From the sequence record MH221129.1: DNA of 64,000 nucleotides; one strand, 5' to 3'. A program made the position numbers and the translations under genes. Below are positions 1 through 64,000 of this stretch, piece by piece; positions within the stretch are counted from its first letter, which is position 1, and every line of letters starts with the position of its first letter. The notes under the pieces were generated by a model. That model had not been told where the DNA came from, did no database searches, and saw only the letters and a list, made by a program, of their open reading frames with translations.

Positions 1-682
1 TCCGTCGGTCGCCTCGCTTTGACGACGTTCCCGGACACAACTTCGGATTGTTCACGTAGTTGGTTGACCAACGTTCCCAGTTAGCTGGGGTGATTTTGTA
101 CGCCGCCATGAATCGATAAATCAACCTTAATAAAGGGTGCTTCATCACATGCGTGTACGTGTGCACGGCATCTTCGATATAACGGTTAACATCACGAGAT
201 GCTGAGCTATCAAATTTTTCCTTGCGTTTGCGACGATTCTCGTCACGCAAGTTCTTCAGGAAATCAGGACGCACCCACGTCCCATCCTGCACCCATGCTT
301 TCGAGCCAAAGTTCCCACGTTTAGCGTCAATGGTGATAGTCAGATGTTCCATCTGCATCACCGCCAAGCCCTCGATAAAACGTTTCCAGGTTAAATCCGC
401 TGGAAAGTCTGCAGAACTGCCCCCAGTAAGAGCCGTCATTAATCGACTGAGTCTGTCAATTTGTGTGGTCTTCTTACTGTCACGGAACTGTTTTAAGTAC
501 GCTTCGTTACTGATGTGCTCCCTCAATAACTCTCGCCAGGTAGACTCACTATAACCCTGCTGCGTAAACAGTTCCCAAAATGCGATGCGTAGCGGTTTCC
601 CCGAAGGGTCCACAGCCGGCATCTTTCCCGAGAGGAGAACTTTGATATTACTTTCTCCTCGGGTTTTCTTTTCATCTTCCAT
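1..682 (-). CDS. Hypothetical phage protein, 3'-truncated by the window edge
   Basis: Read manually: ATG at 682 (MEDEKKTRGESNIKVLLSGKMP...) stays open to base 1. It is absent from the ORF track because there is no stop in the window. Confidence 0.8.
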   Translation of the reverse strand, partial: MEDEKKTRGESNIKVLLSGKMPAVDPSGKPLRIAFWELFTQQGYSESTWRELLREHISNEAYLKQFRDSKKTTQIDRLSRLMTALTGGSSADFPADLTWKRFIEGLAVMQMEHLTITIDAKRGNFGSKAWVQDGTWVRPDFLKNLRDENRRKRKEKFDSSASRDVNRYIEDAVHTYTHVMKHPLLRLIYRFMAAYKITPANWERWSTNYVNNPKLCPGTSSKRGDRR

Positions 683-713
683 ATATCACCTTGTTACAAG
701 GGAGTGATGTCCG

Positions 714-1244
714 TTAGAGATAGTGTTCCACTATGGTCTCTAACTCGCGGAGGATGTGCGCGGTTTGATTGTACAAGGTATCCCTTTCGGGGGTTTGTTT
801 ATCGAACGCACACTGATACAAATCTAACATCGCGAAAACTGTGCGGAGTTTATCGCGTGCTATTTCTGGATTCGGCGTACCGAAATATTGGTCGAGCCAA
901 CGACTAGCGACCTGTTCTCCTTTTCTGTCAATTGCTTCGGGTAAGTCCAGCCAACGTTGATTGGGTAGATTGCTATTGGTTACACGATTATACTCAGAGA
1001 TAAAAAACTCCAACCGCTCCACTAACGTATCAAAGTCCCCAATACGTAATTCGAGTTTACCACGTAAACTCATGGGGCGATAAATATCCCCATTATATTC
1101 CAGAGGCTCTGTAATAAGCTCTAAGCCTACCATAACACGTTGTAAGGTATTATGGGTATTCTTATGAAACTCGGCCTCTAAATCGCGTCTGCGGCTCTTT
1201 ACAGCCTTCTGACGCAGGAGTGTTGAAAGCCATTTGAAAAGCAT
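714..1244 (-). CDS. Hypothetical protein (176 aa)
   Basis: Clean ORF, purine-rich RBS, promoter-like motif 36 nt upstream. Confidence 0.8.
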   Translation of the reverse strand: MLFKWLSTLLRQKAVKSRRRDLEAEFHKNTHNTLQRVMVGLELITEPLEYNGDIYRPMSLRGKLELRIGDFDTLVERLEFFISEYNRVTNSNLPNQRWLDLPEAIDRKGEQVASRWLDQYFGTPNPEIARDKLRTVFAMLDLYQCAFDKQTPERDTLYNQTAHILRELETIVEHYL

Positions 1245-1279
1245 AGGTGTTATCCTATAATGAGAGGTTGTCTCGGATA

Positions 1280-1297
1280 GATAATATCTGTCTGAGT
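1280..1297 (-). promoter_or_regulatory. Copy of recurrent 18-nt promoter-like motif
   Basis: Minus strand ACTCAGACAGATATTATC matches consensus TTTCARAYAGATRTTATC seen six times. Confidence 0.5.
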
Positions 1298-1320
1298 TCT
1301 TTTTGAGATGAGGTTATCCA

Positions 1321-1797
1321 ATGAGCAGCGAAGAAGTGAGATACCAAGCGTTCGACGGAGATGTGGACAACGAAGATTCGCTTCTCCGCCAAACTCAACA
1401 ACTGCGCATCAAGCTAGTCACCGATATTGTCAATGATGGTCAAGTCCATAAAGACTTAAAAGCCGTTGACCGGGTCGAGCGTTTAATTAACGGTATCGAC
1501 AAACAGGTCATGACTAAGCGGAAAATCCAAGCTGCAGAGAAAGGCGCAGAAGCAACACAGGATTTGGCGAACAGTCTGAACGGTTTCTTGATGCAACGCG
1601 CCGGCGTTCGCATCGCTCGTCACGACGATACCCCCGAGGATTTAAATGGCGGGTACCAACCCACTGTCCCTGAGATCGCCGCGAAGCGACCCGTAAAAGA
1701 CGGTGAGTTGGCACCAGTGGGCGAAAAGATTGATGTTGATGCAATCATGTCTACGGCGTTTGCGAATCGTCGTCCCGCGGAGGACGACGAAGACTAA
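1321..1797 (+). CDS. Hypothetical protein (158 aa)
   Basis: GAGG RBS, helical/acidic protein; 3' end overlaps the convergent gene by 47 nt. Confidence 0.75.
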   Translation: MSSEEVRYQAFDGDVDNEDSLLRQTQQLRIKLVTDIVNDGQVHKDLKAVDRVERLINGIDKQVMTKRKIQAAEKGAEATQDLANSLNGFLMQRAGVRIARHDDTPEDLNGGYQPTVPEIAAKRPVKDGELAPVGEKIDVDAIMSTAFANRRPAEDDED

Positions 1798-2473
1798 ACA
1801 TTGCCGTGTCCTTGACGTCGGTAGTAACGTATTGCGCGAGATAACGAGTGGACTCCTTAAAGGGGTTCGCTCCATCTCTTTTTATTAACGCAATTGTTTC
1901 TTCTGTCAACTCGCTGGTCAACAGACTAGGACGCGTGATGGTAAAAGACGGTATCGGTTTAGAAAATGCTTTCGCGTGTTCTTTAATCCAGGGGTACCAG
2001 TCATACATCACCCAACCATCCCAAGCAGCCGCTAAACGTCCAGGCGTTAGCTCGCTATGCGAGATGCAAACGATGTCTACTGGAACAGCACTGTAGTACG
2101 CCCGCAGGTTCTCCAGAAACTCTTGCCGTTCTTCATCGTCCAAATCCATATACGGCCACAGGTTAAACGTTAACTGCGGTCTCTCTATGGGCGAGTGCAT
2201 CTGAATGCTTAGCAGCATCGCATGGATTTCGTTTTTCAACGTCAGTAAGAACTCGGTCGGTTGCGCATTCTTCAGTGCACGCTTATCGCGCTCTGCAAAC
2301 CGCTTATCCCATTCCGTTATCCCCACCACTTCCGCCCACGAATCAGTAAACCTTCTTCGATAAACTTCCAAATCCAGTTTTTCCAACACGTCAGGCTGCA
2401 ACACCTCTGCCCACCCCAAACGGGTATCGAACAGTGTGTCGATATCGATTAAGAAACGGCGTCCTAGTCTCAT
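1751..2473 (-). CDS. Hypothetical phage protein (240 aa), possible HAD-like fold
   Basis: N-terminal FLIDIDTLFDT resembles a DxDxT motif; coupled (4-nt overlap) to the RNAP subunit gene. Confidence 0.7.
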   Translation of the reverse strand: MRLGRRFLIDIDTLFDTRLGWAEVLQPDVLEKLDLEVYRRRFTDSWAEVVGITEWDKRFAERDKRALKNAQPTEFLLTLKNEIHAMLLSIQMHSPIERPQLTFNLWPYMDLDDEERQEFLENLRAYYSAVPVDIVCISHSELTPGRLAAAWDGWVMYDWYPWIKEHAKAFSKPIPSFTITRPSLLTSELTEETIALIKRDGANPFKESTRYLAQYVTTDVKDTAMFSLRRPPRDDDSQTP

Positions 2474-3138
2474 TCCGGGCGTCCTATGTTGTTACCAATG
2501 TGCATGGCTTTAAAGTACGAAGACCATGTACGTGGAGCCTTCGAACTCGTACGCTCTGCACCCTCGAGGTTAATACGGCCTTTACCCGTCTGTCTCAGTG
2601 ACTGGTAGAACGCACGCTGTAATGTGTCGTTACCGCCACGACCCCACAGAAACTCTTGTAGGGTAGCATCGTGTCCGTCGGAGAACATGATGTATGCTTC
2701 CGGGAAAGAGACACCCGAAGCTTTAGATGGGCCTACAACCTGACCAGACAATTTATCGCGCACTTTATCGTTCCGCGCTACGGCCATCTTCTTCTCCTGC
2801 ATCTGCGTCTGACGACGTGCAGGCAGCTGGAAGACTAGATGGGGATAGCGGGTACGTTGTAGGATACCGGTTTTCGGTTCCGTGAGCCACAGGCGCTGGC
2901 ATAAGCTCAGTCCCATCGCTTCGCAAATTTTGATGTTGCGCATATGGTCAATTTTGACCTTACCGCCAGTCGGGTTGTAAATCGGGATACCATCCCGCAG
3001 ACGATTAAAGTCGTCGTCTGACATGCTTGAAAAGGCGCGTTTAGCGGCTTCCGCATTAATCCCGGTCGGGTCAACCAACTTTAAAAAATCGATAGCATAA
3101 GCTTCTGCTTTTTTTCTCCGTGCCGGGTCCAATCTCAT
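2470..3138 (-). CDS. Virion RNA polymerase beta-like subunit, C-terminal fragment (phiKZ gp149-type)
   Basis: LSGQVVGPSKASGVSFPEAYIMFSDGHDATLQEFLWGRGGN aligns by eye with the RpoB C-terminus ([33 protein letters not shown].KSDD); split beta subunits are characteristic of phiKZ-like phages. Confidence 0.75.
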   Translation of the reverse strand: MRLDPARRKKAEAYAIDFLKLVDPTGINAEAAKRAFSSMSDDDFNRLRDGIPIYNPTGGKVKIDHMRNIKICEAMGLSLCQRLWLTEPKTGILQRTRYPHLVFQLPARRQTQMQEKKMAVARNDKVRDKLSGQVVGPSKASGVSFPEAYIMFSDGHDATLQEFLWGRGGNDTLQRAFYQSLRQTGKGRINLEGAERTSSKAPRTWSSYFKAMHIGNNIGRPE

Positions 3139-3410
3139 TGTTTCGCCCTCTCACGCAGAATAGGCAGTGCAGCCCGTTCCAGATCTTCAATCCAATACGG
3201 AATATCGTCATAATGCTCAGGCACACCCACAGCATCAATTTTGGATTTGTTGTTAATCAGCTGCGCATAATGCGCATTAATCTCTTTACTGATTACACTT
3301 AAATCATGACGAGGTTCCGAGAACTTGTTACGGAACGTTTCGCTCAGGTTCTGGTCAATACCAGCCAGACCCAGAGAAAGACGTTCGATAATCTCTTTCT
3401 GGTAACGCAT
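3135..3410 (-). CDS. Hypothetical protein (91 aa)
   Basis: ORF overlapping the RNAP subunit start by 4 nt. Confidence 0.75.
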   Translation of the reverse strand: MRYQKEIIERLSLGLAGIDQNLSETFRNKFSEPRHDLSVISKEINAHYAQLINNKSKIDAVGVPEHYDDIPYWIEDLERAALPILRERAKQ

Positions 3411-3452
3411 CTTGAGTCCTCGAGAAAGAAGGCGGGTTTCCCCGCCTACGTT

Positions 3453-4934
3453 TTATTTTTTCTTAGTCAGGAACTTCGGTTCCAAACCATCAACAGCCAT
3501 CGCCAGAAGAGACATAGCAGTTAAGCAACGCTTACCACCTTTCACTTCCTGGTCTTTGAACATCCAGTATTCCACCGTGTTATCCAGAATTTCATTCCAG
3601 TCCCACTTCTCGTCGATAAGCTTATACAGCTCCTCCGGAGTGATATGGTATTTCATTTCCAGACGGTGGTAGTTGTTCTGCATGTACGCTAACGCCGAAG
3701 TGATTTCTAACGCACGACGAAGACGCGCATTATCATCACAAAGATCGCGGATGGTGGTACGCATGAACTTTGTCCCTGGCAGGAGATGCAGTTCATAGTT
3801 CGCGCCGGTACGAGTGTAACCCCATTCGTTTTTCAGCACTTCACTCAGGTAATACCACAGTGAGAGGTGGTACAGGAGACCCATCTCTTGTGAGAATACC
3901 ATAGTGAACTTCACACCAGTGTGACCGCCCTTTGCACGGTACTGCGTGAAGACGATTTTCTTCAAATCGTTAACTGACGCGTTCATTGCACGCGAGCGTG
4001 CAGTCGGGTATTTCTCTTCGTTAACACCCGTTTTCGCGTTATACGAACCGTCTTCTTTCAACTCGCCGGAACTGGTTGCAACCAGCAAGGAGTTAGTTAA
4101 GAATGACAGCTGGCGACGTGGGATACCTGCAAACTTCAGATCGTCGTTTGCATCGTCCAGCAGTTTCCCGTTTGCTTTCGGGCCACCACGACCTTGGCTC
4201 ATCGCTTTACCGGCATCATCTGCCAGTTGAGCAACAAAGCCCATGTAGAAACCACCGCGCGCAAACGCAGACGGCCAACGACTCATCATGTTGGATTTCT
4301 GCAATGCGTCGTGGGCGTTCAGGATGTTCTGTTCGGAATCACCGACTTCTGACTTCGCGTGCTTATCTTCCAGCGAAGAGGTGTGCCACTCAGACAGGGA
4401 GTCAATGGAGTAGAGCCACGGGTCAAGGATTTTCTTCAGAGCACGACGAACTGGGTCAGGGAACGGTGTTTCACGCGCCTTGCCTTTCATGTACTCTTTG
4501 AATCGTCCCTCTACTTCATCACGAATATAGGTGGAGTAATATTCTTCACCTGGCATGATATCCGAACCGACCATGTTGTAACGCTGTTCGTGGATCAGAT
4601 CCAGCACGCTACCGCCTTCGAGGCCGTTAGCTTTCGCTGCAGAGATGTAGCCTGTTTCCAGACGACTCAATGCTGCTGTGACTTCGGTGTCGTACTTAGA
4701 CCCCCAAGCCGCATTATAACGTTGCAGTATCATGAAAATACAAAAGTCCATCAGTGTGGACTTAAAGGTATTACCACGACCTGCGAAGCCCATGATGTGG
4801 GCAAATCCACCGTTCAGGTAGTAGAGACCATCTTCGCCCTTTTCGTAGTTCCCAAGGGCGTGATCCATGATGGTGTATACGTTAAAACGTGGGCGTATCA
4901 CTTCACCCATAACTTGTTTAGCTGGACCTGCCAT
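3453..4934 (-). CDS. uvsX: UvsX/RecA-like recombinase
   Basis: Walker A variant GFAGRGNTFKST, Walker B-like YSIDSLS, size 493 aa, position next to the RNAP beta-C gene. Confidence 0.8.
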   Translation of the reverse strand: MAGPAKQVMGEVIRPRFNVYTIMDHALGNYEKGEDGLYYLNGGFAHIMGFAGRGNTFKSTLMDFCIFMILQRYNAAWGSKYDTEVTAALSRLETGYISAAKANGLEGGSVLDLIHEQRYNMVGSDIMPGEEYYSTYIRDEVEGRFKEYMKGKARETPFPDPVRRALKKILDPWLYSIDSLSEWHTSSLEDKHAKSEVGDSEQNILNAHDALQKSNMMSRWPSAFARGGFYMGFVAQLADDAGKAMSQGRGGPKANGKLLDDANDDLKFAGIPRRQLSFLTNSLLVATSSGELKEDGSYNAKTGVNEEKYPTARSRAMNASVNDLKKIVFTQYRAKGGHTGVKFTMVFSQEMGLLYHLSLWYYLSEVLKNEWGYTRTGANYELHLLPGTKFMRTTIRDLCDDNARLRRALEITSALAYMQNNYHRLEMKYHITPEELYKLIDEKWDWNEILDNTVEYWMFKDQEVKGGKRCLTAMSLLAMAVDGLEPKFLTKKK

Positions 4935-4949
4935 TTAGCGCTCCGTCAA

Positions 4950-5279
4950 TTAGCGTTTTTTCAGTGGAAGAAGCAGACGACGTTTATGCCAGTTATCGAA
5001 GTGCAGCTCCGCCCACTCAGTGACATCGTTGTCATCTTTCGGGTTCGGATTAGCTACATCCTTGAAACGGTTTTTGTTGCGGTCGTCAATTTCGATTTCC
5101 AACACGCGCTTGCCATCAGCACGCGTTGTAATGTTCACGATACGGCCAATGGTAACTGGGTTACCTGTGGCATCTTTTTTGGTCGGAGTGGTGTAGATTT
5201 CCGGCTCAACACGAGAAGTAAGTACACGAGTCAGGAGTTTGATTTTCATCACTTGATACCTTTGGCTGTTCTCGTTCAT
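4950..5279 (-). CDS. Hypothetical protein (109 aa)
   Basis: ORF in operon with uvsX. Confidence 0.7.
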   Translation of the reverse strand: MNENSQRYQVMKIKLLTRVLTSRVEPEIYTTPTKKDATGNPVTIGRIVNITTRADGKRVLEIEIDDRNKNRFKDVANPNPKDDNDVTEWAELHFDNWHKRRLLLPLKKR

Positions 5280-5345
5280 AAGGTTTGGGCAATACGTAAA
5301 AGACTTACTATGTAGCCCAATCCCTTATATTTCGAGGTTGATAGA

Positions 5346-6101
5346 ATGAATGTTAATCCACTTGCAGCGTTGTCGGGCTTTGTTGCCAAAGCGTCCACGA
5401 TTCTGCCTAAAGCCTTTGGTGGCCCTCAACAGGAACTCGCGCTGACCACTTATGACGACATGTCTGATGTGTCCAAGTGGATGCAGCAAGAGAAGTTTTT
5501 AAACTTTACCGGGATGCTGGTGCCCGTCCCTCCGGGATTCAACACGTACGTGATGGACCACATAGAACGGTTGGAATCTGTATGGGATTCCCTGCAAAAA
5601 ATTCAAGAGGGTGTTTTGTCCCCGATTGATAAACAGTTTGCAGCCCAGACTCATGACCTCGGTATGCTCTCTCTGCCGGTGGGCTTCCGTTTTAAAGATG
5701 TAAACTATCCACTGAAAAACATCAACCCGAAAGACCTGGTTGAGAAGCTTTCCAAGTCATACACCAACTCTGTGATTGACCAACGTCCTATCGAAAAGAC
5801 GTATCACAAAGCCGGTGAAATTGACGTAGCATTCAATCGTGCAAAAGCACTGAACCTGGAAATCACCAAGAAGTTGAAGAACGGGATCGACCGTACCATT
5901 GAAAGTATCAATGCGTCAGTTGACATCATTGCCAATTCCAACGTTCACCCTAACTGCGCCGCCGAGCTGTCCAAGATGGCAGACGCTGGGGCTGATTGGG
6001 TAGAACTGTTCGGCCTGTTCATGAAACAGGTTAATGAGTTGACCGAGTGCCTGAACATCACTGGTGACCGTCTGAAAGCGCTGAAAGCAAACAAAAAATA
6101 A
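5346..6101 (+). CDS. Probable virion structural protein (251 aa)
   Basis: GAGG RBS, helical protein divergent from uvsX, TATG motif at 5309-5312 upstream; position typical of a virion gene in phiKZ relatives (recalled). Confidence 0.6.
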   Translation: MNVNPLAALSGFVAKASTILPKAFGGPQQELALTTYDDMSDVSKWMQQEKFLNFTGMLVPVPPGFNTYVMDHIERLESVWDSLQKIQEGVLSPIDKQFAAQTHDLGMLSLPVGFRFKDVNYPLKNINPKDLVEKLSKSYTNSVIDQRPIEKTYHKAGEIDVAFNRAKALNLEITKKLKNGIDRTIESINASVDIIANSNVHPNCAAELSKMADAGADWVELFGLFMKQVNELTECLNITGDRLKALKANKK

Positions 6102-6112
6102 AAGTAGAAGCA

Positions 6113-6137
6113 CTGCCTACCCCAATGGGGTAGGCAG
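6113..6137. terminator. Bidirectional intrinsic terminator (CTACCCC-type hairpin)
   Basis: 11-bp stem CTGCCTACCCC/GGGGTAGGCAG, A-run upstream and T-run downstream, between convergent genes. Confidence 0.85.
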
Positions 6138-6162
6138 GCTTTATTTTTTTAGCTAATGGCAT

Positions 6163-6705
6163 TCAGAACTTGCCTATGGCGATATTCTGCGTCGGCTCTA
6201 CCACGATGAGGATTTCTTTCAGGCGAGAACAGATATGTTCCCAGACCTGAACTTCCAGTTCACGGAAAGTCGTTTTCACTTCATACATGAACTGCGGCTT
6301 AAAGTCCTCACGTTTGAACGCCTCCCACGATTCGCTCAACGCTTTAGCATCTTCACCGCCCATGCGAATGATGTGCTCGATATTGTTGTTGGTGTCGTAC
6401 GCCTTATCAACTTTATCGATAGCTTCATCCACTTTCAGTTCAACCGTGAAGCGTCCCAGCTTGGCCTGGAGGAAGCCGTCTTGATTGTCTTCATCATTGT
6501 AGCTAAACTCTGCTACACGACGACTCAAGTCCATTGCTTCGTTGATGGCCAACTGAACGATAGAAGACGCAATGAGACCTGCGTGGTGTGGGTAGTCCAC
6601 CATTTTAGGCATCAGTAAGTCTTCAACCTTTCGTTTCAGTTTAAACATCGCTGCCGGGAACGCTTCACGAAACTCATCATCCAACAAGTCAATATAAATC
6701 TTCAT
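6163..6705 (-). CDS. Hypothetical protein (180 aa)
   Basis: Clean ORF, coupled to the upstream gene. Confidence 0.75.
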   Translation of the reverse strand: MKIYIDLLDDEFREAFPAAMFKLKRKVEDLLMPKMVDYPHHAGLIASSIVQLAINEAMDLSRRVAEFSYNDEDNQDGFLQAKLGRFTVELKVDEAIDKVDKAYDTNNNIEHIIRMGGEDAKALSESWEAFKREDFKPQFMYEVKTTFRELEVQVWEHICSRLKEILIVVEPTQNIAIGKF

Positions 6706-7241
6706 AATGCTTGCTTCCCGTATTTCTCACCGAGGTAAAGCAGCTCACGTCGACAGATACCCAACACATTCATTTCAGCCGAACGGTAGAGCTGAGTGAT
6801 TTTGTCGATGATGGACTGGTCAAGGATATCAGACCACGTAACCGTGTCAGTTACGTTGGCCGTACGGCCGTTAATGATAACCGCCACGTACGTTTCACCC
6901 AGGTTCTCTTGATGTAGCCCGGCCAATGATTCACCAACCTTATCAAACGCTTCGCTGAGCAAGTCAGTGATTTGGTCTGCACCTTCGACAAGTTCGAAAC
7001 GGTGTGGGTAGTTCAAGATATTGCGCAGCCGTGTGAACATGCGTTCAATCAGCTGGTTTACCATCGCATCAGTATCACTGATAGCCACATCTACACCGGA
7101 ACCCATCTCATCAGAAAGACGATTCTCATGAACGGCCAAAGCGTCATGGAGTTCGAACTCCACGTCTTTCTTTAGAGCCATGAGTATCTCGTCTAACTGA
7201 CGGCGTGACTCCGACATTGCGAAGTCAATTACGATTTGCAT
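6702..7241 (-). CDS. Hypothetical protein (start revised to MQIVIDF)
   Basis: AAGGGG RBS before ATG 7241 removes overlap with the upstream ORF. Confidence 0.7.
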   Translation of the reverse strand: MQIVIDFAMSESRRQLDEILMALKKDVEFELHDALAVHENRLSDEMGSGVDVAISDTDAMVNQLIERMFTRLRNILNYPHRFELVEGADQITDLLSEAFDKVGESLAGLHQENLGETYVAVIINGRTANVTDTVTWSDILDQSIIDKITQLYRSAEMNVLGICRRELLYLGEKYGKQAL

Positions 7242-7252
7242 TACGTTCCCCT

Positions 7253-7669
7253 TTACAAGTTGCTTGCCAGATGATTGGTCTTTTCTGTAAACCAATAGCG
7301 GCAAGCAACAAGGTCAACAATGTTGTACACCAGATCGTCGCCATGTAGACCGGTTTGCACAATCTCGTTACCCAGCTTAATAATCAGGTCTTTGCGATTA
7401 TCTAACAACAGCAACACGATGCGACGAACTTCTTCCCGGATAGCCACATCGCTTAGGCAGCGATAGCGATCGGTCAGGTTAAGCATGATGGTGTCGTATG
7501 CGCCTTTTTGAACAGGGCGTCCACCGTGACCTGCTTCTAGCGCAAGAAGGGAGACATTAATTAAAACCTCGGTAACCACGGAATAAACCATCCCGCGATT
7601 ACCGTGAATCTCCACACCCTTTAAGTAATCCTGCAAGTCCATCAATGACTCGCTGTACACCTTAATCAT
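7253..7669 (-). CDS. Hypothetical protein (138 aa)
   Basis: ORF in minus-strand operon. Confidence 0.7.
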   Translation of the reverse strand: MIKVYSESLMDLQDYLKGVEIHGNRGMVYSVVTEVLINVSLLALEAGHGGRPVQKGAYDTIMLNLTDRYRCLSDVAIREEVRRIVLLLLDNRKDLIIKLGNEIVQTGLHGDDLVYNIVDLVACRYWFTEKTNHLASNL

Positions 7670-7679
7670 ACCGCCCCCG

Positions 7680-8051
7680 TTAATTGGTTAACGGCCAAAC
7701 CCCCGGTGATGGAATCGATTCATGCCCACGCCATTTCTTAATTACAACGAGGCTAGAACCTGGGAAGCCGTTTAGGTCGAAACCGATTGTTGCAACCACA
7801 TCAACCTCGGTTTCTAAGGTGGAGTGGCCGACCGGGGAGAGATGAGCGAAGCTAACCACCTTATTACCTTTAATGGCGGTATCGCGAACAATACGTGCCA
7901 TCTGTCGTATTTCCGTCGAAACGGGACCGTGGAGAGTCGTTACCTGCGTCGACGGTGCTAACCATTTATCGTGCTCAGGCGAGACTATGTAAAGAATAGT
8001 CCCTTCTTTAAAGAACTGCTTGACCAGTGTTTCAAATTCATCTTGAGTCAT
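7680..8051 (-). CDS. Hypothetical protein (start revised to MTQDEF)
   Basis: AAGGAG RBS before ATG 8051. Confidence 0.7.
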   Translation of the reverse strand: MTQDEFETLVKQFFKEGTILYIVSPEHDKWLAPSTQVTTLHGPVSTEIRQMARIVRDTAIKGNKVVSFAHLSPVGHSTLETEVDVVATIGFDLNGFPGSSLVVIKKWRGHESIPSPGVWPLTN

Positions 8052-8064
8052 TTTAAATACTCCT

Positions 8065-8802
8065 TCAGTAGTTATTAAGTCGCTGTGCAACATCGCTGTG
8101 GATGCGACACATCGTGGTCATTGCCTTATCCGGGATTTGACTGACACAGTTGTCAGTGTAGAACAGGCCGTTAGAGAGATAGAACTCACAAGTCATGAGA
8201 TCGGTAAGCTCGTGAAACGTGGTACCGAAACCGTATTGCCATGGCCCGTAGTAGAGGGCATCGTAATCCCCGTCCTGAATACCGAAAGCCACGCTGGAAC
8301 TCTGCCACAGTGTAGAGGATGTTGTATACGTATCGTACCAGTAACCGAGTAAGCGGTATCGTTGCATAACCTCTCGAAGTTCCTCGAAAACGGTTATGAG
8401 CACCCCTTCTACTTGTGTTACAAAATCTTCTTGCAGTAACCGCTCACTGTACCACTCAATGCAGTGAAAGACCTGCTCCTCGACATCACTCTGCGATAAC
8501 CCAGTCTCTGAAATTCCCTCCTCGTAGGAGTAACCCTCATAGACGTCGGTGATGTTGCACTCGACGTGTTCAAGCGTAAACACACGCCGAGTATTTAAAC
8601 AATCGTACATCTCTTGCAACCACGAAGTAAAGATTTCAATACAGACATTAACCGTTGTATATTTGAATTCGTTCTCCATGGGATACCACTGTGGGTTATC
8701 GTGCAGCTCCTTCGTTAGATACCGATCCCAATGTTGATAAAACAACCCCTCGAAAAACTGAGGGGTTATCTTTAACAGTGCCGGCACCTCAATTTTCAAC
8801 AT
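8065..8802 (-). CDS. Hypothetical acidic/aromatic-rich protein (start revised to MLKIEVP)
   Basis: AAGGAG RBS before ATG 8802; promoter motif 34 nt upstream. Confidence 0.75.
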   Translation of the reverse strand: MLKIEVPALLKITPQFFEGLFYQHWDRYLTKELHDNPQWYPMENEFKYTTVNVCIEIFTSWLQEMYDCLNTRRVFTLEHVECNITDVYEGYSYEEGISETGLSQSDVEEQVFHCIEWYSERLLQEDFVTQVEGVLITVFEELREVMQRYRLLGYWYDTYTTSSTLWQSSSVAFGIQDGDYDALYYGPWQYGFGTTFHELTDLMTCEFYLSNGLFYTDNCVSQIPDKAMTTMCRIHSDVAQRLNNY

Positions 8803-8835
8803 GTAAATGCTCCTTAAGGTGGCGATGTTCATGCA

Positions 8836-8853
8836 GATAACATCTATCTGAAA
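8836..8853 (-). promoter_or_regulatory. Recurrent 18-nt promoter-like motif
   Basis: TTTCAGATAGATGTTATC on minus strand, intergenic. Confidence 0.6.
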
Positions 8854-8862
8854 ACCGTTGCG

Positions 8863-9597
8863 TTACGCCTTCGGTTTATAGACCTCGATTTCACCTAACA
8901 TGTTGAGCGTGTAATAATCGATGCTGTCTGCTTCGTCGGAATGAATGTCTTCCGGGTCCAGTAAATACCCGCCGATATCGTCCGTAAGTACCCAGGCATC
9001 ACCCTGACGGAAAATCCCCATTGGGTTTTCAACAACCGGCATGACCAGATCGGCATAGCTTTCACCAGTAGCACGCAGCGTCAGGTCGTCCCCATCGACA
9101 ATGTAAAGTAAACAGAGAGAACGATCTTTGAGGGAACGGTGGAAGTCCGCACGGTCGTACCAAATAATCAGATGGTCACAGTCGTCATTGCCGGCAATAT
9201 TAACCAGCTCCGTCCAGAAACGGTGCAGATACCAATTCAGGGCACCTGTGATTAACGCATTTGGTTTAAGCATCCGTACATGTTCATCGTACAGCTCCTG
9301 CATCCCCCAGATGCGGATGTCCTCAGCCACGATTTCTGGCAACTTCGGCATCTGCGGTTTAACAGGTATCGGCATGGGTTCTAACGTGCGCGCATTGAAA
9401 CGCGCAATAACATCGGTAATCAGTTCGGCGACTTTATCAATCGCTGCTTCAAAACCGACATGTTTAATTTCATCGTAATGCTTGTAAAATCCACCGCCAC
9501 GATGATAAGTGTTCCACGACATCCAGCCGTATTGCTCCAGACACTCGATAAGACTCTGTGTGTGGAGCGTGAGCATTTCACTCACGACTCGCTTCAT
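8863..9597 (-). CDS. Hypothetical protein (244 aa)
   Basis: GAGG RBS, clean ORF. Confidence 0.75.
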   Translation of the reverse strand: MKRVVSEMLTLHTQSLIECLEQYGWMSWNTYHRGGGFYKHYDEIKHVGFEAAIDKVAELITDVIARFNARTLEPMPIPVKPQMPKLPEIVAEDIRIWGMQELYDEHVRMLKPNALITGALNWYLHRFWTELVNIAGNDDCDHLIIWYDRADFHRSLKDRSLCLLYIVDGDDLTLRATGESYADLVMPVVENPMGIFRQGDAWVLTDDIGGYLLDPEDIHSDEADSIDYYTLNMLGEIEVYKPKA

Positions 9598-9598
9598 T

Positions 9599-11113
9599 TT
9601 ACACCTCTTCTTCTCTCAGAATACGCCGGTTTGCGTAATAAGCGCACCATAGTCCGTGGTATTCTTTACCGATATAAACCAGAGCATAACGGATGTAATA
9701 TTTCTCCGGACGTTCAGCCACGATATAGAAACGCCCTTCGGGTTCTTTAATGCGGTTAATCTCCGTACGAGAAGGGATATCAATCCCGCGCGTCAGAATT
9801 ACCGGAATGGGCTTTTTGCTCATCGGGAAATCGATACGCAAGTTAATCGCACGGTCAACGTTACGGTAATAATCCTTAACCGGTTTACCTTTGTCGTCAA
9901 ACAACAAGTCGGTAATATCGTTCAACACCAAACGTTTCTCTTTGTTCAGCGTATCCTTTAACCAGTGGCCGAGTTCTTCACGGATTTGCAACGCACGGTA
10001 CGACAACAGCGGTGGACGTAACATCCGCGAGATAGCCAAATCCTCAAAGAACCACACATTACGGTCTTCACTGAAATGCATCATCTGAACGGGTAGGCCG
10101 TTCTTCGCTTGCTCTGCAAACTTCTTACGTTTCACAAACTCGTTGTTAACAACCGCGATAGGATCATAACGGCGCATACGCGGAGTGTCTTTCCACGCTT
10201 CAATAGAATGCGAGTTCACGATAGTGTAAATGTTGTCCCACGGCTTCTCAGTAAACATTACCGAGAAATGCGCATCCGGAATCATCTTGCCAATAAAGAC
10301 CAAGTCGTCCTTGTTCTTTGCGTGGTTGCCACCAAACATGCAATAGTAGTTCTTACCGTCGGCTTCAACCTGCGGCGGCGTTTCATTAACCATCGGATAA
10401 CAATACTTCACCGTACAGACGGCAGGATACGCAGCCAGGTCACTGCCTTCACCGATGATTTCTGGCTCTGCTGTTTCCGGTAGCTCGTCCTGCGACCAAT
10501 ACGCTTTGTACATGATTCCGTCATTGGTTGCAGAAATCGCAGAACCTTTACGCGCCAACTCATCAACGCGGTCGTTACCGTAACGCCCAGAGTGCCCTTT
10601 AATCTTGATAACACGAACACCACGACCTTCCTTCTTCATGCGCTGTTTCACTTCCCACATGCGCTGAATCAGTTCTAGATTCGCAATAGGTGTACCGTCG
10701 GCACGCCGCCAGCCATTCTTCGCCCAACCGTCAATCCAACTGGTGTAGGTGTTCAGTACATAGGTGGCGTCGACGTAGATAATGTAGTTCTTCGCGGTAA
10801 AAGGCGCATCCTCAAACAGAGTTAAGAACGCCACCAACTCACCTACGTCGGAATAGAACTCCTTAGGTACAGGTATAACCGCGTCGACAAACTGAACCTC
10901 TGCCGGAACGTCGGGACATTTAACGTCCTTCGGTAACTGCTTGTAGCCTACCGTTGTGATTCTTTCCGGAATCTCCGGATGCTGGTAGGCTTGCGATTCC
11001 TCCAGATCGTTTGTGTTAAACAGGTAGCCGTGAATGCCGGCCCCGGAACCTTTCGGGGCCTCAGTGTGACTACCGTCGGTGTAGATAACAGCTACGTCGA
11101 CGTCTTTCATCAT
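9599..11113 (-). CDS. rnh: Ribonuclease HI with long C-terminal extension
   Basis: RNase H motifs IYTDGS, GELVAF, YVDATY, WxxNGW, IKGHSG..GNDRVDELA; start at ATG 11113 (GAGGAG RBS, ATGA overlap with the upstream gene). Confidence 0.9.
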   Translation of the reverse strand: MMKDVDVAVIYTDGSHTEAPKGSGAGIHGYLFNTNDLEESQAYQHPEIPERITTVGYKQLPKDVKCPDVPAEVQFVDAVIPVPKEFYSDVGELVAFLTLFEDAPFTAKNYIIYVDATYVLNTYTSWIDGWAKNGWRRADGTPIANLELIQRMWEVKQRMKKEGRGVRVIKIKGHSGRYGNDRVDELARKGSAISATNDGIMYKAYWSQDELPETAEPEIIGEGSDLAAYPAVCTVKYCYPMVNETPPQVEADGKNYYCMFGGNHAKNKDDLVFIGKMIPDAHFSVMFTEKPWDNIYTIVNSHSIEAWKDTPRMRRYDPIAVVNNEFVKRKKFAEQAKNGLPVQMMHFSEDRNVWFFEDLAISRMLRPPLLSYRALQIREELGHWLKDTLNKEKRLVLNDITDLLFDDKGKPVKDYYRNVDRAINLRIDFPMSKKPIPVILTRGIDIPSRTEINRIKEPEGRFYIVAERPEKYYIRYALVYIGKEYHGLWCAYYANRRILREEEV

Positions 11114-11829
11114 TCTCCTCGCAATTGCGGTGCAATATATTCCCCTGTGCACATCTCACGGTGCGCATCCAACATGCGTTCAAAACCGTAAGTGCGTGCG
11201 ACCAGTGCCAAATGATAGAGGCGTGCTGTAGAATACGCTTCTTTTGCAGCATCAAAGTTGGCATTGTGTTCGTACGCTTCTTTACCGTGTGTCCAGTTCG
11301 GGGCTTCGATTTCCCAGTTCGGTTCCAAGCCGAACGCAGCGGCTAAGCGTTCAATGGTACGGTCTGAATCCAGGATAGAGAATTTGCGGTATTTGCCGGG
11401 GTGGACGTTACACTGTGCAAACGCGTTCATCAGAATAGGATGGTCGAATTCCGGGCCACGACAAGTGATGACCATTTTGACATCACCGAGATCGTCGAGG
11501 AACTTCTTCATCGCCCATAACGCTTCCGGTAACGGTGTGGTGCCGGAGTAGGCTTCTTTACGTGCTTCTTCACACGGCGCGTAGTCCGGGTTATCTTTAC
11601 CTTCCCAGTAGCCCACAGTTTTTGGATCGATGTAGAAGACTTCTTTTGCCTTCTCATCATTCGGGTCTACTTTCTGGTAACACGAGCCGATCATTTTCAT
11701 GGTCGGAACATCAAAGGCGACGTTTGCCATTGTCAGGATAAAGGCATCGCTGCGCAATGCCAGTGTTTCTAAATCCGTCCCGACCACAACGCTGGGGATG
11801 AACGGTATATACGGTTTTGGGTACGCCAT
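11110..11829 (-). CDS. DEDDh (DnaQ-like) 3'-5' exonuclease
   Basis: ExoI TDLETL, ExoII GPEFDHPIL, ExoIII HNANFDA. Confidence 0.85.
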   Translation of the reverse strand: MAYPKPYIPFIPSVVVGTDLETLALRSDAFILTMANVAFDVPTMKMIGSCYQKVDPNDEKAKEVFYIDPKTVGYWEGKDNPDYAPCEEARKEAYSGTTPLPEALWAMKKFLDDLGDVKMVITCRGPEFDHPILMNAFAQCNVHPGKYRKFSILDSDRTIERLAAAFGLEPNWEIEAPNWTHGKEAYEHNANFDAAKEAYSTARLYHLALVARTYGFERMLDAHREMCTGEYIAPQLRGE

Positions 11830-11887
11830 GGTTTAATTCTCCAGTAGACATTATATCACAGGATTGACTGTTAACGTAAAAAAGGAC

Positions 11888-11917
11888 TTTCCCTCACACC
11901 CGAAGATGTGAGGGAAA
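11888..11917 (-). terminator. Intrinsic terminator
   Basis: Stem TTTCCCTCACA/TGTGAGGGAAA, with U-tract on the minus strand. Confidence 0.75.
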
Positions 11918-11922
11918 ACCAC

Positions 11923-12396
11923 TTAGATTAAACAGCTACGTTTGTGTGCTTCATAAGCGTCTTCAAAAGACGCACGGTCTTCACGATAGCTGCGAATTAA
12001 AGCCAGAATTTGTCGAGACAAATCACGGCTAATTTCTTTGGCATCACGTGAGTTAGGGTCCAAAATAATCTTTTCAGGGATTGGATGGAGGGTAGGTACG
12101 ATAAACTCTTCACACAACGGAGCTGTCATGGGTACACGCCATCCCTGGGAAAGTGCATAATTGTTGACAGACTTCGCATACAGGTACACGTAGTACGCGT
12201 ATGCGTTCACATCGGCAATATACATTTTGGATGACAACGCGGAGTTAGGCCCACGATTCGCTGGGTTGTATCGTGGGGGCTCCTCTAGAGGGCGAAAAGG
12301 CCAACCCTCTGTAGTTGAAGTTGTTACTGGCGTCGAGCGCTGGAACCCACTACAGCTCGTCAATACCAGTAACGCAACTACTAAAAATACCCTCAT
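11923..12396 (-). CDS. Lipoprotein, candidate o-spanin
   Basis: Signal peptide II MRVFLVVALLVLTS-C (lipobox LTSC), Pro-rich mature part, directly after a TM protein. Confidence 0.6.
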   Translation of the reverse strand: MRVFLVVALLVLTSCSGFQRSTPVTTSTTEGWPFRPLEEPPRYNPANRGPNSALSSKMYIADVNAYAYYVYLYAKSVNNYALSQGWRVPMTAPLCEEFIVPTLHPIPEKIILDPNSRDAKEISRDLSRQILALIRSYREDRASFEDAYEAHKRSCLI

Positions 12397-12405
12397 GATT
12401 GCTCC

Positions 12406-12930
12406 TTACGGGTTATTGAGCGTCTTGATAATCTCTTGACGGAATTCATTTGAGTCCTGAGTCCCCACCGGACGTGTGGCGGCTTGTTGCTTTTTAGCAG
12501 CAGGACTCGACGGATGTACCGGAGCAGGAGGTGTCACCGGTTTAGAATCGACAACATCAGCCCCAGATGTTAATGTGTCGGGTTTCATCGGCGTACGGTT
12601 TTCGACACCTTCATATGGCGGTCGAGAACCCAGGCAGGTAAAGAGACGATCGTAGAGCTTGGTGTTTTCCGTGCCCAACTTGTCTGCCTTCTCCTTAAGC
12701 TCCTTATAGGACAGGTCCATGTACTGATCGTGCGATTGCGTACTAATTAATGCGTGGTATTGAACAACATAGGCATATGAGACAAAAACCGAGAACGCGA
12801 CCAATGCCACTATCACTAGTGTCATTATTTTCCCGGCTCGAGTTATTTTCTCCCCCTCGCCTGGCTTAAATGCTTCCCACAGCATCTGTAAGAAAGGAAG
12901 CAGTTTGATAATCGATGCTATCATGCTCAC
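12406..12930 (-). CDS. Membrane protein, candidate i-spanin (or holin)
   Basis: TM helix IMTLVIVALVAFSVFVSYAYVV followed by a coiled-coil-like and a Pro-rich segment. Confidence 0.5.
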   Translation of the reverse strand: MSMIASIIKLLPFLQMLWEAFKPGEGEKITRAGKIMTLVIVALVAFSVFVSYAYVVQYHALISTQSHDQYMDLSYKELKEKADKLGTENTKLYDRLFTCLGSRPPYEGVENRTPMKPDTLTSGADVVDSKPVTPPAPVHPSSPAAKKQQAATRPVGTQDSNEFRQEIIKTLNNP

Positions 12931-12948
12931 CTCGGAGAGTTTTTAATT

Positions 12949-14328
12949 ATGTATGATTTACAAGGCTTTATTCAAATTGCGGCTCTGATTGATAATGGCC
13001 CTGGCAACACCGCTCCGGTAGGTGAGTTGTCTGAGCTGTCATATTCGTTTGCTAAAAGCAAGCAGTATTTCACTAAAGAAAGTTTGCAGGTGGAGCTGGT
13101 TGCTTTTACGTCAAAACGTGACGATGTGTCTATTAAAGCCCCGGCCGTATTTACCGACCACGTTCTCACGGTTTCCCAGTGGATTTACCAACAGGCAATT
13201 CTGGGCAACTTAAGAAACGATGAAGTTGAATTCCAGCGTTTGCTGTTAGGGCAATTTAATAGTGCCATCAGCGGTGTCCAGTCTGGTGCGATGGTCCAGA
13301 CGAACAGCAACTGGTTCCCGCGTTGGGTCAGTTGGACGTACGAAACGACAGCAGATAAGGTCGAAGACCCGTCTGATGTAAAGAACCAGATTATTCTCTG
13401 GTTTGCTGATGAAGATTTCAATCAAGATTATACTGGGTTCGAAATCGAAGTCCAGATGCCGATACTACCAGTTGATACGTTTTTGGCTGTGAAGTCTGTA
13501 GTCGAACAGGCGATGGAAGGATTTAACCTTCCGGATCACCATAATAAGATTAATGAGCTGGCTGACGGTTATCCGTACACCAATCTCATTACAAACATCT
13601 ACACCTGGCACGATCAAGAAGACTTTGATTCGACGCTTCAGGTACCGATGTCGGTGATTATTTATGGCCGTGCCGGTAGAAACCCCAGCCGGATTAAACA
13701 AGCATTACGTGATTACATTTTGAATAACTCCAGTTTTACTGTGGCGTTAGGTGTCAAAGTGTTCCCAGAAATCTTCACGACCACCAAGTTTACTATTGTA
13801 CCGGGTTGGTCTATTCGGGGAATTCCGAATGAGGAAGACATCGCGGCGTTATACTCGCCGATTCTCCCATATGATTTCTGGGTTAAAGCGATCACAAAAT
13901 TCGGTGAATGGGCGACGCAAACCATCGCGGAAAAAAATAGTGGCGCAGTCTCTGTTCCGACAACGGATGTGACTGATTTACCGTCCATCTATAAGTCGCT
14001 CAACGGCGTTTGCATTGCTGGCCCTGAAAACGATTCACGGAAAACAACTCTGCACGATATCATTCCGGATTACGCGCTTATCGGCACTACAAACGCAGAT
14101 ATTGCACGTATGTCGAAGAACACAACCGATTGGTTGAATCTGTTCTTCCAGGCGCTGGTTGCCGCAGAAGAATATCATCCACATTCCACACCTCTGGACA
14201 TCGTGAAGCTGGTTGACGATACCGACCCTAACATCTATTTCTGGGTGTTTGAGTTCGAGAACGTCGAATACCGCATCCTGTCCCGTAAAGCGGTTTGGGA
14301 TGTTCCCGCTACCGGTGAAGACGCCTAA
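12949..14328 (+). CDS. Probable virion structural (baseplate/tail) protein (459 aa)
   Basis: Long clean ORF, divergent late-type arrangement; no catalytic motif seen. Confidence 0.6.
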   Translation: MYDLQGFIQIAALIDNGPGNTAPVGELSELSYSFAKSKQYFTKESLQVELVAFTSKRDDVSIKAPAVFTDHVLTVSQWIYQQAILGNLRNDEVEFQRLLLGQFNSAISGVQSGAMVQTNSNWFPRWVSWTYETTADKVEDPSDVKNQIILWFADEDFNQDYTGFEIEVQMPILPVDTFLAVKSVVEQAMEGFNLPDHHNKINELADGYPYTNLITNIYTWHDQEDFDSTLQVPMSVIIYGRAGRNPSRIKQALRDYILNNSSFTVALGVKVFPEIFTTTKFTIVPGWSIRGIPNEEDIAALYSPILPYDFWVKAITKFGEWATQTIAEKNSGAVSVPTTDVTDLPSIYKSLNGVCIAGPENDSRKTTLHDIIPDYALIGTTNADIARMSKNTTDWLNLFFQALVAAEEYHPHSTPLDIVKLVDDTDPNIYFWVFEFENVEYRILSRKAVWDVPATGEDA

Positions 14329-14338
14329 GGAGGCTTAA

Positions 14339-14962
14339 ATGGCACAGCTGCTGCCAAACACGCCCCAGGTTAACCTTGAGGGTTTGTTCAAGGTCAAGAC
14401 ACCGTATTCGTTAAGCGAGAACGTCATCTATGTCGTGGATGCGGTTCGTAACTTCGTTGACTTGCAACGTGGTAACAAAGACGTTTACAACGAGTTTTAC
14501 AAACCCGTTGGCCTGACCCGTGAAGACTACGTGGCCGATGCAAATGTCGGCGCGTCTATCATAACCCTTAAATCGCGTGATGGTCAAGTCTATTATATTC
14601 CGGATACCTACATTGAATCCTATCCGGGATTAAACGGACTGAATTATAAACGTAACGTGGTTGTTATCGACCTGACCTTAGTGCCAGAGTACGTCGATGT
14701 TTCATTGTTAACAGATGACTTAAAAAGCGTTTTAGAACGCGGCCTGGGGATTACTGCGAACGTGGACATCACATCGATGGACTACGAGGGAACAGTGACG
14801 GAAGAGGAACACTTGCAAATGGAAGCGGTTCGTAAAGCCAAAATCCGTGAACAGGTACCTTTATCAGAACAAGTTGCCACGTTAACAGCACAGAATCAAG
14901 AACTGCAAGCGCTGAACGACGCGATGTTGCTGATTCTCAAGGATAACGGGTTGACAAATTAA
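14339..14962 (+). CDS. Probable virion structural protein (207 aa)
   Basis: AAGGAGG RBS, co-transcribed with the previous gene, C-terminal coiled coil. Confidence 0.6.
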   Translation: MAQLLPNTPQVNLEGLFKVKTPYSLSENVIYVVDAVRNFVDLQRGNKDVYNEFYKPVGLTREDYVADANVGASIITLKSRDGQVYYIPDTYIESYPGLNGLNYKRNVVVIDLTLVPEYVDVSLLTDDLKSVLERGLGITANVDITSMDYEGTVTEEEHLQMEAVRKAKIREQVPLSEQVATLTAQNQELQALNDAMLLILKDNGLTN

Positions 14963-14974
14963 AGAAAAAAAGAA

Positions 14975-15000
14975 CTACCTACTCCCTAGGGAGTAGGTAG
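14975..15000. terminator. Bidirectional terminator (CTACTCCC-type)
   Basis: CTACCTACTCCC-TA-GGGAGTAGGTAG flanked by A- and T-runs. Confidence 0.85.
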
Positions 15001-15017
15001 GCTTTTATTTATTTTGC

Positions 15018-15926
15018 TTACGCGACATACTGACGGATAATCTTCTTGAGATTAGCCACAGTACGTTTAGACTTCGGCAGTGCTCGGAAGTCTGCAGCGA
15101 TCGCGTCGAAGTTCAGCGTTTTCAGAATCTTGCCATGGATTTCCAGGGCTTCTTCATCGACGTCGACCTTCACGGTTTCAGCTTCAACATCTTTCAGACG
15201 TTGAATAAGCGCTGCAACTGAACTTGACGGCTGTGATGCTTTAACACCCATCGCTTCGAAAATCTCGTCAGCGATGAACGTCGTTTCTGCGTCGTGTACA
15301 GTTTCCAGAATCATGTTATCATCGGCGGTTTCACCTGTGTCGTCCGCTTCTTCTGAATGTGACTCGAAGCAACGTTGGAATTCGATGTTGTTCGGGGTAG
15401 AGTCGCCGAAGATAACAGAAACCGCTTGCCAGTTACGCAGCTGCCAGGTAACAAACGTGCCGTTGATGTAGCAGTGGCTGATGCGTACAGGGGCTGCCGG
15501 TGCGGGAACTTCACGAATCAGTTCACCTGGCTCGAAGAACTGCGTATCGGCATGGGCAACGATATAGTGCTTACCGTCATCACATTCAACCACAACTGCC
15601 CAGTTAGGAATCGGTCCGAAGGCGATGCCTGGGAACAGCAGATCCCAACCGCAGTCATCGACGATAGTCAGCTCAGGCAGATTTTCGAACTGCATCTTTT
15701 TCTTACTGCGGCACAGGCGCTGATTGTTATACGGCAGCGGCATGTACATTTCGATGTTCGAATCGAGTAGCGCGTCGAAATGTTCTTCGCGCAGTACCGA
15801 AGTGCCAGCAACATTCTGCGCAATCAACGCTTCGCTGTATGCGGTAATGGCCGGGTATTGTGAAACATAATCGCGTCCACGGAGAGTACGCGCCAGGTCT
15901 TCGATTACTGATTTTGGAAATTGCAT
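15018..15926 (-). CDS. Hypothetical protein (302 aa)
   Basis: AAGGA RBS, clean ORF. Confidence 0.75.
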   Translation of the reverse strand: MQFPKSVIEDLARTLRGRDYVSQYPAITAYSEALIAQNVAGTSVLREEHFDALLDSNIEMYMPLPYNNQRLCRSKKKMQFENLPELTIVDDCGWDLLFPGIAFGPIPNWAVVVECDDGKHYIVAHADTQFFEPGELIREVPAPAAPVRISHCYINGTFVTWQLRNWQAVSVIFGDSTPNNIEFQRCFESHSEEADDTGETADDNMILETVHDAETTFIADEIFEAMGVKASQPSSSVAALIQRLKDVEAETVKVDVDEEALEIHGKILKTLNFDAIAADFRALPKSKRTVANLKKIIRQYVA

Positions 15927-15984
15927 GATAAATAATCCTTTAAGTAATAGTGGTATTCAGATTAAAGCACAGTGATGTAAAAAA

Positions 15985-16251
15985 CTACTTGTGGTGAAAG
16001 ACATGCCAACTGCTACGCCAGCGCCAGAAGCGCACCCACACACCTTTCATCCGCAGTGTCCAGAACCATGTCCAGATAAAGATAAAGAGGTGTGCGTATG
16101 GGAAGGTCATGCCGAGTATCTCAGCCACGACCCACCCCGCTAATAACACGAGGATGATGAAAACGCCCGCATACCAGGTATGTATCTGACCTGCGCAACG
16201 TTCCTCCATCCAGTAGAGTATAGAGATGAGCTTATTCATAAAGGGTTCCAT
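15985..16251 (-). CDS. Small membrane protein (88 aa, about 2 TM)
   Basis: Hydrophobic, Trp-rich segments. Confidence 0.65.
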   Translation of the reverse strand: MEPFMNKLISILYWMEERCAGQIHTWYAGVFIILVLLAGWVVAEILGMTFPYAHLFIFIWTWFWTLRMKGVWVRFWRWRSSWHVFHHK

Positions 16252-16326
16252 GCACGCCTAATGATGTGGTTTTCAATAGGATGCTGTCGAATGTATTTTT
16301 TAATTACCCCAATTAAAATAAGAAAG

Positions 16327-16348
16327 TACCGAGCCCGGAGGCTCGGTA
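16327..16348 (-). terminator. Intrinsic terminator
   Basis: TACCGAGCC-CGGA-GGCTCGGTA with U-rich tail on the minus strand. Confidence 0.7.
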
Positions 16349-16352
16349 AACT

Positions 16353-16946
16353 TTACGCGTCGGCTTCGAAGAACGGTTCGTTAGGCACGACCGAAAATTC
16401 CAGCACGAACATGTGTTCTGGTGCATCTTCTGCACGCCACAGTTTGTGACACACAGCCAGCTTTTCCAGAATAGTCAGCCAGGACAGCTGACAGTAAGCA
16501 CGCTCACCGAAGAACAGTTTCTGCAGCTCTACGGAGGCGTCCATATACGCTTGCTTAAAGCCGAGATCAACTTTATAGCCAGCAGACTGACGCCAGGTCA
16601 GCACTTTACCCGCTTCGGTATCGTCGATGTGTGGACGGAGCCCACAAATCCACAGCATAGCCAGGTTGGTGTTCCAGTCGAATTCAAGGAATTCTTCTTC
16701 ATCATCACCAAACGCAGTTTTCAGTGCGTCGTAGAAGCCGTGGTTTTCAGCAAACCATTCTTCATAGCTGACGTAGACCGGCTTTTCAGCGTCGTCAGCC
16801 AGGGTTTCACCCACTGGCGGCTCAACGTACTTCGGATTGGTCTGAACAGTTTCAGCGCCGGCGCGAATAAGCTCGTATACGTCTTTGGCAGTAATCTGTG
16901 CTGCCAGTTTCAGGCCTGGATACCAGGAACGGGTAACAAGAGTCAA
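16353..16946 (-). CDS. Hypothetical protein (197 aa, TTG start)
   Basis: AAGGAG RBS, start overlaps the SLT gene stop. Confidence 0.7.
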   Translation of the reverse strand: MTLVTRSWYPGLKLAAQITAKDVYELIRAGAETVQTNPKYVEPPVGETLADDAEKPVYVSYEEWFAENHGFYDALKTAFGDDEEEFLEFDWNTNLAMLWICGLRPHIDDTEAGKVLTWRQSAGYKVDLGFKQAYMDASVELQKLFFGERAYCQLSWLTILEKLAVCHKLWRAEDAPEHMFVLEFSVVPNEPFFEADA

Positions 16947-17671
16947 AGTGTGGCTCCTTTCGGGGTTATGTTAATTGCCAGCATCGTGATGCCAGCAGCA
17001 GGTGGAATCTTGGCGTACAGCGTATCCCAGATTTTCTGGAGTTCGGCGACACGATCGTCGTACTCTCTCTTCGCAAAAGCAAGCTGAATCGTTTTCCCTT
17101 CTTTCGGTGGCGCTACCTTAGCCCCATAAAACGCTGCATCTTTGCGGTAGCTGGACATCCAGCGTTTCGCAACCGGTGATTTCTTTTTAATCATCGTGGT
17201 CGCAGCACCTTCACCGAAACGGTACCCGAGAGCGATCTCGGCTGTGGTCGGCTTGCGTTTGAGTTGTTTGGTCAGATGATCCTCAATGTAGTTCATGTAT
17301 GCAGCAGCTAACGTCACTGCGTAACGGGGGTTTCTAAGATCGGCGTTCTTTGGAATACCGAGTTTCGCCCCATACAGTTTGAGCATTTGTCGCTTCGTGC
17401 CTGCGGTCATTTGGACCACGCTGTGGGCACTACTACGTTTATTCTTGCCGATGTTTTTATTGAAACGTGACTCTCTGTAAATCGTCGTGGTAAGCATCCC
17501 AGCATGGACGCCCTGCTTCTTTGCAGCAGACACGATGATAGGTTTCATCTCTTCGAAACGATCCTGAATCAGAACGAATTCTTTTTGCTGTTTGGTACTA
17601 TTAGACTGGTAAGACGCGCTTGCATTAAACGATGCCACAGCTACCAGAAGAAAGAAAAAGATACGGAACAT
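16943..17671 (-). CDS. Lytic transglycosylase (SLT/lysozyme-like) with N-terminal signal peptide
   Basis: Catalytic motif IYRESRF, SVVQMT (GLMQ-equivalent), ALGYRFG (AYNxG-equivalent); signal peptide MFRIFFFLLVAVASFNASA. Confidence 0.75.
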   Translation of the reverse strand: MFRIFFFLLVAVASFNASASYQSNSTKQQKEFVLIQDRFEEMKPIIVSAAKKQGVHAGMLTTTIYRESRFNKNIGKNKRSSAHSVVQMTAGTKRQMLKLYGAKLGIPKNADLRNPRYAVTLAAAYMNYIEDHLTKQLKRKPTTAEIALGYRFGEGAATTMIKKKSPVAKRWMSSYRKDAAFYGAKVAPPKEGKTIQLAFAKREYDDRVAELQKIWDTLYAKIPPAAGITMLAINITPKGATL

Positions 17672-17764
17672 GGAAATTTCTCCAATTGGATTTATACTTT
17701 TCCGTTCTCACTAAAGGGAGAATCGGCGCGGACAGCTACGTGCTCCTATGTTAAGTGCCCTGAT

Positions 17765-17782
17765 GATAAAATCTATTTGTAA
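17765..17782 (-). promoter_or_regulatory. Degenerate copy of promoter-like motif
   Basis: TTACAAATAGATTTTATC, overlapping the macrodomain stop, upstream of the SLT gene. Confidence 0.4.
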
Positions 17783-18273
17783 CGATTTGGGATGACCCTC
17801 TGGGCTTCCCCTAGCAGCTGTGCTGGCAAATAGAATCGATAGTGTTTCTCCGTTGCGTGTAGTCGCTCGTGCAAATGCAAAAAGATTTCAACACGTTCAT
17901 GATAGCGCAACCAACCGTTGGCCATCCCCAAGGGAGGTAATGCAATGTCTCCTTCTAAATCTTCTCCCAATCTCGCCAGGGCATCAATCCCGGACGTGAC
18001 ATAGTAAATTTGCGATTTAAAACGAAAATGAGTTTTAGTAGGAAGGAGAATCACCCCTTCCTCAGGATAAGGGTACACGTTACCGACGGTAATCTCTTCT
18101 CGGCGGCACCGTATACGATAGTCCTTATAAAGCTCTGGGAAGCGTTCTCTGCACGCTAATGCAATACCTCTTCCCATCGCCCCAACGCAGTTAACCGTGA
18201 CGACCTTGAAGCGCTCAGGCGCGTTAAACAAGTCGTGGGAGATAACAGCCTCGTCGATCAGTTCGAGTGACAT
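17773..18273 (-). CDS. Macrodomain ADP-ribosylhydrolase, DarG/TARG1-like
   Basis: TVNCVGAMGRGIAL..RERFP, LPTK, IALPPLG.ANG.L match the DarG macrodomain pattern (TVNTVGVMGKGIAL..KERFP, FPTK, IAIPPLGAGNGGL). Confidence 0.85.
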   Translation of the reverse strand: MSLELIDEAVISHDLFNAPERFKVVTVNCVGAMGRGIALACRERFPELYKDYRIRCRREEITVGNVYPYPEEGVILLPTKTHFRFKSQIYYVTSGIDALARLGEDLEGDIALPPLGMANGWLRYHERVEIFLHLHERLHATEKHYRFYLPAQLLGEAQRVIPNRYK

Positions 18274-18440
18274 CTAACGCCATACCCCATTGAGAGATAA
18301 CCGGAGATTGAAGCAAAGATTCCAGCTCAGTAAGAACCTTGTATTTTGCTTCTTCACGTAGTTTGAAGACTTCTGGGTCAGGTTTACCTGCATTCAGATA
18401 TTGGGGTTCTGTTCGTGGGGTAGGGAAACCACAGTAAGAA

Positions 18441-18632
18441 CTAACCGTTATTCCGACTATCGTTTTTCTCACGACGGCAATCCTCGCATTCGCAATATGT
18501 TCTGAAAAATGGAAAGTAGTTATCCAACGCAATAAACCATTTGCGGTGACGAGGACAAATAAAGAACTCGTCTTCAACACTCCAGTAGTGTTTTACTGAT
18601 AACCACTTAATAGGCAGGGAGGATGTTACCAT
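18441..18632 (-). CDS. Small Cys-containing protein (possible Zn-binding)
   Basis: CPRH...CECEDC; GGGGGA RBS before ATG 18632. Confidence 0.55.
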   Translation of the reverse strand: MVTSSLPIKWLSVKHYWSVEDEFFICPRHRKWFIALDNYFPFFRTYCECEDCRREKNDSRNNG

Positions 18633-18817
18633 TTCCCCCATCCCCATGGACTGTGACCGGGCAGATTAATCCCCACGCAATCCATAGCCGGGTTAGGCTT
18701 CATGCTGGTAACTAACCAAGCCTGATGGATACGTTTCTCTTCTTCAGTAGGCGGAAAGTAGAAGCCGACCAAGCGCCCGTCCTCAATCAATTCAACGACT
18801 TCGTGTTCTGTAGTCAT
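18626..18817 (-). CDS. Hypothetical protein (63 aa)
   Basis: Coupled (TAATG) to the upstream gene. Confidence 0.6.
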   Translation of the reverse strand: MTTEHEVVELIEDGRLVGFYFPPTEEEKRIHQAWLVTSMKPNPAMDCVGINLPGHSPWGWGKW

Positions 18818-19359
18818 TAGCTGTTCCTCTTCACCCAGGCTTGCACTGCCGCTTCAAAGCCTTCGTGTTCGATACCGAGGCGTTTCATTGCTAACATAGT
18901 GTTTAGCGCATTCGTAATTTCTTCACGGAAGCGATGGTCATCCATCTTACGCCAAACCTTGTCAGGACTAATCCCGAACACCTGGAACAGATACGCTTCG
19001 CGCAGCATAGCAGTGCGATAATAGCGTGGCTTCATCAGTGCGATTTGAACAACGGGGGTTAAGTCGAGTAGATGGCAAACGATAGTGGTTGGCGTACCGT
19101 TAACTCTATCGCGGCCAAACAGCATGGAATACCAGTTGACGGAACGAAGTATCTCGTCCTTTTCATCCATCAGGCTACTCATGGCCGGCGAGTCAGCCGA
19201 TGCCCACCAACTTGACATTGCCGGACGGGTCATACCACGATTCAGCGGTGCGATCGTGTTGATGCTATTTAACGGGACGGTTTCAAAGACATGCCGATAT
19301 TCTTTCGCTGTCTCATCCCAGGCGAATTCAATTTTTTGTTCGCGAATAGCTGTGGTCAT
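18817..19359 (-). CDS. Hypothetical protein (180 aa)
   Basis: AAGGAG RBS. Confidence 0.75.
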   Translation of the reverse strand: MTTAIREQKIEFAWDETAKEYRHVFETVPLNSINTIAPLNRGMTRPAMSSWWASADSPAMSSLMDEKDEILRSVNWYSMLFGRDRVNGTPTTIVCHLLDLTPVVQIALMKPRYYRTAMLREAYLFQVFGISPDKVWRKMDDHRFREEITNALNTMLAMKRLGIEHEGFEAAVQAWVKRNS

Positions 19360-19370
19360 TCTAATGCTCC

Positions 19371-19586
19371 TTAGGGTAAAATAGCCTCCCGTTCAAACGG
19401 TTGAGGCTCAGGCAACGTACCGAGTGCTGCCTTGATGCAGGTATTTAACGGTGTACCAGAGAAAGTCACACGACCAATGGTACCGACGTTTACATGTGCA
19501 CGAACAGGAAGGAATTCCTTCACGCGCTCGTACTCAGCCCAACAGATATCTGTATTTAAAGCTGAAAACCCTGGGCGGTTAAACAT
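19371..19586 (-). CDS. Hypothetical protein (71 aa)
   Basis: GAGGAG RBS lying inside a hairpin arm. Confidence 0.65.
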   Translation of the reverse strand: MFNRPGFSALNTDICWAEYERVKEFLPVRAHVNVGTIGRVTFSGTPLNTCIKAALGTLPEPQPFEREAILP

Positions 19587-19591
19587 AAATA

Positions 19592-19646
19592 GCTCTCCTC
19601 ACGTAAAATTACCCCGCTCATAGTGAGGTAATCTGGTGAGGAGAGC
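19592..19646 (-). promoter_or_regulatory. Long imperfect hairpin that would sequester the RBS of 19371..19586
   Basis: GCTCTCCTCAC/GTGAGGAGAGC 11-bp outer stem plus inner ATTACC/GGTAAT. Confidence 0.5.
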
Positions 19647-19655
19647 GAGTACGGG

Positions 19656-20150
19656 CTAAGCTACTTCAGCCCCTACGGCATCAGCCGTTTCAACGTTGGT
19701 TTGTACCAACTTGGTGAACTCCAACCACTGCCCATCAGGCGAGACGGTTTTGTTAAAGCCACGCGCTGTAAAGAACGCCACGCCAGACTCTTGAGCAGCG
19801 TAGATTCCTCCGTATGCGCTGCTGAACTCTTCCCGAGTTTTAAGCACATCGAACAACTGAGTCATCACTTTGCGACGACGTGCCATTTCAGACACATACA
19901 TCGAGCGAAACTTCAGTACCCCGCTAATTACACGATACAAACAATAGCCAACGGGGGTGTCACCTTCTAAAGCAATCGCCGCACGATTACCAGCCAACAA
20001 CTTCTCGATGGAGAGCATTGGTACTTCACCCTTCTCGATCTGCAGAACATTACGCTGATGGTTTAAGAACTTATAATGTAAAGCCAACAGCTGTTTGTTT
20101 TGTGCGTCGGTTAAATCAGAAGAGGAGGAAAGAATGACAATTTCGGCCAT
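19656..20150 (-). CDS. GNAT-family acetyltransferase
   Basis: IALEGDTPVGYC..., MYVSEMARRRKVMTQL (motif A-like), AFFTARGF (motif B-like). Confidence 0.7.
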   Translation of the reverse strand: MAEIVILSSSSDLTDAQNKQLLALHYKFLNHQRNVLQIEKGEVPMLSIEKLLAGNRAAIALEGDTPVGYCLYRVISGVLKFRSMYVSEMARRRKVMTQLFDVLKTREEFSSAYGGIYAAQESGVAFFTARGFNKTVSPDGQWLEFTKLVQTNVETADAVGAEVA

Positions 20151-20293
20151 GAGGATATTCCTGAGATTTGCTTATTCATGCCACTGAATAAACGAGTTAA
20201 CGAAAATGTGTATGTCTTAAGTCTACCGGTGTTGTTTGGCAGTAACGATAACTGCCGCAGGTGAGAATTCGTTCTCTTTACGGAACGATATTC

Positions 20294-20545
20294 TTAGCAT
20301 CGTCGCTGAAAGCGACGTGATGCTGAGGTAACCTTTTGACGCCACATTCTCTCATGGCGGCGTTGATTACCACGCCAGTCTTCAATATCCAGGCGTGAAA
20401 CTGCTTCTACATCCTGACACGGTTCGCTGTCAATAATTTCTGCCAGCGGGTAGGGCCTCCCTAACATCCCGATGGGAATACCACAACCAAGAACCCGTAT
20501 CTTCGTTCTATCTTCTTCATCTGTCTTACACGTTGAATCTCCCAC
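20294..20545 (-). CDS. Hypothetical protein (83 aa, GTG start)
   Basis: GGGAGG RBS. Confidence 0.6.
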   Translation of the reverse strand: MGDSTCKTDEEDRTKIRVLGCGIPIGMLGRPYPLAEIIDSEPCQDVEAVSRLDIEDWRGNQRRHERMWRQKVTSASRRFQRRC

Positions 20546-20559
20546 TTATCCTCCCGTTG

Positions 20560-20673
20560 TTAAAACCAACCTTGCGTCAATGCAATGATTGCCCCAATAC
20601 CGAACGATACTAATGATGCCACGACCAGCACCCCGTAAGCTATCGTTCGACCCACAAACATTAAAAAAGCCAT
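20560..20673 (-). CDS. Tiny membrane protein (37 aa, MAFLMFVGRTIAYGVLVVASLVSFGIGAIIALTQGWF)
   Basis: Read manually; below the ORF-track cutoff; overlaps the upstream ORF's 3' end. Confidence 0.55.
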   Translation of the reverse strand: MAFLMFVGRTIAYGVLVVASLVSFGIGAIIALTQGWF

Positions 20674-20792
20674 GCCGCTAATACCGCCCCTATCCCGCAG
20701 ATAACCAGCGTAATAATAACATCAGTCCAGGACGCACCCTCGTACGCCCCAGTAGCAATCAAAACTGCATTAACTGTGTTCACGGTTGTCAT
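20661..20792 (-). CDS. Tiny membrane protein (43 aa, ...WTDVIITLVICGIGAVLAAWLF)
   Basis: Read manually; one TM helix; overlapped by neighbours. Confidence 0.5.
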   Translation of the reverse strand: MTTVNTVNAVLIATGAYEGASWTDVIITLVICGIGAVLAAWLF

Positions 20793-20976
20793 AGGCCGGG
20801 TCCCTCAATAACGGCGGCTGACAGCTTAGACGCCCGAAGTACATCCCTTCAAGGAAGACTAAGAACATTAAAAACCAAAACGGTGGCGTCGCCCGTGCCA
20901 GGAAAATTCCTAGCACCACAACAACGTGCAGGCACACAACCGCACAGAACTTTAATCGTGACTTACGTTTTGCCAT
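20770..20976 (-). CDS. Small membrane protein (68 aa, start MAKRKSRL)
   Basis: Basic N-terminus followed by two hydrophobic stretches. Confidence 0.6.
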   Translation of the reverse strand: MAKRKSRLKFCAVVCLHVVVVLGIFLARATPPFWFLMFLVFLEGMYFGRLSCQPPLLRDPAYDNREHS

Positions 20977-21067
20977 GGAAAGCCCAACCTTTGGTTCGGA
21001 TAATCCAGTTCCACCCGCCACGAATTAAATACAACGCGACACCTGTTAATACAACGCCTTCAATCAT
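20963..21067 (-). CDS. Tiny membrane protein (34 aa, MIEGVVLTGVALYLIRGGWNWIIRTKGWAFHGKT)
   Basis: Read manually; GGGGG RBS; overlaps both neighbours. Confidence 0.5.
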   Translation of the reverse strand: MIEGVVLTGVALYLIRGGWNWIIRTKGWAFHGKT

Positions 21068-21260
21068 GATTGCCCCCATAATCCCGCCACTCGCAACGGC
21101 CGTCGAACAAGCGGTCCCTAATCGCCGCTAATCCATAGACAATCGCTGCGAATGTCACGGTTACACAACAGAAAACTACGTAGCTAATTACGACCAAGAA
21201 CTTAGCTACGTAGAATAACCAATAAAGCGCTAAGCGCCAACCCTTATGCTGCGTCTGCAT
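21060..21260 (-). CDS. Small membrane protein (66 aa)
   Basis: AAGGAG RBS inside the sbcC 3' end; long hydrophobic segment. Confidence 0.6.
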   Translation of the reverse strand: MQTQHKGWRLALYWLFYVAKFLVVISYVVFCCVTVTFAAIVYGLAAIRDRLFDGRCEWRDYGGNHD

Positions 21261-23763
21261 ATTTGATTTTTACTCCTTCGTTATACACCGCTGGAAGTGT
21301 GACTCCCTCTGGTTCAATGACGCAGTATGTCGCTTCATTCAGCTTTGAGTGCACTTCAGCTTCGTGAGAAACGACCAACAACTGTGAGAATTCACCACTG
21401 TTCGCCAACGACTTAATAAAGCCGACCAAGCGATTACGGTGTTCCTCATCCATGCCTTCCGAGGGTTCATCCAATAACAAAGGGTATTGTTGTAAACCAA
21501 GTGCCTTATACGCTGTTAAACGGAACATCATGTTAAAGATAATGCGTTGAGCTTTAGACCCTTTCTTCACGTCCGGCACCAGTTCATCGTGGTCTTTCAG
21601 CCGTACAGGGAAGGTATAATCCATATCCCCTTCGGTTAAGTCACACGGAATCACTTGCATCGAATATGACCACACCAGCTCGATATAGTGGTTCATCAAA
21701 TCGGTGATACGCATAATCGCCAAATAGAAGTAACGACGCAGAATCCCCTTTTCTGGAGACAAAGCGTTGATAATCAATTTGGTGTGTTGATGCTCGTTCA
21801 TCAGCTCGTCTTGTTCTTTCTCTAACTCACCCAAGCGTGCGATTGCCGACTCCATCTGTCGAAAACGTTCGCGAGCCGATGTATACGCATCCAGCTTACC
21901 TTCACGCTGCTGCAACAGATTACGCACAACCACGTTATTTAACGAGGTGCCCATGTCAGCGGTCAACAGCCCGAAGTTGGTTTGGAACTGTTCGATGGCT
22001 TGCTTGGTTTTTGTCAGATAATCGATTTGACGTGCCACGGCATTTGCTTCGTTACGCGCCGTCGTCTGGTTTGCTTGTGCAGCATCGAGACGTTGTCGTA
22101 CGTGGGCAATTTTCTGGCCTAGCGCCCCGTCAACATTCCCGATAGCCGCAACCGCATTTGCCCATTCCCGTTCAGCAGTGATTAGCTGTTCACGTTGACG
22201 CAAGCAACGAGGAGCTGCCTCTAACTCTTGACCAAACATCGCAGCCAGTGAGCCGTACAGATGACGGTTGGTTGTAAAGACGTCACGTTCCTGGAGTTTA
22301 CGGAAGAACAGGCCCAGAACTGGGTCTTTAGAGTACGTCATGATAATCTCACGAATAACCCGGAGACTACTGACGTCTTCTTCAACTTCTTTACGGTCAC
22401 GCATCAAACCTTCTAACTCGGCAACCAGCTGACGTTTCCAGTCTTCGTTATCGTTAATGGCTTTTTCAATCTCTTGGAGAGACTTACGGACGCCTGGGCG
22501 AAAACGGAAGTTACATTTCGGACAATCCACTTCACTGGTGTCCATGAAATGTTGACGCTCATGATACAAACCGTGAAGCACATTCTCACAGCGCTGTCGA
22601 CGTTCAGCTAAGCCCGCAGACAATGCATCCATCTGCAAGAGTTTCTTTTCCAGTACCCCTAAACGCTCTGGGGACTTTACCTGATCAAGATGCTGCGTTA
22701 GTGGCAGATTCCAGTTACGCGCATCTGCACTGGCGGCGGCAATCATATCCGCGGTAATGCGAGTACCTTCAAACAGTTCAGGGAACAACCACTGCTGCGA
22801 ATCAAACGCTGCAATCTCTTCCTTCAAACGTTCAATGGTTTCTTTTAGCCCGGTGTGATTTCGCATCAAATAATCTTGCCGGGTTTCTTCATCCAGTAAA
22901 TGAGAGAGTTCTTTATTCAGCATCACCACTTCAGTTTCAGCCGAAGCGGCTTGTTCTCGCCAAACCATCTCAACGCGCTTCTGCGCGTCTATCATCACAT
23001 CATCGGGTAACGCACCCTGGCGCTCCATAATGAGCTTCACAGCAGGCTGTAGCGCGTTTAAACGGCGTTGGATGCTATCAAGCGAGACGCTGTTGTCTAA
23101 ACGATTGCGAGACTCGATTTGTTTGTTCAAATCCTGCAACTCGCGGTCGAGTTCAACAAGTCGTTCCTCTAAACGGGTTTTATCGGCTTCATCTTCGACG
23201 ACCCGCATTTTTGCTTCGGCAATTTTCTTCCCGACATGCTCAACAGCGCCGTTAAGACTACTGGCGTGTTTGCGGAGCTTGCGATAGAGACCAACAGCGT
23301 ACGTCAAATCGGACGCCGACATTAACGTAAACCATTTACGACGGACTTCGGTTGATGCATCAGTTAACAACACTTCACCGTTAATGAGTTCTTTGATTTC
23401 TTTGGTGATGCCTGTTAGTTGTTCAACCATCGAGTTGTAGACTTTGCTGTTTACAGCGTTAACAACGATGGTGCCTTTAGAAAGGTTTTCAATGGTGCAA
23501 GATAACGATGAGCCCCGACGAAGGACTTCGAACTTAAAGCGGTCGTCCCCAACAACACAAAAGTTAGTGTACGATCCACCTTCACGAAATTCTGATTTTG
23601 CTGGTGCAAGAGGAAGGAAAACTGAGAGGAGGCTTGTCTTACCACAACCGTTACCACCGAGTATGATGGTAACTAAAGATTTCAGGGTAAAGTCGAAGGT
23701 CTCGATCTCATGCAACCCCATGCCGGTAAATCCTTTCAAAATGATACGTTCGACCTTGAGCAT
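21244..23763 (-). CDS. sbcC: SbcC/Rad50-like SMC ATPase
   Basis: Walker A GGNGCGKTS, central CPKC zinc hook within coiled coils, signature variant KGSKAQ, Walker B LLLDEPSEGMD, H-switch VVSH. Confidence 0.9.
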   Translation of the reverse strand: MLKVERIILKGFTGMGLHEIETFDFTLKSLVTIILGGNGCGKTSLLSVFLPLAPAKSEFREGGSYTNFCVVGDDRFKFEVLRRGSSLSCTIENLSKGTIVVNAVNSKVYNSMVEQLTGITKEIKELINGEVLLTDASTEVRRKWFTLMSASDLTYAVGLYRKLRKHASSLNGAVEHVGKKIAEAKMRVVEDEADKTRLEERLVELDRELQDLNKQIESRNRLDNSVSLDSIQRRLNALQPAVKLIMERQGALPDDVMIDAQKRVEMVWREQAASAETEVVMLNKELSHLLDEETRQDYLMRNHTGLKETIERLKEEIAAFDSQQWLFPELFEGTRITADMIAAASADARNWNLPLTQHLDQVKSPERLGVLEKKLLQMDALSAGLAERRQRCENVLHGLYHERQHFMDTSEVDCPKCNFRFRPGVRKSLQEIEKAINDNEDWKRQLVAELEGLMRDRKEVEEDVSSLRVIREIIMTYSKDPVLGLFFRKLQERDVFTTNRHLYGSLAAMFGQELEAAPRCLRQREQLITAEREWANAVAAIGNVDGALGQKIAHVRQRLDAAQANQTTARNEANAVARQIDYLTKTKQAIEQFQTNFGLLTADMGTSLNNVVVRNLLQQREGKLDAYTSARERFRQMESAIARLGELEKEQDELMNEHQHTKLIINALSPEKGILRRYFYLAIMRITDLMNHYIELVWSYSMQVIPCDLTEGDMDYTFPVRLKDHDELVPDVKKGSKAQRIIFNMMFRLTAYKALGLQQYPLLLDEPSEGMDEEHRNRLVGFIKSLANSGEFSQLLVVSHEAEVHSKLNEATYCVIEPEGVTLPAVYNEGVKIKYADAA

Positions 23764-23828
23764 GATTGCCTTCTAATGAAAAAGTATTAGTCATTCATAT
23801 CCAAAAGGTCAAGCGTAAAAAATAGAGT

Positions 23829-23848
23829 TGGAACCCCGAAGGGTTCCA
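23829..23848 (-). terminator. Intrinsic terminator with cUUCGg loop
   Basis: TGGAACCC-TTCG-GGGTTCCA on minus strand followed by U-rich tail. Confidence 0.8.
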
Positions 23849-23856
23849 GGTACTGA

Positions 23857-24483
23857 TTAGCGTGGGGTGTACTTCTGATGACCGATGGATTTCCAGAAGG
23901 CGTCGTTTTTCTCACGCGTCTTCTCAATCCATGCACGTCCAGCAGGTGAGTCGATAACTTTGGCGGTTTGTTCGAGGAGGAAGATGGTCAGCTCAGGGCT
24001 GCGGGCGGGTGCTACGTTGTCCAGATAGATAGGTACAAGGTAGTTAGTTTTGATTTCTTCGTACGGTTGTGATTGGTGTGTAGCAACCACCCAACCATCG
24101 GCGGTCTTACCAACAGCTAATGTTTCAACGGTCAGTTCTTCACCAATCCAGTTGACAACTTCGGCCATCATTTCGCCGTTGTTATCAAAGAAGAATACCA
24201 GACGTTTCGGCTGCTCGACCGTCCCAGCCAGATCTAATGCTGCCGTACCGGTGAATACGGTGTTGTTCAAGTTGCGTTCAGCGTACGGTGTTGCAAACCA
24301 GTCTTCGAGCTGCTCCCATGCACGCGGCATCACCCGTGCAAAGAAGTCTCTCAGGCGAGGGTATTCCAGGAAGCCTTCAACTTCTTCTTCCATCAGGTTA
24401 ATGCGCAGCTTAGCGTCGTTGCGGTTAGCAGCTTGGCAGTTCGCCATGTCGCTGATGAAGCGCATCAGGGTAATTTCGTTCAT
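23857..24483 (-). CDS. Hypothetical protein (208 aa)
   Basis: AAGGA RBS. Confidence 0.75.
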   Translation of the reverse strand: MNEITLMRFISDMANCQAANRNDAKLRINLMEEEVEGFLEYPRLRDFFARVMPRAWEQLEDWFATPYAERNLNNTVFTGTAALDLAGTVEQPKRLVFFFDNNGEMMAEVVNWIGEELTVETLAVGKTADGWVVATHQSQPYEEIKTNYLVPIYLDNVAPARSPELTIFLLEQTAKVIDSPAGRAWIEKTREKNDAFWKSIGHQKYTPR

Positions 24484-24510
24484 GGTTAATCCTTATTCAA
24501 CAAAAAAAGA

Positions 24511-24530
24511 AGGTAGCCCGTAGGCTACCT
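24511..24530 (-). terminator. Intrinsic terminator with cUACGg loop
   Basis: AGGTAGCC-TACG-GGCTACCT then TCTTTTTTT. Confidence 0.85.
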
Positions 24531-24537
24531 CTTGTGA

Positions 24538-25038
24538 TTACAGCCCCATATGCATAAGAGAAATGATTGGGACGCGCTGTCCACGAATCGTTGCATACGG
24601 CTGATACATTTCGACGTTAGTAGAGAAGATGTCGTGGGCGGCAAATCGCTCACCTGTGGACAACTCAAGCACTTCGATAGAGTCGCCCCAGAAGTTGTTC
24701 ACCACGACGTGGTCGACCGTATTGTCTTCACGGCCTTCGGGGGTCTTGCAGTACGTAGCTGCAGCGTACCAATCTTTACGGTACACCTCGTAGCCCGCAT
24801 GGAGCATACGGTAATAAGGACGCAGCTGAGGGGCGTTCAATGCATCATCACACCACTCGCTGTGAATGGTGTTAATCAGCTCAATTGCTTCGGCTGGGAC
24901 ATCAGCACGGTTCAGGGTCATTTCACCCAGCAGCTTCAGTTTCCAACCGGTAGATAAGATTGCGCGTGTACGTTCAGGATTCACAGCCATTTGGGTGAAG
25001 AAGGTTGAACGTACGTTGTCAAATGTAGTAGTGTTCAT
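24538..25038 (-). CDS. Hypothetical protein (166 aa)
   Basis: AAGGA RBS. Confidence 0.75.
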   Translation of the reverse strand: MNTTTFDNVRSTFFTQMAVNPERTRAILSTGWKLKLLGEMTLNRADVPAEAIELINTIHSEWCDDALNAPQLRPYYRMLHAGYEVYRKDWYAAATYCKTPEGREDNTVDHVVVNNFWGDSIEVLELSTGERFAAHDIFSTNVEMYQPYATIRGQRVPIISLMHMGL

Positions 25039-25069
25039 TTAAATAATCCTTACGGTTAATAGTCGATTT

Positions 25070-25117
25070 AAAAAGGACCCCGCGGCGTGATTGTGTTGGG
25101 GAAGTTACCGCGGGGCC
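25070..25117 (-). terminator. GC-rich hairpin with large loop and U-tract (terminator/attenuator)
   Basis: GGCCCCGCGG...CCGCGGGGTCC-TTTTT on minus strand, downstream of a promoter-like motif. Confidence 0.6.
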
Positions 25118-25146
25118 AAAGTGAGACGGGTCGTTCGTCTCATGTG

Positions 25147-25164
25147 GATAACATCTGTTTGAAA
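25147..25164 (-). promoter_or_regulatory. Recurrent 18-nt promoter-like motif
   Basis: TTTCAAACAGATGTTATC. Confidence 0.55.
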
Positions 25165-25176
25165 TCTTTTCGGTTG

Positions 25177-25560
25177 TTAGTCAAGTGAAACCGAACCCTG
25201 GATTTTACCTTCCTGTTCGATAACCAGTAACCGTTTCTTGGTTTTCTGATTATACGCCAGGCTGGCTTTCAGAGTTGGGTCACACGTCACTGTGTTAACA
25301 GGCAAGATTTCCTGTGCCTTCGAGTCCAGCACGAAGTAATAACCGGCTGGGCAAGTTTCACCACCGTTCGCGTGAATCAGGATATATTCATCGTGACGCT
25401 GAATTTCTTCACAGGTGTTACTACCATTACTGCACACCTCGAAAGAAGGCGGGTTGTAATTGTACGTCGAACTTAACAACAAATCAGTTACATTAGTTGA
25501 AGCTACTGCAGACGCGGTGAAGAAGATTCCCGCAACAACGAAAGCCATGATTCCACGCAT
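25177..25560 (-). CDS. Secreted Cys-containing protein, paralog 4 of 4
   Basis: Signal peptide; YILIHANGGETCPAGYY motif. Confidence 0.75.
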   Translation of the reverse strand: MRGIMAFVVAGIFFTASAVASTNVTDLLLSSTYNYNPPSFEVCSNGSNTCEEIQRHDEYILIHANGGETCPAGYYFVLDSKAQEILPVNTVTCDPTLKASLAYNQKTKKRLLVIEQEGKIQGSVSLD

Positions 25561-25572
25561 GGAGAGTGTCCC

Positions 25573-25983
25573 TTAGAAGTTGATTTTGTTCACACCTACG
25601 TTCTTTTTGTTCGTAGGGTCGTAGAGAATGACGGTCAGGGTTTTATCCCCTGGGTCACGTGTAAATTCGGCGACAGCCTCACCTTTGCAGGTTTGGTTGT
25701 TGTTGTAATTCATCATTTCTGCCTGCCCAGAGGTCAGATTGATAACGCCGTATTGTGGGTCAGGGCAAGCGACCCCGCCCAGGGTTTTCACCAGCGCATA
25801 GCGTGCATTATCGGAAAGTGAGACAATTGTACATAGTCCGTCTTTCACGTCACTGTTCTGGCACCAAAACTCGCCGCCGTACTGAGCATCGTTTACCTTG
25901 TTTGGTAATTGAATCTCAGCAGCTTTGACGAGGAAACTGATCGCAAACAATGCGATTGAAAATGGCAGCATGAAGGATTTCAT
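25573..25983 (-). CDS. Secreted Cys-containing protein, paralog 3 of 4
   Basis: Signal peptide ending VKA; YALVKTLGGVACPDPQYGVI. Confidence 0.75.
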   Translation of the reverse strand: MKSFMLPFSIALFAISFLVKAAEIQLPNKVNDAQYGGEFWCQNSDVKDGLCTIVSLSDNARYALVKTLGGVACPDPQYGVINLTSGQAEMMNYNNNQTCKGEAVAEFTRDPGDKTLTVILYDPTNKKNVGVNKINF

Positions 25984-25995
25984 GATACACCTCTT

Positions 25996-26493
25996 TTATA
26001 AACGGTTTAAATCTTCCAGTGTCTCCACTGTTTTGTTGTTGTAATAAACGGCCATAGCATAACCGCCAAAGCTGGACTCGGAACGAACGAATCCTACTTT
26101 GAAGTTACCACGGCAGATTTGCTGTGCGTTCGCACTGCTTTTCTTTGGAATCACTGACAGTGAATTGCCGGTGTTCCGGTTGATGAGGCCGTACATGCCG
26201 TTAGGACATGTGCTATCACCAACGATGTGCACGAGAGCGTAGTTACCATCCGGACTAACGGACGTAACACTGCAACGCTTGTGCAGCACCAAATACGCGT
26301 TACAGGAGAATAATTTCCCTGTAGCCACGTTACGCGTAACGGCAGGAACGCTGCCGTTAAGTGTTCCCTGGTATCCATCAAACTCATCTGCGTGCGCTTG
26401 CTGAATAGTGAAACTGCCGACGATAATCATCAGCAGCACGGTAAATAAGACGACTTTCACGAGGTAGCGGTTAACGGTGCGAATTGATTTCAT
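25996..26493 (-). CDS. Secreted Cys-containing protein, paralog 2 of 4 (start revised to MKSIRTV)
   Basis: Signal peptide ending AHA; YALVHIVGDSTCPNGMYGLI. Confidence 0.75.
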   Translation of the reverse strand: MKSIRTVNRYLVKVVLFTVLLMIIVGSFTIQQAHADEFDGYQGTLNGSVPAVTRNVATGKLFSCNAYLVLHKRCSVTSVSPDGNYALVHIVGDSTCPNGMYGLINRNTGNSLSVIPKKSSANAQQICRGNFKVGFVRSESSFGGYAMAVYYNNKTVETLEDLNRL

Positions 26494-26881
26494 TTTTGAC
26501 GTCTCCACGATTGAGAGTGATGCGACCAATCAGCTCCCCGTTGTGATAGAAATCAACGGCTACCAGATTCGGTAGGGCCAATGGTGCGATGCTGACTGAA
26601 CTAACGGTCGGTTGCGTACAACTAATGTCGTACAGGCGCTGATACATTTTCAGCTTTTTATCGGCCAACACTAAACCCGTGCAGGTGTTCCCGTTCATGA
26701 GTTTGTAGACTTGAAGTTGTTCCACTTGTCGGAGAAGTACGGGCTTCTCATTTGGTGCGATAGCGTAATCGCTATCTGCTGTGGTGTAACTCCGTACATC
26801 TGGTTTCTCGAAGGCGTATGTTACTGCTGCACCCAGAAAAGCCAGAACCGCTACTACTTTTAAGAACGTATTGATTTTCAT
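26471..26881 (-). CDS. Secreted Cys-containing protein, divergent paralog 1 of 4
   Basis: Signal peptide ending TYA; VYKLMNGNTCTG..DISC. Confidence 0.7.
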   Translation of the reverse strand: MKINTFLKVVAVLAFLGAAVTYAFEKPDVRSYTTADSDYAIAPNEKPVLLRQVEQLQVYKLMNGNTCTGLVLADKKLKMYQRLYDISCTQPTVSSVSIAPLALPNLVAVDFYHNGELIGRITLNRGDVKNEINSHR

Positions 26882-26899
26882 TTTGTACTCGATGGTCGA

Positions 26900-27139
26900 T
26901 TAGTGAATTACTTTAGAATGTTCTACTACGATGCGTTTAACTTCACCGGTGTTAACATGCGACACCAGTAAAGAAGCATTGATAGGATGCGTGTGCGATT
27001 TCCACTGTTTCCGGGTTGGAATCACCATGTGGTCTGGATATACAACCAATTCCACAACATCCCCGAGTTCCTGACTGCAGCAGATAACTCGATAACGGTC
27101 GACGGTAGCACCGGCGTTGTTTGCGATAACTAGTTCCAT
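26900..27139 (-). CDS. Hypothetical protein (79 aa, start revised to MELVIAN)
   Basis: GGGGAA RBS; the longer ORF-track start runs through a terminator. Confidence 0.65.
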   Translation of the reverse strand: MELVIANNAGATVDRYRVICCSQELGDVVELVVYPDHMVIPTRKQWKSHTHPINASLLVSHVNTGEVKRIVVEHSKVIH

Positions 27140-27169
27140 GTATCGTTCCCCAACGATAAAAAAGAAGAA

Positions 27170-27187
27170 GGCCACCCGAAGGTAGCC
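27170..27187 (-). terminator. Intrinsic terminator with cUUCGg loop
   Basis: GGCTACC-TTCG-GGTGGCC then TTCTTCTTTTTT. Confidence 0.8.
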
Positions 27188-27217
27188 GACGTGAGTTAAT
27201 TGCTCAACTCTCACTTA

Positions 27218-27235
27218 AGTAATATATATCTGAAA
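27218..27235 (-). promoter_or_regulatory. Recurrent 18-nt promoter-like motif (contains TATTAC)
   Basis: TTTCAGATATATATTACT. Confidence 0.6.
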
Positions 27236-27239
27236 TAAT

Positions 27240-27818
27240 TTATAGTACGAATACGGTTGCAGACAGTTCAAACTTCAAAGCCCGGCACACTTTCTTCATA
27301 TCCTCTTGTGAGAAATCCACCAACTTCAAACGCATCTCATTGAGCAATGGATTCTGTTTGAGGAGTTCAACCTTACGTTCCCAGTTGGACTTGTGGTGGA
27401 GTTCTACCGTTTCAGGGACAATACCCAACGGCATGAGTTTTGGAGAAACGTACCGATGGTGAACTTTACCCCGCATGTACTTGAAGTTGGTGTTCAGATA
27501 CAATTTCGCGTCAATATACTTGCAGCGCTCTGCATATTCGACGAAGGTGTGCACGTTAACCTTTTCTTGACCCAGCGCAGTTGCCTGTATACCGTGAATG
27601 GTGCGACACTGGCTGTTTAGCTCATCGGGCCGGTCAACAAACACGGCGTGAACGATATCCAGTCCTGCGGTATGCAGTGTAATCATCCGGCTGTTGGGTC
27701 GCATGTGCTGTGCGATGGTCACCATGCTCGTCCCACTCGGCATTAACCCGGCGCGAAACCAACGTTCAATTTGCTGCAAATCGTCGTGCGCCTGCAGCTG
27801 TAAAATGCGTTCTGTCAT
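27240..27818 (-). CDS. Hypothetical protein (192 aa, start revised to MTERILQ)
   Basis: GAGG RBS before ATG 27818. Confidence 0.7.
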   Translation of the reverse strand: MTERILQLQAHDDLQQIERWFRAGLMPSGTSMVTIAQHMRPNSRMITLHTAGLDIVHAVFVDRPDELNSQCRTIHGIQATALGQEKVNVHTFVEYAERCKYIDAKLYLNTNFKYMRGKVHHRYVSPKLMPLGIVPETVELHHKSNWERKVELLKQNPLLNEMRLKLVDFSQEDMKKVCRALKFELSATVFVL

Positions 27819-27864
27819 AACGGATACCTCAAAATAATTTGAGTTAAGTGTAAAAAAAGAGGAA

Positions 27865-27890
27865 GTGCAGGAACCCGAAGGCTCCTGCAC
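27865..27890 (-). terminator. Intrinsic terminator with cUUCGg loop
   Basis: GTGCAGGAGCC-TTCG-GGTTCCTGCAC then TTCCTCTTTTTTT. Confidence 0.85.
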
Positions 27891-27897
27891 AAATAAA

Positions 27898-28425
27898 TTA
27901 CTCAGTCACATCCTCAATAAAGACGATGCGGGCCGGTTGGAAGGTGTGATAAGCAACACCTTCGCGTGGTCCGTGTACGGCATGAATCGCCCCATCGTAA
28001 TGGTTTGCTTGCAATGCCAAACGTACTGACGTGGTAGTGTAAGCCTCTTCTGCCCACAGAGGGAGTTTATCAAACTCCTCCGGGAACTGGTTAAACACTT
28101 CCATTAAGGTCAGACCGGGGTGACGTTCCTGAATACGTTCCCATTCGTTAGTTTCTGTCAGCTCGACAGGATTAGATTGTGCCAGCTGGCGATAAAGATC
28201 GGCGGTTAACAGCGAACGGAATTTACCGATGTCCACAAACGGGTCTTTTTCATCATTGATAAACGGTTTATCGATGTCGATAGAAACTTTGCTGATATAC
28301 GCTGGTGCGAACCAGTTACTACCTTCAGCCGCCGCTAACGCTTTATCAGCATACACAACCACACTAGAAGGAATATTGGAATCGCCAAACGGTGCAGTAG
28401 TTACAATGTAGCCTTCGTATTTCAT
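27898..28425 (-). CDS. ADP-ribosyltransferase-like fold protein (ART-PolyVal-like), possibly degenerate
   Basis: YISKVSIDIDKPF, LQANHYDGAI and AYHTFQPARI resemble the ART-like consensus; the usual YHGT is replaced by YIVTT. Confidence 0.45.
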   Translation of the reverse strand: MKYEGYIVTTAPFGDSNIPSSVVVYADKALAAAEGSNWFAPAYISKVSIDIDKPFINDEKDPFVDIGKFRSLLTADLYRQLAQSNPVELTETNEWERIQERHPGLTLMEVFNQFPEEFDKLPLWAEEAYTTTSVRLALQANHYDGAIHAVHGPREGVAYHTFQPARIVFIEDVTE

Positions 28426-28988
28426 TATAATGCTCCTTTAAAATGGTATGTTTTGCTTTCTAACAAATGGCATGTAGCTGATTCAAATAGCTGGAGGACT
28501 TTATCCAGCGGGATACTGGTGAGATTGTTAATCATCACGTTCTCTTTTAAGCCCCGTTCTATCGCGCATTCTACCAACCCAATCGCGTCCTCAACCCGCG
28601 GAGTGGTAATTGTGATTTCGGTATCGCCCTTGTCACTGACGCCCGACGCATCTTGTAATCGTACTAAGTTGGGCACCATCCCGCTGATACGCAGTTCTGG
28701 AGAAACACACACTGACAGTAACGGTGTATGCACCTTACGAGCGTTATAACCGACAAACATCTGCGGGTCTAACTCGCTCACACCACAACAGATACAGTTC
28801 AGCGTGGTTGCCCAGTTGGTGTGTGTACGTTCGAAGATACCCCGTACCACTTTCGCATCCCGGTCGTAGAGAAACACCAGCATTTGGTCTGGGTTGTTCG
28901 GCAAGTCTTCTTCGATGCCCGACCATTCCGGGTCGTCGCGAATACTGGATTGCCATACATCGTTACGAACTTCTAATAAGCTAAGCAT
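28425..28988 (-). CDS. Hypothetical protein (187 aa)
   Basis: Coupled to neighbours. Confidence 0.7.
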   Translation of the reverse strand: MLSLLEVRNDVWQSSIRDDPEWSGIEEDLPNNPDQMLVFLYDRDAKVVRGIFERTHTNWATTLNCICCGVSELDPQMFVGYNARKVHTPLLSVCVSPELRISGMVPNLVRLQDASGVSDKGDTEITITTPRVEDAIGLVECAIERGLKENVMINNLTSIPLDKVLQLFESATCHLLESKTYHFKGAL

Positions 28989-28997
28989 GGCACCCCC

Positions 28998-29582
28998 TTA
29001 CGCAATGTAAACACAACGATGATTACGGAAGCCGTGTTCTTCGGTGATGTGACGAGAAATGGTGTGTTCGATAGACGGGTTATAACACACCACATGCAGT
29101 TCCTGTTCTTCATCCAGACCGGGAACCGTGAGGTCAATCCATGGCAGACCCCCCATCTGTGTAAAGGTGTCCTGCGTAACCGTAAACGGACGCATCGCGT
29201 GTACCGGTTGTGCTGCATCTTCTTCCAGACGCGTGAAACGAAGAATACCCGGTGCGCATCCATCAACCATAATGGTGCGTGGCAGATCGTAAGCAACGAT
29301 ATGTGCTTTCTGCTCGTAGCAGTCTTTGTAGCGCCGCAGCAGTTTGATGTCAGCCTCTAACGCGGTGGTAATCACGTTATAAAGCATCACCAAACGATTA
29401 CCATGGTCGTCCGTAACGTGTTTCACAAAGACCATTGTCGGGATATGGTCTAGCTGGAAAACCACGAACTCAGCTTCTTCGTATTTCTTACACGCCTCAA
29501 CAACGCGTGGTGCCCGCGCCTGATAACGCTTTGTAAGTTCTTCGTAGTTCATTTCATGTTGTTCGATAATAACTTTACGCAT
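28998..29582 (-). CDS. Hypothetical protein (194 aa)
   Basis: Clean ORF. Confidence 0.7.
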   Translation of the reverse strand: MRKVIIEQHEMNYEELTKRYQARAPRVVEACKKYEEAEFVVFQLDHIPTMVFVKHVTDDHGNRLVMLYNVITTALEADIKLLRRYKDCYEQKAHIVAYDLPRTIMVDGCAPGILRFTRLEEDAAQPVHAMRPFTVTQDTFTQMGGLPWIDLTVPGLDEEQELHVVCYNPSIEHTISRHITEEHGFRNHRCVYIA

Positions 29583-29616
29583 GGATAAATACTCTTTACG
29601 ATGATAAAAATAGAAA

Positions 29617-29633
29617 GGGGAGCTTAACTCCCC
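29617..29633 (-). terminator. Intrinsic terminator
   Basis: GGGGAG/CTCCCC stem, U-rich tail on minus strand. Confidence 0.65.
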
Positions 29634-29642
29634 GAATGATGA

Positions 29643-30644
29643 TTACAGCAGTTGTGGTTTGGCAATGAAGAGTAGCTGGCGACCGTATTTAATAACGTCG
29701 TTCCAACCGTTTTCGGTACCCCATTTGATAATGGCATCGTACTTCCAGTCTTCTAACTCACCACCCCACGCGTCGCGTACCGCTTTGGCTGACATTAGGA
29801 ATACAGGTTCAGCAACAGAACGCATCTCTGGGTCAGGCAAGCGCGCAACGACAGAGCTATCGACCCGGTGTATCGTACCGTTAGCTTCTAACCAGAATGA
29901 CTCGTGTTTTTGCTGAGTGTTAACGATGGTCCGGAATTCGATGGCCCACTTCCCGGTGTTGTCGTGCGGCGACTGTTCGAAGTTATAGAAGTGAACGGTG
30001 GTTTCAACAGGTCCGTTGAATCTCGATTTGTAAAGATTCAACAGCGTGGCAGCAATCTCTTGATTCCACCCCTCGCCGTATAACGGTTCCCACTTAGTCG
30101 TGCGGATTACATCCGGTGTTGCGATATCAATGCGCCAGACGCTCGCCCCGAACAACTGACTGAAGCATTCTTCTACCAACGTGCTCGGACGGTAGAACGT
30201 GTTAGTAGGCTGCAGCCCTTCATCGAACATTTCGATTATGGCTTTCTGTGTGCGTTCGGACAGTTCTGCTGGAGTTATTGCTTCGCTTCTGTTCACTTTC
30301 ATTCCCGCCTCGTAACACGGCGAACAAAAGAAACAACGATCATACACTGGCTGTTGTTGGTTGGACTGGTTAAAAACTTGTATGTTGACGTACTCCGATC
30401 CTAACGGAAGACGTGTATGTCGAGCAAGACAATGGTAATCCTTAAGCGGGAGAACGTTTTTATCTAACCACGACTCTAGCGCTGTAAATCTTCCCCACTC
30501 CCCAAGTGACCCGCACCACATATCGGATGGCTTAAATGTGGTATTGCTGTTAAGAGCCAACGCTGCGTTGTTCAAGATATCTACGACGGCACTATCGTCG
30601 CCTCGCACCGCCGCATTATAAAAATCAGGTAAAAGCTTAACCAT
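29643..30644 (-). CDS. Hypothetical protein (333 aa)
   Basis: AAGGAAG RBS, promoter motif upstream. Confidence 0.75.
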   Translation of the reverse strand: MVKLLPDFYNAAVRGDDSAVVDILNNAALALNSNTTFKPSDMWCGSLGEWGRFTALESWLDKNVLPLKDYHCLARHTRLPLGSEYVNIQVFNQSNQQQPVYDRCFFCSPCYEAGMKVNRSEAITPAELSERTQKAIIEMFDEGLQPTNTFYRPSTLVEECFSQLFGASVWRIDIATPDVIRTTKWEPLYGEGWNQEIAATLLNLYKSRFNGPVETTVHFYNFEQSPHDNTGKWAIEFRTIVNTQQKHESFWLEANGTIHRVDSSVVARLPDPEMRSVAEPVFLMSAKAVRDAWGGELEDWKYDAIIKWGTENGWNDVIKYGRQLLFIAKPQLL

Positions 30645-30732
30645 TTTTCTTTCCTTTAAAGTACACTACATTGACCGAGAACATCGCTAAAGGATGTCCG
30701 GTGTATAAGTGATAAGGATTACCACTCATGAG

Positions 30733-30750
30733 AATGATATCTATCTGAAA
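30733..30750 (-). promoter_or_regulatory. Recurrent 18-nt promoter-like motif
   Basis: TTTCAGATAGATATCATT. Confidence 0.6.
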
Positions 30751-30751
30751 A

Positions 30752-31069
30752 TTAATGCACTACGAGAACGATAACATCACCGATACGCAGGTTTAAAGTC
30801 GAGAAGTTGGAAATCAGTTGCTGATAACGTAGACCTTTTTCGAACTGGTCGAACGTTCCATCCGCCATCATGTACACCGCGCTCTGTACCACACCCCCTA
30901 AAACATCTTCGTAGAAGTGGTCGACTTCACCGGGCTTGTAGAAGCGCATCTTCTGGTTATTGGCGAAGATGTAGTCGAGCTTACCGTCAGCGGCTTTCTG
31001 TAAAGCATCAAAGGCTGCGTCAGCATCCTGACGTTCTAATGCGTTCTTTAAGGTTTGGAATAAGGACAT
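30752..31069 (-). CDS. Hypothetical protein (105 aa)
   Basis: AGGAG RBS. Confidence 0.75.
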   Translation of the reverse strand: MSLFQTLKNALERQDADAAFDALQKAADGKLDYIFANNQKMRFYKPGEVDHFYEDVLGGVVQSAVYMMADGTFDQFEKGLRYQQLISNFSTLNLRIGDVIVLVVH

Positions 31070-31238
31070 AACTGTCTCCTAGTTGGATGAAAGAACAAGG
31101 TCAAGGGCGTGGATGTCGGTACTCTGTAGAGTACCTCCGCTCTGTAGATAGTTTCACACAGATCCCCCTTTCCCCCAATACCCTACTGCAAATGAAAAGA
31201 TCGAATCGTAAAAAAGAGTAGTATGAGAGGAGGGCGGT

Positions 31239-32195
31239 ATGGAAAAGTCGAAGTCGGCAGTTCATGTCTACTCGATTGGCATCGTGGCGGAAGATAAACC
31301 CCGAGGTACCGATCGGGTGAAGATTATCCCAATCGAAACGAACTTTATGCAGCCAACGGCAGTCAACGCAACCGAGACGCCGGTGGAGAAGCAACATGAA
31401 GCCGCAGGGGCTACAGATAACCTGACGGTGAAGACCGGTAATGCCATTACCGCAAAATGGTGGAAGTACAACTCCAACCGCGTTAACTCCCCCGATGTGA
31501 AAAGAGAAGACTACGTTCGTATCTGGCGTATCGGGGAAACCGACATGTATTTCTGGGAAGACCTGAACATGTCAAACGTGAAGCGGTTAGAAGATGCGGT
31601 ATACGCATGGTCTGCTGACCCAACAAACCAAATGGCTGACGACTTGTCAAATGCGTATGTGTTGAACATCTCGCCAATGGATGGACACATCACGCTCCGT
31701 ACCAGTATGGCTAATGGTGAAAAGAATGCGTATTTGATGCAGCTTAACACCCGTGATGGAATGTGGCAGCTAGTTGACGATAAAGGTCGTAAGTTCTACA
31801 TGAACTCACCTGAAGATGATTTAGGCTTCGAGAACGCGATGCTCTCAAAAGTCAACATCAATAAGGAAGACGCTTTTATCTTCACGAAGAAGTCTATTAA
31901 CTTCGAAACGCAGACCATCAACGAAAAGTGTAAGGTGCGCATTTGTAATGCGAGTGAGTCTATCACGAACACCACGCAAACGTATCTGACCACAGCCAAA
32001 TCGAAAGCCACGTTCGACACACCGAAAGGACTGTTCACAAAAGACTTCGAAGTGGGCAAGGACTTCAAATACGGTGGTATTGGCGAAGGTATTGGAACGT
32101 TCACGGTATCTGATGCAATTATTGCACACATTACGTTCAGTAAACACACCCACACTGAACAGGGTGATGGCAACGACGTGTCTACACCGCACTAA
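31239..32195 (+). CDS. Baseplate central spike-like protein (gpV/gp138-type)
   Basis: N-terminal OB-like region (IGIVAED..RVKI..PDVKRED.VRI), repetitive beta-strand middle, C-terminal HxH apex motif KHTHTEQGDGNDVSTPH. Confidence 0.65.
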   Translation: MEKSKSAVHVYSIGIVAEDKPRGTDRVKIIPIETNFMQPTAVNATETPVEKQHEAAGATDNLTVKTGNAITAKWWKYNSNRVNSPDVKREDYVRIWRIGETDMYFWEDLNMSNVKRLEDAVYAWSADPTNQMADDLSNAYVLNISPMDGHITLRTSMANGEKNAYLMQLNTRDGMWQLVDDKGRKFYMNSPEDDLGFENAMLSKVNINKEDAFIFTKKSINFETQTINEKCKVRICNASESITNTTQTYLTTAKSKATFDTPKGLFTKDFEVGKDFKYGGIGEGIGTFTVSDAIIAHITFSKHTHTEQGDGNDVSTPH

Positions 32196-32258
32196 GTAAT
32201 TAATTTACAACCTTCACCGATAGTGTGACAACAAACCCTTAACCCACAAACGACTCAT

Positions 32259-32366
32259 CTCGTCGCTTGTCCCGGTTAGCCACTTTTTTCGCACAAAAGC
32301 AAGGGATGTTGTTATCGGGGCTCCCGCATCTGCGACGAGCCCTGTAACTAATTTACGTTACAGGGC
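32259..32366 (+). ncRNA. Candidate structured RNA / 5' leader
   Basis: CTCGTCGC(32259-66) pairs with GCGACGAG(32332-39); then a 10-bp stem GCCCTGTAAC/GTTACAGGGC; in a 235-nt intergenic gap. Confidence 0.3.
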
Positions 32367-32430
32367 AGTTACTATGCCTTGAAGTACCGTAAACAGACAT
32401 AGGGTCTTTTTACTTAACTCAATTGGAGAT

Positions 32431-32646
32431 ATGGACATGAGCATTAAAGAATTTTCTTCTGCTGAGCAGATTCCTGAGAACTACAAAAAGATCGGCAACG
32501 TAACTGCTACTGGTAGCACCGTAGACGACGTAACCGCTAAACTGGCAGCCGAAGCTGAAAAGCTGGGCGGCGACGCGTTCAAAGTGATCGGCATTTCTGG
32601 TAACAACCAGCAGCACGGCAGTGCAATCGTTTACAAAGCAGAGTAA
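32431..32646 (+). CDS. DUF1471 (BhsA/McbA/YhcN-like) domain protein without signal peptide
   Basis: KIGNVTATGSTVDDVTAKLAAEAEKLGGDAFKVIGISGNNQQHGSAIVYK fits the DUF1471 pattern; GGAG RBS; no in-frame upstream start. Confidence 0.8.
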   Translation: MDMSIKEFSSAEQIPENYKKIGNVTATGSTVDDVTAKLAAEAEKLGGDAFKVIGISGNNQQHGSAIVYKAE

Positions 32647-32664
32647 GCGAAAAAACAAGCAGGT

Positions 32665-32691
32665 CTCCTACTCCCCATCGGGGAGTAGGAG
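32665..32691. terminator. Bidirectional terminator (CTACTCCC-type)
   Basis: CTCCTACTCCCC-ATC-GGGGAGTAGGAG between convergent genes. Confidence 0.85.
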
Positions 32692-32704
32692 TTTTACCTT
32701 TTTT

Positions 32705-33967
32705 TTATTTTTTGCGTGCTTTAAAGCGGTGCATCTCAACGAACGGTTTGCCGTATGACCCAAATGGCCCAACGATAGCTTGCGCATCGTTCACCAGGTT
32801 TTGGTTGTGCCATCGTGCATTACCCAGCAAATAGTTCTCCCGGTCAAAGAACGTGGTGTTGAACACCCACTCTCCCTCCTCCCAGGTCGGCCAGTAAGCG
32901 ACACACTTCCCGTATCGATTAAACAGCGGGCCGAGTGGTTTCTCACCGTCGATGTCGTTAGGGTCTTTCAGATAGAACCGACCCCATACCGCGTTATGGT
33001 TAATCCCCACTTCTTCGCGTTCGATGTACGGGTTGTCCACAGTGAAGACAAAGGAAGACTCGTGCAGCAACAACGCTTTTAGTGTTTCCGAGTTACGAAT
33101 ACGCTGTACGCTGGTTGGACTACTCAAGTCGCCCACACCGATAGTATCCCAGTCGTAATAGCGACGGGTTTCCAGCACTAGCTTAGCGAGGTTCAGGTTA
33201 GGCATCGATATCATGATGGCTTTGTCGCTGAAATAACCGGCTGGCGGTAACCAGTGGAGAATCCCCCCGATAACGTAACCCACCGTTTTACCCGTAATGG
33301 AATCAGGCAACGTCAACATCAACGAAGAATAATAGTCGCGGGTGGTATCGAGCTTGTTCATGGTCAGGTTGGCAATAGGGTAAGTTTTCACATTGCCCAA
33401 CTCAGAGAACACCATGCAGCCGATATCTGGTGTGTTTGCAGTACGAACGATGTTTCCCGCACCGTTTAATCGCACACCAACAGAATCGGACTGGTGAGAA
33501 ACCCATTGACCGTTAACGTTGTAAAGCACGCCGTTACGATACTTGTCTTTCCACTTGTCCTCACAGACGATAACTACGTCGTGTGCATCGGCCATGTCGA
33601 AATCCTGCGTGTAATGGTACCCAGGAGGGCACAGATGCGTCTCTACGGGCACGTCGGCATTAATCGACTGGTAATGTGCGTTGGTGAACTCGAGCTTCGG
33701 TAAGCCCTTCCCAAGCGTTGGAATGACCACGCCGGCTTTGCTGGTTAACCAGTCCTGCAGGGTGTCGGTTCGGTTCTGCAGTTCAGCCAGATGGTATTGG
33801 CTAAAAAAGGTGTAGTCCACCCCGAGCGCAGAGACGCCCACTTCGAAGAAATGGTAGTTCGCACAGAGGGTATTTAAGGGCTGCGTGACGTCGATGGTTC
33901 CCCAAGTCCGGGTGTCTCGAGAGAAGCCAAAAGCGCTGTCGGCCCGCACTTGATAAGCAGTAGTCAC
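32705..33967 (-). CDS. Probable virion structural (tail/baseplate) protein (420 aa)
   Basis: GAGG RBS, GTG start, divergent from the tail-fibre operon. Confidence 0.6.
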   Translation of the reverse strand: MTTAYQVRADSAFGFSRDTRTWGTIDVTQPLNTLCANYHFFEVGVSALGVDYTFFSQYHLAELQNRTDTLQDWLTSKAGVVIPTLGKGLPKLEFTNAHYQSINADVPVETHLCPPGYHYTQDFDMADAHDVVIVCEDKWKDKYRNGVLYNVNGQWVSHQSDSVGVRLNGAGNIVRTANTPDIGCMVFSELGNVKTYPIANLTMNKLDTTRDYYSSLMLTLPDSITGKTVGYVIGGILHWLPPAGYFSDKAIMISMPNLNLAKLVLETRRYYDWDTIGVGDLSSPTSVQRIRNSETLKALLLHESSFVFTVDNPYIEREEVGINHNAVWGRFYLKDPNDIDGEKPLGPLFNRYGKCVAYWPTWEEGEWVFNTTFFDRENYLLGNARWHNQNLVNDAQAIVGPFGSYGKPFVEMHRFKARKK

Positions 33968-34035
33968 AGGCGAATTCCTCTAAGGGTTCAGGTCATAGTA
34001 TGAACTCGACGACCCTCGGAGAAAAGGAGTATAAA

Positions 34036-37000
34036 ATGGCTGTCGTTCCTGATCCGCATTTCAATATACCGGGGAATAAGCAGACCGGTGAAGCGGTGAC
34101 ACCTGTCGGTACTAAGTACCGTATGTTGTTCCCCGTGCACGCCCCCTTTTTTACCACATCCCTGGTGGTCAAGAGCGGCGGCAAGACGCTAAAACTCGGT
34201 GACGATTACGTCATTACCCATCCTTACATGACGGGGATGGAACGTACCGGTTATCTGTGCCATGGCGCAGTCTGGATTACGAATGACAAATACGTCAGTA
34301 ACTTCACGATGGACTATCACCCAATTGGTATTGCCGAGGCGACTCCTGCGCAGGTGACAGCAGAACGTGAACTGAATAAAGATAAGTTCCCCACTGATAA
34401 TGCGTGTCAGTGGGACGTGGTCGTTGGCACAGTATACTTCCCGCCTGTCGATATCCTGTTTGACTGGGAGAACTGGCGTGGTGAGTTGGAACTGATGCAG
34501 GCAATTGCCGACATCGGTACCAAGATTGGCCAGTTGCCGCCAATTCCCGACCCGTACATCGGCAATATCTACGCACCGGCATTCCCTAACGACATCATGA
34601 TGAATGGCAGTCGCCAGTACGTCACGTACGACGATCAAGGTGGCTATGTCGCGAAAGGTAATAGTGGAACATGCGTAGTTTACTTATCTTCCAATGATTA
34701 CCTGTTAAAGAACTACCAAGCGGACACGACGTACGCGTTAGCAGGCTACGCGACAAACGTCAACGCAAAACAGTGGTGGTCAGCGCCACTGGGTTATTTG
34801 GGATCTGGGTACAATTTGGCATTAGAGTGGGACAGTACCTCACTCGTTATGAAATTCCACATTACGATTAAAAATGTTTCGTATATTCTCGCGTCTTTTG
34901 CAGCGCCAAAGGCGTGGATGGGCGGTGGTTTCCGCGTTCAATTTGATCGTAGTTACGATGCCGATACCATAGCTGTTAAAGTTATGGGTAAAGACGGCAC
35001 AGTCAAGATGGATTATAAGCTCGACTTCCATAATCCGCCATCTGAACTGACCGCTGCGCTAGTAGGTATTGACATTATTAAGCTTGTCCACAAAGGCGTT
35101 GACTTTCGAAATAGCTGGTACGTAGTTAAAGGTGACAGTTGGCGACACACTACCTTCCCTGGCATGACCGTACCAGACGGCAGCGACGTCTTGACGTTGT
35201 TGAAACAGTATCAGCTTATCGTCGACAAACTATACCGCGACGCCCCTGCACACACCCACATTCCACGCAAGGATAATCCGCATCGTGATACTTGGGGTCC
35301 GATTCGTGCACTTGAGCTGAACGGGATCGCCAGTGATGCTACTTTGGCGTATGGTAAAACGCAGCCGCAGTTAGCGGATTACGTTAATAACCTGTTGCCG
35401 AAGCTTTCCTCACTGGCGAATAAGCTGTTGCGAATGCCAACAGCTGCGCAGGCCATTAATGGGACTTTTGGTACGAAGCCAGGTCTAACCTCAGTTACGT
35501 CGGCTGTCGGTACTGATGAGTCCGGCGGAGTAGGTGCACAGTTTACGGTAGACCCGCGGGTTATCCGTTTCTTAGGCCGAGACTCCGCCACTGTTAACGC
35601 CGGCAATAACGCCATCACGTTCCAGGGCGGTACTAACCAGCTGGTTCTGTATCCCGACTCCCGTGGTCTGTTATGGAACGGTAAGAAACTGCTCGATCCG
35701 ACGACTGTTGGTCCGTACTTGCCCGGTAATGAAGGGGGCGGTGATAACCTGTTCTACGGAACAACCACTGCCACGGTGACCATCAACGGTAACGGTATCC
35801 AGTCGGTTCCGTTCATCTGTACGTTCGTACCACCAACGTCCGAAGACCTCGGTTTGATGGCGGTTCGAATGTTGGCGAACGATTTCGGTAACGCTGAGAA
35901 TCTGGCAGCCACACCAGCATTGATTGCGAAACTGGATGCACTGTTCACCGGGAAACTGGTTGGGGCGAAGTCGTATGTTAATGACATGCCGTTGACGGGT
36001 TCTATCTACATCGATAAAACCAACTTCAACCTGAACGACGTGCAGGACATTCCTGATACCCAGCTGCCCATCTCCACGCTGCAACAAGCAGAACTCGACA
36101 AATACGCCGTGGTAGGCCACAGTCACAATGCCGATGCGTTCGGTATTAAGGCTGCGACCACCACAACGTTCGGTCTGGTTCAGTTCGGGTTGGCAGTTGA
36201 CGATGCGACATTGGCTCTTGACGGTAGCGAGGTTATTCGCCAAACTACCACTATCACGGATATCGAAACTGTCGCGAAGACGGTTGACTCCGGCGCGGCT
36301 ATCAACATTATCCGCTACGGTCGTCCGGGTACCGAAACCATCGAGAACGGCATCACGTACACAGGTTGGATGGCGACCATCAAAGCGAACACGTATTTTG
36401 TAGGTTTGGAATATGATGCACCGCTGGCGACATTTAACTTGGCAGAGGTCTTCCCTGACACCCACGAAGATAATGAGTTTGGTGTTTTCGTTGACGTTCA
36501 AGGTAACGATGCGAAGTATTTGGTGTTAGAAAATCCAAACACGGCAGAAACGGAAACGATGACCAAGATTGGTACTATCGTGACCAGTGAAGATGGAATC
36601 GTCGCGGTGGAAATCCACAACGTGACACGTCTGGGTGAATTCCGTGAACTGGAAGATCACATCGCTAACGACAACGCGCACATCAAGCGTAAGATGACGC
36701 AGGAACAATTCGGCTTTACGTACGGTTCAGGTGGTCCGGTGTGGGCGTCGGGTGTTCCAGGATTAACGCGTTTTGAGGGGGATTGGCGGTACGCTACTGC
36801 CTCTAATTATCGTCCAATGAGTAAAGTTACGTTGGACGATAAAGCCAGTAAGTGGACATTCCAGAAAACGGGGATTGGGGCAGGAAACTACGGTTTCATT
36901 CACCACGCGTTCCCGATGTTCACTAACAACGGTATTACCCATACCTGGCTCTCTTCTGTCGCCGCGGCAGACAGTGTGTTTGAAAGCCTCATTGGTGCGT

Positions 37001-37746
37001 GGCACGACAGTAAGACGTTTATGAAGCGCATCTCCATTGTCTTTGCACGTACCGCGGGTCGTATCACCACTACCTCCGCTCAAAGCAGTTATGCAGGATT
37101 GGCGGTGAACTACGGTAACACCCAGCAGGTGCTGATTGGCTTTGAAGGGTTGGTCGGTTCCGGTGCGAACTGGGATGTTATCAATCCGAGTGTGCAGTTT
37201 AGTCATAGTCGCCAGGCTGACGGTATCCTGTTTAAGGGCACCGTAACCGCGAATGGTGGTATTGTTGACTTTGAACTGTTGCTTAGCAGCACCGCGATGA
37301 CGCTTAAACACACACTTCGTTCAACGGGTCAAACGTGGACGGTGGATTTATCCACTCGCTTACGTCCAGACTATATCGATGTGACGAAGCTGATTAATGA
37401 TCCTAACGTTCCGGTGTATCAAGGGATGGGCGGGTTGTTTGGTGAAGATGCCAGCGTGCTTTTGAACTACACAAACGTGAATAACCTTACTGTGAAAAAC
37501 CGGTACTACGCGACGTTCTTGGACTATGCGTTGAACTACTCTGCACTTTATCGGGCACGGTATTTCGAAGGGATGGTGGCTAATGGTTCGAATATTAGCG
37601 CGATGAACAACTATGTCTTCAACCAGGTTACTTCAGCTGATAAACCTGCTGACCCGGCTAAGATGTTTTTCCCAGTACATCCGTGCAACATGCTGACGTA
37701 CGATATGCCTGGCGCTAGTTCGCGTACAGTAATTATTCGCGATTAA
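34036..37746 (+). CDS. Large tail fibre / baseplate-attached protein 1 (start revised to MAVVPDP)
   Basis: AAGGAG RBS; shared N-terminal module (APFF...GDDY), DNPH motif, Thr/Gly-rich beta repeats. Confidence 0.8.
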   Translation: MAVVPDPHFNIPGNKQTGEAVTPVGTKYRMLFPVHAPFFTTSLVVKSGGKTLKLGDDYVITHPYMTGMERTGYLCHGAVWITNDKYVSNFTMDYHPIGIAEATPAQVTAERELNKDKFPTDNACQWDVVVGTVYFPPVDILFDWENWRGELELMQAIADIGTKIGQLPPIPDPYIGNIYAPAFPNDIMMNGSRQYVTYDDQGGYVAKGNSGTCVVYLSSNDYLLKNYQADTTYALAGYATNVNAKQWWSAPLGYLGSGYNLALEWDSTSLVMKFHITIKNVSYILASFAAPKAWMGGGFRVQFDRSYDADTIAVKVMGKDGTVKMDYKLDFHNPPSELTAALVGIDIIKLVHKGVDFRNSWYVVKGDSWRHTTFPGMTVPDGSDVLTLLKQYQLIVDKLYRDAPAHTHIPRKDNPHRDTWGPIRALELNGIASDATLAYGKTQPQLADYVNNLLPKLSSLANKLLRMPTAAQAINGTFGTKPGLTSVTSAVGTDESGGVGAQFTVDPRVIRFLGRDSATVNAGNNAITFQGGTNQLVLYPDSRGLLWNGKKLLDPTTVGPYLPGNEGGGDNLFYGTTTATVTINGNGIQSVPFICTFVPPTSEDLGLMAVRMLANDFGNAENLAATPALIAKLDALFTGKLVGAKSYVNDMPLTGSIYIDKTNFNLNDVQDIPDTQLPISTLQQAELDKYAVVGHSHNADAFGIKAATTTTFGLVQFGLAVDDATLALDGSEVIRQTTTITDIETVAKTVDSGAAINIIRYGRPGTETIENGITYTGWMATIKANTYFVGLEYDAPLATFNLAEVFPDTHEDNEFGVFVDVQGNDAKYLVLENPNTAETETMTKIGTIVTSEDGIVAVEIHNVTRLGEFRELEDHIANDNAHIKRKMTQEQFGFTYGSGGPVWASGVPGLTRFEGDWRYATASNYRPMSKVTLDDKASKWTFQKTGIGAGNYGFIHHAFPMFTNNGITHTWLSSVAAADSVFESLIGAWHDSKTFMKRISIVFARTAGRITTTSAQSSYAGLAVNYGNTQQVLIGFEGLVGSGANWDVINPSVQFSHSRQADGILFKGTVTANGGIVDFELLLSSTAMTLKHTLRSTGQTWTVDLSTRLRPDYIDVTKLINDPNVPVYQGMGGLFGEDASVLLNYTNVNNLTVKNRYYATFLDYALNYSALYRARYFEGMVANGSNISAMNNYVFNQVTSADKPADPAKMFFPVHPCNMLTYDMPGASSRTVIIRD

Positions 37747-37758
37747 GGAGAACTCTGA

Positions 37759-40700
37759 ATGAAAACGTATCCTTACGATCCTCGGGGCATTAATCCCGAG
37801 TGTCAATTCACTGAGGAACGTATCATCGACTCCGACGATCCTAAAGACCGGGTGGTGATGCTTGATCATCGCCCGTTTTTTGAAGGTCTCGAGGTAAAGC
37901 TCGCCGGTGCATCCATTCCGTTGACACGCGGAAAGGACTATGAACTGGAATACGCGCTGACACCGTTGGATGATTCGGTGACGACCCCCGTGTTTTGTGG
38001 GGTGCAACTTATTAACCCTGATTTACGCGGGGCAGTGGTCTTTACAGGCCAGATGCTCGGGGGTACGTTTTACAGCGGCTTAATTGAAATGCTTGACGAG
38101 TTGGTCAAAGCATTGAACAACCCAACGTCTGCGGATTGGCTGCTGTTGGATGGACGACCATCGCTATATCCGGCGACTCCATCTGCCACCTCTTGGGCGG
38201 ATATGCTCAACAAAAAGTACGTCGCTTCTGCGGTGCATGATGTTGAGTTAGATGCCGGTGCGGCTAACGACGCCATCCGTGAAAAATTAGCCGCGTTGAA
38301 AGACGAAGTTATTGCGTTGGGTGTGGAGATTGAAGCCTTCAACTACCCAGCGCATATTGCGGCGACCAATCCGCACGATACCACTGTCGCGCAGAATGGT
38401 GCTCACCCTGTAGACCTGAAAACCCCGGATACGTTCCTGGCTTACGGGAAGAATCTCCGTACATTAACCGCTGAGATTCGGGCGCTCGGGTTACAGCAGT
38501 CTGATATCGACAAGTACATCTCTAAATGGGTATCGAAAGAATCCAAAGGGGTGTTCACTGCCGCGATTAGTGGCACGCGCGCGCTGTTCCGTTCACCGAA
38601 TGGGGAATCGGAGATTACGTTCTCGACCGACGCGTTTACGTTGAAGTCTAACGGATCGATTATCCTCGCTACCGGGTATATGCCTGGCGATACGGTTACA
38701 CGGTTCATGGAGTGGAAAGCGGGCGTCAATACCCTGCGTATCGAATCCACGGGTTCTGCGTTGGGAATGGACCGTTTGACACTCAACGGGACGACGCTGC
38801 TGACAACCACCGCGTTGATGGGGTATCAGCAAGACCCTGGTACTGGCGGTGGTACAGTCGACCCTGACGATAATAAGCTGTATATCGAAGGGCGTAACGG
38901 CATCACCTTTACTGGTAAAGGGTCAAAAGCTGACCCTGTAACCGGCACGGTGACTGCGACGAAGGCAACCACTACTGCAGCGGGTGTGGTGAAACTGAAG
39001 AAGGGGCCGGGTACTGAAACGTCCGGCGTTGCGGCGACCCCTGATTCGCTGACTACGTACGAAGGTGACTTGTCATCCTACGTGTTAAAAGCCACCCTGT
39101 TAAACAACAAAGCGATGACCGACGGTTCTCGTGTGTTAACGAAAACTGACCTGGGCCTGGGTAACGCGGATAATACCGCCGACCTTGATAAGCCTCTGTC
39201 GGATGCGCTGGCTGAAGCGGTAACTGGTCTTAGCCCGAAAGGGCACCACCACGATTGGTCGGAGCTTGCAATTCCAACCGCCTCACAAACCACTCTGGGT
39301 ATTGCTCGTTACTCAAACAACCAAGCTGGCTTAGCCGCAGGTCGTGGGGTAACTCCTAACGTACTCAACGAGCTGGTTAAGCGTCTGGACGTGGTGGCAG
39401 GTATGCTGGCCAGTGCGAAGGAAAATACAGTTACTGAGTTTGCTGCTGTACGTGGCAAGACCTGGACTGTGGGGGCTTCGAGAACCACTTTAGCGGTCAC
39501 TGACCTGAACTACTTTTATCTGTTCGATGGGCAGAGAAAAGAAGGGACGGTGTCGGGGTCGATTGATCTGCAAACCACACCAATGTTCCAATGGTTCTCT
39601 CCGGATAACCAGATGGAGCGTACGTGGCAGAATGCAGTAATCAACTCCGGGGCGGGGGTGAGCTATACCGGGTTTGAAGCGCCCTTCCCGTTCAATACCC
39701 CCAGAGGCTCTCAGATTGGCTTGACACTCAACGGCATGGGCAACCTGTCCGTTGTAACGGTGTTGGCGAAAACACGCTTACATTGCGTTACAGGCAAGCT
39801 GAAGATATGGGTAAGCGGTGGTGGGGCAGTAACCGTATACGTAGATGGGGAAATCGTAGGGGCTGGGTTAACTCAACCTGCTTATCTCGAGGTGAACGTA
39901 ACGGCAGGATGGGAAGAACATTGCTTAGCGATTAAAGCGGAATGTAACGATGCAGCAAAAGCAGCAGCGGTTCGTTTCGAAGTCAGCGACGGCGATTACC
40001 CACTGTACGCCTCCGGAACACACACCAAGGTTGCTGTGTTGCAAGAGTTCGTTACGCCGATGACCAATCTGCGTCACTACCTCTACGTAAACATGATTAC
40101 CAGTGCGCTGTATTCACGTGCGGAACCTATCCTTGACCCACTGATGAACCTGGAGCGTGGTTACATCGGTTATATCGATGTGCCGAGTACCGGGTTAGTG
40201 GCTGGAGATACGTATACGTTCGACACCACTTTTGACTACGGACCTTCATCCGAGTTGAATGCGCATTTCGATGTTAGAAAAGCGCACGGTGTGGTGAAAA
40301 GCGATTGGTCATTAACCGATAACCTTCGGATGCTCCCACTCAACAAACTCGACCCGTTGCCTACGCAGTGGGTGTTTGCTAAGACACGTTCGAATACGTC
40401 GGGTAGCCATCTGTCTCGTCTTGACCGCGGGTTGTTCAGTTACCACTTCGTTTCTGACACACAAGCCACGCTGGATGTCCAGTTGTTCGTTGCCAACAAA
40501 TACAAAACACCGTATTGCTGGTTTACGCCGTACAACCCAAAAGAGGGTAACCAAGCGACCTTCGAAGGGTCGATAGTAGTCGACGTCGAGAGCACCGAGC
40601 AGCTGACCGATAACAATCGTCAGATTACGTTCATGGCGCTGGCAAAAGCGAACAGCAACACTGCCGCTCACCGGGTACTCGGTTGGCAGAGTGCGGATAA

Positions 40701-41889
40701 CGCTTTAACGTACGGGGTAATCGATAACCTGGCCACGGGCTCAGTGGGGCACAACAGTAAGCGGCTGACTACAACCACGTCACCAATTGCGATTACGCCT
40801 ACGGTCATTAAAGACACAACCGTCACAAATGCCGCTGCACTGGATTATTATCTTGACAACTATGCATTACCTGCGTATATCACGCCGGGATGTCGTTGGT
40901 TGCTGAGATACCGTTACATTGTGGAAACAAGAACGCTCCGCTTGTCGGTGCTGTCTACGGCTCCAGACGTGGCAACTATCCGTGTGCAGGAGCTGGAATA
41001 TGTCTTACCGTTTGATGCGGTGGACTATTTCGATGGTGAAGCGTTGGGTGTGGAAGTGCAAGGTATCGGGGTCAATGAATACGTGACGGTTAACCACGGT
41101 TTAGTAGAACCTAAAACGACCGAGGTAGACATCTCACGTTTCCATTACCTGCGTTCGTTGTTAGAGTCGTACATCGATCGTAGAACCGATACAACGGCGA
41201 GTGGGTTCGAAGACTACACCTCGAAACTGGTGAGCGTCAAGAACTTTGGTGACAACCTCGATTACCCGGTTACGGAGTATATTGTGTTGCCGTCAACCGG
41301 TGAAGGTTATCCTGACATCTCGCATCGTGGTCAACTGCCACTACCTTTCCATCGTCGGATGGTTAATCGTGGTGCAGCAATGCCGGGAATGCCGTCAGGC
41401 TACACCTGGAAAGGGGGTGTGTGGAAGAATGGGTTGATATTATCTTATCGTCCAACGCGTAGTGACGAGTATGTCACCAGAGTTAATGTGACGATGAATT
41501 CTAACTACCCAGGCTACATCGTCGTCGGTTCAGTGGCTGACCCGAAAAATACGGTGGCCTTTAATGGCACCGGTACGGACGAGGTTAACTACGTTGAACT
41601 CGGCGCGAAAAAACCACAGCAGCGTGTTTTCATTGTCTTTACACCGCCTGCAGGTGAAGTACCACCACTGAACGCTACGTTCACCGTGACGGGTATTAAC
41701 CAGCTAGGTAACACCACCTTTATCATGCGTGACACAGTTTCCCTGGACATGCGTTGCGGTGGGGATGTATTGCAGTTGGAGAAACGCAACCCGTACCACA
41801 TCACGAGCGCGGTGTGGACATGGCTGTTGAGTGTATTGGCAACGGAACGCCAAAGTGCAGGCAACAACTCGGGTGAGTGGGCCTCTTAG
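37759..41889 (+). CDS. Large tail fibre protein 2 (1376 aa)
   Basis: AAGGAG RBS; RPFF...GKDY module, TNPH motif, KTDLGLGNADNTADLDKP tail-fibre repeat. Confidence 0.8.
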   Translation: MKTYPYDPRGINPECQFTEERIIDSDDPKDRVVMLDHRPFFEGLEVKLAGASIPLTRGKDYELEYALTPLDDSVTTPVFCGVQLINPDLRGAVVFTGQMLGGTFYSGLIEMLDELVKALNNPTSADWLLLDGRPSLYPATPSATSWADMLNKKYVASAVHDVELDAGAANDAIREKLAALKDEVIALGVEIEAFNYPAHIAATNPHDTTVAQNGAHPVDLKTPDTFLAYGKNLRTLTAEIRALGLQQSDIDKYISKWVSKESKGVFTAAISGTRALFRSPNGESEITFSTDAFTLKSNGSIILATGYMPGDTVTRFMEWKAGVNTLRIESTGSALGMDRLTLNGTTLLTTTALMGYQQDPGTGGGTVDPDDNKLYIEGRNGITFTGKGSKADPVTGTVTATKATTTAAGVVKLKKGPGTETSGVAATPDSLTTYEGDLSSYVLKATLLNNKAMTDGSRVLTKTDLGLGNADNTADLDKPLSDALAEAVTGLSPKGHHHDWSELAIPTASQTTLGIARYSNNQAGLAAGRGVTPNVLNELVKRLDVVAGMLASAKENTVTEFAAVRGKTWTVGASRTTLAVTDLNYFYLFDGQRKEGTVSGSIDLQTTPMFQWFSPDNQMERTWQNAVINSGAGVSYTGFEAPFPFNTPRGSQIGLTLNGMGNLSVVTVLAKTRLHCVTGKLKIWVSGGGAVTVYVDGEIVGAGLTQPAYLEVNVTAGWEEHCLAIKAECNDAAKAAAVRFEVSDGDYPLYASGTHTKVAVLQEFVTPMTNLRHYLYVNMITSALYSRAEPILDPLMNLERGYIGYIDVPSTGLVAGDTYTFDTTFDYGPSSELNAHFDVRKAHGVVKSDWSLTDNLRMLPLNKLDPLPTQWVFAKTRSNTSGSHLSRLDRGLFSYHFVSDTQATLDVQLFVANKYKTPYCWFTPYNPKEGNQATFEGSIVVDVESTEQLTDNNRQITFMALAKANSNTAAHRVLGWQSADNALTYGVIDNLATGSVGHNSKRLTTTTSPIAITPTVIKDTTVTNAAALDYYLDNYALPAYITPGCRWLLRYRYIVETRTLRLSVLSTAPDVATIRVQELEYVLPFDAVDYFDGEALGVEVQGIGVNEYVTVNHGLVEPKTTEVDISRFHYLRSLLESYIDRRTDTTASGFEDYTSKLVSVKNFGDNLDYPVTEYIVLPSTGEGYPDISHRGQLPLPFHRRMVNRGAAMPGMPSGYTWKGGVWKNGLILSYRPTRSDEYVTRVNVTMNSNYPGYIVVGSVADPKNTVAFNGTGTDEVNYVELGAKKPQQRVFIVFTPPAGEVPPLNATFTVTGINQLGNTTFIMRDTVSLDMRCGGDVLQLEKRNPYHITSAVWTWLLSVLATERQSAGNNSGEWAS

Positions 41890-41890
41890 G

Positions 41891-41917
41891 ACGGACTGTC
41901 TACGGACAGTAGTCCGT
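41891..41917 (+). other. Intergenic cUACGg hairpin without U-tract (mRNA stability/processing element?)
   Basis: ACTGTC-TACG-GACAGT with alternative pairing ACGGACT/AGTCCGT. Confidence 0.45.
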
Positions 41918-41981
41918 AGGTAAACCGCCCTTCCTTTTGGGAGGGCGGTCTCCGTTTTATTACAGATTAGGAGTGTTTGCA

Positions 41982-44900
41982 ATGCCGAGAGAAGATGCGG
42001 CGCAGTTTAATGGTACACTAAGTACCCTTACTTACCCGAACAAATATTCGGCGGTGATTCCTGTAGAGGCACCGTTCTATCGTATCGGTTTAACTTTAAC
42101 CGTAACCGACCCAGCAACAAACACGAAACGTAAGTTGATTGAAGGTCTCGACTATTACCTGGGGCATTATTTTAAAGACCAGGCAGAAGCCGAGCAGGAT
42201 GCAATTTACGGCAGCATCATGTTGCTGAACGCAACCAATATTGAGTACGAACTGCTGGCTGTTGGCCGTCAGTATCGTATTCCGGCATCAGAAATCGGCA
42301 AGGCGTTGGTTAAGACCGACCTGAAAGACCCGCGTAACAGCGATTGGGCCGATTTGATGAAATACCCGCCTATCATCGCGCCTATCGATCCTCCGAAGGA
42401 TTTGGACGAAGCTATCCTGCGTGATGAAGTTGTTAAGGCATTGAATGATATCCGTCTGGGGATTATTGCTCGTGCAAGTGAACTGGACGAAGCGTTTACC
42501 GACGTTACTAACCTGATTTTCGAAAACGGGAAGAAGGTTTTTGACGATGAGATGTATCAGCACCACCTGAACATGAACGCGCACCATTACACTTGTGCTG
42601 ATATCCGCGCATTGCCGGTATTAGGTAAAGCCGTAGATGCGACGAAAGCGTTTGGCCGTACCCTGGCTGAGCTGGTTGACTTGATGTCGACGTCTGGCAT
42701 TCAACAAAAACACGTTGACATGTTGCTGGACAACACACTCGGTGATTTGCTGGGGCGTATGCGTGTGCTGAATAACGACGCTATTACGTTCCAGACAACC
42801 ACAGGTCACGTCATCAGTGTGAAGGGTGAGAAGTTCATCATCACTTCACCACAACCGATGTTTTTGAAAGCCGACCAGGATAATAACGATCCGGGGATTG
42901 CGACGGAGTTTAGTGCGGGGTTGAACACACTGTACGTCCACTCTGGGACAGCGGCTAACGTGAAAGCGCCGGTGTATAATGGGGTGTATCTGGTAACCCC
43001 GGATATGGTTGGGTTGTATTTAACCTCAGTAAAAATCCTGCCCGCAAACGCCTATTTTAAATCCAGCGATACGCTGAAGATTTATGGCTCGGGTAAGCAG
43101 ACCAACCGCGTGTACATGAACGCCGAGTTACCAGGCGCAACCACTACGGTAGAAGGGCTGTTTGCAATTACCAATCTGTCCACGTCCGTAGCAGCATCCA
43201 CCGCTATCTCGCAGAAAGCGGTAACCGACCTGAAAGAGTTACTGGATAACTACGTCGATGACACGTACACCATTAACGGTAAAGCGTTCATTAAAGACAG
43301 TAACGGTGAAATGCATCTGACGTTAACGGCTGCCGATTTTGGCGTTGACAAGATGAACAACACCACGCCGTTGGCTAAGCCGGTAACAAACGCACTGAAA
43401 ACGGTGCTGGCCGGGAAGGTGGCGTCTGACCACACCCACACCATTGCCGACTTGGACAACGTGCCGTATGCTTCGACGTCGACGACAGGTCTGGCGAAAC
43501 TGTGGGACGCAATCGACACAACCGCAGATAAGATGGTGACGTCGCGTCAGGGTTTCCTGCTTGACGAGCGCATCAACGAGATGAACGAGAAAATCAGCAC
43601 ACTGCTTCCTGCGTGGACGGTGGGTGGTGCCCAGTACGGGAACCAGAGTTTCTTGCCAATTCCAACCGTCAGTAACTTCGCTGGTTTCGGATTTAACCGT
43701 GCTAATCCGTGGGGTGCAGCACGCTATGAAGCGGGTAATGTCTACATGCTTCGTAACGGCTCTGACGGCCCGGAAGACACTCGGCGTGTTTATTACTGGT
43801 ACGGCAATGTCGACGCGAACAACAAGTTCACCAACACATACCCGACCGCGTTTCCTTATCATCCAGCTGGGATGTCGAAGTTCCCTGGTGTAACGCTGTT
43901 GCGGGTATTAACGGCCAGTGAAGACGTCGGCCTGTTTGAGGGCAGCGACGGGGCGAAGTATTTGGTATTGTTCAACGGTACCATGAACTACGCCAAACAT
44001 TCGGAAGTCTATAAAGTCACCTTCCCGGATCTCACCAGAACTACGGGTGGTGCGCTGACCTATGATTCAGTGATGTCTTTCATCACTGTGGCACTGGCGA
44101 AGACACACGTTGTCTTCATGATGACACACGTTACTAGCGATAGCTTTAAAGTGGGCGGGTGGTCTGTTGCGTTGAACGCATTAAAAGGGACAGACCCGAT
44201 TGCCTTCTCCGTGATACCTCTCAGTTACGCGAAAATGAACGGTGATGTTGCCCAAATTGTTGATGATGGCGCGCCTGAAAACGACAACACCGCAACTACT
44301 CGTTTAGCGTACGTGACCCAGGGTGCCCGTGATAAATGGACTCGAACCCGCACGCCGGTTAACTACCGCCCGTCGTTCTTTAGCGCGGCGAAACTGAATA
44401 ACGTTCGTGTGCGTTCTGAGATGCACTCGTATTTCGCGGACGATAAAAGCGCTTCGTGGTCGGATGCCTGGTCTGTCGTGTACAACGTGGATATCGACAC
44501 GGGTGTATTAACTGTTGAGAACCCACTCTTCCCAGTAGCCATCACCGAGAATAAAATCGAGTTCCCGAACGGAACGCGTTATAAGTCAGTCACTAACCGT
44601 AACATCGGTGTGGCAATTTACGCAAACTTGTTCGCTAACGCCGACTTCATGATTGACTCTTGGAGCGACGTTTACTCGAATAACCCGACGAACATCTCAA
44701 TCACACCGTTAGCAGGTACCGAGTTCTACGACCTGTTAGGAAGTGACACTACGTTGAACGAGTCCAGCAACGTACAGGTGATTGGGGCAGTAGGTTCGGT
44801 CTACAAGCAATACATGCGGGGAATTATCCATTTAGGTGGTGCAGAACGCACGATGTTGTTGCGCTATCTTGCGACCAGCACCTGCATTTCCATGCGTTAC

Positions 44901-47024
44901 GACTTGACCAATAAATACTTCCCTGATGCAGTTGGCTACGGCCCTGATAACTTGCGTGTCGCGCAGGACATCAGTACCTACAACGAGTTCGCTTTGACGC
45001 CGAATGTCTGGAAAGGCAACAAGCTGTACCTGAACGGGCGGGTGATTAATGCGGCGGGAAGTTATCCTTACAAGAATGTCGACGGTACAACCACTTTCAC
45101 CGCAGACCGGATTACCGTGTCTGACGCATTGTGGGCGAGCCTCGAAACCGCGATCGGTGCAGCACTCCCTCTGTGGAATGATGCTGAGACCATCGATAAG
45201 CAGTTCAACGTACACACCTTCGATATCGGAGGTCTGAACGCTGCGTTCTTGGTAGCGACCTGTCGTACCTGGGAAAACGCTGACCATATCCGCGCTTATT
45301 GCCGCACCACTGTCTGGAAAATTCCGATGACGGTGAATAGCGGTAATGTGTCGTTTGGTACAACGGGTTGGGTCGTGGCTGTGCCGGAATGGCGGGATGG
45401 TGAGGCAGCAATCTCACTGATGCGCGATCAAGTGGTGAACTCGAAGTTGGTTGCGCGAGACGACGGGTATGTCATTCAGTTGGGTGCTATATACCGCAGC
45501 GGTGTCGTTGGGGATTCACGTTGGCGTACGTACGTGATGACCTGCGATCAGTCGTTTGACAACTGGACAAACACCATGCGGGCGTTTAATCCGGGGATTG
45601 CTGAGGCTGATTTGTATATTCAGCCAGAAACGGGTTATATCGGCTACACCAAGTGGTTGTATCTGGGCCTGTACGTGGCTGCTGATATTTATCAGAACAC
45701 TTCTCGAACGTTCGCAACTGGAACACCGGTTGAAACGTATCTGGCGGGTGTAAAAACTGCGGAAGGCTGGAACCTGTACATCACCGAGGAAGAGTTGCTG
45801 TCGTTTGGCTCGTCACGTTATACCATCCCGACCTACGGTGTGGACATTCGTGACTTGTATCCAACGAACTACAAGAATCGGACGTTGTACATGCACGCGG
45901 TGCTTAACAACGGTAATCCGGAATACCAACTGCTGGAACAACAGATGCCCGATACGTCAACGCGACTGTACATCGGGTATATGACCAGTGACTCAGAGCG
46001 CATCACGTTCAGTAACTTTGATCGTGTGAAACGTCTGGGTGCAGTTAAACAGCTTCTTGAGCACGAATCTGTTGCCTATCGTCACGATATGGACGTGGGT
46101 CGTGACCAGAAACTGGGCAGACTGGGGCCGTTGTATAAGGAACCTATCGGGGCCATCGCTACGGACTCCTCTCACGGGTATCTCGACAGTCAACAGCTCT
46201 CGAGCGTGGTGGCGGGACAGAAGCGCACCAGAAAAGGCGTCAGCCAGGTGTTTAGCGGATTGTCGCAGGCTTTGATTACTACACAGTCGAATACTGCGTA
46301 CAAATACTGGAAGAAGCCAACGAACATCGTGTCGGTTACGGCGGATGAGAGTGCAGAAGGGGCCGCGTACGGAATGCAGTGGATAGGTGTCCCTCAACCG
46401 GCTGTTGTACCTGCAACAACCGACATGGGCATCCTCGTGCGTGGCAAGTACATTATCCCTGGCACGGTTGGTGATTCCACCGCGTTCGACGTTCGGGTTC
46501 TGCTTCCGTTTGGTTCTTCTGGTACGATCATTAATACCGAAGAGCCTGGGGTCGATGTCGACATGGACAACGATCCTAACGCTCTGGAGACGCCGGCAGA
46601 TGGCAGCGTTGTAACGTTACGACGTTACTCCCCCGCTGGGATTGCGTGTACGATTACGATTCTGGTGGCTATCCCGAAAGACCCGTTAACGGACTTTGGT
46701 CTGCGTGACGTTGCATGGCAAATCGTCGACCTCGGCGGTAATGTGGTGGCGCAAGGTGACGAGTCCAGCTATATCGGGATCGTGCCGTTGGGTACCGCAA
46801 CGCTGGGTACGCCTGTCGTGTTTAATGCTCGCACTTATACCTTTACGGACGTTGATGGTGCTATTCCGTTTGTGACAACTGGCGCAGAAGGGATCGCACC
46901 TGCACTGGTTTCCACTCCACTCGGAAACGGTGATACTGAAATCACGGTCGCTCATCACTTCATGAATGAACGTGGCGAACAAAAGCTTGACGAGGTGCAG
47001 GTCAATCTTATGTTCCGTACCTAA
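41982..47024 (+). CDS. Large tail fibre protein 3 (start revised to MPREDAA)
   Basis: AGGAG RBS; APFY...GLDY module, FGVDKMNNTTPLAKP repeat. Confidence 0.8.
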   Translation: MPREDAAQFNGTLSTLTYPNKYSAVIPVEAPFYRIGLTLTVTDPATNTKRKLIEGLDYYLGHYFKDQAEAEQDAIYGSIMLLNATNIEYELLAVGRQYRIPASEIGKALVKTDLKDPRNSDWADLMKYPPIIAPIDPPKDLDEAILRDEVVKALNDIRLGIIARASELDEAFTDVTNLIFENGKKVFDDEMYQHHLNMNAHHYTCADIRALPVLGKAVDATKAFGRTLAELVDLMSTSGIQQKHVDMLLDNTLGDLLGRMRVLNNDAITFQTTTGHVISVKGEKFIITSPQPMFLKADQDNNDPGIATEFSAGLNTLYVHSGTAANVKAPVYNGVYLVTPDMVGLYLTSVKILPANAYFKSSDTLKIYGSGKQTNRVYMNAELPGATTTVEGLFAITNLSTSVAASTAISQKAVTDLKELLDNYVDDTYTINGKAFIKDSNGEMHLTLTAADFGVDKMNNTTPLAKPVTNALKTVLAGKVASDHTHTIADLDNVPYASTSTTGLAKLWDAIDTTADKMVTSRQGFLLDERINEMNEKISTLLPAWTVGGAQYGNQSFLPIPTVSNFAGFGFNRANPWGAARYEAGNVYMLRNGSDGPEDTRRVYYWYGNVDANNKFTNTYPTAFPYHPAGMSKFPGVTLLRVLTASEDVGLFEGSDGAKYLVLFNGTMNYAKHSEVYKVTFPDLTRTTGGALTYDSVMSFITVALAKTHVVFMMTHVTSDSFKVGGWSVALNALKGTDPIAFSVIPLSYAKMNGDVAQIVDDGAPENDNTATTRLAYVTQGARDKWTRTRTPVNYRPSFFSAAKLNNVRVRSEMHSYFADDKSASWSDAWSVVYNVDIDTGVLTVENPLFPVAITENKIEFPNGTRYKSVTNRNIGVAIYANLFANADFMIDSWSDVYSNNPTNISITPLAGTEFYDLLGSDTTLNESSNVQVIGAVGSVYKQYMRGIIHLGGAERTMLLRYLATSTCISMRYDLTNKYFPDAVGYGPDNLRVAQDISTYNEFALTPNVWKGNKLYLNGRVINAAGSYPYKNVDGTTTFTADRITVSDALWASLETAIGAALPLWNDAETIDKQFNVHTFDIGGLNAAFLVATCRTWENADHIRAYCRTTVWKIPMTVNSGNVSFGTTGWVVAVPEWRDGEAAISLMRDQVVNSKLVARDDGYVIQLGAIYRSGVVGDSRWRTYVMTCDQSFDNWTNTMRAFNPGIAEADLYIQPETGYIGYTKWLYLGLYVAADIYQNTSRTFATGTPVETYLAGVKTAEGWNLYITEEELLSFGSSRYTIPTYGVDIRDLYPTNYKNRTLYMHAVLNNGNPEYQLLEQQMPDTSTRLYIGYMTSDSERITFSNFDRVKRLGAVKQLLEHESVAYRHDMDVGRDQKLGRLGPLYKEPIGAIATDSSHGYLDSQQLSSVVAGQKRTRKGVSQVFSGLSQALITTQSNTAYKYWKKPTNIVSVTADESAEGAAYGMQWIGVPQPAVVPATTDMGILVRGKYIIPGTVGDSTAFDVRVLLPFGSSGTIINTEEPGVDVDMDNDPNALETPADGSVVTLRRYSPAGIACTITILVAIPKDPLTDFGLRDVAWQIVDLGGNVVAQGDESSYIGIVPLGTATLGTPVVFNARTYTFTDVDGAIPFVTTGAEGIAPALVSTPLGNGDTEITVAHHFMNERGEQKLDEVQVNLMFRT

Positions 47025-47071
47025 CAGACAGCGCTATGGGGCATGGACGCCCCAATCAAAGGAGTTTGGCA

Positions 47072-48274
47072 ATGGCCGAAATCATTTATCAGTACCCGCT
47101 TGACCTTACCGGGACATTAACGTCGAACGCCGTTACGCGGCGCATTACGTTAGGTTCTGGTAAAGTTAACCGGGCATTTGCTTTTCCCGACGGGGCTTTC
47201 TACGCGGACACCTTTCGCTTAGCGGCTTCGAACAAACCAGGAGTCTATCCGTGGAAGCGCGGCACAGACTACGAACTGGTCTTTGCACATACCGCCTATC
47301 AGAAAATGACCAAGAACCGCGAAGTGGTCATGGGTGTGGTGGTAACGAACTCGGCCATTCCTACCGACATTGAATGCTTTGCACAAGTCGTCGGGGGTAT
47401 GCAGTCAGCAAACGTCGAGGGGATTCGTCAGGTCATCGCATCGCTGAAAATTGAAGACCGCGTCGTCGACTTCAAAGACCTGCGCAACGTGCCTGATACC
47501 TTCCCGTCAGCACCAACGTATAAAGACCTTGGTGACATCTACGGTTTTGAATACATCATTACCGTGTTGGCGGGCATTAAGGATGCCATCAACTCCGGCT
47601 CTGCAGTACAGCTGGAACAGATTAAAGGTATCCTGGACGGACTGAAGAACGACTTCATGTCTGCTCTGACTGCGCACATTAACGCCGAAGGTAACGTCCA
47701 CCATTTGGACATCCACCAGGCGAATGGTTTAACCGAAACCGAAATTCGTGCCCTTATTCAAAGCGTGCAGACTGCTATCGATGCTACGATTAAAGACATC
47801 GGTGATTTAAAAGCAGCAGATACCGCGTTAGGGCAACGTATTGATGCGATTGTTGCATCTTTGGCCGCGTGGAATGACCAGCTGAACGCTGTAGCTCAGA
47901 ACTACCAGAAAGCGATGTTGGCGTTAGCCAACCTCAATGACCTGGTGTTACAGCTGCAGAAAGCCGTCAATGATCTCCGTAACGAGTTGAATGAAACCAA
48001 CCAACGTGTGGACGATCTCGAGAGCCAGGGCAAAGACTTCCAACAGCAAATTGATAACCTGCAGACTCAGATTAACAATCTGAAAACCCAGGTCACCAAT
48101 AACACCAACGCGATTTCTCAGGCGAACCAAAACCTGGCAAACCACGTTGCTGCGGATAACCCGCATCCGAACTACCTGCACAAACAGTATGGTGGTGTGG
48201 TACAAGCAGCTGTCCACATCAACAACAACCTCACGACACGTGATGATGTTCAGGCGGAAGCCGGTACTAAGTAA
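47072..48274 (+). CDS. Short tail fibre-like protein with long coiled coil (start revised to MAEIIYQ)
   Basis: AAGGAG RBS; shared fibre N-module (GAFY...GTDY), heptad-rich coiled coil, HVAADNPH; ends without an obvious tip domain. Confidence 0.75.
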   Translation: MAEIIYQYPLDLTGTLTSNAVTRRITLGSGKVNRAFAFPDGAFYADTFRLAASNKPGVYPWKRGTDYELVFAHTAYQKMTKNREVVMGVVVTNSAIPTDIECFAQVVGGMQSANVEGIRQVIASLKIEDRVVDFKDLRNVPDTFPSAPTYKDLGDIYGFEYIITVLAGIKDAINSGSAVQLEQIKGILDGLKNDFMSALTAHINAEGNVHHLDIHQANGLTETEIRALIQSVQTAIDATIKDIGDLKAADTALGQRIDAIVASLAAWNDQLNAVAQNYQKAMLALANLNDLVLQLQKAVNDLRNELNETNQRVDDLESQGKDFQQQIDNLQTQINNLKTQVTNNTNAISQANQNLANHVAADNPHPNYLHKQYGGVVQAAVHINNNLTTRDDVQAEAGTK

Positions 48275-48281
48275 TTTATTT

Positions 48282-48330
48282 ACGAGCGGGGTCATGTTTA
48301 TGGAACATGACCCTCTCGTTCTTACTTTTT
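48282..48330 (+). terminator. Hairpin (possible leaky terminator/attenuator) ahead of the Cys-rich genes
   Basis: GGGTCATGTT-TATGG-AACATGACCC with outer ACGAG/CTCGT, followed by TCTTACTTTTT. Confidence 0.5.
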
Positions 48331-48341
48331 AAGGAAGCGTA

Positions 48342-48734
48342 ATGGCGATATCGATTAAAAACGTCCGTGACCGCTTGACCAACGTGGAAAACAATATGGC
48401 AACACAACCGCGTGTTGACCCACAAGTCGCGACGAAGGCGTATAACGCCGCAGACCGATTTGCAGGGTGGACGCCAGCGCAGCTGGATTGCGGGGGTACG
48501 TGCTCTTGGACGTGTTCCAACGGATGCTCACACGGGTGTTCGAGTTGTTCTGGTAGTTGCTCGGCCTCATGTATTGGTAGCTGTTCCTCTACATGCGGTG
48601 GTAACTGTTCCGGTTGTTCTGGTTGTTCCGGTGGCTGTAGTTCTAGCTGTACAGGTAACTGCTCAGGTGGGTGCGGTGGTTCTTGTTCATCGAACTGTTC
48701 AGGGGCTTGTTCGGGTGGCTGCTCTGGCCGATAG
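48342..48734 (+). CDS. CxxxC-repeat Cys/Ser/Gly-rich precursor peptide 1 (130 aa, 21 Cys)
   Basis: Cys-free N-region of 49 aa, then CGGTCSWTCSNGC...; AAGGAAG RBS. Confidence 0.85.
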   Translation: MAISIKNVRDRLTNVENNMATQPRVDPQVATKAYNAADRFAGWTPAQLDCGGTCSWTCSNGCSHGCSSCSGSCSASCIGSCSSTCGGNCSGCSGCSGGCSSSCTGNCSGGCGGSCSSNCSGACSGGCSGR

Positions 48735-48742
48735 GGGGAATA

Positions 48743-49144
48743 ATGGCAATCGGATTAAAAGCACTTAAATCTCGACTCGATGTAGTCGATGCTAATGCTT
48801 TAAAGAATACCACGAACGTGCAGAACTACATTCGTAACAAGGCAACGAATAACACTGATTTATTCGGCGGGCAACCGCGTGCGCATTACGACTGTGGCGG
48901 CACCTGTTCGTTTAGCTGCTCAAGCTGCTCCGGTGGATGTACCGGTTCTGCTTCGGGTGGCTGTGGCTCTACTTGTTCTGCAAACTGTGTCTCTGGTTGC
49001 TCCAGTAGTTGTACAGGTTGTAGTTCATCATGTTCGGGCGGTTGCTCCGGCAGCTGTACAGGTAACTGTTCAGGCGGCTGTGGTAAATCGTGCTCGGCAA
49101 ACTGTTCTGGTTCTTGCTCTGGCGGATGTTCTGGCCCGATGTAA
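48743..49144 (+). CDS. CxxxC-repeat precursor peptide 2 (133 aa, 20 Cys; start revised to MAIGLKA)
   Basis: GGGGGAA RBS; N-region homologous to peptide 1; core CGGTCSFSC... Confidence 0.85.
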   Translation: MAIGLKALKSRLDVVDANALKNTTNVQNYIRNKATNNTDLFGGQPRAHYDCGGTCSFSCSSCSGGCTGSASGGCGSTCSANCVSGCSSSCTGCSSSCSGGCSGSCTGNCSGGCGKSCSANCSGSCSGGCSGPM

Positions 49145-49156
49145 TGGAGGTTACCC

Positions 49157-49363
49157 GTGATAAGTCTCAAGAACGTTCGAGACCGCCTCGTCACTGCAGA
49201 GGGTTATCTCACCACCGCTCAAGCAAACAGCTACATCGCTAACCAGGGAACTGTGTCCACCACGAATAACCTGGCGTCTTTACCCTTGTCCCACTATAAC
49301 TGTAATGGTGGGTGTAGCTGGTCATGTAGCGGAAGCTGCAGCCGTGGCGCAGGAAATCGATAA
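49157..49363 (+). CDS. Short CxxxC precursor peptide 3 (68 aa, 4 Cys, GTG start)
   Basis: GGAGG RBS; ISLKNVRDRL is near-identical to the peptide 1 N-terminus; core CNGGCSWSCSGSC. Confidence 0.8.
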   Translation: MISLKNVRDRLVTAEGYLTTAQANSYIANQGTVSTTNNLASLPLSHYNCNGGCSWSCSGSCSRGAGNR

Positions 49364-49390
49364 TGGCGCTTTAAAAGTTTGGAGTATTAA

Positions 49391-50278
49391 ATGAAGAACG
49401 ATTTGCATCTTGCGTATAAAACCACGTTTAACCACCCACTGCATTTGTCATCACCCGACTCGGTTCGTGCACATCTTGCCGATCAGGTACGCTTGATTGC
49501 ACAGATTCCTGGCGAGTGGCCAAAGGTACGTGGACGTTTTCTTACCAATCCGGAAAACTATACCGTTGAAAATACGTTTAAGATCCGTGATATGGAAGCC
49601 CAAAGCATTGTTATCTTCAACGGCGATGGTAACTCTCGTGGGGTGTTGGTTGGCGGGAAGTATTTCTTCAGTGAAGGGATTTTGAATAACAGTGTGGACT
49701 TAGAATTAATGTTCACACCGTTTGATGAACTGGAAGCGAAACCGATGGCACGCCGTTGGTGGAGTCCGGATTATCTCGGTTCTTTCCCGTACTACTTTGT
49801 GCTGGTTCCAGTAGAAACTGAAACCTACTTTGATACCGAGCCGTATATCGATATCGAAGGCTACAAAGAGTTAGGCATCACCTGTCTCGCGGATATGATG
49901 GCGTATAGCTATAAGTTCGTCTGGGACAAACGTCGTTCGGTCTGGTACGCACTGACTGATGAGTTTGAAATCACTAAACGTATCCGCAAACCGTGGATGC
50001 AGCATTTAGTGCAGACCCGTCACGGTGATTATCCAGCAACCGAAGCCGACTTAAGTAAGCTGGTCAGTTTCTTACTGACGAAAGTTGACCTTACCGACGA
50101 AGAAGCGGAAGCGGTCTCTGAGTTCCGTTCCCGTGCTGTAACGTTGGCCGACTTAAAACGTCTGAACGAACGCCAGTACGACCTGAACAAAATCCTGGCC
50201 GCCTATCACTCGCCAATGCTGCTTGTGCCGGGGGCTAATGTAAACGAAGATCCTTTATTCGCTATTGACTATATTTAA
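49391..50278 (+). CDS. Unknown protein in the radical SAM/Cys-peptide cluster (295 aa)
   Basis: GGAG RBS; aromatic-rich, helical C-terminus; no recognisable motif. Confidence 0.75.
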   Translation: MKNDLHLAYKTTFNHPLHLSSPDSVRAHLADQVRLIAQIPGEWPKVRGRFLTNPENYTVENTFKIRDMEAQSIVIFNGDGNSRGVLVGGKYFFSEGILNNSVDLELMFTPFDELEAKPMARRWWSPDYLGSFPYYFVLVPVETETYFDTEPYIDIEGYKELGITCLADMMAYSYKFVWDKRRSVWYALTDEFEITKRIRKPWMQHLVQTRHGDYPATEADLSKLVSFLLTKVDLTDEEAEAVSEFRSRAVTLADLKRLNERQYDLNKILAAYHSPMLLVPGANVNEDPLFAIDYI

Positions 50279-50299
50279 AAAATACTGGAGCAACCTGCA

Positions 50300-51217
50300 A
50301 TGACAGACAAAGTAGAATCCAGGATCTCGTCTGAACTGTATGACAAACCGTCAATCCTGTCGGTTGTCACAACGTCTAAGTGTAACTTAGACTGTAGCTT
50401 CTGTGGAGGAGCCTATTACATGGATCGCGAGGACACTTCTCGTGAATTTCAACGCAGCCAGATTATGGAACAGCTTGAGCTGAACCCTGGCATTCAGGAG
50501 ATTCACTGGACGGGCGGTGAGCCGTTACTGGCACAGCGTAAAATTGAAGATTTCTTCTTCGAGCTTAAAGAATCACACCCGCACCTCAAACATCAGATGT
50601 ACACCAACGGTTTAAAGATGCGTAAGTCGCATCTGCCGATGCTGAAACAGTTCGACGTCATTTTCGTGTCTATCGACGGCTACACCAAGTCGGAACGTCC
50701 GTTTATGAACTTCATTAACGGCGGTAACCACGAAGCGTTGGAAACGCTGTATGAGCTGGACAACTATTACAGTTGGGGTGTCATGACCCGCGACCAGCTT
50801 GGTGACAAGCGTTGGTACGAAGACTTCATCGAGTTGCACCGTGCGCTGTATCACTACCGTCCAGGTGGTGTGTCGTTGCTGTTCGATGCGATGATGCCTA
50901 AACCGCTCTCGCCAGACCACGTCATGAACTTCATGTACGGATACTGGAAGATTCTGGATAATATCGAACGTCTGAATATGCAGAATGACACGGAATGTGG
51001 CTTGGCTATCAGCAAAATGTTTGATACCGAGTGTAACATCTGTAGCGAAGTGCTGTGGTTAAATGCCGATGGTGCCATCGAGCAAAACCAAAACGCTCCA
51101 GAGATTGTGAGTGTGGGCTGTAACCGACTGGCACGTTCCATCGGGGTTGAAGCTTACAATTACATCAACCGTGTTATTTCTGCTAAACGTATTCGGGCGG
51201 CTAAAAATGAGCAATGA
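50300..51217 (+). CDS. Radical SAM enzyme 1 (305 aa, short Cys-containing C-terminal extension)
   Basis: CNLDCSFC (CX3CX2C), WTGGEPLL, MYTNG, VSIDG; C-terminal CNIC...GC. Confidence 0.92.
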   Translation: MTDKVESRISSELYDKPSILSVVTTSKCNLDCSFCGGAYYMDREDTSREFQRSQIMEQLELNPGIQEIHWTGGEPLLAQRKIEDFFFELKESHPHLKHQMYTNGLKMRKSHLPMLKQFDVIFVSIDGYTKSERPFMNFINGGNHEALETLYELDNYYSWGVMTRDQLGDKRWYEDFIELHRALYHYRPGGVSLLFDAMMPKPLSPDHVMNFMYGYWKILDNIERLNMQNDTECGLAISKMFDTECNICSEVLWLNADGAIEQNQNAPEIVSVGCNRLARSIGVEAYNYINRVISAKRIRAAKNEQ

Positions 51218-52535
51218 CCAACCCATCCAGTATACCCCTCGCACTTATCAGGTCGTAACTAACCTGTCGTGCAACCTCGACTGCGAATATTGCTACGAGC
51301 GTAAATACCCGCGTAACAACAAAGCTGCTGACGTCATCGACTTTATCCACGCCTGTTTTGAGCGTGATAAAGATATCGAAAACGTAGAAGTCATCATCGA
51401 TATCATCGGTGGTGAGCCGTTCATGCAGCCGAAGTTGCTGATTGCTGCTTTTGAAACCGCAGAAGAGTTGTGCAAAATTCACAGCCGTCCGTACATGTTC
51501 AGTATTTCCACGAACGGTACGCTGCTCGATCGCCCACTGAACCGTGAGATTATCGACCGCTGGAAAGACAAGCTGTCTATCGGTGTGTCTATCGATGGTC
51601 TGCCGGAAGTACACGACAAATACCGTATCTTTACAACTACCCGTGAAGGGTCGTATGAAGCTGCGGTGAAAGGGTACAACTACCTGAAAGAAGTCGGTAT
51701 CGCAGAACTGGGCGTTAAAGCAACCTTCACCATCGACACATTGCCGCATTACGGCGCGAGCATGAAGTCGCTGATTGACATGGCGGGCGGTGGTACTATC
51801 TCCGGTAACGTAACGTACGAAGACATTCTGCCTCGTTCGATGGCGTTGGATATCGCTGCGCAGATGATGGACGTGATGGACTACTGGGTGGAAAAAGGTT
51901 TACACACCAACCCGCGTAACATCATCACCCACATCATTCCCGATGGCCTGGACTTCATGCAAATCTGGGACCCTGACTGGCGTGATAAACTGCTGCACGA
52001 CGACACGGTACGTCTGAACCCAGACCGCCTGCGTCCTTACTGCGGTACGCTGACGCACATGACTTGCTTAGGTTTCGACCGTAAGATTTATGGTTGTAAC
52101 CGATTCATGTCGACAGTTACTACACGTTCTGCTGTTGCGGAGCTGGTTGGCCGTGAGTTCGTTAGCCTGGATGGCGGTGCGCTGCTGGAAGAAATTCAGA
52201 CTCAGTACACCAACTACCCGGAAACCTGCCTGGGTTGCCCAATGAAACACAGCTGCGGTAGCTGCGCCGCTGCGTCTTACGAGAACGGCGAAGGGACACT
52301 GGAAGACCGTAAAGCATACCACGCTGAGCGTCGCCAGTGTGGTTGGACCACCGCTAAGCTGATGGCTGCGGAATACTGGTTCCAGAAAATGGGCAGCACC
52401 AAAGGTTCTGACTTCCATGACAAGTCAGTCTGCTATTGTGCACGTTGTGTGCGCCAACGCAAAGAAGCGAATATAAAACAACTATCCGGAGTTCAGAATG
52501 AAGTCGATACTGATTCACAATTTTACGAAGCGTAA
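51207..52535 (+). CDS. Radical SAM/SPASM peptide maturase (442 aa; start revised to MSNDQP)
   Basis: CNLDCEYC, IIGGEPF, ISTNGT, VSIDG; SPASM-like YCG..TC.GFD.KIYGC and CLGCPMKHSCGSC...C; extra CYCARC near the C-terminus. Confidence 0.92.
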   Translation: MSNDQPIQYTPRTYQVVTNLSCNLDCEYCYERKYPRNNKAADVIDFIHACFERDKDIENVEVIIDIIGGEPFMQPKLLIAAFETAEELCKIHSRPYMFSISTNGTLLDRPLNREIIDRWKDKLSIGVSIDGLPEVHDKYRIFTTTREGSYEAAVKGYNYLKEVGIAELGVKATFTIDTLPHYGASMKSLIDMAGGGTISGNVTYEDILPRSMALDIAAQMMDVMDYWVEKGLHTNPRNIITHIIPDGLDFMQIWDPDWRDKLLHDDTVRLNPDRLRPYCGTLTHMTCLGFDRKIYGCNRFMSTVTTRSAVAELVGREFVSLDGGALLEEIQTQYTNYPETCLGCPMKHSCGSCAAASYENGEGTLEDRKAYHAERRQCGWTTAKLMAAEYWFQKMGSTKGSDFHDKSVCYCARCVRQRKEANIKQLSGVQNEVDTDSQFYEA

Positions 52536-53064
52536 ACTACATCTGGTAGATCGTTTCTTGCGTAAGAAGAAACTCTACAACGTTCACGCTATCGTGTCCG
52601 GTGAAGACTTCACGGACGAGATTCAGGGCTTGCTGGTGAAGTACGGCCTGAATGTTATTATCCCTGTTACGTGTGTTGAACAGGGCCACGAATCGGTAGC
52701 GGAAATCGAGAAGCGTAACCCAGGTTTCGAAGCGCGTGTGTTGGCGTACCCTCGCCACAAAATCGAACTGCTTCGTCACTCGGGTTTGGAGCCTAGCCCG
52801 GAGAGTATTATTGCTCTCGGCCTGTCTTTCCCGCGCTTGCGCATTCGCAACCTGCGTAACACTACGCCGGTAGATGCCTACTACACTGAGCGTCAGATGT
52901 TTGAAGAATTCCTTTTCCCGCAGCTGGAAGAGGAAGAACAACATCAGATTTCGGTGCTGTGGGGCGGCGACCTCGATCAGAGCTTCTCATTGCTGGACTT
53001 CGGTTTGCTATTTGAACTTGACCTGATTGAGGAGGACGAATGTCTGCTTCTGACAAAAGCCTGA
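52498..53064 (+). CDS. Unknown protein in the radical SAM cluster (188 aa)
   Basis: Overlaps the rSAM2 3' end (38 nt) and the next gene (25 nt), consistent with coupling. Confidence 0.7.
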   Translation: MKSILIHNFTKRKLHLVDRFLRKKKLYNVHAIVSGEDFTDEIQGLLVKYGLNVIIPVTCVEQGHESVAEIEKRNPGFEARVLAYPRHKIELLRHSGLEPSPESIIALGLSFPRLRIRNLRNTTPVDAYYTERQMFEEFLFPQLEEEEQHQISVLWGGDLDQSFSLLDFGLLFELDLIEEDECLLLTKA

Positions 53065-53711
53065 CGAAAGATGAAATTCGCGCTCGTTATTTTGAGCGCG
53101 ATTTACCTATCGACCGGCACGGTAACTACATGGAGCGTATCGGGGCACAAGACCAGGGTCGTACCGGGTTCTGTGCGCTGTTGCATTACCATTTGATCGA
53201 AGGTATGTCCGACAAAGACGCACTGGCCAAGATGAAACTGTACGAAATGTCAGCCATCGAAGCCAACTTCACACTGAAACGTGCAAAAGAGTTCATTTCC
53301 GATGTTCTGGAAATCGACCTGGACGACATTCGTAAGAACATGAAGTCCACCGCACGTTACATCTACGAAGATGTGCAGAAGATGCTGCAGGAGTTAGACC
53401 ACCGCTACGAAGACCAACGTCACGGATTCATCGAGTTCGAAGGGTGTCATTTCCAGGCGGATGAAAACTCCCGTTCTATCCTCGGGCAATACATCCAGGC
53501 GAACCATGCTCCGGAATACTGGCTTGACACCACCAATACACGCATTGAGCCGTTTAGCGTGGAACAGTGTCAGGCGCTGTTAGCTGCCATTGTACAGCGT
53601 GACCAGGAACTCCACGCGACGATGTCAGACGCGAAGAAACAGATTCGTGTACTGGCAGAAGCGCGGGACTTCACCGGCCTGAAAGCGTTGCAAGAACAGC
53701 TTGGCATGTAA
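53040..53711 (+). CDS. DUF4376-like tail fibre assembly chaperone with N-terminal extra domain
   Basis: C-half FEGCHFQADENSR...WLDTTN...LLAAIVQR...KKQI fits the DUF4376 pattern. Confidence 0.7.
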   Translation: MSASDKSLTKDEIRARYFERDLPIDRHGNYMERIGAQDQGRTGFCALLHYHLIEGMSDKDALAKMKLYEMSAIEANFTLKRAKEFISDVLEIDLDDIRKNMKSTARYIYEDVQKMLQELDHRYEDQRHGFIEFEGCHFQADENSRSILGQYIQANHAPEYWLDTTNTRIEPFSVEQCQALLAAIVQRDQELHATMSDAKKQIRVLAEARDFTGLKALQEQLGM

Positions 53712-53725
53712 ATAAAAAAGAAAGT

Positions 53726-53749
53726 CCTCTCTACCCTAGGGTAGAGAGG
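53726..53749. terminator. Bidirectional terminator closing the fibre/rSAM operon
   Basis: CCTCTCTACCC-TA-GGGTAGAGAGG flanked by A- and T-runs. Confidence 0.85.
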
Positions 53750-53758
53750 TGCTTTTAT

Positions 53759-54268
53759 TTAATTGAACCCATCGAGGTCGCCGTACTTGGTCTGCAGATT
53801 ATCCTTACCATCGTAAACACGGTACACCATTGCGCCCGTCCACTTTAGATGCTCAGAATCAATCTTAACTTTGAATTCCGTCCAATCTTTCCCATCGTTC
53901 CCCGAACCCATCACCGTCAAAGTGATTTCGTCCAGGGTAAGTTTATGATCAGGTAAGAACTGATTAAAGTTGTACAAAACAAATTTGGGATCTGACCAGT
54001 AAGCTACCACATCGCCCATCGCTACGGTATAAACGTCTTCACCGTTCGGATGGGTGAAATCAAATCTTCGATAGTGGTATTCTTTACTTCCTGCGAATGG
54101 ACTGGCCGACTTTGCCGTCAACGTGAGCGCGGTATTACGCACATCGCCTTCCGTAGACGAAGCGTGTTTTGCCGGGCTACTGAAATCTACATCAGCCAAC
54201 GTCAGACCCAACCCTGGGTTCTTGGCATTCACTAAATCAATGATTTCTTCTTGCAAAGTCTTAGCCAT
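53759..54268 (-). CDS. Tail-associated paralog family A (GxLDGF C-terminus)
   Basis: LVNAKNPGL...FAG..YxR...GDLDGFN; GGAG RBS before ATG 54268. Confidence 0.75.
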   Translation of the reverse strand: MAKTLQEEIIDLVNAKNPGLGLTLADVDFSSPAKHASSTEGDVRNTALTLTAKSASPFAGSKEYHYRRFDFTHPNGEDVYTVAMGDVVAYWSDPKFVLYNFNQFLPDHKLTLDEITLTVMGSGNDGKDWTEFKVKIDSEHLKWTGAMVYRVYDGKDNLQTKYGDLDGFN

Positions 54269-54285
54269 CTGCAATCTCCAGGGGG

Positions 54286-54801
54286 TTAGTTAAAACCGTC
54301 CAATTCGCCATCAAGGCGACCGAGGTCTCTGACTTTTGGTGTTATCGTGTAGGTGAACCCCAGATGTCCGTTATCTGGCGGTAAGAACTTAATGCTGTTG
54401 GCGATGGAAACCATTACCACCAGGCGTCCATCTTCTGTCTCACTCCGACCGATGGTGAGTTCTTGCGCAGTAAATGCGTCGTCCGGCCAGGTTTGCTGTA
54501 GCCGCGCATTCATTTGGTCGAGCACGTAAGCGTCGTCATCCCAACGTTCCGGATTGCTTGAGTTCCAGGCGTCGTCGGTAATTCCCGATGGAACACGGTT
54601 ATAGTAGATAGTCATCGACCCAGCGAAATAGAGCGATTCTTCTTTCGCTGTGAGATACGACATCGTATTCCATTTGTTGGGATCTGGACTACCCATCATC
54701 GGGTTGTCGTAAATCTCGATATCATCTAAAGTTGCCGGATGGGGTAAATTGGGATTGGCTGCATTATACAGCGCGAGGAGTTGCTCTTTTGAAGATGCCA
54801 T
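54286..54801 (-). CDS. Tail-associated paralog family A
   Basis: LYNAANPNL...FAG..YNR...GELDGFN. Confidence 0.75.
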   Translation of the reverse strand: MASSKEQLLALYNAANPNLPHPATLDDIEIYDNPMMGSPDPNKWNTMSYLTAKEESLYFAGSMTIYYNRVPSGITDDAWNSSNPERWDDDAYVLDQMNARLQQTWPDDAFTAQELTIGRSETEDGRLVVMVSIANSIKFLPPDNGHLGFTYTITPKVRDLGRLDGELDGFN

Positions 54802-54890
54802 GATGGGCTCCTTGTGTTGCGAAAAGAAAGTCCATGTGGTTCGCCATCTAAGCGTGGTGATACCCGTGCAGGTGAATTATTTTAGAGTAA

Positions 54891-55430
54891 TTAGTTAGGG
54901 ACACCAAAGCCGTCTAACTCGCCGTTCGTCGTGGAAAGATCAGTTTTCACAACAGCTTCATAGATCGAGTAGACGATAACCGCATCTTCAAATTTCATGT
55001 GGTTACGAATAGTGATGGTGATATCCAACGTTTGTGCGTTCTCACCTTCAGCACGACTAATGGAGAAACTTCCGTTCTCACCGCTGTCGTCTGGCCCCAG
55101 TTCATCAATAGGGTACTGACGTTGTAAGTCGGCGTTCAGCTGGGTGAGAACTGCACTGTCTTCAGCCCAATCGCTGTGATTACCGTCGATGGTTTCACCT
55201 GTGAAACCAACAGGTAAACGACGATACACGAGCGAGATATCGCCAGTGAAATACTGACTTTCTGCTTTGGCTGAGATGTTCAGAATAAAATTAGCAAGAC
55301 TCTCACCTTCGGGAGTCTTGCTACTGCGTGAACCCGCAGAGAAGTCATTAACCGTTAATGGGTGTGGTAGGGTAGGGTTAGCCGCGTTGTACAAATCACA
55401 CAGTTGCTGTTTGGTCGAAATCGTTGCCAT
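54891..55430 (-). CDS. Tail-associated paralog family A
   Basis: LYNAANPTL...FTG..YRR...GELDGFGVPN. Confidence 0.75.
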   Translation of the reverse strand: MATISTKQQLCDLYNAANPTLPHPLTVNDFSAGSRSSKTPEGESLANFILNISAKAESQYFTGDISLVYRRLPVGFTGETIDGNHSDWAEDSAVLTQLNADLQRQYPIDELGPDDSGENGSFSISRAEGENAQTLDITITIRNHMKFEDAVIVYSIYEAVVKTDLSTTNGELDGFGVPN

Positions 55431-55462
55431 GGTTACTCCTTAGTGGCAATTAAAAAATAAAA

Positions 55463-55480
55463 GAGGGGCCGTAGCCCCTC
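55463..55480 (-). terminator. Intrinsic terminator with cUACGg loop
   Basis: GAGGGGC-TACG-GCCCCTC then TTTTATTTTTT. Confidence 0.8.
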
Positions 55481-55488
55481 TGGCTTAT

Positions 55489-56022
55489 TTAGTTAGGAAC
55501 GCCGAAACCGTCCAGTTCACCGTTAGTGGTGCTCAGGTCAGTCTTCACGATCTCCTGGGTGATGGTGTAGACCGCAATAGTGCCTTCCTGGTATTTGATG
55601 TGACCATCTTTTACCAGTACGGTAATCACTTTCGCACCGTCCTGACCATCAGTACGTTCGAAAGTCAGTTCACTGACCGCGAAAGCATCATCGGGGCGAC
55701 CTTTGGCTTGCAAGTCGGTGTTAACAAAAGCCAGCACTTCTTCGTCGGTGTCCCAGTCCGCCTGATCGGCAGTAACGGCTTTGTTACCGATGAGGTTAGC
55801 AGAAGCCATGCGGGTGTAGTGTAATTCTTTCTCGCCGGTGAAATACTGAGACCCACCGACTGCGGTGATCGTGAGTTTGGTATTACGGCCATCGACCGGG
55901 TCAGCAACATAGTCACTTGCCGTGCCGAAGGTAACATCCGCAGAGGTTAACGCTTGCGCCAGACCGGAGTTTTTGGTGTTGAACAAAGCAACGAGTTGAT
56001 CTTGAAATGAAACAATAGCCAT
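55489..56022 (-). CDS. Tail-associated paralog family A
   Basis: LFNTKNSGL...FTG..YTR...GELDGFGVPN. Confidence 0.75.
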   Translation of the reverse strand: MAIVSFQDQLVALFNTKNSGLAQALTSADVTFGTASDYVADPVDGRNTKLTITAVGGSQYFTGEKELHYTRMASANLIGNKAVTADQADWDTDEEVLAFVNTDLQAKGRPDDAFAVSELTFERTDGQDGAKVITVLVKDGHIKYQEGTIAVYTITQEIVKTDLSTTNGELDGFGVPN

Positions 56023-56147
56023 GTTTGTTTCCTCTTAACAGCTATGGGCAGGGTGCATATTATCGAGTTCTTAATTACGTATACGGGGATTATATGACAG
56101 TGCTCAAGGCTGTTAAACAATAAAGTTTCAACCACTAAAGGTGAACC

Positions 56148-56660
56148 ATGAAACATTTACTTTTCGTCTTTGCATTTATTAGCCTATTGACAGGCTGTGC
56201 CATGGCACCCGATAGCAAGGGTCAGTTCAGCACTGTCCCAGTAACCAACCATGACATGGTTATCTATACCTGTACCGGGGCTAACGAAACTTTCTCTGAC
56301 TTCCGTCCAGAGTTAAGCAATTTACAATTGTTACCTCGCGCCGTTACAGTTATCGACGTAGGTGCTAATTGGGTGGCAACCTGGAAAGGCAACAAGCTGG
56401 AATCGCCCCAACTGTATAAAGACCTGCTCGGTAAAGTCGATGGGAATATTGATCCTATTACCGGTCAACGTTTCTATAGACTGAATGCTGTTCTGTCAGG
56501 TTCGCCAACATTCTCGTATTCTACGGTGAACCCGACAACTGGTTCAGGCAAGGGGATGACGTTCTTCCGTTGTACAATCGGGTCAATTGATGAGCCGGCC
56601 ACACCGATGCTGATTACACCCTCGCCAGACCAAAGCGCCGATAAAGTCGACGCGAAATAA
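56148..56660 (+). CDS. Lipoprotein (170 aa)
   Basis: Signal peptide II MKHLLFVFAFISLLTG-C (lipobox LTGC). Confidence 0.8.
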   Translation: MKHLLFVFAFISLLTGCAMAPDSKGQFSTVPVTNHDMVIYTCTGANETFSDFRPELSNLQLLPRAVTVIDVGANWVATWKGNKLESPQLYKDLLGKVDGNIDPITGQRFYRLNAVLSGSPTFSYSTVNPTTGSGKGMTFFRCTIGSIDEPATPMLITPSPDQSADKVDAK

Positions 56661-56667
56661 ACAAGCT

Positions 56668-56694
56668 CTACCCACTCCCGATAGGAGTGGGTAG
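56668..56694. terminator. Bidirectional terminator (CTACCC-type)
   Basis: CTACCCACTCC/GGAGTGGGTAG, T-run downstream. Confidence 0.8.
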
Positions 56695-56791
56695 GCTTTT
56701 ATTTATTTTGCCCTCGCAGAGCGTCTGTAACGCTCCCTAAGAGACTTTCATCGTTAAGACGATAAATGGTGCTGTCTTTCAAAAGGGTGCT

Positions 56792-57307
56792 TTAGATGTT
56801 GACTAAGCGGCTCCAATCGATAGGCTTCTGTTTCACCACTTTAACGGTGCCACGGGACGGTGACCAGTAAGTAATGTCGGGCTGGTTACGCACATCAACG
56901 TGAAGCCAGGTGATGTCACATTCAATAAAGTGAATGAACGGGAACTCATCTGGATGATCCGCGATATAGTCGTGCACCTGTTGCAATGGGGTGTCCAACA
57001 TCGTGGCATCGAACGCATTACCGAACTTGTGCATACTGCCTGAATCAGAATACGCTTTGTAAGCCCGTGTCTGATAATCGCCGCCCTTTGGTTTCTCCTG
57101 GTTAATGAAGAACTGCAGGGTACGCAGACTGCGTTGTTGTTGCGCACTGGTGAGAATCACCATACGACCGAAGCGGTTACGAATCTGTTGCAGCGAAATT
57201 AACAGCAGCGGGTTTAAGAAGCGGATAGCCCCTTCACCGTATTTGCTGATGTACTCTTGCGGCACCAGTTCTTTTAAAGAAAAGTTCGAAGGGTTGGGAT
57301 GGTACAT
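56792..57307 (-). CDS. Peptidase M15 (Zn) peptidoglycan hydrolase
   Basis: NFSLKEL, SMHKFGNAFD (SxHxxGxAxD) and WLHVD zinc motifs. Confidence 0.85.
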   Translation of the reverse strand: MYHPNPSNFSLKELVPQEYISKYGEGAIRFLNPLLLISLQQIRNRFGRMVILTSAQQQRSLRTLQFFINQEKPKGGDYQTRAYKAYSDSGSMHKFGNAFDATMLDTPLQQVHDYIADHPDEFPFIHFIECDITWLHVDVRNQPDITYWSPSRGTVKVVKQKPIDWSRLVNI

Positions 57308-57316
57308 GGTATCTCC

Positions 57317-57958
57317 TTACGGGACCGTCAGAAATGCACGCTTGATGTTCAAGTATTGTGCGTTTACCGGCTGGCCGTTGGTGATGTCGATACGTTCATG
57401 GTCAGGAATACCTGGTTCAACATGTTCACGGAAGAACAGGTAGTTACGATTATAATCCAGGGTCTTCTCAACCGGGCGGCTATATTTCACCTTCTGGTTA
57501 TCGTCAACATACGACGGCCAACCAAACTGATGAACTGCCTCGTAGAACGACTTGCGAATGAAGGCATCGACGTTGAGTGCTTCCATGATGCGCAAGAACA
57601 TCAGGTCAGCAAAAGATTTATCACAAGCACGGGATAAGTTCCCGCAGTCGGTGTCCGGGTAGTTGCCCACTGTCGAGCGCTTCTGATAAAACAAATCGTG
57701 GATACACGCAGCAGGACCCCACGGACCGTCCGGATGAAGAATCGGTTGGAGTGCTGGCGGGATACTTGCCATATCCGTTACAAAACCTTTCGGCGCAGTC
57801 ACAAAAAGTTCCTTGTCGGGCAAAACGCCTGACAGATAAACCATTTTGTCAAGCCCTTCAACACCCCTGTATAAGCTGCGCAGCGTGAAGGCAAAATGGA
57901 AATCGTCCGTGAGAACAAACCACGGTTTCTCTAAGAGCTTATAATTTAATGTTTGCAT
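57317..57958 (-). CDS. DUF1353 family protein
   Basis: PKGFVTDMASIP, AACIHDLFY, ADLMF motifs. Confidence 0.8.
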   Translation of the reverse strand: MQTLNYKLLEKPWFVLTDDFHFAFTLRSLYRGVEGLDKMVYLSGVLPDKELFVTAPKGFVTDMASIPPALQPILHPDGPWGPAACIHDLFYQKRSTVGNYPDTDCGNLSRACDKSFADLMFLRIMEALNVDAFIRKSFYEAVHQFGWPSYVDDNQKVKYSRPVEKTLDYNRNYLFFREHVEPGIPDHERIDITNGQPVNAQYLNIKRAFLTVP

Positions 57959-57965
57959 AACTTCC

Positions 57966-58058
57966 TCAAGCCAGGTATTTGACTAGCGCAAGAATACCCA
58001 TCAGACCAAACAGAAGCGGCATAAGTCCCTTTGGCCAATCGTCGTTGTCGTGTGTCAT
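57966..58058 (-). CDS. Tiny membrane peptide (30 aa, MTHDNDDWPKGLMPLLFGLMGILALVKYLA)
   Basis: Read manually; ATGA-coupled to the upstream micro-ORF; one TM helix. Confidence 0.5.
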   Translation of the reverse strand: MTHDNDDWPKGLMPLLFGLMGILALVKYLA

Positions 58059-58150
58059 GGGGCTACTCTCCGAAAGAAGATTGCGCGAAGCATTTTAAAG
58101 AAACCGGAGTCCTCAGTCTTGTTCTCCGAGGCGGGTGTTGGGCTTGTCAT
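58055..58150 (-). CDS. Micro-ORF (31 aa, MTSPTPASENKTEDSGFFKMLRAIFFRRVAP)
   Basis: Strong GAGGAG RBS; read manually. Confidence 0.5.
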   Translation of the reverse strand: MTSPTPASENKTEDSGFFKMLRAIFFRRVAP

Positions 58151-58179
58151 GACGTTTTCTCCTCATGGCAAAGACTAAA

Positions 58180-58197
58180 GCGCGCCATATGGCGCGC
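58180..58197 (-). terminator. Perfect 18-nt palindrome after the endolysin (terminator-like)
   Basis: GCGCGCCATATGGCGCGC followed by TTTAGTCTTT on minus strand. Confidence 0.55.
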
Positions 58198-58222
58198 ATC
58201 AGGGTTACAAACCAGTTTGACT

Positions 58223-58840
58223 TCACTTGCATATCCCCAGTTTAACCGCGTAGTCAGGCAGTTCTTGATAAATACGGTCATACCAGCCGTACGTGAACTC
58301 TTCATTCTTTTCACGCTTCTCGCTGATATCCGTGTAGTAGTAACATTGATGACAACCCAATGCGAAAACCAGACGTTTCACCCCTTCTGCCCCACGTGCT
58401 TTAATAAAGCCGTTGAGCGCAGTTAGCGTCAGCGTACCGATACCACCGTCGGCATCGATATCCCCGTAAAGCTTTTGTTGGCGGTTGAGCACATTCAGAA
58501 TGCGCTGCAACTCACGAATACAGTTTGCACGACCGGCGTTGATACCAAAGTCAAACATTCTGTCCGCCAGCGCTGGCGAGACAGCCATGATTTGGTCCAG
58601 ACGCATACGCTGCCACCAGAGCTTATCGTAGATAGCAAAAGCGGTAGACTGCGGCATGTCTTTCATTGCACCTTTATAGCCGTACTCATCGGCTGTGGCT
58701 TTAGTGACACCCCAGATGGTTTCTTTACCGAGGTCATTTGGGTTATTGGTGTAACCAGCCTCAATGTTTACTTTGGCACGAATAATGCCCTCTTTACTCC
58801 AACGATCGACCACGATAACCTCCTGAGTTGATAGGGTCAT
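58223..58840 (-). CDS. Glycoside hydrolase family 108 endolysin with PG-binding domain
   Basis: EAGYTNNPNDLGKETIWGVT (EGGY...D.GG.T.GIT), FDFGINAG, DADGGIGTLT, FTYGWY.R. Confidence 0.9.
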   Translation of the reverse strand: MTLSTQEVIVVDRWSKEGIIRAKVNIEAGYTNNPNDLGKETIWGVTKATADEYGYKGAMKDMPQSTAFAIYDKLWWQRMRLDQIMAVSPALADRMFDFGINAGRANCIRELQRILNVLNRQQKLYGDIDADGGIGTLTLTALNGFIKARGAEGVKRLVFALGCHQCYYYTDISEKREKNEEFTYGWYDRIYQELPDYAVKLGICK

Positions 58841-58850
58841 AAAAAGAAAG

Positions 58851-58872
58851 CCTCTCCCCCGAAGGAGAGAGG
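58851..58872 (-). terminator. Intrinsic terminator with cUUCGg loop
   Basis: CCTCTCTCC-TTCG-GGGGAGAGG then CTTTCTTTTT. Confidence 0.8.
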
Positions 58873-58878
58873 ACAGTG

Positions 58879-59766
58879 TTACGGTTGCACAAGTTCTAAC
58901 ACAAGCATCACTGTGGCGCGGGTGCCTATTGCAATCCCAGCACCCAACACTTCGTTGTTAGCAGCTACGACGTTAGACGCGGTATTTTCTTTGGTCCAGT
59001 GTGGACTGATAGTAATCCAGCCGGATGTGGTGTCAAAGAGACGTGTACGCGCGGACGGGTCATTACTGATAGTAGAAGAGTTCAGGCGACTGATAACGTC
59101 TTTCCATTCACTTCCCTGCATGTCGGCAGTTCCCGTGATGTACTCGCTCGTCGGCTTAGCTGAAATGCGTGGCAGTCGAAGTATATATTCCAACCCGTTG
59201 ATTTCAATGACAGTGCGTTGGTTCACCGCCCCAGCGTCACCAAGCGGTGTTTTACCGAAGTCATTCGTTCCGTAAACCAGTCCAGCATTATACAGCTCGT
59301 TCCAGGTTGCAGTCACGATGTTACTGTCAGGAACATAAATGATATTACCGTTATGCACCATCTTGAACCAATAAGACGGATTCCAGGCGCTACCCCATGT
59401 CCCCAATGCAGGAACCTTTAATCGCAAATCGGGACCTGTGATAAAGTCGGCAACAGGCAGCATTTCCATAAAGCCAGCAGCCCACGTACCACGTAAAGGC
59501 GTATCGCGCCCTGGTCCGGTTTCCGAGAAATACCCACCAACCTGATCTTCACCCCATGCGCGTTCTTCGCCTTTGACTGCCGCTAAACGGTAATGCCAGA
59601 GTTCTTTGTTACGCACGTCGGTGTCTTCGAACTCAACTGCGGTTCCAGCAAGCGTTTTGTAAGGCGCACCGGGATTGCTGATATCGATGACGTTGGCAGA
59701 ACGGTATATCTCAATCGCGTCAAGCTGTTGCGCAGACTGATCGTTCCAACGCAGTTTAATGCCCAT
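58879..59766 (-). CDS. Tail-associated paralog family B (FN3-like N-domain)
   Basis: KLRW...IEIYR...EDT; GPG...G; WFKMVHNG.IIYVP; C-terminal LELV. Confidence 0.75.
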   Translation of the reverse strand: MGIKLRWNDQSAQQLDAIEIYRSANVIDISNPGAPYKTLAGTAVEFEDTDVRNKELWHYRLAAVKGEERAWGEDQVGGYFSETGPGRDTPLRGTWAAGFMEMLPVADFITGPDLRLKVPALGTWGSAWNPSYWFKMVHNGNIIYVPDSNIVTATWNELYNAGLVYGTNDFGKTPLGDAGAVNQRTVIEINGLEYILRLPRISAKPTSEYITGTADMQGSEWKDVISRLNSSTISNDPSARTRLFDTTSGWITISPHWTKENTASNVVAANNEVLGAGIAIGTRATVMLVLELVQP

Positions 59767-59775
59767 AAATTCTCC

Positions 59776-60819
59776 TTACAGTGTTACGTCTGCGGTTGTT
59801 TCGACCAGTTCCAGGATAGGGACCCATTGCGAGTTTGCCGTGACACCCTGAATTGTCAGTTTTTGAGGATGACCTTTTGTATCAGCCGTGGTACTACTAT
59901 TGTAAGAATAAATGTAGTTACGCTGGCCGCGTGTCAAACAGTTGCCGTTAGCTACACGCTCTTGCACAGCAATACGTCCACGTGCGGCTTCCACCCCAGC
60001 GCTGCTGCTATTGCTCGTTGCGCCACTGCTTAACAACCATTGCTGGAAATTAAGTTCCGCAAAGTTTTCAGTACGTTGTTTGAGAGGTACCCAACGTAGC
60101 AACGAATAGAACAGGTCGTTATACTCGTTATCTTGCGCAACAGCCAATGTGTCGTGATCAACGGTAGCGGTGTTCCAGTCGCCGATGTCGGCGAAGCTGC
60201 CGTCGTTATATCCGCGCATCAAACGGATTTTGTAGGTTGAGCCTTTGAACTCAAACGTGGTTAACTGATTAGTTGGTGTTAACCCGGTGGTTGATAGAAT
60301 CCCTTCCGGGAATTCAGCATCAATACCGTGAACGAATCCAGCGTGGTATAAGTTCGTGTAGGAAACATCACCGAGGGTGGTAGATGGCATGTAAAGAATT
60401 TTTCCATTGCGAACGAACTTATGCCAAACAAAGGTTGCCAGTGACGACGGCAGCCCATTGGTTGATTTTCCGGCAGCCACAACATCCAGGTTAGTGACAA
60501 AGTCCGCAGTTAAAACCGTGCCGTAATAACCGATGTTATCATCGCCGTACATCAGTGTAGAAGGCCCGACGCCCCGGTTATCGGCTACTAACACTTGTTG
60601 ATTCGGCGTAAGAACCAGATCGTTGGCGGTCTTTACGCCAAAGACGTAGTAGTACGTGTTACCAAATGCGGCATCTTCATCTATCCAAGAGGTTTCTCCT
60701 CCAGTTAATTCAACCAGGGGTTCAGGTAACGCAGACGAATCGAGCGGCGCGTCCCCACGATAAATCACCACGCTGTTTGCAACAACGTTGGTGTTTTTCC
60801 AGGATAATTTCAAGGCCAT
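59776..60819 (-). CDS. Tail-associated paralog family B
   Basis: KLSW...VIYRG; GPS...GYYG; WHKFVRNGKILYMP; ILELV. Confidence 0.75.
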   Translation of the reverse strand: MALKLSWKNTNVVANSVVIYRGDAPLDSSALPEPLVELTGGETSWIDEDAAFGNTYYYVFGVKTANDLVLTPNQQVLVADNRGVGPSTLMYGDDNIGYYGTVLTADFVTNLDVVAAGKSTNGLPSSLATFVWHKFVRNGKILYMPSTTLGDVSYTNLYHAGFVHGIDAEFPEGILSTTGLTPTNQLTTFEFKGSTYKIRLMRGYNDGSFADIGDWNTATVDHDTLAVAQDNEYNDLFYSLLRWVPLKQRTENFAELNFQQWLLSSGATSNSSSAGVEAARGRIAVQERVANGNCLTRGQRNYIYSYNSSTTADTKGHPQKLTIQGVTANSQWVPILELVETTADVTL

Positions 60820-60828
60820 GTTAATTCC

Positions 60829-62346
60829 TTATTGAAAACCATTGAGTTCGCCATCGCAGTTCGCGAGGTCAACTGCCACGTGTGCAACAGATTCGAAACG
60901 GACGCCGAACGGAGAAACTAAAGAAGAGAAGTTCAAATCACCGACGTTACGCGGTGGTGCAAGCTCAAGCCCGTAACTCGTAAATCCATTAACCGTACTA
61001 GAGAAATCGATATCCGTGACTTTCACCACCGGGTTACCCACAGGGTGTGCCATCAGTGGCGGCTGTATGGTACGCTGATACGTACTCTGAATATCGGTGA
61101 GACGTACGACCATGTCCGCATCGCGAGTTTGGTCAATGTTTAGGAGCGGAGGAAGAATCTTTCCAACAACCCGACCACTGATTCCCTCAACCGGCAAAGT
61201 AACGTCTTCACCGTCGGTTAGAATCAACAGCACGCGACCATTCGTTCTTGCGGTTCTGGCCACACTTTCAACGCTGCCTTCGTTGGGTGATGTGTATATC
61301 ACGTTCCCATCGACATCAGCTCGTCCATTGACCCAGACGTGTGCAGTAGACGCATCAAAGTCGGAGACCGTTAATAAGTCCCAGGTTCCCGTTCCGTAAG
61401 ATTGCCTGTGTACTTTGTTAAAGAGTCTGGCCGGCTCACCGGTTGGGTCACCGCGCGACGGAGTTATCGGGTCAGTTGTCGAAACCTTCGGTAAGCGCAC
61501 CCGGAAAAATTGTCTTCCTTCGCCTGTTTCCAATACGACATACTTCCGCTGTTTTACAGGTTCGTTCGTAACAAATTCTGACCCACTGTCGTCACGATCG
61601 TATACTGCGCCAAGCGCATAATAGTCATTCCATGCAACTTTCGTAAACAGGTTTTGACAAGGGAAATAAACAATCTCGCCATCCAGTGCAAATTTCAACC
61701 AGGTTAATGCGTCAGTGACAGAAACTGCCCCTTGAGTACCTTGTCCCGCCAAGAGTGCTTGATAGATTTCTCTACCCCCGACCAACTCGGTAGAAGACAC
61801 CACGCCAAAGTATCCCTCATCCATGGTACCCATCAGCATGTATTTTGAACCTGGTCCGGAGTCAGGATAGTACCCTGCGTAACCGCGTTGCCATTTAAAC
61901 TTCAAAGTGCCGGTAAATGATAAACAGCTGGTGTTAATAGCCAAGGAAACTTCTGTAGGACTTCGACCCAGACCCAATGCTGTGTTTGGGGATACCAGGT
62001 CGTCGGCTGTTAAGGTTATCCCCAGCGCGTCCTTGATCGTTGGTAACAAGTCAGCATTGGTGACTACGTCGTTAGGCACCGTCAACACTAACTTATCTGG
62101 TAACCCGTTATAAAGTGTCCCCACATTGATTCGATCGTAAAAGAAATCCCGCTTACCTACGAAACCCGCGCCTGTTCGACCGTTCAGCACTACGCGGGTA
62201 TTTCGCCCGCTAGTACCCAATCCGTTAGTCGCGGGACCTTCGAGTACAATAATTGTCTCTCCGCTCAAGACGTAAGGTAAGTCGGGGTTATCACGCATAA
62301 TTTGCTGGCATAACAAACCCAGCGCATTTTTATCGTACAACCCCAT
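60829..62346 (-). CDS. Hybrid family A/B tail-associated protein (505 aa)
   Basis: Family A N-terminus (RDNPDL..FVG..FYDR) and C-terminus (GELNGFQ) around a family B core (GPG..GYFG..WLKF..YFP). Confidence 0.75.
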   Translation of the reverse strand: MGLYDKNALGLLCQQIMRDNPDLPYVLSGETIIVLEGPATNGLGTSGRNTRVVLNGRTGAGFVGKRDFFYDRINVGTLYNGLPDKLVLTVPNDVVTNADLLPTIKDALGITLTADDLVSPNTALGLGRSPTEVSLAINTSCLSFTGTLKFKWQRGYAGYYPDSGPGSKYMLMGTMDEGYFGVVSSTELVGGREIYQALLAGQGTQGAVSVTDALTWLKFALDGEIVYFPCQNLFTKVAWNDYYALGAVYDRDDSGSEFVTNEPVKQRKYVVLETGEGRQFFRVRLPKVSTTDPITPSRGDPTGEPARLFNKVHRQSYGTGTWDLLTVSDFDASTAHVWVNGRADVDGNVIYTSPNEGSVESVARTARTNGRVLLILTDGEDVTLPVEGISGRVVGKILPPLLNIDQTRDADMVVRLTDIQSTYQRTIQPPLMAHPVGNPVVKVTDIDFSSTVNGFTSYGLELAPPRNVGDLNFSSLVSPFGVRFESVAHVAVDLANCDGELNGFQ

Positions 62347-62359
62347 TCTAATATCCTCG

Positions 62360-63277
62360 TTAATTAAGAACTAATTCAATGACGTGTTGAACGAAGCAGG
62401 CTGTATCCATATTCACATATGTCGGAGACATCGGTGATGCCGCTAAGAATACCATACCGTATAGATTGCTGTAACCATTAGCAAACAAGGTCACACCCTG
62501 TACGTTTGTCCCTGAGCCGCTCGCAGGACGTTCGACGTGATCAAAACGACGGACCCATCCATTGTAACGGTAGATACTATCGATGGTGTTCCACCACTCG
62601 CCTTCCTGTGCGTATGAAGCAGGGGAGCCATAGTAGTTAGTGTTGTCAGCATTCTGCGTATAATCCACCATCCTCGGCAACCGTAACACGTATTCGAATC
62701 CGTTTTTATTAAACGTTTTACGTTGATTCACCCCGGTGACGTTATTTGGAATACGCTGCCCGGTATCATCAGTGCCCCACATCAGTCCCTGATTGTATTG
62801 TTCTCGCCAGGTTGTACTGACCTTCGTGCCGCTGTCAGGGATAAAGAGAATACGACCTTTAAACACGAACTTATGGAACAGCGTGACGTTTTGGTTCCAG
62901 GCGGTGAAACCGATTAGGCCATTTAGTTCCGCAGCATTGAGAATAAACTCGGTATTGGAAAGTGTGCCGAAATAACCACGCCACCAATCGCCACGAATAA
63001 GTTCCTGTGGCCCTGGACCAGTGTAGGGAAAGTCACCCTGCACAATTGGCATCCCCATGACCTTGTCGTTGCCCTTAACTGAAACGATACGGTATTGGTA
63101 AGTAGTCCACGGAGCTGTGGTGGTGTCTTCGTACGTGGTTGCATTCCCTGGCAATACCACAAGTGGCGACCCTGGACTATTTGGGTTAACGCTTTGTCGT
63201 GGATTGACGTAGCGATAAATTTCGATAGAGTCCAGCGTTTGACCAGGCTGCTGTTTCCAATTCAAAACAATAGACAT
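62360..63277 (-). CDS. Tail-associated paralog family B
   Basis: VLNW...IEIYRY; GPGP..GYFG; HKFVFKGRILFIP; VIELV. Confidence 0.75.
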   Translation of the reverse strand: MSIVLNWKQQPGQTLDSIEIYRYVNPRQSVNPNSPGSPLVVLPGNATTYEDTTTAPWTTYQYRIVSVKGNDKVMGMPIVQGDFPYTGPGPQELIRGDWWRGYFGTLSNTEFILNAAELNGLIGFTAWNQNVTLFHKFVFKGRILFIPDSGTKVSTTWREQYNQGLMWGTDDTGQRIPNNVTGVNQRKTFNKNGFEYVLRLPRMVDYTQNADNTNYYGSPASYAQEGEWWNTIDSIYRYNGWVRRFDHVERPASGSGTNVQGVTLFANGYSNLYGMVFLAASPMSPTYVNMDTACFVQHVIELVLN

Positions 63278-63280
63278 AAT

Positions 63281-64000
63281 TTACTCCATTAACTCGATAA
63301 CCGGCACGAAGAAACCTGTCGCCACATCGGGGTCGACCAACTTAATTGTGGTCAGATTAGTCTTGTTGGCATCCCCCGTTCCCGTGGTGTTGGGCGCACT
63401 CCCACGCATCACCACTTTATTGGAAACAGGGTCGCGCTCCATACACTGCCAGCCGGCACCAAGCCACGACGAACCCGCGTTAAGGAAATAATACACCATC
63501 AGGTTCTGCCAGTTAGGAATCGTCTGTTTCTTCGGTACGAATTCACAGTTCGGGTACACTAAATCGTTGTACTCGCAACGACCGTAGTCGGTCAGGTCGT
63601 GGTCGACACCGTTGATTTCATCCGGTAACGTCATCACAGTTGGTTCGCCTACATCAGTCAAACCGCGAATGCATCGAACGCGATAGGTATCACCCTGCCA
63701 ATCAAAGAGACCGTTCTGGTCTACCCCTGCGAGACTTCCCCTGCCGTCTTCTGGACCGAACCCATCCACACCATACATCAATCCAGCGTTGTAGATATCA
63801 TTCCAGGAAAACTTCTTCTGAATAAATCGCGCACCATTCGGCAGCAGATATAACATCCGACCACGGTGAGAGAATTTCTGTAAATCGAATGTCCAGGTAC
63901 CGCTTAACCCGAACAATGCTCGAAAGCCCGCAGGCATAGCGTCGAAGTTCATTTGTTCAGCAAACGCGATATTACCGAGTAGGGCCAGGTCATCCGTGTC
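63281..64000 (-). CDS. Tail-associated paralog family B, 5'-truncated by the window edge
   Basis: Frame is open from 64000 through ATG 63952; QKFSHRGRMLYL, WNDIYNAGLMYG, VPVIEL. Confidence 0.75.
   Translation of the reverse strand, partial: DTDDLALLGNIAFAEQMNFDAMPAGFRALFGLSGTWTFDLQKFSHRGRMLYLLPNGARFIQKKFSWNDIYNAGLMYGVDGFGPEDGRGSLAGVDQNGLFDWQGDTYRVRCIRGLTDVGEPTVMTLPDEINGVDHDLTDYGRCEYNDLVYPNCEFVPKKQTIPNWQNLMVYYFLNAGSSWLGAGWQCMERDPVSNKVVMRGSAPNTTGTGDANKTNLTTIKLVDPDVATGFFVPVIELME

Follow-up and report, generated by a model that had tools for sequence, protein, structure and literature searches.

Results

The locus encodes a fibre protein, three Cys-repeat peptides and two radical SAM enzymes

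The window analysed here is a 64,000-nucleotide stretch of record MH221129.1. It originates from Salmonella phage STsAS/SPAsTU, an SPN3US-like jumbo phage. The operon runs from a gene for a 400-aa fibre protein through three CXXX-repeat genes, a gene for a 295-aa protein, two radical SAM (rSAM) genes and a gene for a 188-aa protein to a DUF4376 gene. The features are as follows.

47072..48274, + strand: fibre shaft protein, 400 aa (ORF; phrog_2163, E = 1.7e-104; orthologue of SPN3US gp167)
48288..48314, + strand: hairpin with T-rich tail between the fibre gene and the peptide A gene (12-bp stem)
48342..48734, + strand: peptide A, 130 aa, 21 Cys (ORF; phrog_6085, E = 6e-42)
48743..49144, + strand: peptide B, 133 aa, 20 Cys, paralogue of A (ORF; phrog_6085, E = 8e-42)
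49157..49363, + strand: peptide C, 68 aa, 4 Cys, GTG start (ORF; phrog_6085, E = 1.5e-23)
49391..50278, + strand: gp165-like accessory protein, 295 aa (phrog_8030)
50300..51217, + strand: short radical SAM enzyme, rSAM2, 305 aa (Pfam Radical_SAM, 1.2e-14, residues 22-155)
51207..52535, + strand: long radical SAM/SPASM enzyme, rSAM1, peptide-maturase-like, 442 aa (best NCBIfam match TIGR04115)
52498..53064, + strand: gp162-like protein, 188 aa (phrog_7988)
53040..53711, + strand: DUF4376 protein, 223 aa, last gene of the operon (PF14301, 2.6e-10; phrog_2837 'tail protein')
53726..53749, no strand assigned: bidirectional terminator-like hairpin closing the operon (10-bp stem, 6 GC pairs, T-runs on both strands)

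The hairpin behind the fibre gene looks like an intrinsic terminator or attenuator. The RNA is predicted to fold with an energy of -24.7 kcal/mol (z = -4.45), and none of 200 shuffled sequences folded equally well. Simple 1:1 co-expression of the fibre protein and peptide A fits poorly with so strong a hairpin, followed by a T-rich tail, at this position.

The Cys-repeat ORFs are constrained genes

Peptide A begins with a heptad helix, continues with a C-G-G-T-C-S-W-T-C hinge and ends in CXXX repeats. Peptide C has the N-terminal helix and hinge of A and B, and terminates just past the C-x3-C-S-W sequence. The repeats of A and B are rich in Gly, Ser and Thr, and hold 20-21 Cys in about 80 residues. 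The NCBIfam repeat model TIGR04114 scores 18.9 bits against peptide A, slightly below its cut-off of 20. All three peptides share an a/d hydrophobic pattern at positions 5, 8, 12 and 15. This pattern bears out the description of the N-regions as heptad-like in an earlier note on this DNA, as does the AlphaFold2 (AF2) model of peptide B. In that model, built from a 22-sequence alignment, only a helix at residues 5-36 is predicted; the repeats have a pLDDT of ~40 and no confident fold.

Each ORF is preceded by a correctly spaced Shine-Dalgarno sequence (AAGGAAG for A, GGGGGA for B and GGAGGT for C). In comparisons with SPN3US, dN/dS is 0.04 for peptide A and 0.05 for peptide C, with 0.044 for the fibre gene. 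Peptide B differs from its SPN3US counterpart by 72 synonymous and 25 non-synonymous changes. The other two frames of the peptide genes give ratios above 1.6. The dN/dS values and the Shine-Dalgarno sites rule out chance open frames in a repeat. Sequence comparison hence confirms the three ORFs as real, strongly constrained genes. The trio is kept in loci of four further genera, and peptide C is present in 5 of the 5 loci compared.

The fibre protein ends in a conserved block

From its N-terminus onwards, the fibre protein has an anchor domain, a coiled coil and a conserved C-terminal block of 45 aa. Residues ~180-360 gave matches of coiled-coil type only. The block contains the motif ADNPHPNYL (residues ~360-369), and the protein terminates with the sequence RDDVQAEAGTK. 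The long coiled coil, DNPH motif and abrupt end noted previously are therefore upheld by the ORF, the coiled-coil matches and the homologues. Homologues of full length were compared down to ~43% identity; every one has 396-400 aa, and none carries an added C-terminal domain. We rejected truncation as the reason for the missing distal domain, because these homologues are equal in length.

The last 45 residues are the best conserved part of the protein, with a mean column identity of 0.76 versus 0.48 in the preceding coiled coil. Residues H358, A361, P364, H365, Y368 and L369 are invariant across 26 homologues. Such conservation argues that the fibre end is not a variable receptor-binding tip.

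The N-terminal domain occurs in 222 jumbo-phage records. Only 64 phage records have the full-length fibre, and the full rSAM occurs in 63. A distant homologue, P0055, has neither the 45-residue block nor the enzyme cassette. Co-occurrence, which is the sole basis for this placement, suggests that the peptides probably dock at the C-terminus of the 400-aa fibre. The conserved block could instead be a self-contained trimerisation unit.

Virion proteomics of SPN3US

Purified virions of SPN3US were found to contain the orthologue of the fibre protein, gp167 ('virion structural protein 20'), which is not among the proteins assigned to the head (PMC5694885, Suppl. Table 1). The same virion list contains none of gp161-166 (PMC5694885), and so the gp165-like and gp162-like proteins are absent from it. 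The sole CDS annotated at the peptide region, gp166, is in the wrong frame; the peptide ORFs are otherwise unannotated. Hence, these proteomic data are uninformative with respect to the peptides. Cys-repeat ORFs are often missed or mis-framed, a systematic annotation gap that has left proteomic studies blind to these ORFs.

Absence of gp161-166 from the virion list would suit a transient assembly module. The CXXX segment would nucleate or clamp fibre trimerisation, and then be released or cleaved, leaving none in mature virions. The hairpin after the fibre gene would permit the sub-stoichiometric expression that such a role implies, and the module is encoded separately in the window, near the DUF4376 chaperone gene. 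Some tailspikes and fibres set a precedent with their intramolecular chaperone domains. We nevertheless consider a transient role unlikely. A part to be discarded would hardly warrant tracts of hundreds of residues and two rSAM enzymes dedicated to their maturation, and no protease or autoproteolytic domain was found among the operon proteins in Pfam, NCBIfam or PHROGs. The architecture of relatives in other phages, described below, bears on both sides of the question.

The enzymes resemble thioether-forming maturases

The long enzyme, rSAM1, is most similar to the maturase model of the CXXX-repeat target family (TIGR04115; 4.4e-35). The score of 121.8 bits is below the cut-off of 350. Scores are likewise below the cut-off for the PapB family, which ranks second (4e-31; 108.5 bits versus 340), and for the SCIFF maturase model (54.2 versus 425). 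The best match in the PDB is CteB (5wgg; 7.9e-10). By these profile scores, rSAM1 is a relative of the PapB and CteB maturases and not a family member. Since its scores fall far below the TIGR04115 and PapB cut-offs, transfer of their chemistry to rSAM1 is weak. The cysteines of the CX3CX2C motif (C22, C26 and C29) and of the SPASM domain (C279, C297, C341, C344, C350, C353 and C378) are invariant in 8 sequences. The maturases of freyrasin (PapB) and SCIFF (CteB) have the same combination of an rSAM core and a 7-Cys SPASM domain. In the substrates of ranthipeptide and sactipeptide maturases, regularly spaced cysteines become thioether cross-links. We infer by analogy with these relatives that the window enzymes would carry out thioether chemistry.

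The extreme density of cysteines in peptides A and B would also suit a fibre domain that binds metal and has no covalent staples. Chains would be joined by metal or Fe-S coordination, and the rSAM enzymes would modify the peptides otherwise or load a cofactor. The long tail fibre tip of T4 is a metal-lined needle. In addition, a cellular relative of the module has a Tat signal and its own TatA and TatC genes, and Tat is a route for folded, cofactor-bearing proteins. This explanation seems to us distinctly unlikely. The closest characterised relatives of rSAM1, namely the PapB family and the SCIFF maturase CteB, make Cys-derived thioethers, and a full 7-Cys SPASM domain is typical of maturases that cross-link peptides. 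The AF2 model of peptide B contains no metal-site-like fold, although this is weak evidence.

The short enzyme, rSAM2, has a CX3CX2C motif and a few C-terminal cysteines; a full SPASM domain is absent. A GGAG Shine-Dalgarno sequence precedes the ATG at position 50300, and the cluster motif is encoded at ~50378-50401. The deposited start, equivalent to position 50420 of the window, removes the cluster motif.

The gp165-like protein is modelled by AF2 with a pLDDT of 87.7. Foldseek searches of the PDB and BFVD found no fold neighbour except its own orthologue. Profile searches against PDB sequences gave only chance-level matches for both the gp165-like and gp162-like proteins. The former is conserved together with both rSAMs in unrelated phages and is found in most type-II loci. 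The latter is confined to the jumbo-phage clade (L018-L021 among 84 loci).

The last gene of the operon had previously been taken to encode a DUF4376-like fibre chaperone. Its product matches PF14301 with 41.1 bits against a cut-off of 25, in agreement with that assignment. DUF4376 proteins of Alteromonas phages V22 and A5 were shown by experiment to be tail-fibre chaperones (PMC7289586, PMC10579305). The window protein is, from its sequence, a probable tail-fibre chaperone.

The same module is part of tail fibres in other phages

An HMM built from the peptides retrieved 447 representative proteins, and architecture was scored on the best 150 of these. The hinge motif is present in 67 of the best 150 matches. 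In 47 of the 150, the repeats form a C-terminal domain after at least 150 residues. A further arrangement, seen in 28 of the 150, has at least 100 residues beyond the repeats, including globular and Ig-like domains. Tracts have up to 168 Cys, and behind some of them lie Ig-like domains or domains of ~190 aa. Such lengths, and the domains behind some tracts, indicate that the repeats behave as a stalk and not as a small product or RiPP core.

The C-terminal location of the module in most fusions, where fibre trimerisation usually begins, fits the transient role considered above. Conversely, removal of the repeats from the 28 proteins with long C-terminal extensions would lose the domains beyond them.

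The tail-fibre-like proteins that have the module at their C-terminus are 185-559 aa long; among the HMM matches, lengths reach ~1,800 aa. In the fusions, helix, hinge and CXXX repeats together make up a C-terminal domain behind tail-fibre N-terminal domains. These belong to phrog_910 'tail collar fiber' in P0129 and P0200, to phrog_1640 'tail protein' (3.7e-31) and tail-fibre phrogs in P0206, and to the tail-fibre phrogs phrog_5073 and phrog_9851 in P0063. The C-terminus of every fusion protein scanned belongs to the peptide family, phrog_6085.

Gene context was read for four fusion genes (P0139, P0206, P0193 and P0125) and six further type-II viral loci (L022-L027), and each is in a tail or virion-structural block. 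Their neighbours encode a gpJ-like central fibre (1e-167), a baseplate wedge, a tail fibre and SU10 portal/adaptor proteins. In all ten cases rSAM genes are directly 3' of the module gene. Every fused fibre gene for which the neighbours were read occupies the tail-fibre position, and the cassette behind it comprises a short rSAM, a gp165-like protein and a long rSAM/SPASM enzyme. Loci with a fused fibre occur in lambda-like, P2-like, SU10-like and T4-like phages. The module is in a tail-fibre/baseplate block in the window and four further genera, and also at L004, L005, L014-L016, L022, L024, L026, L027, L034 and L098.

The enzymes of these loci are related to those of the window. Comparison of rSAM1 with the rSAMs at fused-fibre loci gave values from 1e-55 to 3.5e-65, the latter for L016, where the gene adjoins the fused fibre. 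The short rSAMs of L014 and L016 match rSAM2 at 1e-6 and 6e-6. Accessory proteins L016_296 (3e-7) and L015_239 (4e-6) match the gp165-like protein in phmmer searches. Accessory proteins of Firmicutes-type loci (192/102 aa and 204/97 aa) have no detectable similarity to those of the window; hence, we treat these loci as a separate subtype.

A relative of the rSAM is encoded on 368 IMG/VR contigs. Among these, 71 of the 80 loci examined have a CXXX ORF nearby on the same strand. When genome contigs were scanned with a generic rSAM pattern, CXXX ORFs were found at 15 of 80 loci, the others being different rSAM families.

The peptides could alternatively be precursors of a classical RiPP natural product. 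The product would then be bioactive, either diffusible or acting inside the cell (a bacteriocin or a host-takeover factor, for example), and its genes would be near tail genes by chance. The layout resembles that of a RiPP cluster: beside the rSAM/SPASM maturase relatives are several paralogues that look like precursors, conserved in the N-region and Cys-rich in the C-region. NCBIfam files the family as an rSAM 'target'. Moreover, cargo genes of temperate phages are often found 3' of tail fibres. We regard a natural product as very unlikely. The earlier note had seen no peptidase, exporter or signal peptide in the operon. Our searches concur: none of the 9 operon proteins matched a peptidase or ABC transporter in Pfam, NCBIfam or PHROGs, and no hydrophobic signal segment was found at the N-termini of peptides A-C. 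The exported cellular version has an explicit Tat signal and Tat genes, and the phage version has none. In many phages the whole module, including the supposed 'leader', is fused to tail-fibre proteins, and there is no stand-alone short core; tracts of up to 168 Cys are also out of keeping with such a product. Finally, strictly lytic jumbo phages from four genera keep the module in one place, between the genes for the fibre and its chaperone.

Discussion

Our data favour, as the likely reading, that peptides A-C are a split-off distal module of the tail fibre and not precursors of diffusible natural products. An enzyme-modified structural part of the fibre is most likely because the same module is a fibre end domain elsewhere, beside the same enzymes. 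Comparative sequence support for a structural component is strong. The previous proposal, of a fibre tip instead of a secreted product, hence stands with respect to the structural part, given the domain fusions, tail loci and shared cassette. Its picture of a receptor-binding tip may be wrong; the CXXX tract is an internal stalk in several relatives.

Other observations also count against the structural reading. The pair of CXXX protein and rSAM enzyme works outside fibres too, as the Tat-linked cellular relative illustrates, and the region 3' of tail fibres in temperate phages is a common cargo site.

As a part of the fibre, the peptides would be made and modified as follows. Each would consist of a short amphipathic helix that continues the coiled coil, the C-x3-C-S-W hinge and the CXXX tract. 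Late in infection, rSAM1, as a relative of the thioether-forming PapB and CteB, would modify the repeat cysteines in the cytoplasm, with rSAM2 and the gp165-like protein assisting. The likeliest product would be thioether cross-links, which are redox-insensitive. The modified repeats would then form a stiff, protease-resistant rod, and the DUF4376 chaperone would aid oligomerisation. We infer both the oligomeric state of the peptides and their presence in virions. The rod would attach to the fibre of the virion, with the conserved C-terminal 45 residues of the shaft protein (400 aa) as the probable site. We judge the chances to be about even that an rSAM-stapled rod, with Cys at every fourth residue, is a new fibrous protein in the tail fibres of many unrelated phages, here in the form of three small proteins assembled on a coiled-coil shaft.

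The sequence families of the peptides and enzymes are already known. The CXXX-repeat rSAM target system (TIGR04114 repeat, TIGR04117 paralogues and TIGR04115 maturase; PF27846) resembles the window in having tandem Cys-Xaa3 repeats beside an rSAM/SPASM enzyme. The prophage rSAM of L004 passes the TIGR04115 cut-off (389.2 versus 350); the rSAM of L008 fails (294.6). The window differs in its sub-cut-off scores (121.8/350 for the maturase and 18.9/20 for the repeat). Its subtype is further set apart by two rSAMs, the gp165-like protein and the C-x3-C-S-W hinge. To our knowledge, the CXXX-repeat target family has been defined by bioinformatics only and is filed as a peptide-modification system. 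A published tail-fibre role for the family was not found in the searchable literature, and searches that paired radical SAM with tail fibre, thioether or maturase had no relevant result.

The substrates in the window are proteins of 68-133 aa, and, in the loci read elsewhere, domains of ~250-560-aa fibres, whereas those of PapB and CteB are short secreted peptides. Unlike the PapB and CteB systems, the window has no leader protease or exporter. The layout of the operon is instead reminiscent of multi-protein fibres. In T4 (gp34-37 with gp38/gp57A) and Alteromonas phage V22 (fibre with the DUF4376 chaperone gp27), proteins are arranged end to end; the N-terminal anchor is conserved and the distal part can be exchanged. 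Downstream of such fibre genes lies a chaperone gene, whose product is not in virions. We know of no fibre that has a Cys-repeat rod or requires radical SAM enzymes.

Collagen-like repeats and the glycine-rich adhesin tips of T-even-type phages are likewise small-residue repeat tracts of variable length that serve as shaft or tip. The CXXX tracts differ by a period of four, an invariant Cys, dedicated modifying enzymes and a fold that AF2 does not recognise. At L004, a collagen-repeat fibre gene is directly upstream of the CXXX gene. The proposed rod would share with the HK97 capsid chainmail the use of covalent bonds to stabilise an extracellular particle assembled in the reducing cytoplasm. 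In HK97 the links are isopeptide bonds that form autocatalytically within the capsid. Those proposed here would be enzyme-made, radical-mediated and Cys-based, and would be located in the fibre.

If the stapled rod exists, RiPP-type chemistry would build a part of the virion, with redox-proof cross-links, made in the cytoplasm, in place of disulfides. This use would span sipho-, podo-, myo- and jumbo viruses. We know of no earlier virion protein that is matured by radical SAM chemistry; the structural reading, if true, would be the first case. It would provide phage structural biology with a new fibrous fold, RiPP enzymology with very large protein substrates as a new class, and an account of the 'antibiotic-like' rSAM genes in jumbo phages and many prophages. 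Since 2011 the family has been listed as a predicted system for peptide natural products; in phages it would then be a structural host-recognition element.

Organisation of the operon

Region 47000-53800 of the window matches Salmonella phages STsAS and SPAsTU at 100% identity. SPN3US, the type Seoulvirus and a phiKZ-like jumbo phage, is ~80% identical at the DNA level over the same interval. The order of the genes is kept in SPN3US and in the Erwinia phages Asesino (Erskinevirus), Wellington and Derbicus.

Genes of the region, in order, with SPN3US counterparts
Gene 1: large baseplate/fibre protein; gp168
Gene 2: 47072-48274 (+), 400-aa 'virion structural protein', here the fibre; gp167
Genes 3-5: 48342-49363 (+), three small ORFs encoding peptides A (48342-48734), B (48743-49144) and C (49157-49363)
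Gene 6: 49391-50278, ~295-aa protein, here gp165h; gp165
Gene 7: from 50300, short radical SAM protein (rSAM2); gp164
Gene 8: 51207-52535, long radical SAM protein (rSAM1); gp163
Gene 9: ~188-aa protein; gp162
Gene 10: DUF4376 protein; gp161

The earlier note proposed that the peptides may be structural parts of the fibre, not secreted natural products, in an operon closed by a DUF4376-like fibre chaperone. The DUF4376 assignment is above the Pfam cut-off, and DUF4376 proteins of Alteromonas phages V22 and A5 are tail-fibre chaperones by experiment (PMC7289586, PMC10579305). In line with the earlier note, no peptidase or ABC transporter match was obtained for any of the nine operon proteins in Pfam, NCBIfam or PHROGs. 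Several genes overlap: rSAM2 and rSAM1 by 11 nt (51207-51217), rSAM1 and the gp162-like gene by 38 nt (52498-52535), and the latter and the DUF4376 gene by 25 nt (53040-53064). The overlaps suggest translational coupling of the maturation genes. A hairpin with a T-rich tail separates the fibre gene from peptide A (48288-48314, -24.7 kcal/mol, z -4.45). Possibly it acts as an attenuator and so controls how much of the downstream products is made relative to the fibre. So stable a structure at this position is a weak point of the structural interpretation.

The three peptide ORFs are genes

Peptides A, B and C are 130, 133 and 68 aa long, and a Shine-Dalgarno sequence lies ahead of each gene. 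Compared with SPN3US, the cysteine frame has 66-72 synonymous and 24-25 non-synonymous changes. The resulting dN/dS of ~0.04-0.05 equals that of the fibre gene; the two other frames exceed 1.6. The three ORFs are genuine genes. All three products share a hinge containing C-x3-C-S-W and an N-terminal helix that is hydrophobic at positions 5, 8, 12 and 15. In peptides A and B, CXXX repeats cover ~80 residues. AF2 did not yield a fold for these repeats, another weak point of the structural interpretation.

Over the CXXX repeats there is no stop in any of the three frames. Deposited genomes often miss these ORFs, or call the wrong frame or strand. The only CDS annotated in the peptide interval of SPN3US, gp166, is in the wrong frame. 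Derbicus gp161/162, Wellington gp183 and Asesino gp184/186 are also miscalled, and STsAS has none of the three ORFs annotated.

Sites of cysteine-repeat ORFs with annotation faults (L-numbers are compared genomic loci)
Window: 48342-49363
L001: 10817-11152
L010: 4171-4976
L011: 4224-4553
L012: 4356-4940

Because the peptides lie outside the annotation, virion proteomics relying on it could not detect them. Hence, the absence of gp161-166 from the SPN3US virion list carries no information about the peptides. The absence of the enzymes, gp165, gp162 and the DUF4376 chaperone fits a role as assembly factors.

In other phages the peptide module is fused to tail fibres

We searched 1.84 billion representative proteins with a profile of the window peptides and their few relatives in databases. 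There were 447 matches, many of them long proteins with the whole module at the C-terminus. In these, the end of a coiled coil leads into an L-x-G-x5-Y-Y-x-C-x3-C-S-W-x-C hinge and then CXXX repeats. Examples among the matched proteins (P-numbers) are P0131 (559 aa), P0139 (494 aa), P0193 (475 aa), P0206 (429 aa), P0199 (391 aa), P0129 and P0200 (370 aa), P0125 (252 aa), P0123 (243 aa) and P0116/P0118 (211-213 aa). Among the 150 best matches, 67 have the hinge, 47 have 150 or more residues ahead of the repeats, which form the C-terminal domain, and 28 have at least 100 residues beyond the repeats.

Scanned against PHROG families, the N-terminal parts were identified as tail-fibre parts. Those of P0129 and P0200 matched phrog_910 'tail collar fiber', that of P0206 matched phrog_1640 'tail protein' and several tail-fibre families, and P0063 matched phrog_5073/9851. 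The family of the window peptides, phrog_6085, was matched C-terminally in every fusion protein scanned. These profile matches show that the module is a domain of tail fibres.

The N-terminal helix of the peptides aligns with the last coiled-coil turns of the fused fibres. Since it corresponds to fibre shaft in the fused relatives, a leader that is cut off appears unlikely. The repeat tracts point to a stalk and are hard to reconcile with a small molecule made from a RiPP core. They range from 8 to 168 cysteines, the higher figure being the maximum among the 150 best matches, and this variation resembles that of collagen-like or beta-helical fibre shafts. In P0110, ~550 residues of repeats end a 1610-aa protein. 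P0117 and P0120 have repeated Ig-like domains beyond the repeats, and loci L050 and L068 encode a ~190-aa domain there. The very large CXXX proteins (P0110-P0115, P0117 and P0120) reach ~1800 aa and 168 cysteines.

A cellular counterpart was also found. P0067 is a 102-aa CXXX protein with a twin-arginine signal, encoded in a non-phage operon alongside an rSAM, TatA and TatC. The non-phage operon at L179 (2996-7107) consists of genes for a CXXX protein with a Tat signal, an rSAM, TatA/B, TatC and two unknown proteins, together with a 63-aa ORF. It represents the system in cellular form, with export through Tat machinery of its own. Export genes can be seen where the product is exported; the phage operon is without any.

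The fibre ends in a conserved block

The fibre ORF has the features described earlier: a long stretch matching coiled-coil families only, ADNPHPNYL close to the end, and the terminus RDDVQAEAGTK. Full-length homologues at identities down to ~43% all measure 396-400 aa; hence, the end that the earlier note called abrupt is a conserved one, and a truncation is ruled out. The last 45 residues are the best-conserved block (0.76, versus 0.48 in the preceding coiled coil). Judged by conservation, this is the opposite of what is expected of a receptor-binding tip. SPN3US gp167 is a virion protein with no head assignment (PMC5694885 Suppl. Table 1). Its spectral count per mass is 1.90, compared with 0.93 for the portal (12 copies) and far higher values for sheath and tube (PMC5694885).

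The N-terminal ~200-260 residues are common to 222 jumbo-phage records, in which the C-terminal parts differ. These include phiKZ-like Pseudomonas phages, 201phi2-1, PhiPA3, Goslar and PCH45, and the domain (47072-47850, residues ~5-260) also occurs in Serratia, Klebsiella and Ralstonia phages. Some records are annotated 'short tail fiber'. The distribution is that of a conserved anchor whose distal modules can be exchanged. Full-length matches were limited to 64 records, practically the same set as the 63 with full rSAM1. The most distant homologue found, P0055, keeps the N-domain and is without the conserved C-terminal block; its locus (L181) showed no CXXX ORF or CX3CX2C gene within 9 kb. 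This co-occurrence is compatible with a docking role for the block, as a weaker link. In several SPFM Salmonella phage records (LR535901-LR535913) the fibre, gp165 and rSAM match in short pieces at 40-60% identity; sister records match at ~90% throughout. This looks like a sequence-quality problem rather than biology.

An enzyme cassette accompanies the fused fibres

In every case where the context was read, rSAM genes follow the fused gene at once.

Gene order at fused-fibre loci (sizes in aa)
L014, large contig with T4 gp13-like gene: fibre-CXXX 494, rSAM 273, rSAM 369
L015, prophage with integrase: fibre-CXXX 429, 239, rSAM 270, rSAM 391, endolysin
L016/L017, lambda-like, 3' of gpJ-like 1066-aa protein: fibre-CXXX 475, rSAM 277, 296, 238, rSAM 391, lysis genes
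L098, SU10-like podovirus: fibre-CXXX 252, rSAM 254, 247, rSAM 376

rSAM1 matched the long rSAMs of these loci at 1e-55 to 3.5e-65, rSAM2 the short rSAMs at ~1e-6, and gp165h the 239-296-aa proteins at 3e-7 and 4e-6. On these similarities, the three window proteins are orthologues of the cassette proteins. In IMG/VR, a scan identified 368 viral contigs that encode a long-rSAM relative, and 71 of the 80 loci fetched have a same-strand CXXX ORF nearby. Among the genes upstream of these ORFs are central tail fibre J (L022, 1e-167), a baseplate wedge in a P2-like position (L024) and tail-fibre proteins (L026, L027, L034 and L005).

The slot 3' of tail fibres in temperate phages is also used for cargo genes, which is a further weak point of the structural interpretation. 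The loci fall into two types. Type I, mainly in Firmicutes-like prophages, has a ~110-aa N-domain with repeats and only one rSAM, which can pass the TIGR04115 cut-off, besides two small accessory proteins. Type II, to which the window belongs, has the hinge, two rSAMs, a gp165-like protein and fusion to fibres. The module was fused to a larger protein in 10/10 type II loci examined outside the SPN3US-like clade. By this comparison, the split into three small proteins is peculiar to the jumbo-phage clade. Gene context shows the cassette to be co-inherited with the fibre module.

The predicted maturation proteins

The long rSAM has a CX3CX2C motif and seven more invariant cysteines, forming a full SPASM domain. 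Its best families are TIGR04115 (NCBIfam; 'radical SAM peptide maturase, CXXX-repeat target family', 4.4e-35) and the PapB ranthipeptide maturase (4e-31), both scores being far under the curated cut-offs. The best solved relative is PDB entry 5wgg, the SCIFF thioether maturase CteB. The chemistry is uncertain because the enzyme is distant from characterised maturases. Peptide A scores just under the TIGR04114 repeat cut-off.

The short rSAM has the cluster motif but not a complete SPASM domain. In STsAS and SPN3US, its start as deposited (equivalent to window 50420) falls 3' of the CX3CX2C motif. Translation from the ATG at 50300, which has GGAG ahead of it, would produce 305 aa with the motif included, and the Erwinia phage records use this longer form. 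The AF2 model of gp165h is confident (pLDDT 87.7), with a curved beta-sheet and a helical C-terminal part. No structural neighbour was found in PDB or BFVD beyond its own orthologue, and the modelled fold may be new. gp165h is co-conserved with the two rSAMs.

Discussion

Fusion to tail fibres, co-inheritance of the cassette and the lack of export and processing genes make it probable, as the earlier note proposed, that the peptides are structural; comparative genomics supports this interpretation well. By analogy with PapB and CteB, the long rSAM would form Cys-derived thioether bridges along the repeats. The short rSAM would make a second modification, or act on a subset of sites, and gp165h would hold or present the substrate. 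Once modified, the repeats would make a stiff rod. The coiled coil would be extended by the helices of A, B and C, or of three copies of each, which would dock on the C-terminal block of the shaft, assisted by the DUF4376 chaperone. With three paralogues, one of which stops right behind the hinge, the assembly could be either a heterotrimer or three distinct homotrimers. Fibres persist outside the cell yet are assembled in the reducing cytoplasm, where disulfides do not form. Hence, we infer that enzyme-made thioethers would give permanent cross-links.

CXXX/rSAM systems are already known as a bioinformatically defined kind, with families in databases (phrog_6085, phrog_1802, TIGR04114/04115 and PF27846). 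In the searchable literature, we found nothing linking CXXX repeats or these rSAMs to tail fibres. In a recent phage paper (PMC12801897), the label 'antibiotic synthesis gene' is given to a gene for an rSAM maturase. That label is the default reading, and the present evidence argues against it.

Follow-up and report, generated by a model that had tools for sequence, protein, structure and literature searches.

Three cysteine-rich genes in a tail-gene block

The stretch of DNA considered here, which we call the window, is 64,000 nucleotides of sequence record MH221129.1 and belongs to an SPN3US-like jumbo phage (Salmonella). Within it, two terminator-like hairpins enclose an operon of tightly packed or overlapping genes, positioned in a late structural block of baseplate and tail-fibre genes. 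The operon opens with three genes for cysteine-rich peptides, P1, P2 and P3, and continues into two radical-SAM (rSAM) enzymes and their companions:

41937..47024, + strand: 1695-aa baseplate/tail-fibre candidate, SPN3US gp168 orthologue by synteny with SPN3US_0168
47036..48274, + strand: 412-aa virion structural protein, gp167 orthologue, coiled-coil C-terminal half (phrog_2163 at 4e-105)
48288..48314, + strand: terminator-like hairpin between gp167 and P1, 12-pair stem followed by a T-rich tail
48342..48734, + strand: P1, 130 aa, a 49-aa N-region and a Cys-repeat core, 21 Cys
48743..49144, + strand: P2, 133 aa, 20 Cys, Ala at one expected Cys position
49157..49363, + strand: P3, 68 aa, GTG start, 4 Cys, conserved G-A-G-N-R end
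49391..50278, + strand: 295-aa partner (phrog_8030), co-occurring with the rSAM in jumbo phages and in loci L051-L056
50300..51217, + strand: small radical-SAM enzyme, 305 aa (Pfam Radical_SAM at 1e-14)
51207..52535, + strand: radical-SAM/SPASM enzyme, 442 aa, divergent relative of CXXX-repeat maturases
52498..53064, + strand: 188-aa protein (phrog_7988), jumbo-phage clade only
53040..53711, + strand: DUF4376 protein, 223 aa, last gene of the operon (Pfam DUF4376 at 2.6e-10; phrog_8169)
53726..53749, both strands: bidirectional terminator-like hairpin closing the operon, 10-pair stem with T-rich tails on both strands

The company that this operon keeps is largely that of virion proteins. In SPN3US, gp168 is a tail protein by virion mass spectrometry (PMC5105663; PMC5694885), gp167 was detected in the virion without a head-protein flag, and the flanking gp167-170 are tail virion proteins (PMC5694885). 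The virion lacks the enzymes gp162-165, which is consistent with a maturase role, and gp161-166 are unlisted in the published proteome (PMC5105663; PMC5694885). What, then, of the peptides themselves? In JN641803, the reference of the SPN3US proteome work, P1-P3 are unannotated or mis-framed (the SPN3US_0166 annotation overlies the P2 gene out of frame), and for this reason the proteome searches could not have detected them. The fault is systematic: GenBank records miss genes of the P1-P3 type or call the wrong frame or strand.

P1, P2 and P3 are real, conserved and paralogous genes under strong purifying selection. A Shine-Dalgarno-like site precedes each; the pEa_SNUABM_29 orthologue of P3 begins with ATG at the very position of the GTG of P3; and the N-regions of the three align pairwise with z = 6.6-8.7, a score reached by none of 2000 shuffles. 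Across the Cys core of P1, the window and SPN3US differ by 45 synonymous and 4 non-synonymous substitutions (pS 0.76, pN 0.022), and for P3 the same comparison gives a pN of 0.07 in the N-region and 0 in the core. The initial annotation had proposed gene duplication with selection at the protein level, and the N-region alignment and the substitution counts bear it out on both; the N-termini, junction and Cys runs that it described were all confirmed, coordinates included. Elsewhere in the six frames of the window, only one other run of at least four spaced Cys occurs, four Cys long and within a 41-aa ORF. One might worry that these reading frames are artefacts of low-complexity DNA, since the other frames, and the opposite strand as well, also contain long ORFs, some of which are what the GenBank records annotate instead. 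The excess of synonymous change in the claimed frame already refutes this idea, and the ribosome-binding sites are conserved, the Cys counts are kept across 16 phages and the PHROG family of P1, phrog_6085, is matched at about 1e-42 to 6e-42; we regard an artefact as next to impossible.

P1 and P2 also share a 17-nt identity that had been pointed out at the start. It is exact (48645-48661 = 49052-49068), but it does not stand as anything beyond shared residues: 5% of synonymous resamplings of P2 share a run of at least 17 nt with P1 (mean 12.6), so that the identity reflects the shared residues only, and recent gene conversion, which one might have read from it, is rejected on the same count.

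The triad and the operon behind it (295-aa protein, small rSAM, rSAM/SPASM enzyme, 188-aa protein and DUF4376 protein) are found again in 16 distinct relatives, which span at least four genera. The 295-aa protein has 93 representative clusters among 1.8 billion proteins and a confident AF2 model (pLDDT 87.5); it has no Pfam, NCBIfam or PDB sequence match, its fold matches nothing in PDB or BFVD besides its own orthologue, and no profile links it to the ~100-aa accessory protein of the other module type. The 188-aa protein, modelled as an alpha/beta fold (pLDDT 87.4), carries an invariant Cys and a near-invariant His, and the fold is not protease-like. Among its fold matches the one of highest probability, to the rSAM core of SkfB (6efn), is weak (TM 0.54, probability 0.97, E 3.2e-2, rank 50 by E-value), and profile-profile comparison with both rSAM families found no link; we accordingly assign the protein to no family. 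As for the structural neighbours, the 412-aa gp167 orthologue is a possible docking partner for the peptides.

Cysteine cores and a shared junction

Each peptide falls into three parts: an N-region of about 50 residues, a junction and a run of units with the consensus C-[ST]-G-x. As in the CXXX-repeat system discussed below, cysteines recur in tandem at a spacing of 4, occasionally 3, over 21, 20 and 4 Cys in P1, P2 and P3. The gaps in P1 run 4,4,4,4,3,4,4,4,4,4,3,3,4 and onward, while P2 has a single gap of 8 with Ala where a Cys is expected. These are the CxxxC runs with occasional CxxC, the Cys-to-Ala position of P2 and the halt of P3 after four Cys that had been noticed at first sight of the sequence. 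The P2 Ala is kept in Seoulvirus, Erskinevirus and Machinavirus, with Cys instead in the CR5-like clade; P1 has exactly 21 Cys in 16 of 16 distinct related jumbo-phage loci. Acidic residues are missing altogether from the cores of the three peptides, and across the jumbo clade Asp and Glu lie outside the 12 commonest core residues, each below 0.2%.

The junction lies at nearly the same residues in all three peptides, as the initial annotation had placed it (about residues 47-58):

48480..48515, + strand: P1 junction motif, aa 47-58
48884..48919, + strand: P2 junction motif, aa 48-59
49292..49327, + strand: P3 junction motif, aa 46-57

Its consensus is aromatic-x-C-[GN]-G-x-C-S-[WF]-x-C. Loss of the junction in homologues had been named beforehand as one thing that would refute the reading, and homologues keep it: in an alignment of 21 sequences (A1), C50, G52 and C54 are invariant and S55, C58, S59, C62 and S63 nearly so; in one other phage, L016, the P2 carries Ala in place of G52. 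The junction may be a site that the enzymes recognise, as was first proposed, or else an element of the fold, and P3 might be the minimal substrate, cap or regulator that the initial annotation took it for. In the CR5/Derbicus-like clade, P3 retains the first two junction Cys alone (C-x-G-x-C-S-W), which argues, as far as conservation can tell us, that the junction and not the Cys run is the essential part of P3. Searched alone, the N-regions matched only their own PHROG family. The junction pattern found no relative in 185,579 species-representative genomes, and this form is therefore unseen in the prophages of sequenced species.

Radical-SAM enzymes and their known relatives

The closest known kind of system is the CXXX-repeat radical-SAM target system, which consists of a TIGR04114/TIGR04117 peptide (Pfam PF27846), a TIGR04115 rSAM/SPASM maturase, TIGR04119 and TIGR04116; it has been defined bioinformatically, and our literature search found no experimental paper on it. 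TIGR04114 is the sole NCBIfam match of each peptide, at 18.9 bits for P1, 15.1 for P2 and 13.6 for P3, all under the cut-off of 20. Among NCBIfam families, the large rSAM scores highest with TIGR04115 (121.8 bits; cut-off 350) and next with PapB (108.5 bits; cut-off 340), and the QhpD enzyme family is also among its matches (55 bits). Because its score lies so far below the cut-off, yet it aligns over its full length with canonical TIGR04115 members (24% identity) and keeps all three rSAM and seven SPASM Cys invariant in that alignment, we call the large enzyme a divergent relative of TIGR04115 and not an equivalog. In the small rSAM, CxxxCxxC and GGEP are invariant (alignment A6); this enzyme is fused to the large rSAM in locus L056 and relocated between P1 and P2 in L014/L015.

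The likeness to the CXXX system is thus one of tandem repeats with Cys at every fourth position and small spacers, lying beside a homologous rSAM/SPASM enzyme that retains its cluster-ligand Cys. The differences are several. Both peptide and enzyme score under the curated cut-offs, and neither TIGR04116 nor TIGR04119 is matched by the 295-, 305- or 188-aa proteins, whereas both are present in the bacterial locus L011. The phage has instead a second true rSAM, the 295-aa protein and the 188-aa protein, and its three paralogous substrates, with their fibre-like N-region and aromatic junction, sit in the tail-fibre block of a lytic phage. Unlike the bacterial CXXX example, the phage locus has no Tat signal and no dedicated TatA/TatC.

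How tightly do such repeats and such enzymes travel together? A relative of this large rSAM is encoded on 314 viral contigs of IMG/VR, and all 62 of the 62 non-jumbo loci examined have a Cys-repeat ORF next to the rSAM, on the same strand and mostly within ~2 kb. The same pairing is seen in full-length bacterial relatives; in a control, those genome loci that lack a Cys-repeat ORF proved to be mostly partial matches to the rSAM core alone. The link to the adjacent rSAMs that had first been suggested is supported both by this adjacency and by the best NCBIfam matches, which are those of a CXXX target and its maturase, and P1-P3 are, to judge from these sequence relations, probably cross-linked by the two adjoining radical-SAM enzymes.

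A different thought is that the Cys runs bind metal or Fe-S clusters, or form disulfides, and that the rSAMs act elsewhere, on the large fibre proteins or a small molecule. A Cys content of ~27% with small spacer residues does recall metal-binding peptides, and one bacterial relative has a Tat system of its own for export; Tat systems carry folded or cofactor-bearing proteins. The unbroken pairing of repeat and enzyme in viruses and bacteria speaks against it, and so does the poverty in Cys of the adjoining fibre proteins (6 Cys for the 1695-aa protein, a single one for the 412-aa protein), as does the fact that the characterised near relatives of the enzyme all act on peptides that contain Cys. 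We consider this alternative quite unlikely.

Those characterised relatives suggest what the chemistry might be. PapB, the SCIFF maturase and QhpD are related SPASM enzymes that form Cys thioethers (PMC10114670; PMC9413430), and PapB joins Cys to Asp or Glu (PMC9413430). Like PapB/freyrasin, ranthipeptide and SCIFF maturases, whose family ranks second for the phage enzyme, the phage system has short Cys-containing units, each of which might be expected to be stapled. Unlike PapB targets, the phage cores hold no Asp or Glu, so that the Cys-X3-Asp/Glu acceptor motif is missing and the PapB type of Cys-to-Asp chemistry is excluded for them; the PapB score is far below its cut-off, and the genes are structural ones rather than a natural-product cluster. 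QhpD puts multiple Cys thioethers into a small protein that is later a subunit of a larger assembly (PMC10114670). By analogy, QhpD and its substrate QhpC (the quinohemoprotein amine dehydrogenase gamma subunit) would resemble the phage case in pairing an rSAM/SPASM enzyme with a small protein destined for assembly; the substrate sequence differs, there is no repeat array, and the setting of QhpC is a periplasmic enzyme and not a virion.

Cysteine-tipped fibres and a proposed role

In other phages, the Cys-repeat module is the tip of genuine tail fibres. Locus L054 carries it on a fibre that matches Pfam Phage_tail_fib at 1.8e-40; the proteins of L053 and L056 match tail-fibre PHROGs and have the Cys repeat as a C-terminal tip; and P0008 has a tail-fibre-like N-terminus followed by a whole N-region, junction and core as its C-terminal part. 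L050 encodes a 568-aa protein with repeated fibre-like motifs and no tail-fibre family match, which ends in the same junction motif and a Cys repeat. Fusion or homology to recognised tail-fibre proteins was thus found via L054, L053, L056, L050 and P0008, and the junction motif of P1-P3 is common to L050, L051 and P0008. These uncultured phages share with the window the Cys-repeat module, the 295-aa partner (in the fibre-tip loci L051-L056) and paired or fused rSAMs; the module there is fused to a long fibre, whereas the window has three separate small proteins. Outside the jumbo clade, the tail-fibre context is direct for ~7 loci, several upstream genes being without annotation. A Firmicute prophage (L007) has the order tape measure, tail proteins, collagen fibre, Cxxx protein, TIGR04115 rSAM (389 bits, over the cut-off of 350) and holin; its Cxxx protein, in a tblastn search of GenBank phages with the low-complexity filter on, gave no match. 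A full-text literature search found nothing on this Cys-repeat/rSAM phage module or on such fibre tips.

These fibres change how one reads the N-region, which the initial annotation had called a 'leader'. If the peptides were classical RiPPs, the N-region would guide the rSAMs and then be removed, and the core would be a free bioactive peptide released at lysis, for instance to act on competitors or to serve as a signal. The genes do have the small size of precursor genes, with a bipartite layout of leader and core and rSAM/SPASM maturases adjoining; the nearest enzyme families are RiPP maturases, and P2 and some relatives have a Gly-Gly-like pair ahead of the junction. Yet the same N-region and junction are internal to the tail-fibre-like P0008, and in the longer fibre-like proteins L050 and L051 the junction and its flank form the boundary between shaft and tip. 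Within the genus, moreover, conservation is stronger in the core than in the N-region (pN 0.02-0.06 vs 0.12-0.18). The operon itself, placed as it is in the late structural block, has no leader peptidase or exporter detectable with Pfam, PHROGs or NCBIfam, no immunity gene that we could detect and, by Pfam and NCBIfam, no RRE (PqqD-like) in any of its proteins; the core of the large rSAM begins at about residue 22, with no N-terminal extension able to hold one. We therefore hold a cleaved and released peptide to be unlikely. Because several of the Cys-repeat ORFs elsewhere are tail fibres and three carry the same junction, the supposed leader looks, from its sequence, like a fibre shaft or docking segment. 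The 295-aa protein, its fold unassigned, could conceivably be a recognition protein of a new type. Separately, inspection by eye of the N-region for prohead-protease or double-glycine cleavage found motifs that misfit or that recur inside long fibres, and we set such cleavage aside.

We lean, then, with modest confidence, toward reading P1-P3 as rSAM-modified parts of the baseplate and tail-fibre apparatus of an SPN3US-like jumbo phage and not as secreted peptide antibiotics. The N-region, whose homologue in the fibre-like proteins of other phages lies just ahead of the Cys tip, would dock or oligomerise rather than be discarded. The Cys run would be modified post-translationally by the co-transcribed rSAM/SPASM enzyme, with the small rSAM and the 295-aa partner assisting; most likely, thioether cross-links would form along the run and stiffen it into a covalently stapled rod, and the matured peptides would then serve the fibre apparatus as components or caps. 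Action of the rSAMs on P1-P3, thioether chemistry and entry of the products into the virion we infer from sequence and gene context. Counting against this structural reading are the sub-cut-off NCBIfam scores of peptides and enzyme alike, the missing TIGR04116 and TIGR04119 companions, the lack of acidic acceptors in the cores, the small number of loci (~7) with a direct tail-fibre context outside the jumbo clade, and the short size and bipartite layout, which fit a RiPP too.

Might the modified peptides instead work outside the virion, as fibre scaffolds, chaperones or other assembly factors and regulators, with P3 a competitor or regulator of the maturases? P3 is strongly conserved despite having 4 Cys, or 2 in the CR5-like clade, and the operon ends with the DUF4376 protein, which has a weaker match to a 'tail protein' PHROG. 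Elsewhere, however, the Cys repeat is covalently part of the phage fibre, and a role of this kind seems to us improbable.

In its widest form, which we offer tentatively and as rather less than an even chance, the proposal of fibre parts shaped by rSAM enzymes is that rSAM cross-links in Cys-repeat tail-fibre tips may be an unrecognised modification of virion structural proteins, present in phages by the hundred and as far apart as Gram-positive siphophage prophages and enterobacterial jumbo phages, and that in the SPN3US clade the module would have been split off as three separate mini-fibre proteins with a machine of two rSAMs to serve them. If this is true, two conserved rSAM genes of a well-used jumbo-phage model, one for which amber genetics exist, would be explained, and the orphan CXXX-repeat family would gain its first biological role. 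Radical chemistry of the RiPP type would then build virus particles, beyond the peptide natural products, and a chemically stapled fibre tip would have a bearing on how these phages bind their receptors and on how robust their virions are.

Three paralogous genes and their conservation

The three small Cys-repeat peptides, P1 to P3, each consisting of an N-region of about 50 residues, a junction (aromatic-x-C-[GN]-G-x-C-S-[WF]-x-C) and a Cys core, belong to one operon, each of the three genes with a Shine-Dalgarno-like site 5' of it and the operon flanked on both sides by terminator-like hairpins:

48288-48314, terminator-like hairpin
48342-48734, plus strand, P1, 130 aa
48743-49144, plus strand, P2, 133 aa
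49157-49363, plus strand, P3, 68 aa, GTG start
53726-53749, terminator-like hairpin

There follow, without gaps, genes for a 295-aa protein, a 305-aa radical-SAM enzyme (the small rSAM), a 442-aa radical-SAM/SPASM enzyme (the large rSAM), a 188-aa protein and a DUF4376 protein. The Salmonella jumbo phages STsAS and SPAsTU carry this region with 100% identity; identity with SPN3US (genus Seoulvirus) is about 80%. On its 5' side lie orthologues of SPN3US gp168 and gp167, tail-associated virion proteins by mass spectrometry (PMC5105663, PMC5694885). At 53759-56022, on the minus strand, are four tandem paralogues of 171-179 aa ending in G-E/D-L-D-G-F, the first 34% identical to gp160, one of the most abundant SPN3US head proteins (PMC5694885, Supplementary Table 1).

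The N-termini, junction motif, Cys spacing, single Ala at an expected Cys of P2 and four Cys of P3 described in the initial annotation were all correct on re-examination, and the kinship it proposed for the three N-regions was borne out (z = 6.6-8.7; none of 2000 shuffles attained the observed score). No other Cys run comparable to those of P1 and P2 occurs in the window, in any frame. The 17-nt identity between P1 and P2 is exact but of no special significance; since a run of 17 nt arises in 5% of synonymous resamplings, it adds nothing beyond common amino acids.

Selection at the protein level, also proposed earlier, is evident in the P1 core, which differs from that of SPN3US by 45 synonymous and 4 non-synonymous changes (pS 0.76, pN 0.022); on these counts the reading frame of P1-P3 is, by sequence comparison, certain. 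The additional open reading frames that overlap P1-P3 out of frame or in antisense arise simply from the codon composition. Between the same phages the N-regions have pN of 0.07-0.18; in the Cys cores (48489-48722 and 48893-49129) synonymous sites have reached or passed saturation (pS 0.76-0.81), with the protein nearly unchanged. Public records tell a different story: SPN3US_0166 (6503-6838 of the SPN3US locus, L001) is an out-of-frame ORF across P2, with P1 and P3 unannotated, and in pEa_SNUABM_29 (L002) two antisense CDSs (3142-3354 and 3589-3861) are annotated across P1 and P2. Because GenBank and RefSeq miss or miscall these genes, proteomic searches based on those annotations cannot detect the peptides, and the published SPN3US searches rested on annotations without P1-P3.

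The same gene block is present in Seoulvirus, Erskinevirus (phiEaH2), Machinavirus (pEa_SNUABM_43) and Derbicusvirus (CR5), and an IMG/VR motif scan gave 18 loci on contigs of 107-248 kb (17 above 150 kb), comprising 16 distinct peptide sets. The Cys count of P1 is exactly 21 in every set; that of P2 ranges from 20 to 23. P3 takes two forms, one with four Cys and a C-terminal G-A-G-N-R, the other with the first two junction Cys only (C-x-G-x-C-S-W); these two-Cys variants show the junction, judged by sequence, to be the indispensable part of P3. Its conservation among homologues, the point on which the earlier reading was open to refutation, held: C50, G52 and C54 are invariant in a 21-sequence alignment and S55, C58, S59, C62 and S63 nearly so; outside that alignment, P2 of one phage has Ala for G52. 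Among cultured phages the large rSAM occurs in 63 records, 62 of them from the enterobacterial jumbo-phage clade. In two IMG/VR jumbo-phage contigs (L014, 8406-9326, and L015) the small rSAM gene stands between P1 and P2, not after the 295-aa gene.

A known family and the phage machinery

A CXXX-repeat family of rSAM targets already exists in curated databases. Its peptide model, TIGR04114, is the sole NCBIfam match of each peptide, at 18.9, 15.1 and 13.6 bits for P1, P2 and P3 (below the cut-off of 20), and its maturase model, TIGR04115, is the top match of the large rSAM, at 121.8 bits (below the cut-off of 350); next in rank come PapB, geopeptide, HxsB and other peptide maturases. Two canonical TIGR04115 members can be aligned with the large rSAM from end to end, at 24% identity, and CxxxCxxC and seven SPASM Cys are invariant. 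A literature search, with few subscription journals covered, found no experimental or descriptive paper on the family and nothing tying it to phages or tail fibres.

A bacterial reference locus (L011) encodes a Tat-signal Cxxx peptide, TIGR04115, TIGR04119, TIGR04116, TatA and TatC. In the phage operon TIGR04116, TIGR04119 and Tat are absent; in their place are a second genuine rSAM and two proteins that could not be assigned to a family. The twin-arginine signal and dedicated TatA/TatC genes of L011 (2996-7107), found also in L012 and L013, imply that the modified peptide is exported folded or cross-linked.

The 295-aa protein gives a confident predicted model (pLDDT 87.5) with no fold relative in PDB or BFVD except its own orthologue, and a search of 1.8 billion proteins yielded only 93 representative clusters for it. 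In the 188-aa protein (52498-53064), which is confined to the jumbo-phage clade, the stretch E-K-R-N-P-G-x-E-x-R and a C-terminal Cys are invariant and a His is nearly so. The predicted alpha/beta fold of this protein (pLDDT 87.4) weakly resembles a radical-SAM core without the cluster motif; the highest-probability match, a weak one, is to the rSAM core of SkfB, and sequence comparison gave no support for the link.

Cys repeats and radical-SAM enzymes in other viruses

Used as a protein query, P1 gave few matches, two kinds of which were informative. One, a 210-aa protein (P0008), has a tail-fibre-like N-terminus followed by the whole N-region, junction and Cys core. The others, of about 200 aa, join an N-domain to a Cxxx repeat; one, in a Firmicute prophage, is flanked by a collagen-repeat fibre and a bona fide TIGR04115 rSAM, with the holin following closely. 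An IMG/VR scan with an rSAM alignment found a relative encoded on 314 viral contigs, and the pairing is obligate: outside the jumbo clade a same-strand Cys-repeat ORF was present in all 62 loci examined, in most cases no more than about 2 kb from the rSAM. As a control, bacterial loci without such an ORF mostly matched the generic rSAM core alone.

Several of these viral Cys-repeat proteins are, by their domain matches, true tail fibres. That of L054 has the Pfam phage tail-collar fibre N-terminal domain (1.8e-40), those of L053 and L056 match tail-fibre PHROGs strongly, and tail-fibre or fibre-assembly genes lie upstream in L053, L056, L081 and L099. In L050 the protein is 568 aa long, repeats fibre-like motifs, matches no tail-fibre family and ends in aromatic-x-C-G-G-x-C-S-W-x-C plus a Cys run. 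The modules fall into two types: jumbo phages and L050-L056 have the 295-aa family and usually two rSAMs, and the second type has an accessory protein of about 100 aa and one TIGR04115 rSAM. On the 284-kb contig of L056 (6137-8194) small rSAM and rSAM/SPASM are fused into one 686-aa protein, and the fibre tip has 12 Cys.

Very large Cys-repeat ORFs also adjoin relatives of the large rSAM, with 112-122 Cys in stop-to-stop ORFs of about 670 codons in Candidatus Termititenax/Margulisiibacteriota (L112, 3384-5399; L113, 3078-5081; L114, 3647-5647) and 92 Cys in 488 codons on a viral contig (L060, 4756-6195). The usual layout is reversed, with the Cys repeat N-terminal and a non-Cys domain C-terminal, in proteins downstream of the rSAM in the viral loci L057 (3748-4431), L061 (8221-9078), L075 and L106.

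Proposed chemistry, the N-region and a possible role in fibres

What might the enzymes do to these peptides? We infer that the rSAM/SPASM enzyme would modify the Cys run of P1-P3. By analogy, the likeliest chemistry is thioether cross-linking, since all of the characterised relatives (PapB, SCIFF maturases and QhpD) make Cys thioethers (PMC10114670; PMC9413430), QhpD doing so in a protein subunit and not a free peptide (PMC10114670). The constant part of the core unit is C-[ST]-G, and the putative acceptor cannot be Asp or Glu, which the cores do not contain.

The initial annotation, confirmed in its observation, is supported in its interpretation only in part: the N-region as a classical leader is disfavoured by several observations. 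Pfam, PHROGs and NCBIfam detected no RRE, protease or exporter in the operon; the large rSAM is not extended at its N-terminus; P0008 carries the N-region internally, and L050 and L051 have the junction where shaft meets tip; and within the genus the N-region evolves faster than the Cys core. The N-region may contribute to enzyme recognition, and the junction could act in recognition, nucleate the fold, or do both.

We favour a structural role for P1-P3, as fibre parts or caps, because the same module forms the C-terminal tip of real fibres, because the operon sits in a tail-fibre block, and because the operon enzymes are absent from SPN3US virions and the flanking gp167-170 are present (PMC5694885). 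What is new here is the phage tail-fibre context of CXXX-repeat targets, their separation into three free-standing paralogues that have a conserved junction in common, and a machinery of two rSAMs and the 295-aa protein.

Follow-up and report, generated by a model that had tools for sequence, protein, structure and literature searches.

Why would a bacteriophage keep two radical SAM enzymes side by side, and do their different sets of Cys residues stand for different chemistries? The question is raised by a locus in the window analysed here (i.e., the whole stretch of 64,000 nucleotides from sequence record MH221129.1), which derives from an SPN3US-like jumbo phage and is 100% identical to Salmonella phage STsAS. 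The first-pass annotation of this DNA had proposed a division of labour, for example in the sense that one enzyme (rSAM1 or rSAM2) would lay a thioether ladder along nearby Cys-rich peptides, while the other might cross-link the single aromatic residue of each peptide core, with epimerisation or the activation of one enzyme by the other as alternatives. According to the evidence collected here, the two enzymes most likely cross-link cysteine-repeat tail-fibre peptides jointly, and the lone tryptophan is weakened as the reason for the second enzyme. A literature search returned no paper on this phage system, on radical SAM thioethers in tail fibres or on the CXXX-repeat/TIGR04115 system, and about SPN3US gp168, the product of a large neighbour gene, Thomas et al. 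(2016) report only that it is a tail protein.

Organization of the locus

The genes of interest belong to a single plus-strand run (Table 1), in which three Cys-repeat peptides, presumably the substrates, are encoded 2-3 kb upstream of rSAM2, and where the stop of rSAM1 and the start of rSAM2 overlap by 11 nt. The true start of rSAM2 is the one given in the table, the start of its longest ORF, at 51111, being unused in annotated relatives. The deposited STsAS and SPN3US annotations of rSAM1, in turn, start 120 nt too late, and the CX3CX2C motif is therefore cut off in both records. The two genes downstream of rSAM2 are confined to the jumbo-phage clade and probably share the transcription unit of the enzymes. 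In PHROGs, rSAM1 and rSAM2 are grouped together in phrog_1802.

Table 1. Coordinates of the features discussed, as positions in the window
Feature	Position	Strand	Remarks
Cys-repeat peptide 1 (130 aa)	48342..48734	+	core CGGTCSWTC..., 21 Cys; phrog_6085 at 6e-42; presumed substrate
Cys-repeat peptide 2 (132 aa)	48746..49144	+	core CGGTCSFSC..., 20 Cys; phrog_6085 at 1e-40
Cys-repeat peptide 3 (68 aa)	49157..49363	+	phrog_6085 at 1.5e-23; anchor CNGGCSWSC
Accessory protein (295 aa, SPN3US gp165 homologue)	49391..50278	+	phrog_8030; directly upstream of rSAM1
rSAM1 (305 aa, SPN3US gp164 homologue)	50300..51217	+	PF04055 at 1.2e-14; short radical SAM enzyme, twitch-like C-terminal domain
rSAM1 CX3CX2C motif CNLDCSFC (residues 28-35)	50381..50404	+	putative SAM-cleaving cluster ligands; invariant in 20 homologues
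rSAM1 auxiliary-cluster candidates C245, C248 (CNIC) and C274	51032..51121	+	only other invariant Cys; AlphaFold model
rSAM2 (442 aa, SPN3US gp163 homologue)	51207..52535	+	radical SAM/SPASM; best NCBIfam match TIGR04115
rSAM2 CX3CX2C motif CNLDCEYC (residues 22-29)	51270..51293	+	invariant in family alignment
rSAM2 SPASM domain, eight Cys	52041..52340	+	C279, C287, C297, C341-x2-C344-x5-C350-x2-C353, C378
rSAM2 C-terminal CYCARC tail (C409, C411, C414; residues 409-414)	52431..52448	+	from sequence
Two overlapping downstream genes	52498..53711	+	188 aa with phrog_7988; 223 aa with DUF4376
Strong two-way terminator-like hairpin	53726..53749	.	closes the plus-strand gene run

Two differently equipped enzymes

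Both proteins belong to the radical SAM superfamily (PF04055 above its cut-off), with CX3CX2C, GGEP and TNG motifs that do not vary in either family. The comparison with their SPN3US counterparts indicates strong purifying selection on both (dN/dS of 0.075 for rSAM1 and 0.052 for rSAM2). The difference in equipment had been described correctly, i.e., rSAM1 is the shorter enzyme, with only a CNIC...C set after the barrel, and rSAM2 carries a SPASM-type Cys set plus the extra CYCARC.

Four Cys residues follow the barrel of rSAM1 (C233, C245, C248 and C274), but in an alignment of 20 homologues with at least 40% identity only the last three are invariant, making six invariant Cys in the whole protein. 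C233, considered as a fourth cluster ligand, was discarded since it is not conserved. In the AlphaFold model (pLDDT 86) the barrel is present and followed by a truncated, twitch-like SPASM domain, where C245 and C248 precede two strands (residues 251-254 and 260-262) and C274 precedes a helix (residues 275-281). Its alignment with SPASM enzymes extends as far as the C-terminus of the model, the top fold matches being CteB (Z 18.2), TigE, ChlB (17.4) and anSME (16.9), aligned over 272-277 of the 305 residues, with SkfB (Z 14.5), MoaA (Z 14.1) and EpeE (Z 12.6) lower down. These matches were rejected as a guide to the chemistry, as enzymes making thioethers (CteB), cyclopropanes (TigE) and cyclophanes (ChlB) or performing an oxidation (anSME) are tied within about 1 Z; thioether and cyclophane chemistries cannot be separated by sequence and fold. 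rSAM1 is a member of no described family, and every family match that it has is limited to its N-terminal 130 residues (N_Twi_rSAM, for instance, reaches 40 bits where 170 are required, at the N-terminus only). Could rSAM1 be a recent truncated copy of rSAM2? This was rejected too, because the barrels alone align (23% identity, E 5e-11) and the pair is old.

As for rSAM2, it follows the SPASM pattern (C...G...C, CX2CX5CX3C, C), with X2 instead of X3 as the last spacing and C287 as an eighth Cys, and may bind two clusters. Among 20 homologues with at least 32% identity, C287 is the only SPASM Cys to vary, and it, too, is present in around 95%. The CxCxxC-like tail, an accessory feature, is found across the jumbo-phage clade and confined to it, being missing in many distant relatives. 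The enzyme lacks an N-terminal peptide-recognition (RRE) domain, its residue 21 aligning with residue 106 of CteB. Its best NCBIfam matches are TIGR04115 (121 bits in two stretches, cut-off 350) and then PapB (108 bits, cut-off 340), scores that make it a member of neither family, and its best sequence matches in the PDB are CteB and, second, ChlB.

A linked and recurrently fused pair

The rSAM1-rSAM2 pair is adjacent in around 70 jumbo phages, and complete jumbo phages with one of the genes always have the other next to it. The association extends well beyond this clade: in nearly every phage lineage with a relative of rSAM2, a short radical SAM enzyme and the accessory protein adjoin the SPASM enzyme. 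Next to distant rSAM2 relatives (32-40% identity), the short enzyme has 250-320 aa and its gene adjoins the SPASM gene in either order, as in a Deferribacter prophage (L002), in T4-like or large phages (L003 and L250) and in the loci L010, L011, L012, L014, L246, L247, L248 and L249. Locus L009 encodes a SPASM enzyme and the accessory protein, with no short radical SAM enzyme within the examined DNA. When genome and metagenome contigs were searched with an rSAM2 profile, nearly all the matches were generic SPASM enzymes with at most 31% identity, and no further two-enzyme loci were added.

In several cases the pair is found as a single protein of 600-690 aa (L013, P0156-P0160 and P0162), in which the short enzyme forms the N-terminal part and the SPASM enzyme the C-terminal one. 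These fusions, with identities down to 34%, belong to at least two lineages and occur with both types of substrate start (see below). Two CX3CX2C and two GGEP motifs are kept in the full-length fusions inspected (L013, P0157, P0159 and P0160), P0162 being N-terminally truncated. In the fused forms, the short enzyme is without its three C-terminal Cys, which indicates that this cluster is not essential to its reaction.

The third constant element is the 295-aa accessory protein, which a profile search detected at every two-enzyme locus tested (19 of 19) and at no one-enzyme locus. With a dN/dS of 0.027, it belongs to no known family, and searches of Pfam (with 17 members), the PDB (with a profile) and the ESM Atlas gave no match. 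It is a candidate substrate adaptor.

The Cys-repeat peptides and their aromatic anchor

The cores of the three peptides open with CGGTCSWTC, CGGTCSFSC and CNGGCSWSC, respectively, and contain one W or F each, peptide 1 having one His in addition. The aromatic residue at an equivalent position, noticed in these three as the only one of each core, recurs well beyond them: all 27 Cys-repeat peptides from ten related jumbo phages of five genera open with CxGxCS[W/F]xC, and the anchor aromatic reflects conservation and not chance. The anchor residue is W throughout, except for F in peptide 2 of Seoulvirus, and an extra Tyr is found in a single one of the 27. The presumed substrates are two-part, with a strongly conserved opening motif followed by a variable repeat rich in Ser, Thr and Gly, and the cores have no Asp/Glu acceptors in register. 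Peptide 3, whose 20-residue core consists of the anchor motif plus one further Cys (four Cys in total), is a natural minimal substrate. Peptide 1 matches the repeat family TIGR04114 weakly (18.9 bits, cut-off 20).

Outside the jumbo phages, CSW[T/S]C opens the repeat in the distant fibres of L002, L003, L010, L014, L246, L247, L250, L257 and L258, and CTWTC does so in L012. In contrast, the cores of L011, L248 and L249 have no aromatic residue and their loci still contain the short enzyme, while the core of L013 has a single late Tyr, away from the anchor position, and its enzymes are kept as a fusion. In the one-enzyme TIGR04115 family, 24 of the 39 different repeat starts have a Leu at the corresponding position, which points to a hydrophobic mark.

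Is there a division of labour?

In the reading preferred here, to which we give slightly better than an even chance, rSAM1, rSAM2 and the accessory protein form one maturation machine for the Cys-repeat peptides, with the enzymes as its two catalytic halves. Both would cleave SAM; rSAM2, as kin of the CXXX-repeat, PapB and CteB maturases, would most likely install Cys-derived thioether links along the repeats, and rSAM1, as a truncated, twitch-type enzyme with a three-Cys auxiliary cluster, would subject these peptides to a further radical reaction. Where other phages are concerned, the machine would act on the same Cys-repeat module, located at the end of a tail fibre. As they are repeatedly found fused, the two enzymes are expected to work side by side, probably in contact. 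The conserved W/F, for its part, would be a recognition or packing mark more likely than a crosslink partner requiring a second enzyme. Of the division of labour proposed at first, the part that two differently equipped enzymes work together is supported indirectly by their adjacency, the fusions, the preservation of both motif sets, the purifying selection (dN/dS 0.05-0.08) and the contrast with the sister family TIGR04115, for which one enzyme is enough; the aromatic residue as the cause of the second enzyme is not supported.

The assignment of the thioether step to one enzyme or the other deserves caution. In CteB-type thioether synthases, an open site on an auxiliary cluster is thought to be used for the substrate Cys, in view of the CteB and anSME structures. 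The conserved C287 may close such a site in the first SPASM half of rSAM2, in which case rSAM2 may not be the thioether enzyme and the three-Cys rSAM1 could be. On Cys counts alone, rSAM1 would have a three-Cys auxiliary cluster, possibly with an open site.

How do the other explanations fare? A thioether ladder from one enzyme and, from the other, a crosslink on the lone aromatic, be it a W-T-C cyclophane or a Cys-Trp link, would fit the W/F position fixed in 27 of 27 jumbo-phage peptides, the CSW[T/S]C start of many distant fibres, the triceptide-like aromatic-X-X pattern of W-T-C and the place of ChlB, tied at the top of the rSAM1 fold matches and second among the PDB sequence matches of rSAM2. 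Nevertheless, W and F interchange between paralogues, the scores against the cyclophane family YhhB are low (61 bits for rSAM2 and 34 for rSAM1, with a cut-off of 445), and the four loci described above, three with non-aromatic cores and one with a late Tyr, retain both enzymes or their fusion. Since each enzyme is found with either kind of repeat start, neither of them tracks the aromatic residue and, taking also into account the Leu of the TIGR04115 family, we find this explanation very unlikely. A non-crosslinking role of rSAM1 (epimerisation, dehydrogenation of Ser or Cys, or other H-atom chemistry), preparing or finishing the substrate of rSAM2, seems comparably improbable. It would agree with an enzyme placed in no described family and matched over 130 residues only, with the presence of anSME and EpeE among its fold matches and with the Ser/Thr/Gly-rich repeats, but EpeE ranks well below the crosslinking enzymes. 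Epimerases of the YydG/EpeE type use an extra conserved Cys as H-atom donor, and the six presumed ligands are the only Cys invariant in the 20 homologues of rSAM1.

Better placed, albeit still unlikely, is that both enzymes form Cys thioethers of the same type in different places: one in the opening motif and the other in the repeats, one at four-residue and the other at three-residue spacings, or one within and the other between the chains of a trimeric fibre. The nearest structural relatives of both are SPASM/twitch enzymes that crosslink peptides, the substrate is two-part (with peptide 3 reduced to the opening motif and one further Cys), and the auxiliary cluster of rSAM1 has three Cys; in some enzymes with such a cluster, the fourth iron would be the binding site of the substrate Cys. 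However, the three-Cys site is missing in the fused forms, and the TIGR04115 family handles very similar repeats, conserved opening motif included, with one enzyme. On the other hand, might only one of the enzymes be catalytic on the peptide, with the other as a scaffold, electron-relay partner or chaperone? In the fusions, the short enzyme has lost its auxiliary Cys, as though sharing of clusters were possible, and L009 lacks a short enzyme; yet neither the two families nor the fusions show any variation in the CX3CX2C, GGEP and TNG motifs, which is unexpected for a non-catalytic partner and leaves this as the least probable explanation, with hardly any chance of being right.

Implications

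Radical SAM/SPASM maturases are already known from peptide natural products, and what is described here is a conserved four-part phage module, in which a SPASM enzyme, a second radical SAM enzyme of different build and an adaptor-like protein adjoin tail-fibre genes. A more far-reaching interpretation, which we put forward only tentatively and regard as rather doubtful in its entirety, is that this is a dedicated phage machine with two active sites (one twitch-type, the other an eight-Cys SPASM enzyme, sometimes fused, and with an adaptor of its own) that cross-links a cysteine-ladder module on fibre proteins, the second enzyme adding a chemistry absent from the one-enzyme CXXX-repeat family, for example a knot at the CxGxCSWxC opening motif or links between chains. 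If so, RiPP-type double radical chemistry would operate in a structural part of a virus, and rSAM1 would represent a new enzyme family. Should fibre parts indeed come out cross-linked, a virus would have in enzymatic stapling a novel means of building its host-recognition apparatus. The amber-mutant system of SPN3US and the 68-residue peptide 3 make the system tractable.

Comparison with known systems

The TIGR04115 system, with its TIGR04114 and PF27846 repeats, is defined by genome context only and provides the best family match of rSAM2: there, too, a SPASM enzyme adjoins a Ser/Thr/Gly-rich protein with a Cys at every fourth residue, and rSAM2 shares this context, as it is encoded near Cys-X3 repeat proteins. 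True TIGR04115 enzymes are common on viral contigs, where they score 388-434 bits. Unlike the phage pair, they lie beside TIGR04114 repeat proteins with neither a short radical SAM enzyme nor the accessory protein; compared with rSAM2, their N-terminus is longer and their SPASM domain has seven Cys, with no equivalent of C287, and their repeats open with C[S/T]GLC instead of CSW[T/S]C.

The ranthipeptide/SCIFF thioether synthases PapB and CteB (PDB 5wgg/5why) resemble rSAM2 in the order of SAM barrel and SPASM domain and in their Cys-rich substrates, but neither phage enzyme has the N-terminal peptide-recognition domain, and rSAM1 also lacks the second SPASM half. Regarding PapB in particular, besides the score of 108 against 340 bits, the peptide cores contain no acceptors of the Cys-X3-Asp type. 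The triceptide synthases ChlB, XyeB and YhhB are SPASM enzymes acting on an aromatic-X-X motif, ChlB being a cyclophane synthase (PMC12912966); XyeB is not among the top family matches of rSAM2. With twitch enzymes such as SkfB, MoaA and BtrN, rSAM1 has in common a barrel after which a short beta-hairpin and a helix come, with Cys at their flanks (CX2C...C), and the lack of a CX2CX5CX3C block, although its sequence belongs to none of the twitch families.

A parallel in terms of architecture is HXS, where two adjacent, different radical SAM enzymes, the long HxsB and the shorter HxsC, are required together with the small partner HxsD to mature the repeat protein HxsA (PMC13128918). The combination of two such enzymes, a partner protein and a repeat-containing target is the same, and HxsC is the top match of the short enzyme of L002 (49 bits). 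Nonetheless, the scores stay far below the cut-offs (73 against 370 bits for rSAM2 with HxsB, 38 against 268 for rSAM1 with HxsC), the repeat is His-X-Ser and not Cys-X3, and HXS is a bacterial anti-phage defence, not a phage structural module. Furthermore, no stable HxsB-HxsC complex was found (PMC13128918), whereas the phage pair is recurrently fused. Finally, the SPASM enzyme CrpC (TIGR04463) of Methanococcus voltae puts thioether (ranthionine) links on the large Cys-repeat protein CrpA (PMC13692751). This system is alike in that the enzyme acts on a large Cys-repeat protein instead of a short peptide, and in that paralogous substrates share their N-terminal region, but differs in being archaeal, with a single enzyme that has its own recognition domain, a 17-residue C-X-X-Q/D repeat and no virion context (PMC13692751).

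Genomic context and gene names

Over the 5 kb around the two radical SAM (rSAM) genes, the sequence agrees with Salmonella phages STsAS and SPAsTU at 100% identity and with the jumbo phages of genus Seoulvirus (SPN3US and relatives, with genomes of roughly 240 kb) at ~80%. The GenBank labels “protein 1” and “protein 2” are the reverse of the numbering followed here, in which rSAM1 is the short enzyme and rSAM2 the long SPASM enzyme, and the deposited STsAS annotation leaves out all three Cys-repeat peptides, their presumed substrates. The peptides lead a plus-strand run of closely spaced or overlapping genes: next come the gp165 homologue, rSAM1, rSAM2 (sharing 11 nt with the end of rSAM1), an ORF of 188 aa and a gene for a DUF4376 protein, the last two being found only in the jumbo-phage clade. 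Just beyond the terminator closing this operon lies an array of four tandem paralogues, all with a GELDGF(N or GVPN) end and with matches to phrog_4862 and weaker ones to virion structural protein families.

Features of the radical SAM locus, their SPN3US counterparts and selected distant loci (L-numbers, on phage, prophage or viral contigs)
Feature	Coordinates	Strand	Length	SPN3US	Remark
Large tail protein				gp168	
Virion structural protein				gp167	
Cys-repeat peptide				gp166	One peptide
Peptide 3	49157-49363				Core of 20 residues: opening motif plus one more Cys; end RGAGNR
Protein of unknown function			295 aa	gp165	
rSAM1	50300-51217	+	305 aa	gp164	Short enzyme
rSAM2	51207-52535	+	442 aa	gp163	Long SPASM enzyme
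CYCARC	52431-52448				rSAM2 residues 409-414
Strong hairpin	53726-53749				End of plus-strand gene run
Paralogue array	53759-56022	-	171-179 aa each		Four ORFs
L003 short rSAM region	3325-6001				Also in L004
L246 rSAM trio	4306-7134				Prophage-like
L248 peptide	4017-4256		79 aa		High-GC, prophage-like
L249 region	1234-3502				Large phage contig

Two differently equipped enzymes

The deposited short-rSAM genes of STsAS and SPN3US begin at an internal Met (window position 50420), with loss of the CX3CX2C motif, which is brought back (CNLDCSFC, residues 28-35) by the ATG at 50300, with GGAG eight bases upstream. The first-pass annotation had described only CNIC...C after the rSAM1 barrel, and this held, with a refinement: the later Cys are 233, 245, 248 and 274, and an alignment of 20 homologues (290-310 aa each, all from jumbo-phage-like contigs, down to 40% identity), with GGEP and TNG motifs in common, contains exactly six invariant Cys (28, 32, 35, 245, 248 and 274), C233 falling outside them. 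Family matches, all far below cut-off, are confined to the first 130 residues (AF0577-type, viperin, NrdG, MoaA, HxsC and PapB), and rSAM1 lies outside every described family. In its AlphaFold model (pLDDT 86), the barrel leads into a hairpin (251-254 and 260-262) followed by helices, with C245 and C248 before the hairpin and C274 behind it, a layout predicted to be that of a shortened SPASM domain (“twitch”) in which three Cys are candidate ligands. Superposed over 272-277 residues, the model matches CteB (Z 18.2), TigE (17.9), ChlB (17.4) and anSME (16.9), with SuiB, viperins, SkfB, MoaA and EpeE scoring lower; since the top matches are tied and have four different chemistries, the reaction is not readable from the fold. 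Could rSAM1 be a recent truncated copy of rSAM2? This was rejected because only the barrels align (23% identity, E 5e-11).

The SPASM-type Cys set and the C-terminal CYCARC noticed earlier in rSAM2 were both borne out. Besides CNLDCEYC (residues 22-29), it has eight SPASM Cys (279, 287, 297, 341, 344, 350, 353 and 378), kept down to 32% identity in the homologue alignment, while the Cys-rich tail is present throughout the jumbo-phage clade and absent in many distant members. This CxCxxC tail, present in some lineages only and similar in Cys spacing to the presumed substrate, may serve as a metal site or as a pseudo-substrate. Among families, it scores highest with TIGR04115, the CXXX-repeat maturase (121 bits against a cut-off of 350), followed by PapB (108 bits against 340), and among solved structures CteB, a thioether synthase, is the closest; as residue 21 of rSAM2 aligns with CteB residue 106, the enzyme is without an N-terminal peptide-recognition domain.

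Coupling of the two enzymes

Every complete jumbo phage with one enzyme has the other adjoining (about 70 records). rSAM2 is the more conserved, with 62-76% identity to Erwinia and Cronobacter phage orthologues versus 40-55% for rSAM1; against SPN3US, dN/dS is 0.075 for rSAM1, 0.052 for rSAM2 and 0.027 for gp165, with synonymous sites near saturation. Outside this clade, rSAM2 relatives (32-40% identity) occur on phage and prophage contigs, and nearly all neighbourhoods examined repeat four parts: a fibre-like protein or small peptide with a Cys-X3 repeat at its end, a gp165 homologue (215-295 aa), a short rSAM (250-320 aa; CX3CX2C, GGEP and usually three late Cys, C-x1-3-C ... GC) and a SPASM enzyme. 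In most loci the short enzyme comes first, but L011 and L249 have it downstream; in L009, no short rSAM was found within the DNA examined.

Some of these loci have further peculiarities. L246 has three consecutive rSAM genes before the fibre module ends: two short ones (one rSAM1-like, one with a CX3CX5C-type C-terminal motif) and a SPASM enzyme. In L003 and L004, the short rSAM has 472 aa, its second half resembling a degenerate radical SAM barrel without Cys motif, and upstream of it a barrel fragment of 157 aa has a gene of its own. L249 has, a few kb ahead of the module, two genes for S-adenosylmethionine lyases (PF23780), a curious case of a phage both destroying SAM and depending on it.

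In L013, both enzymes form a single 686-aa protein, and a protein search with it matched further full-length fusions (P0156, 93% identity; P0157 and P0158, 50%; P0159 and P0160, 34%; also P0162), with two CX3CX2C and two GGEP motifs in every full-length one inspected. The SPASM half of P0160 is like its counterpart in L014, a locus with unfused genes, so fusion has probably arisen more than once; P0159 and P0160 again lie beside a gp165-like gene and a fibre with Cys repeats. The case for both active sites being needed and acting together is strongest in this recurrent fusion. The three late Cys are gone from the fused short domains, which suggests that rSAM1's own auxiliary cluster may be replaceable when the SPASM clusters share its chain.

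Most other viral-contig matches (L015-L084) belong to TIGR04115 proper, scoring 388-434 bits (one at 294), and have TIGR04114 repeat proteins as neighbours; about 65 of the 70 loci have a single rSAM. In a profile comparison, a gp165 homologue was found in 19 of the 19 two-enzyme loci tested and in none of these 70. The TIGR04115 enzymes have a longer N-terminus and, in the first SPASM half, two Cys (WCGGxGxML...DGxxYPC), whereas the two-enzyme family has three (CGxxxHMxCLGFDxKxYGC). Thus compared, the lone-working family has the canonical seven-Cys SPASM domain, and the partnered family an extra conserved SPASM Cys plus a separate three-Cys domain in the partner. One auxiliary cluster of CteB reportedly has a free iron that binds a substrate Cys, the corresponding cluster of anSME being fully ligated. 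If this comparison applies, the extra Cys may close the open-iron site in rSAM2, which would count against simply taking rSAM2 for the thioether former.

The aromatic residue and the proposed division of labour

The first-pass annotation had proposed two chemistries, a thioether plus a possible crosslink on the one aromatic residue at an equivalent position of each core. That position is real: the three cores open with CGGTCSWTC, CGGTCSFSC and CNGGCSWSC, and CxGxCS[W/F]xC opens all 27 peptides from ten jumbo phages of five genera (a further Tyr in just one), a pattern that reflects conservation rather than chance. Peptide 3 recurs in the genomes covered from Seoulvirus, Machinavirus and Erskinevirus; a scan of CR5, EarlPhillipIV and Kwan did not detect it. 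Its core is so reduced that the opening motif may be a functional unit on its own. CSW[T/S]C, as a rule with GQxxxYY(R)C ahead of it, is an opening shared with the distant fibres of L002, L003, L010, L014, L246, L247, L250, L257 and L258 (CTWTC in L012).

Is the aromatic residue then the reason for the pair? A second opening type (…I-x-T/I-G-C-x-x-G-C… or bare GCSGCSGSC; L011, L013, L248, L249 and L009) has no aromatic there, and four of these five loci retain both enzymes or a fusion, fusions occurring with both types. In L248, the repeat forms a free-standing peptide whose gene comes immediately behind that of a T7-type tail fibre, a parallel to the small peptides of jumbo phages. The second unit in the one-enzyme family is C[S/T/A][G/S]LC in 24 of 39 distinct repeat starts (V, M or F there in several more), and W and F exchange between paralogous peptides. 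Together these data show that Cys-X3 repeat substrates in general have a conserved hydrophobic residue near the repeat start and that the second enzyme's presence is independent of it. A Trp crosslink in W-type lineages, a proposal weakened by this comparison, is possible, yet it is not the purpose of the pair. What stands of the proposed division of labour is a pair of real, differently equipped and, judging from the comparative data, functionally coupled enzymes, a reading to which both the fusions and the comparison with the single-enzyme relatives add weight; going by homology, our best guess is that at least one forms thioethers.

Comparison with known systems

Literature searches on the phage system itself found no paper. 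In Methanococcus voltae, the SPASM enzyme CrpC introduces ranthionine thioethers into a 29 kDa Cys-repeat protein, a modification improved by a paralogous neighbour protein (PMC13692751). In the bacterial HXS defence, the adjacent rSAMs HxsB and HxsC plus the small HxsD are all needed for maturation of the repeat protein HxsA; HxsC binds HxsD, and a stable HxsB-HxsC complex was not seen (PMC13128918). The phage module has this general layout as well, with two unlike rSAMs, a partner protein and a substrate built of repeats, and by the criteria of these two families it belongs to neither.
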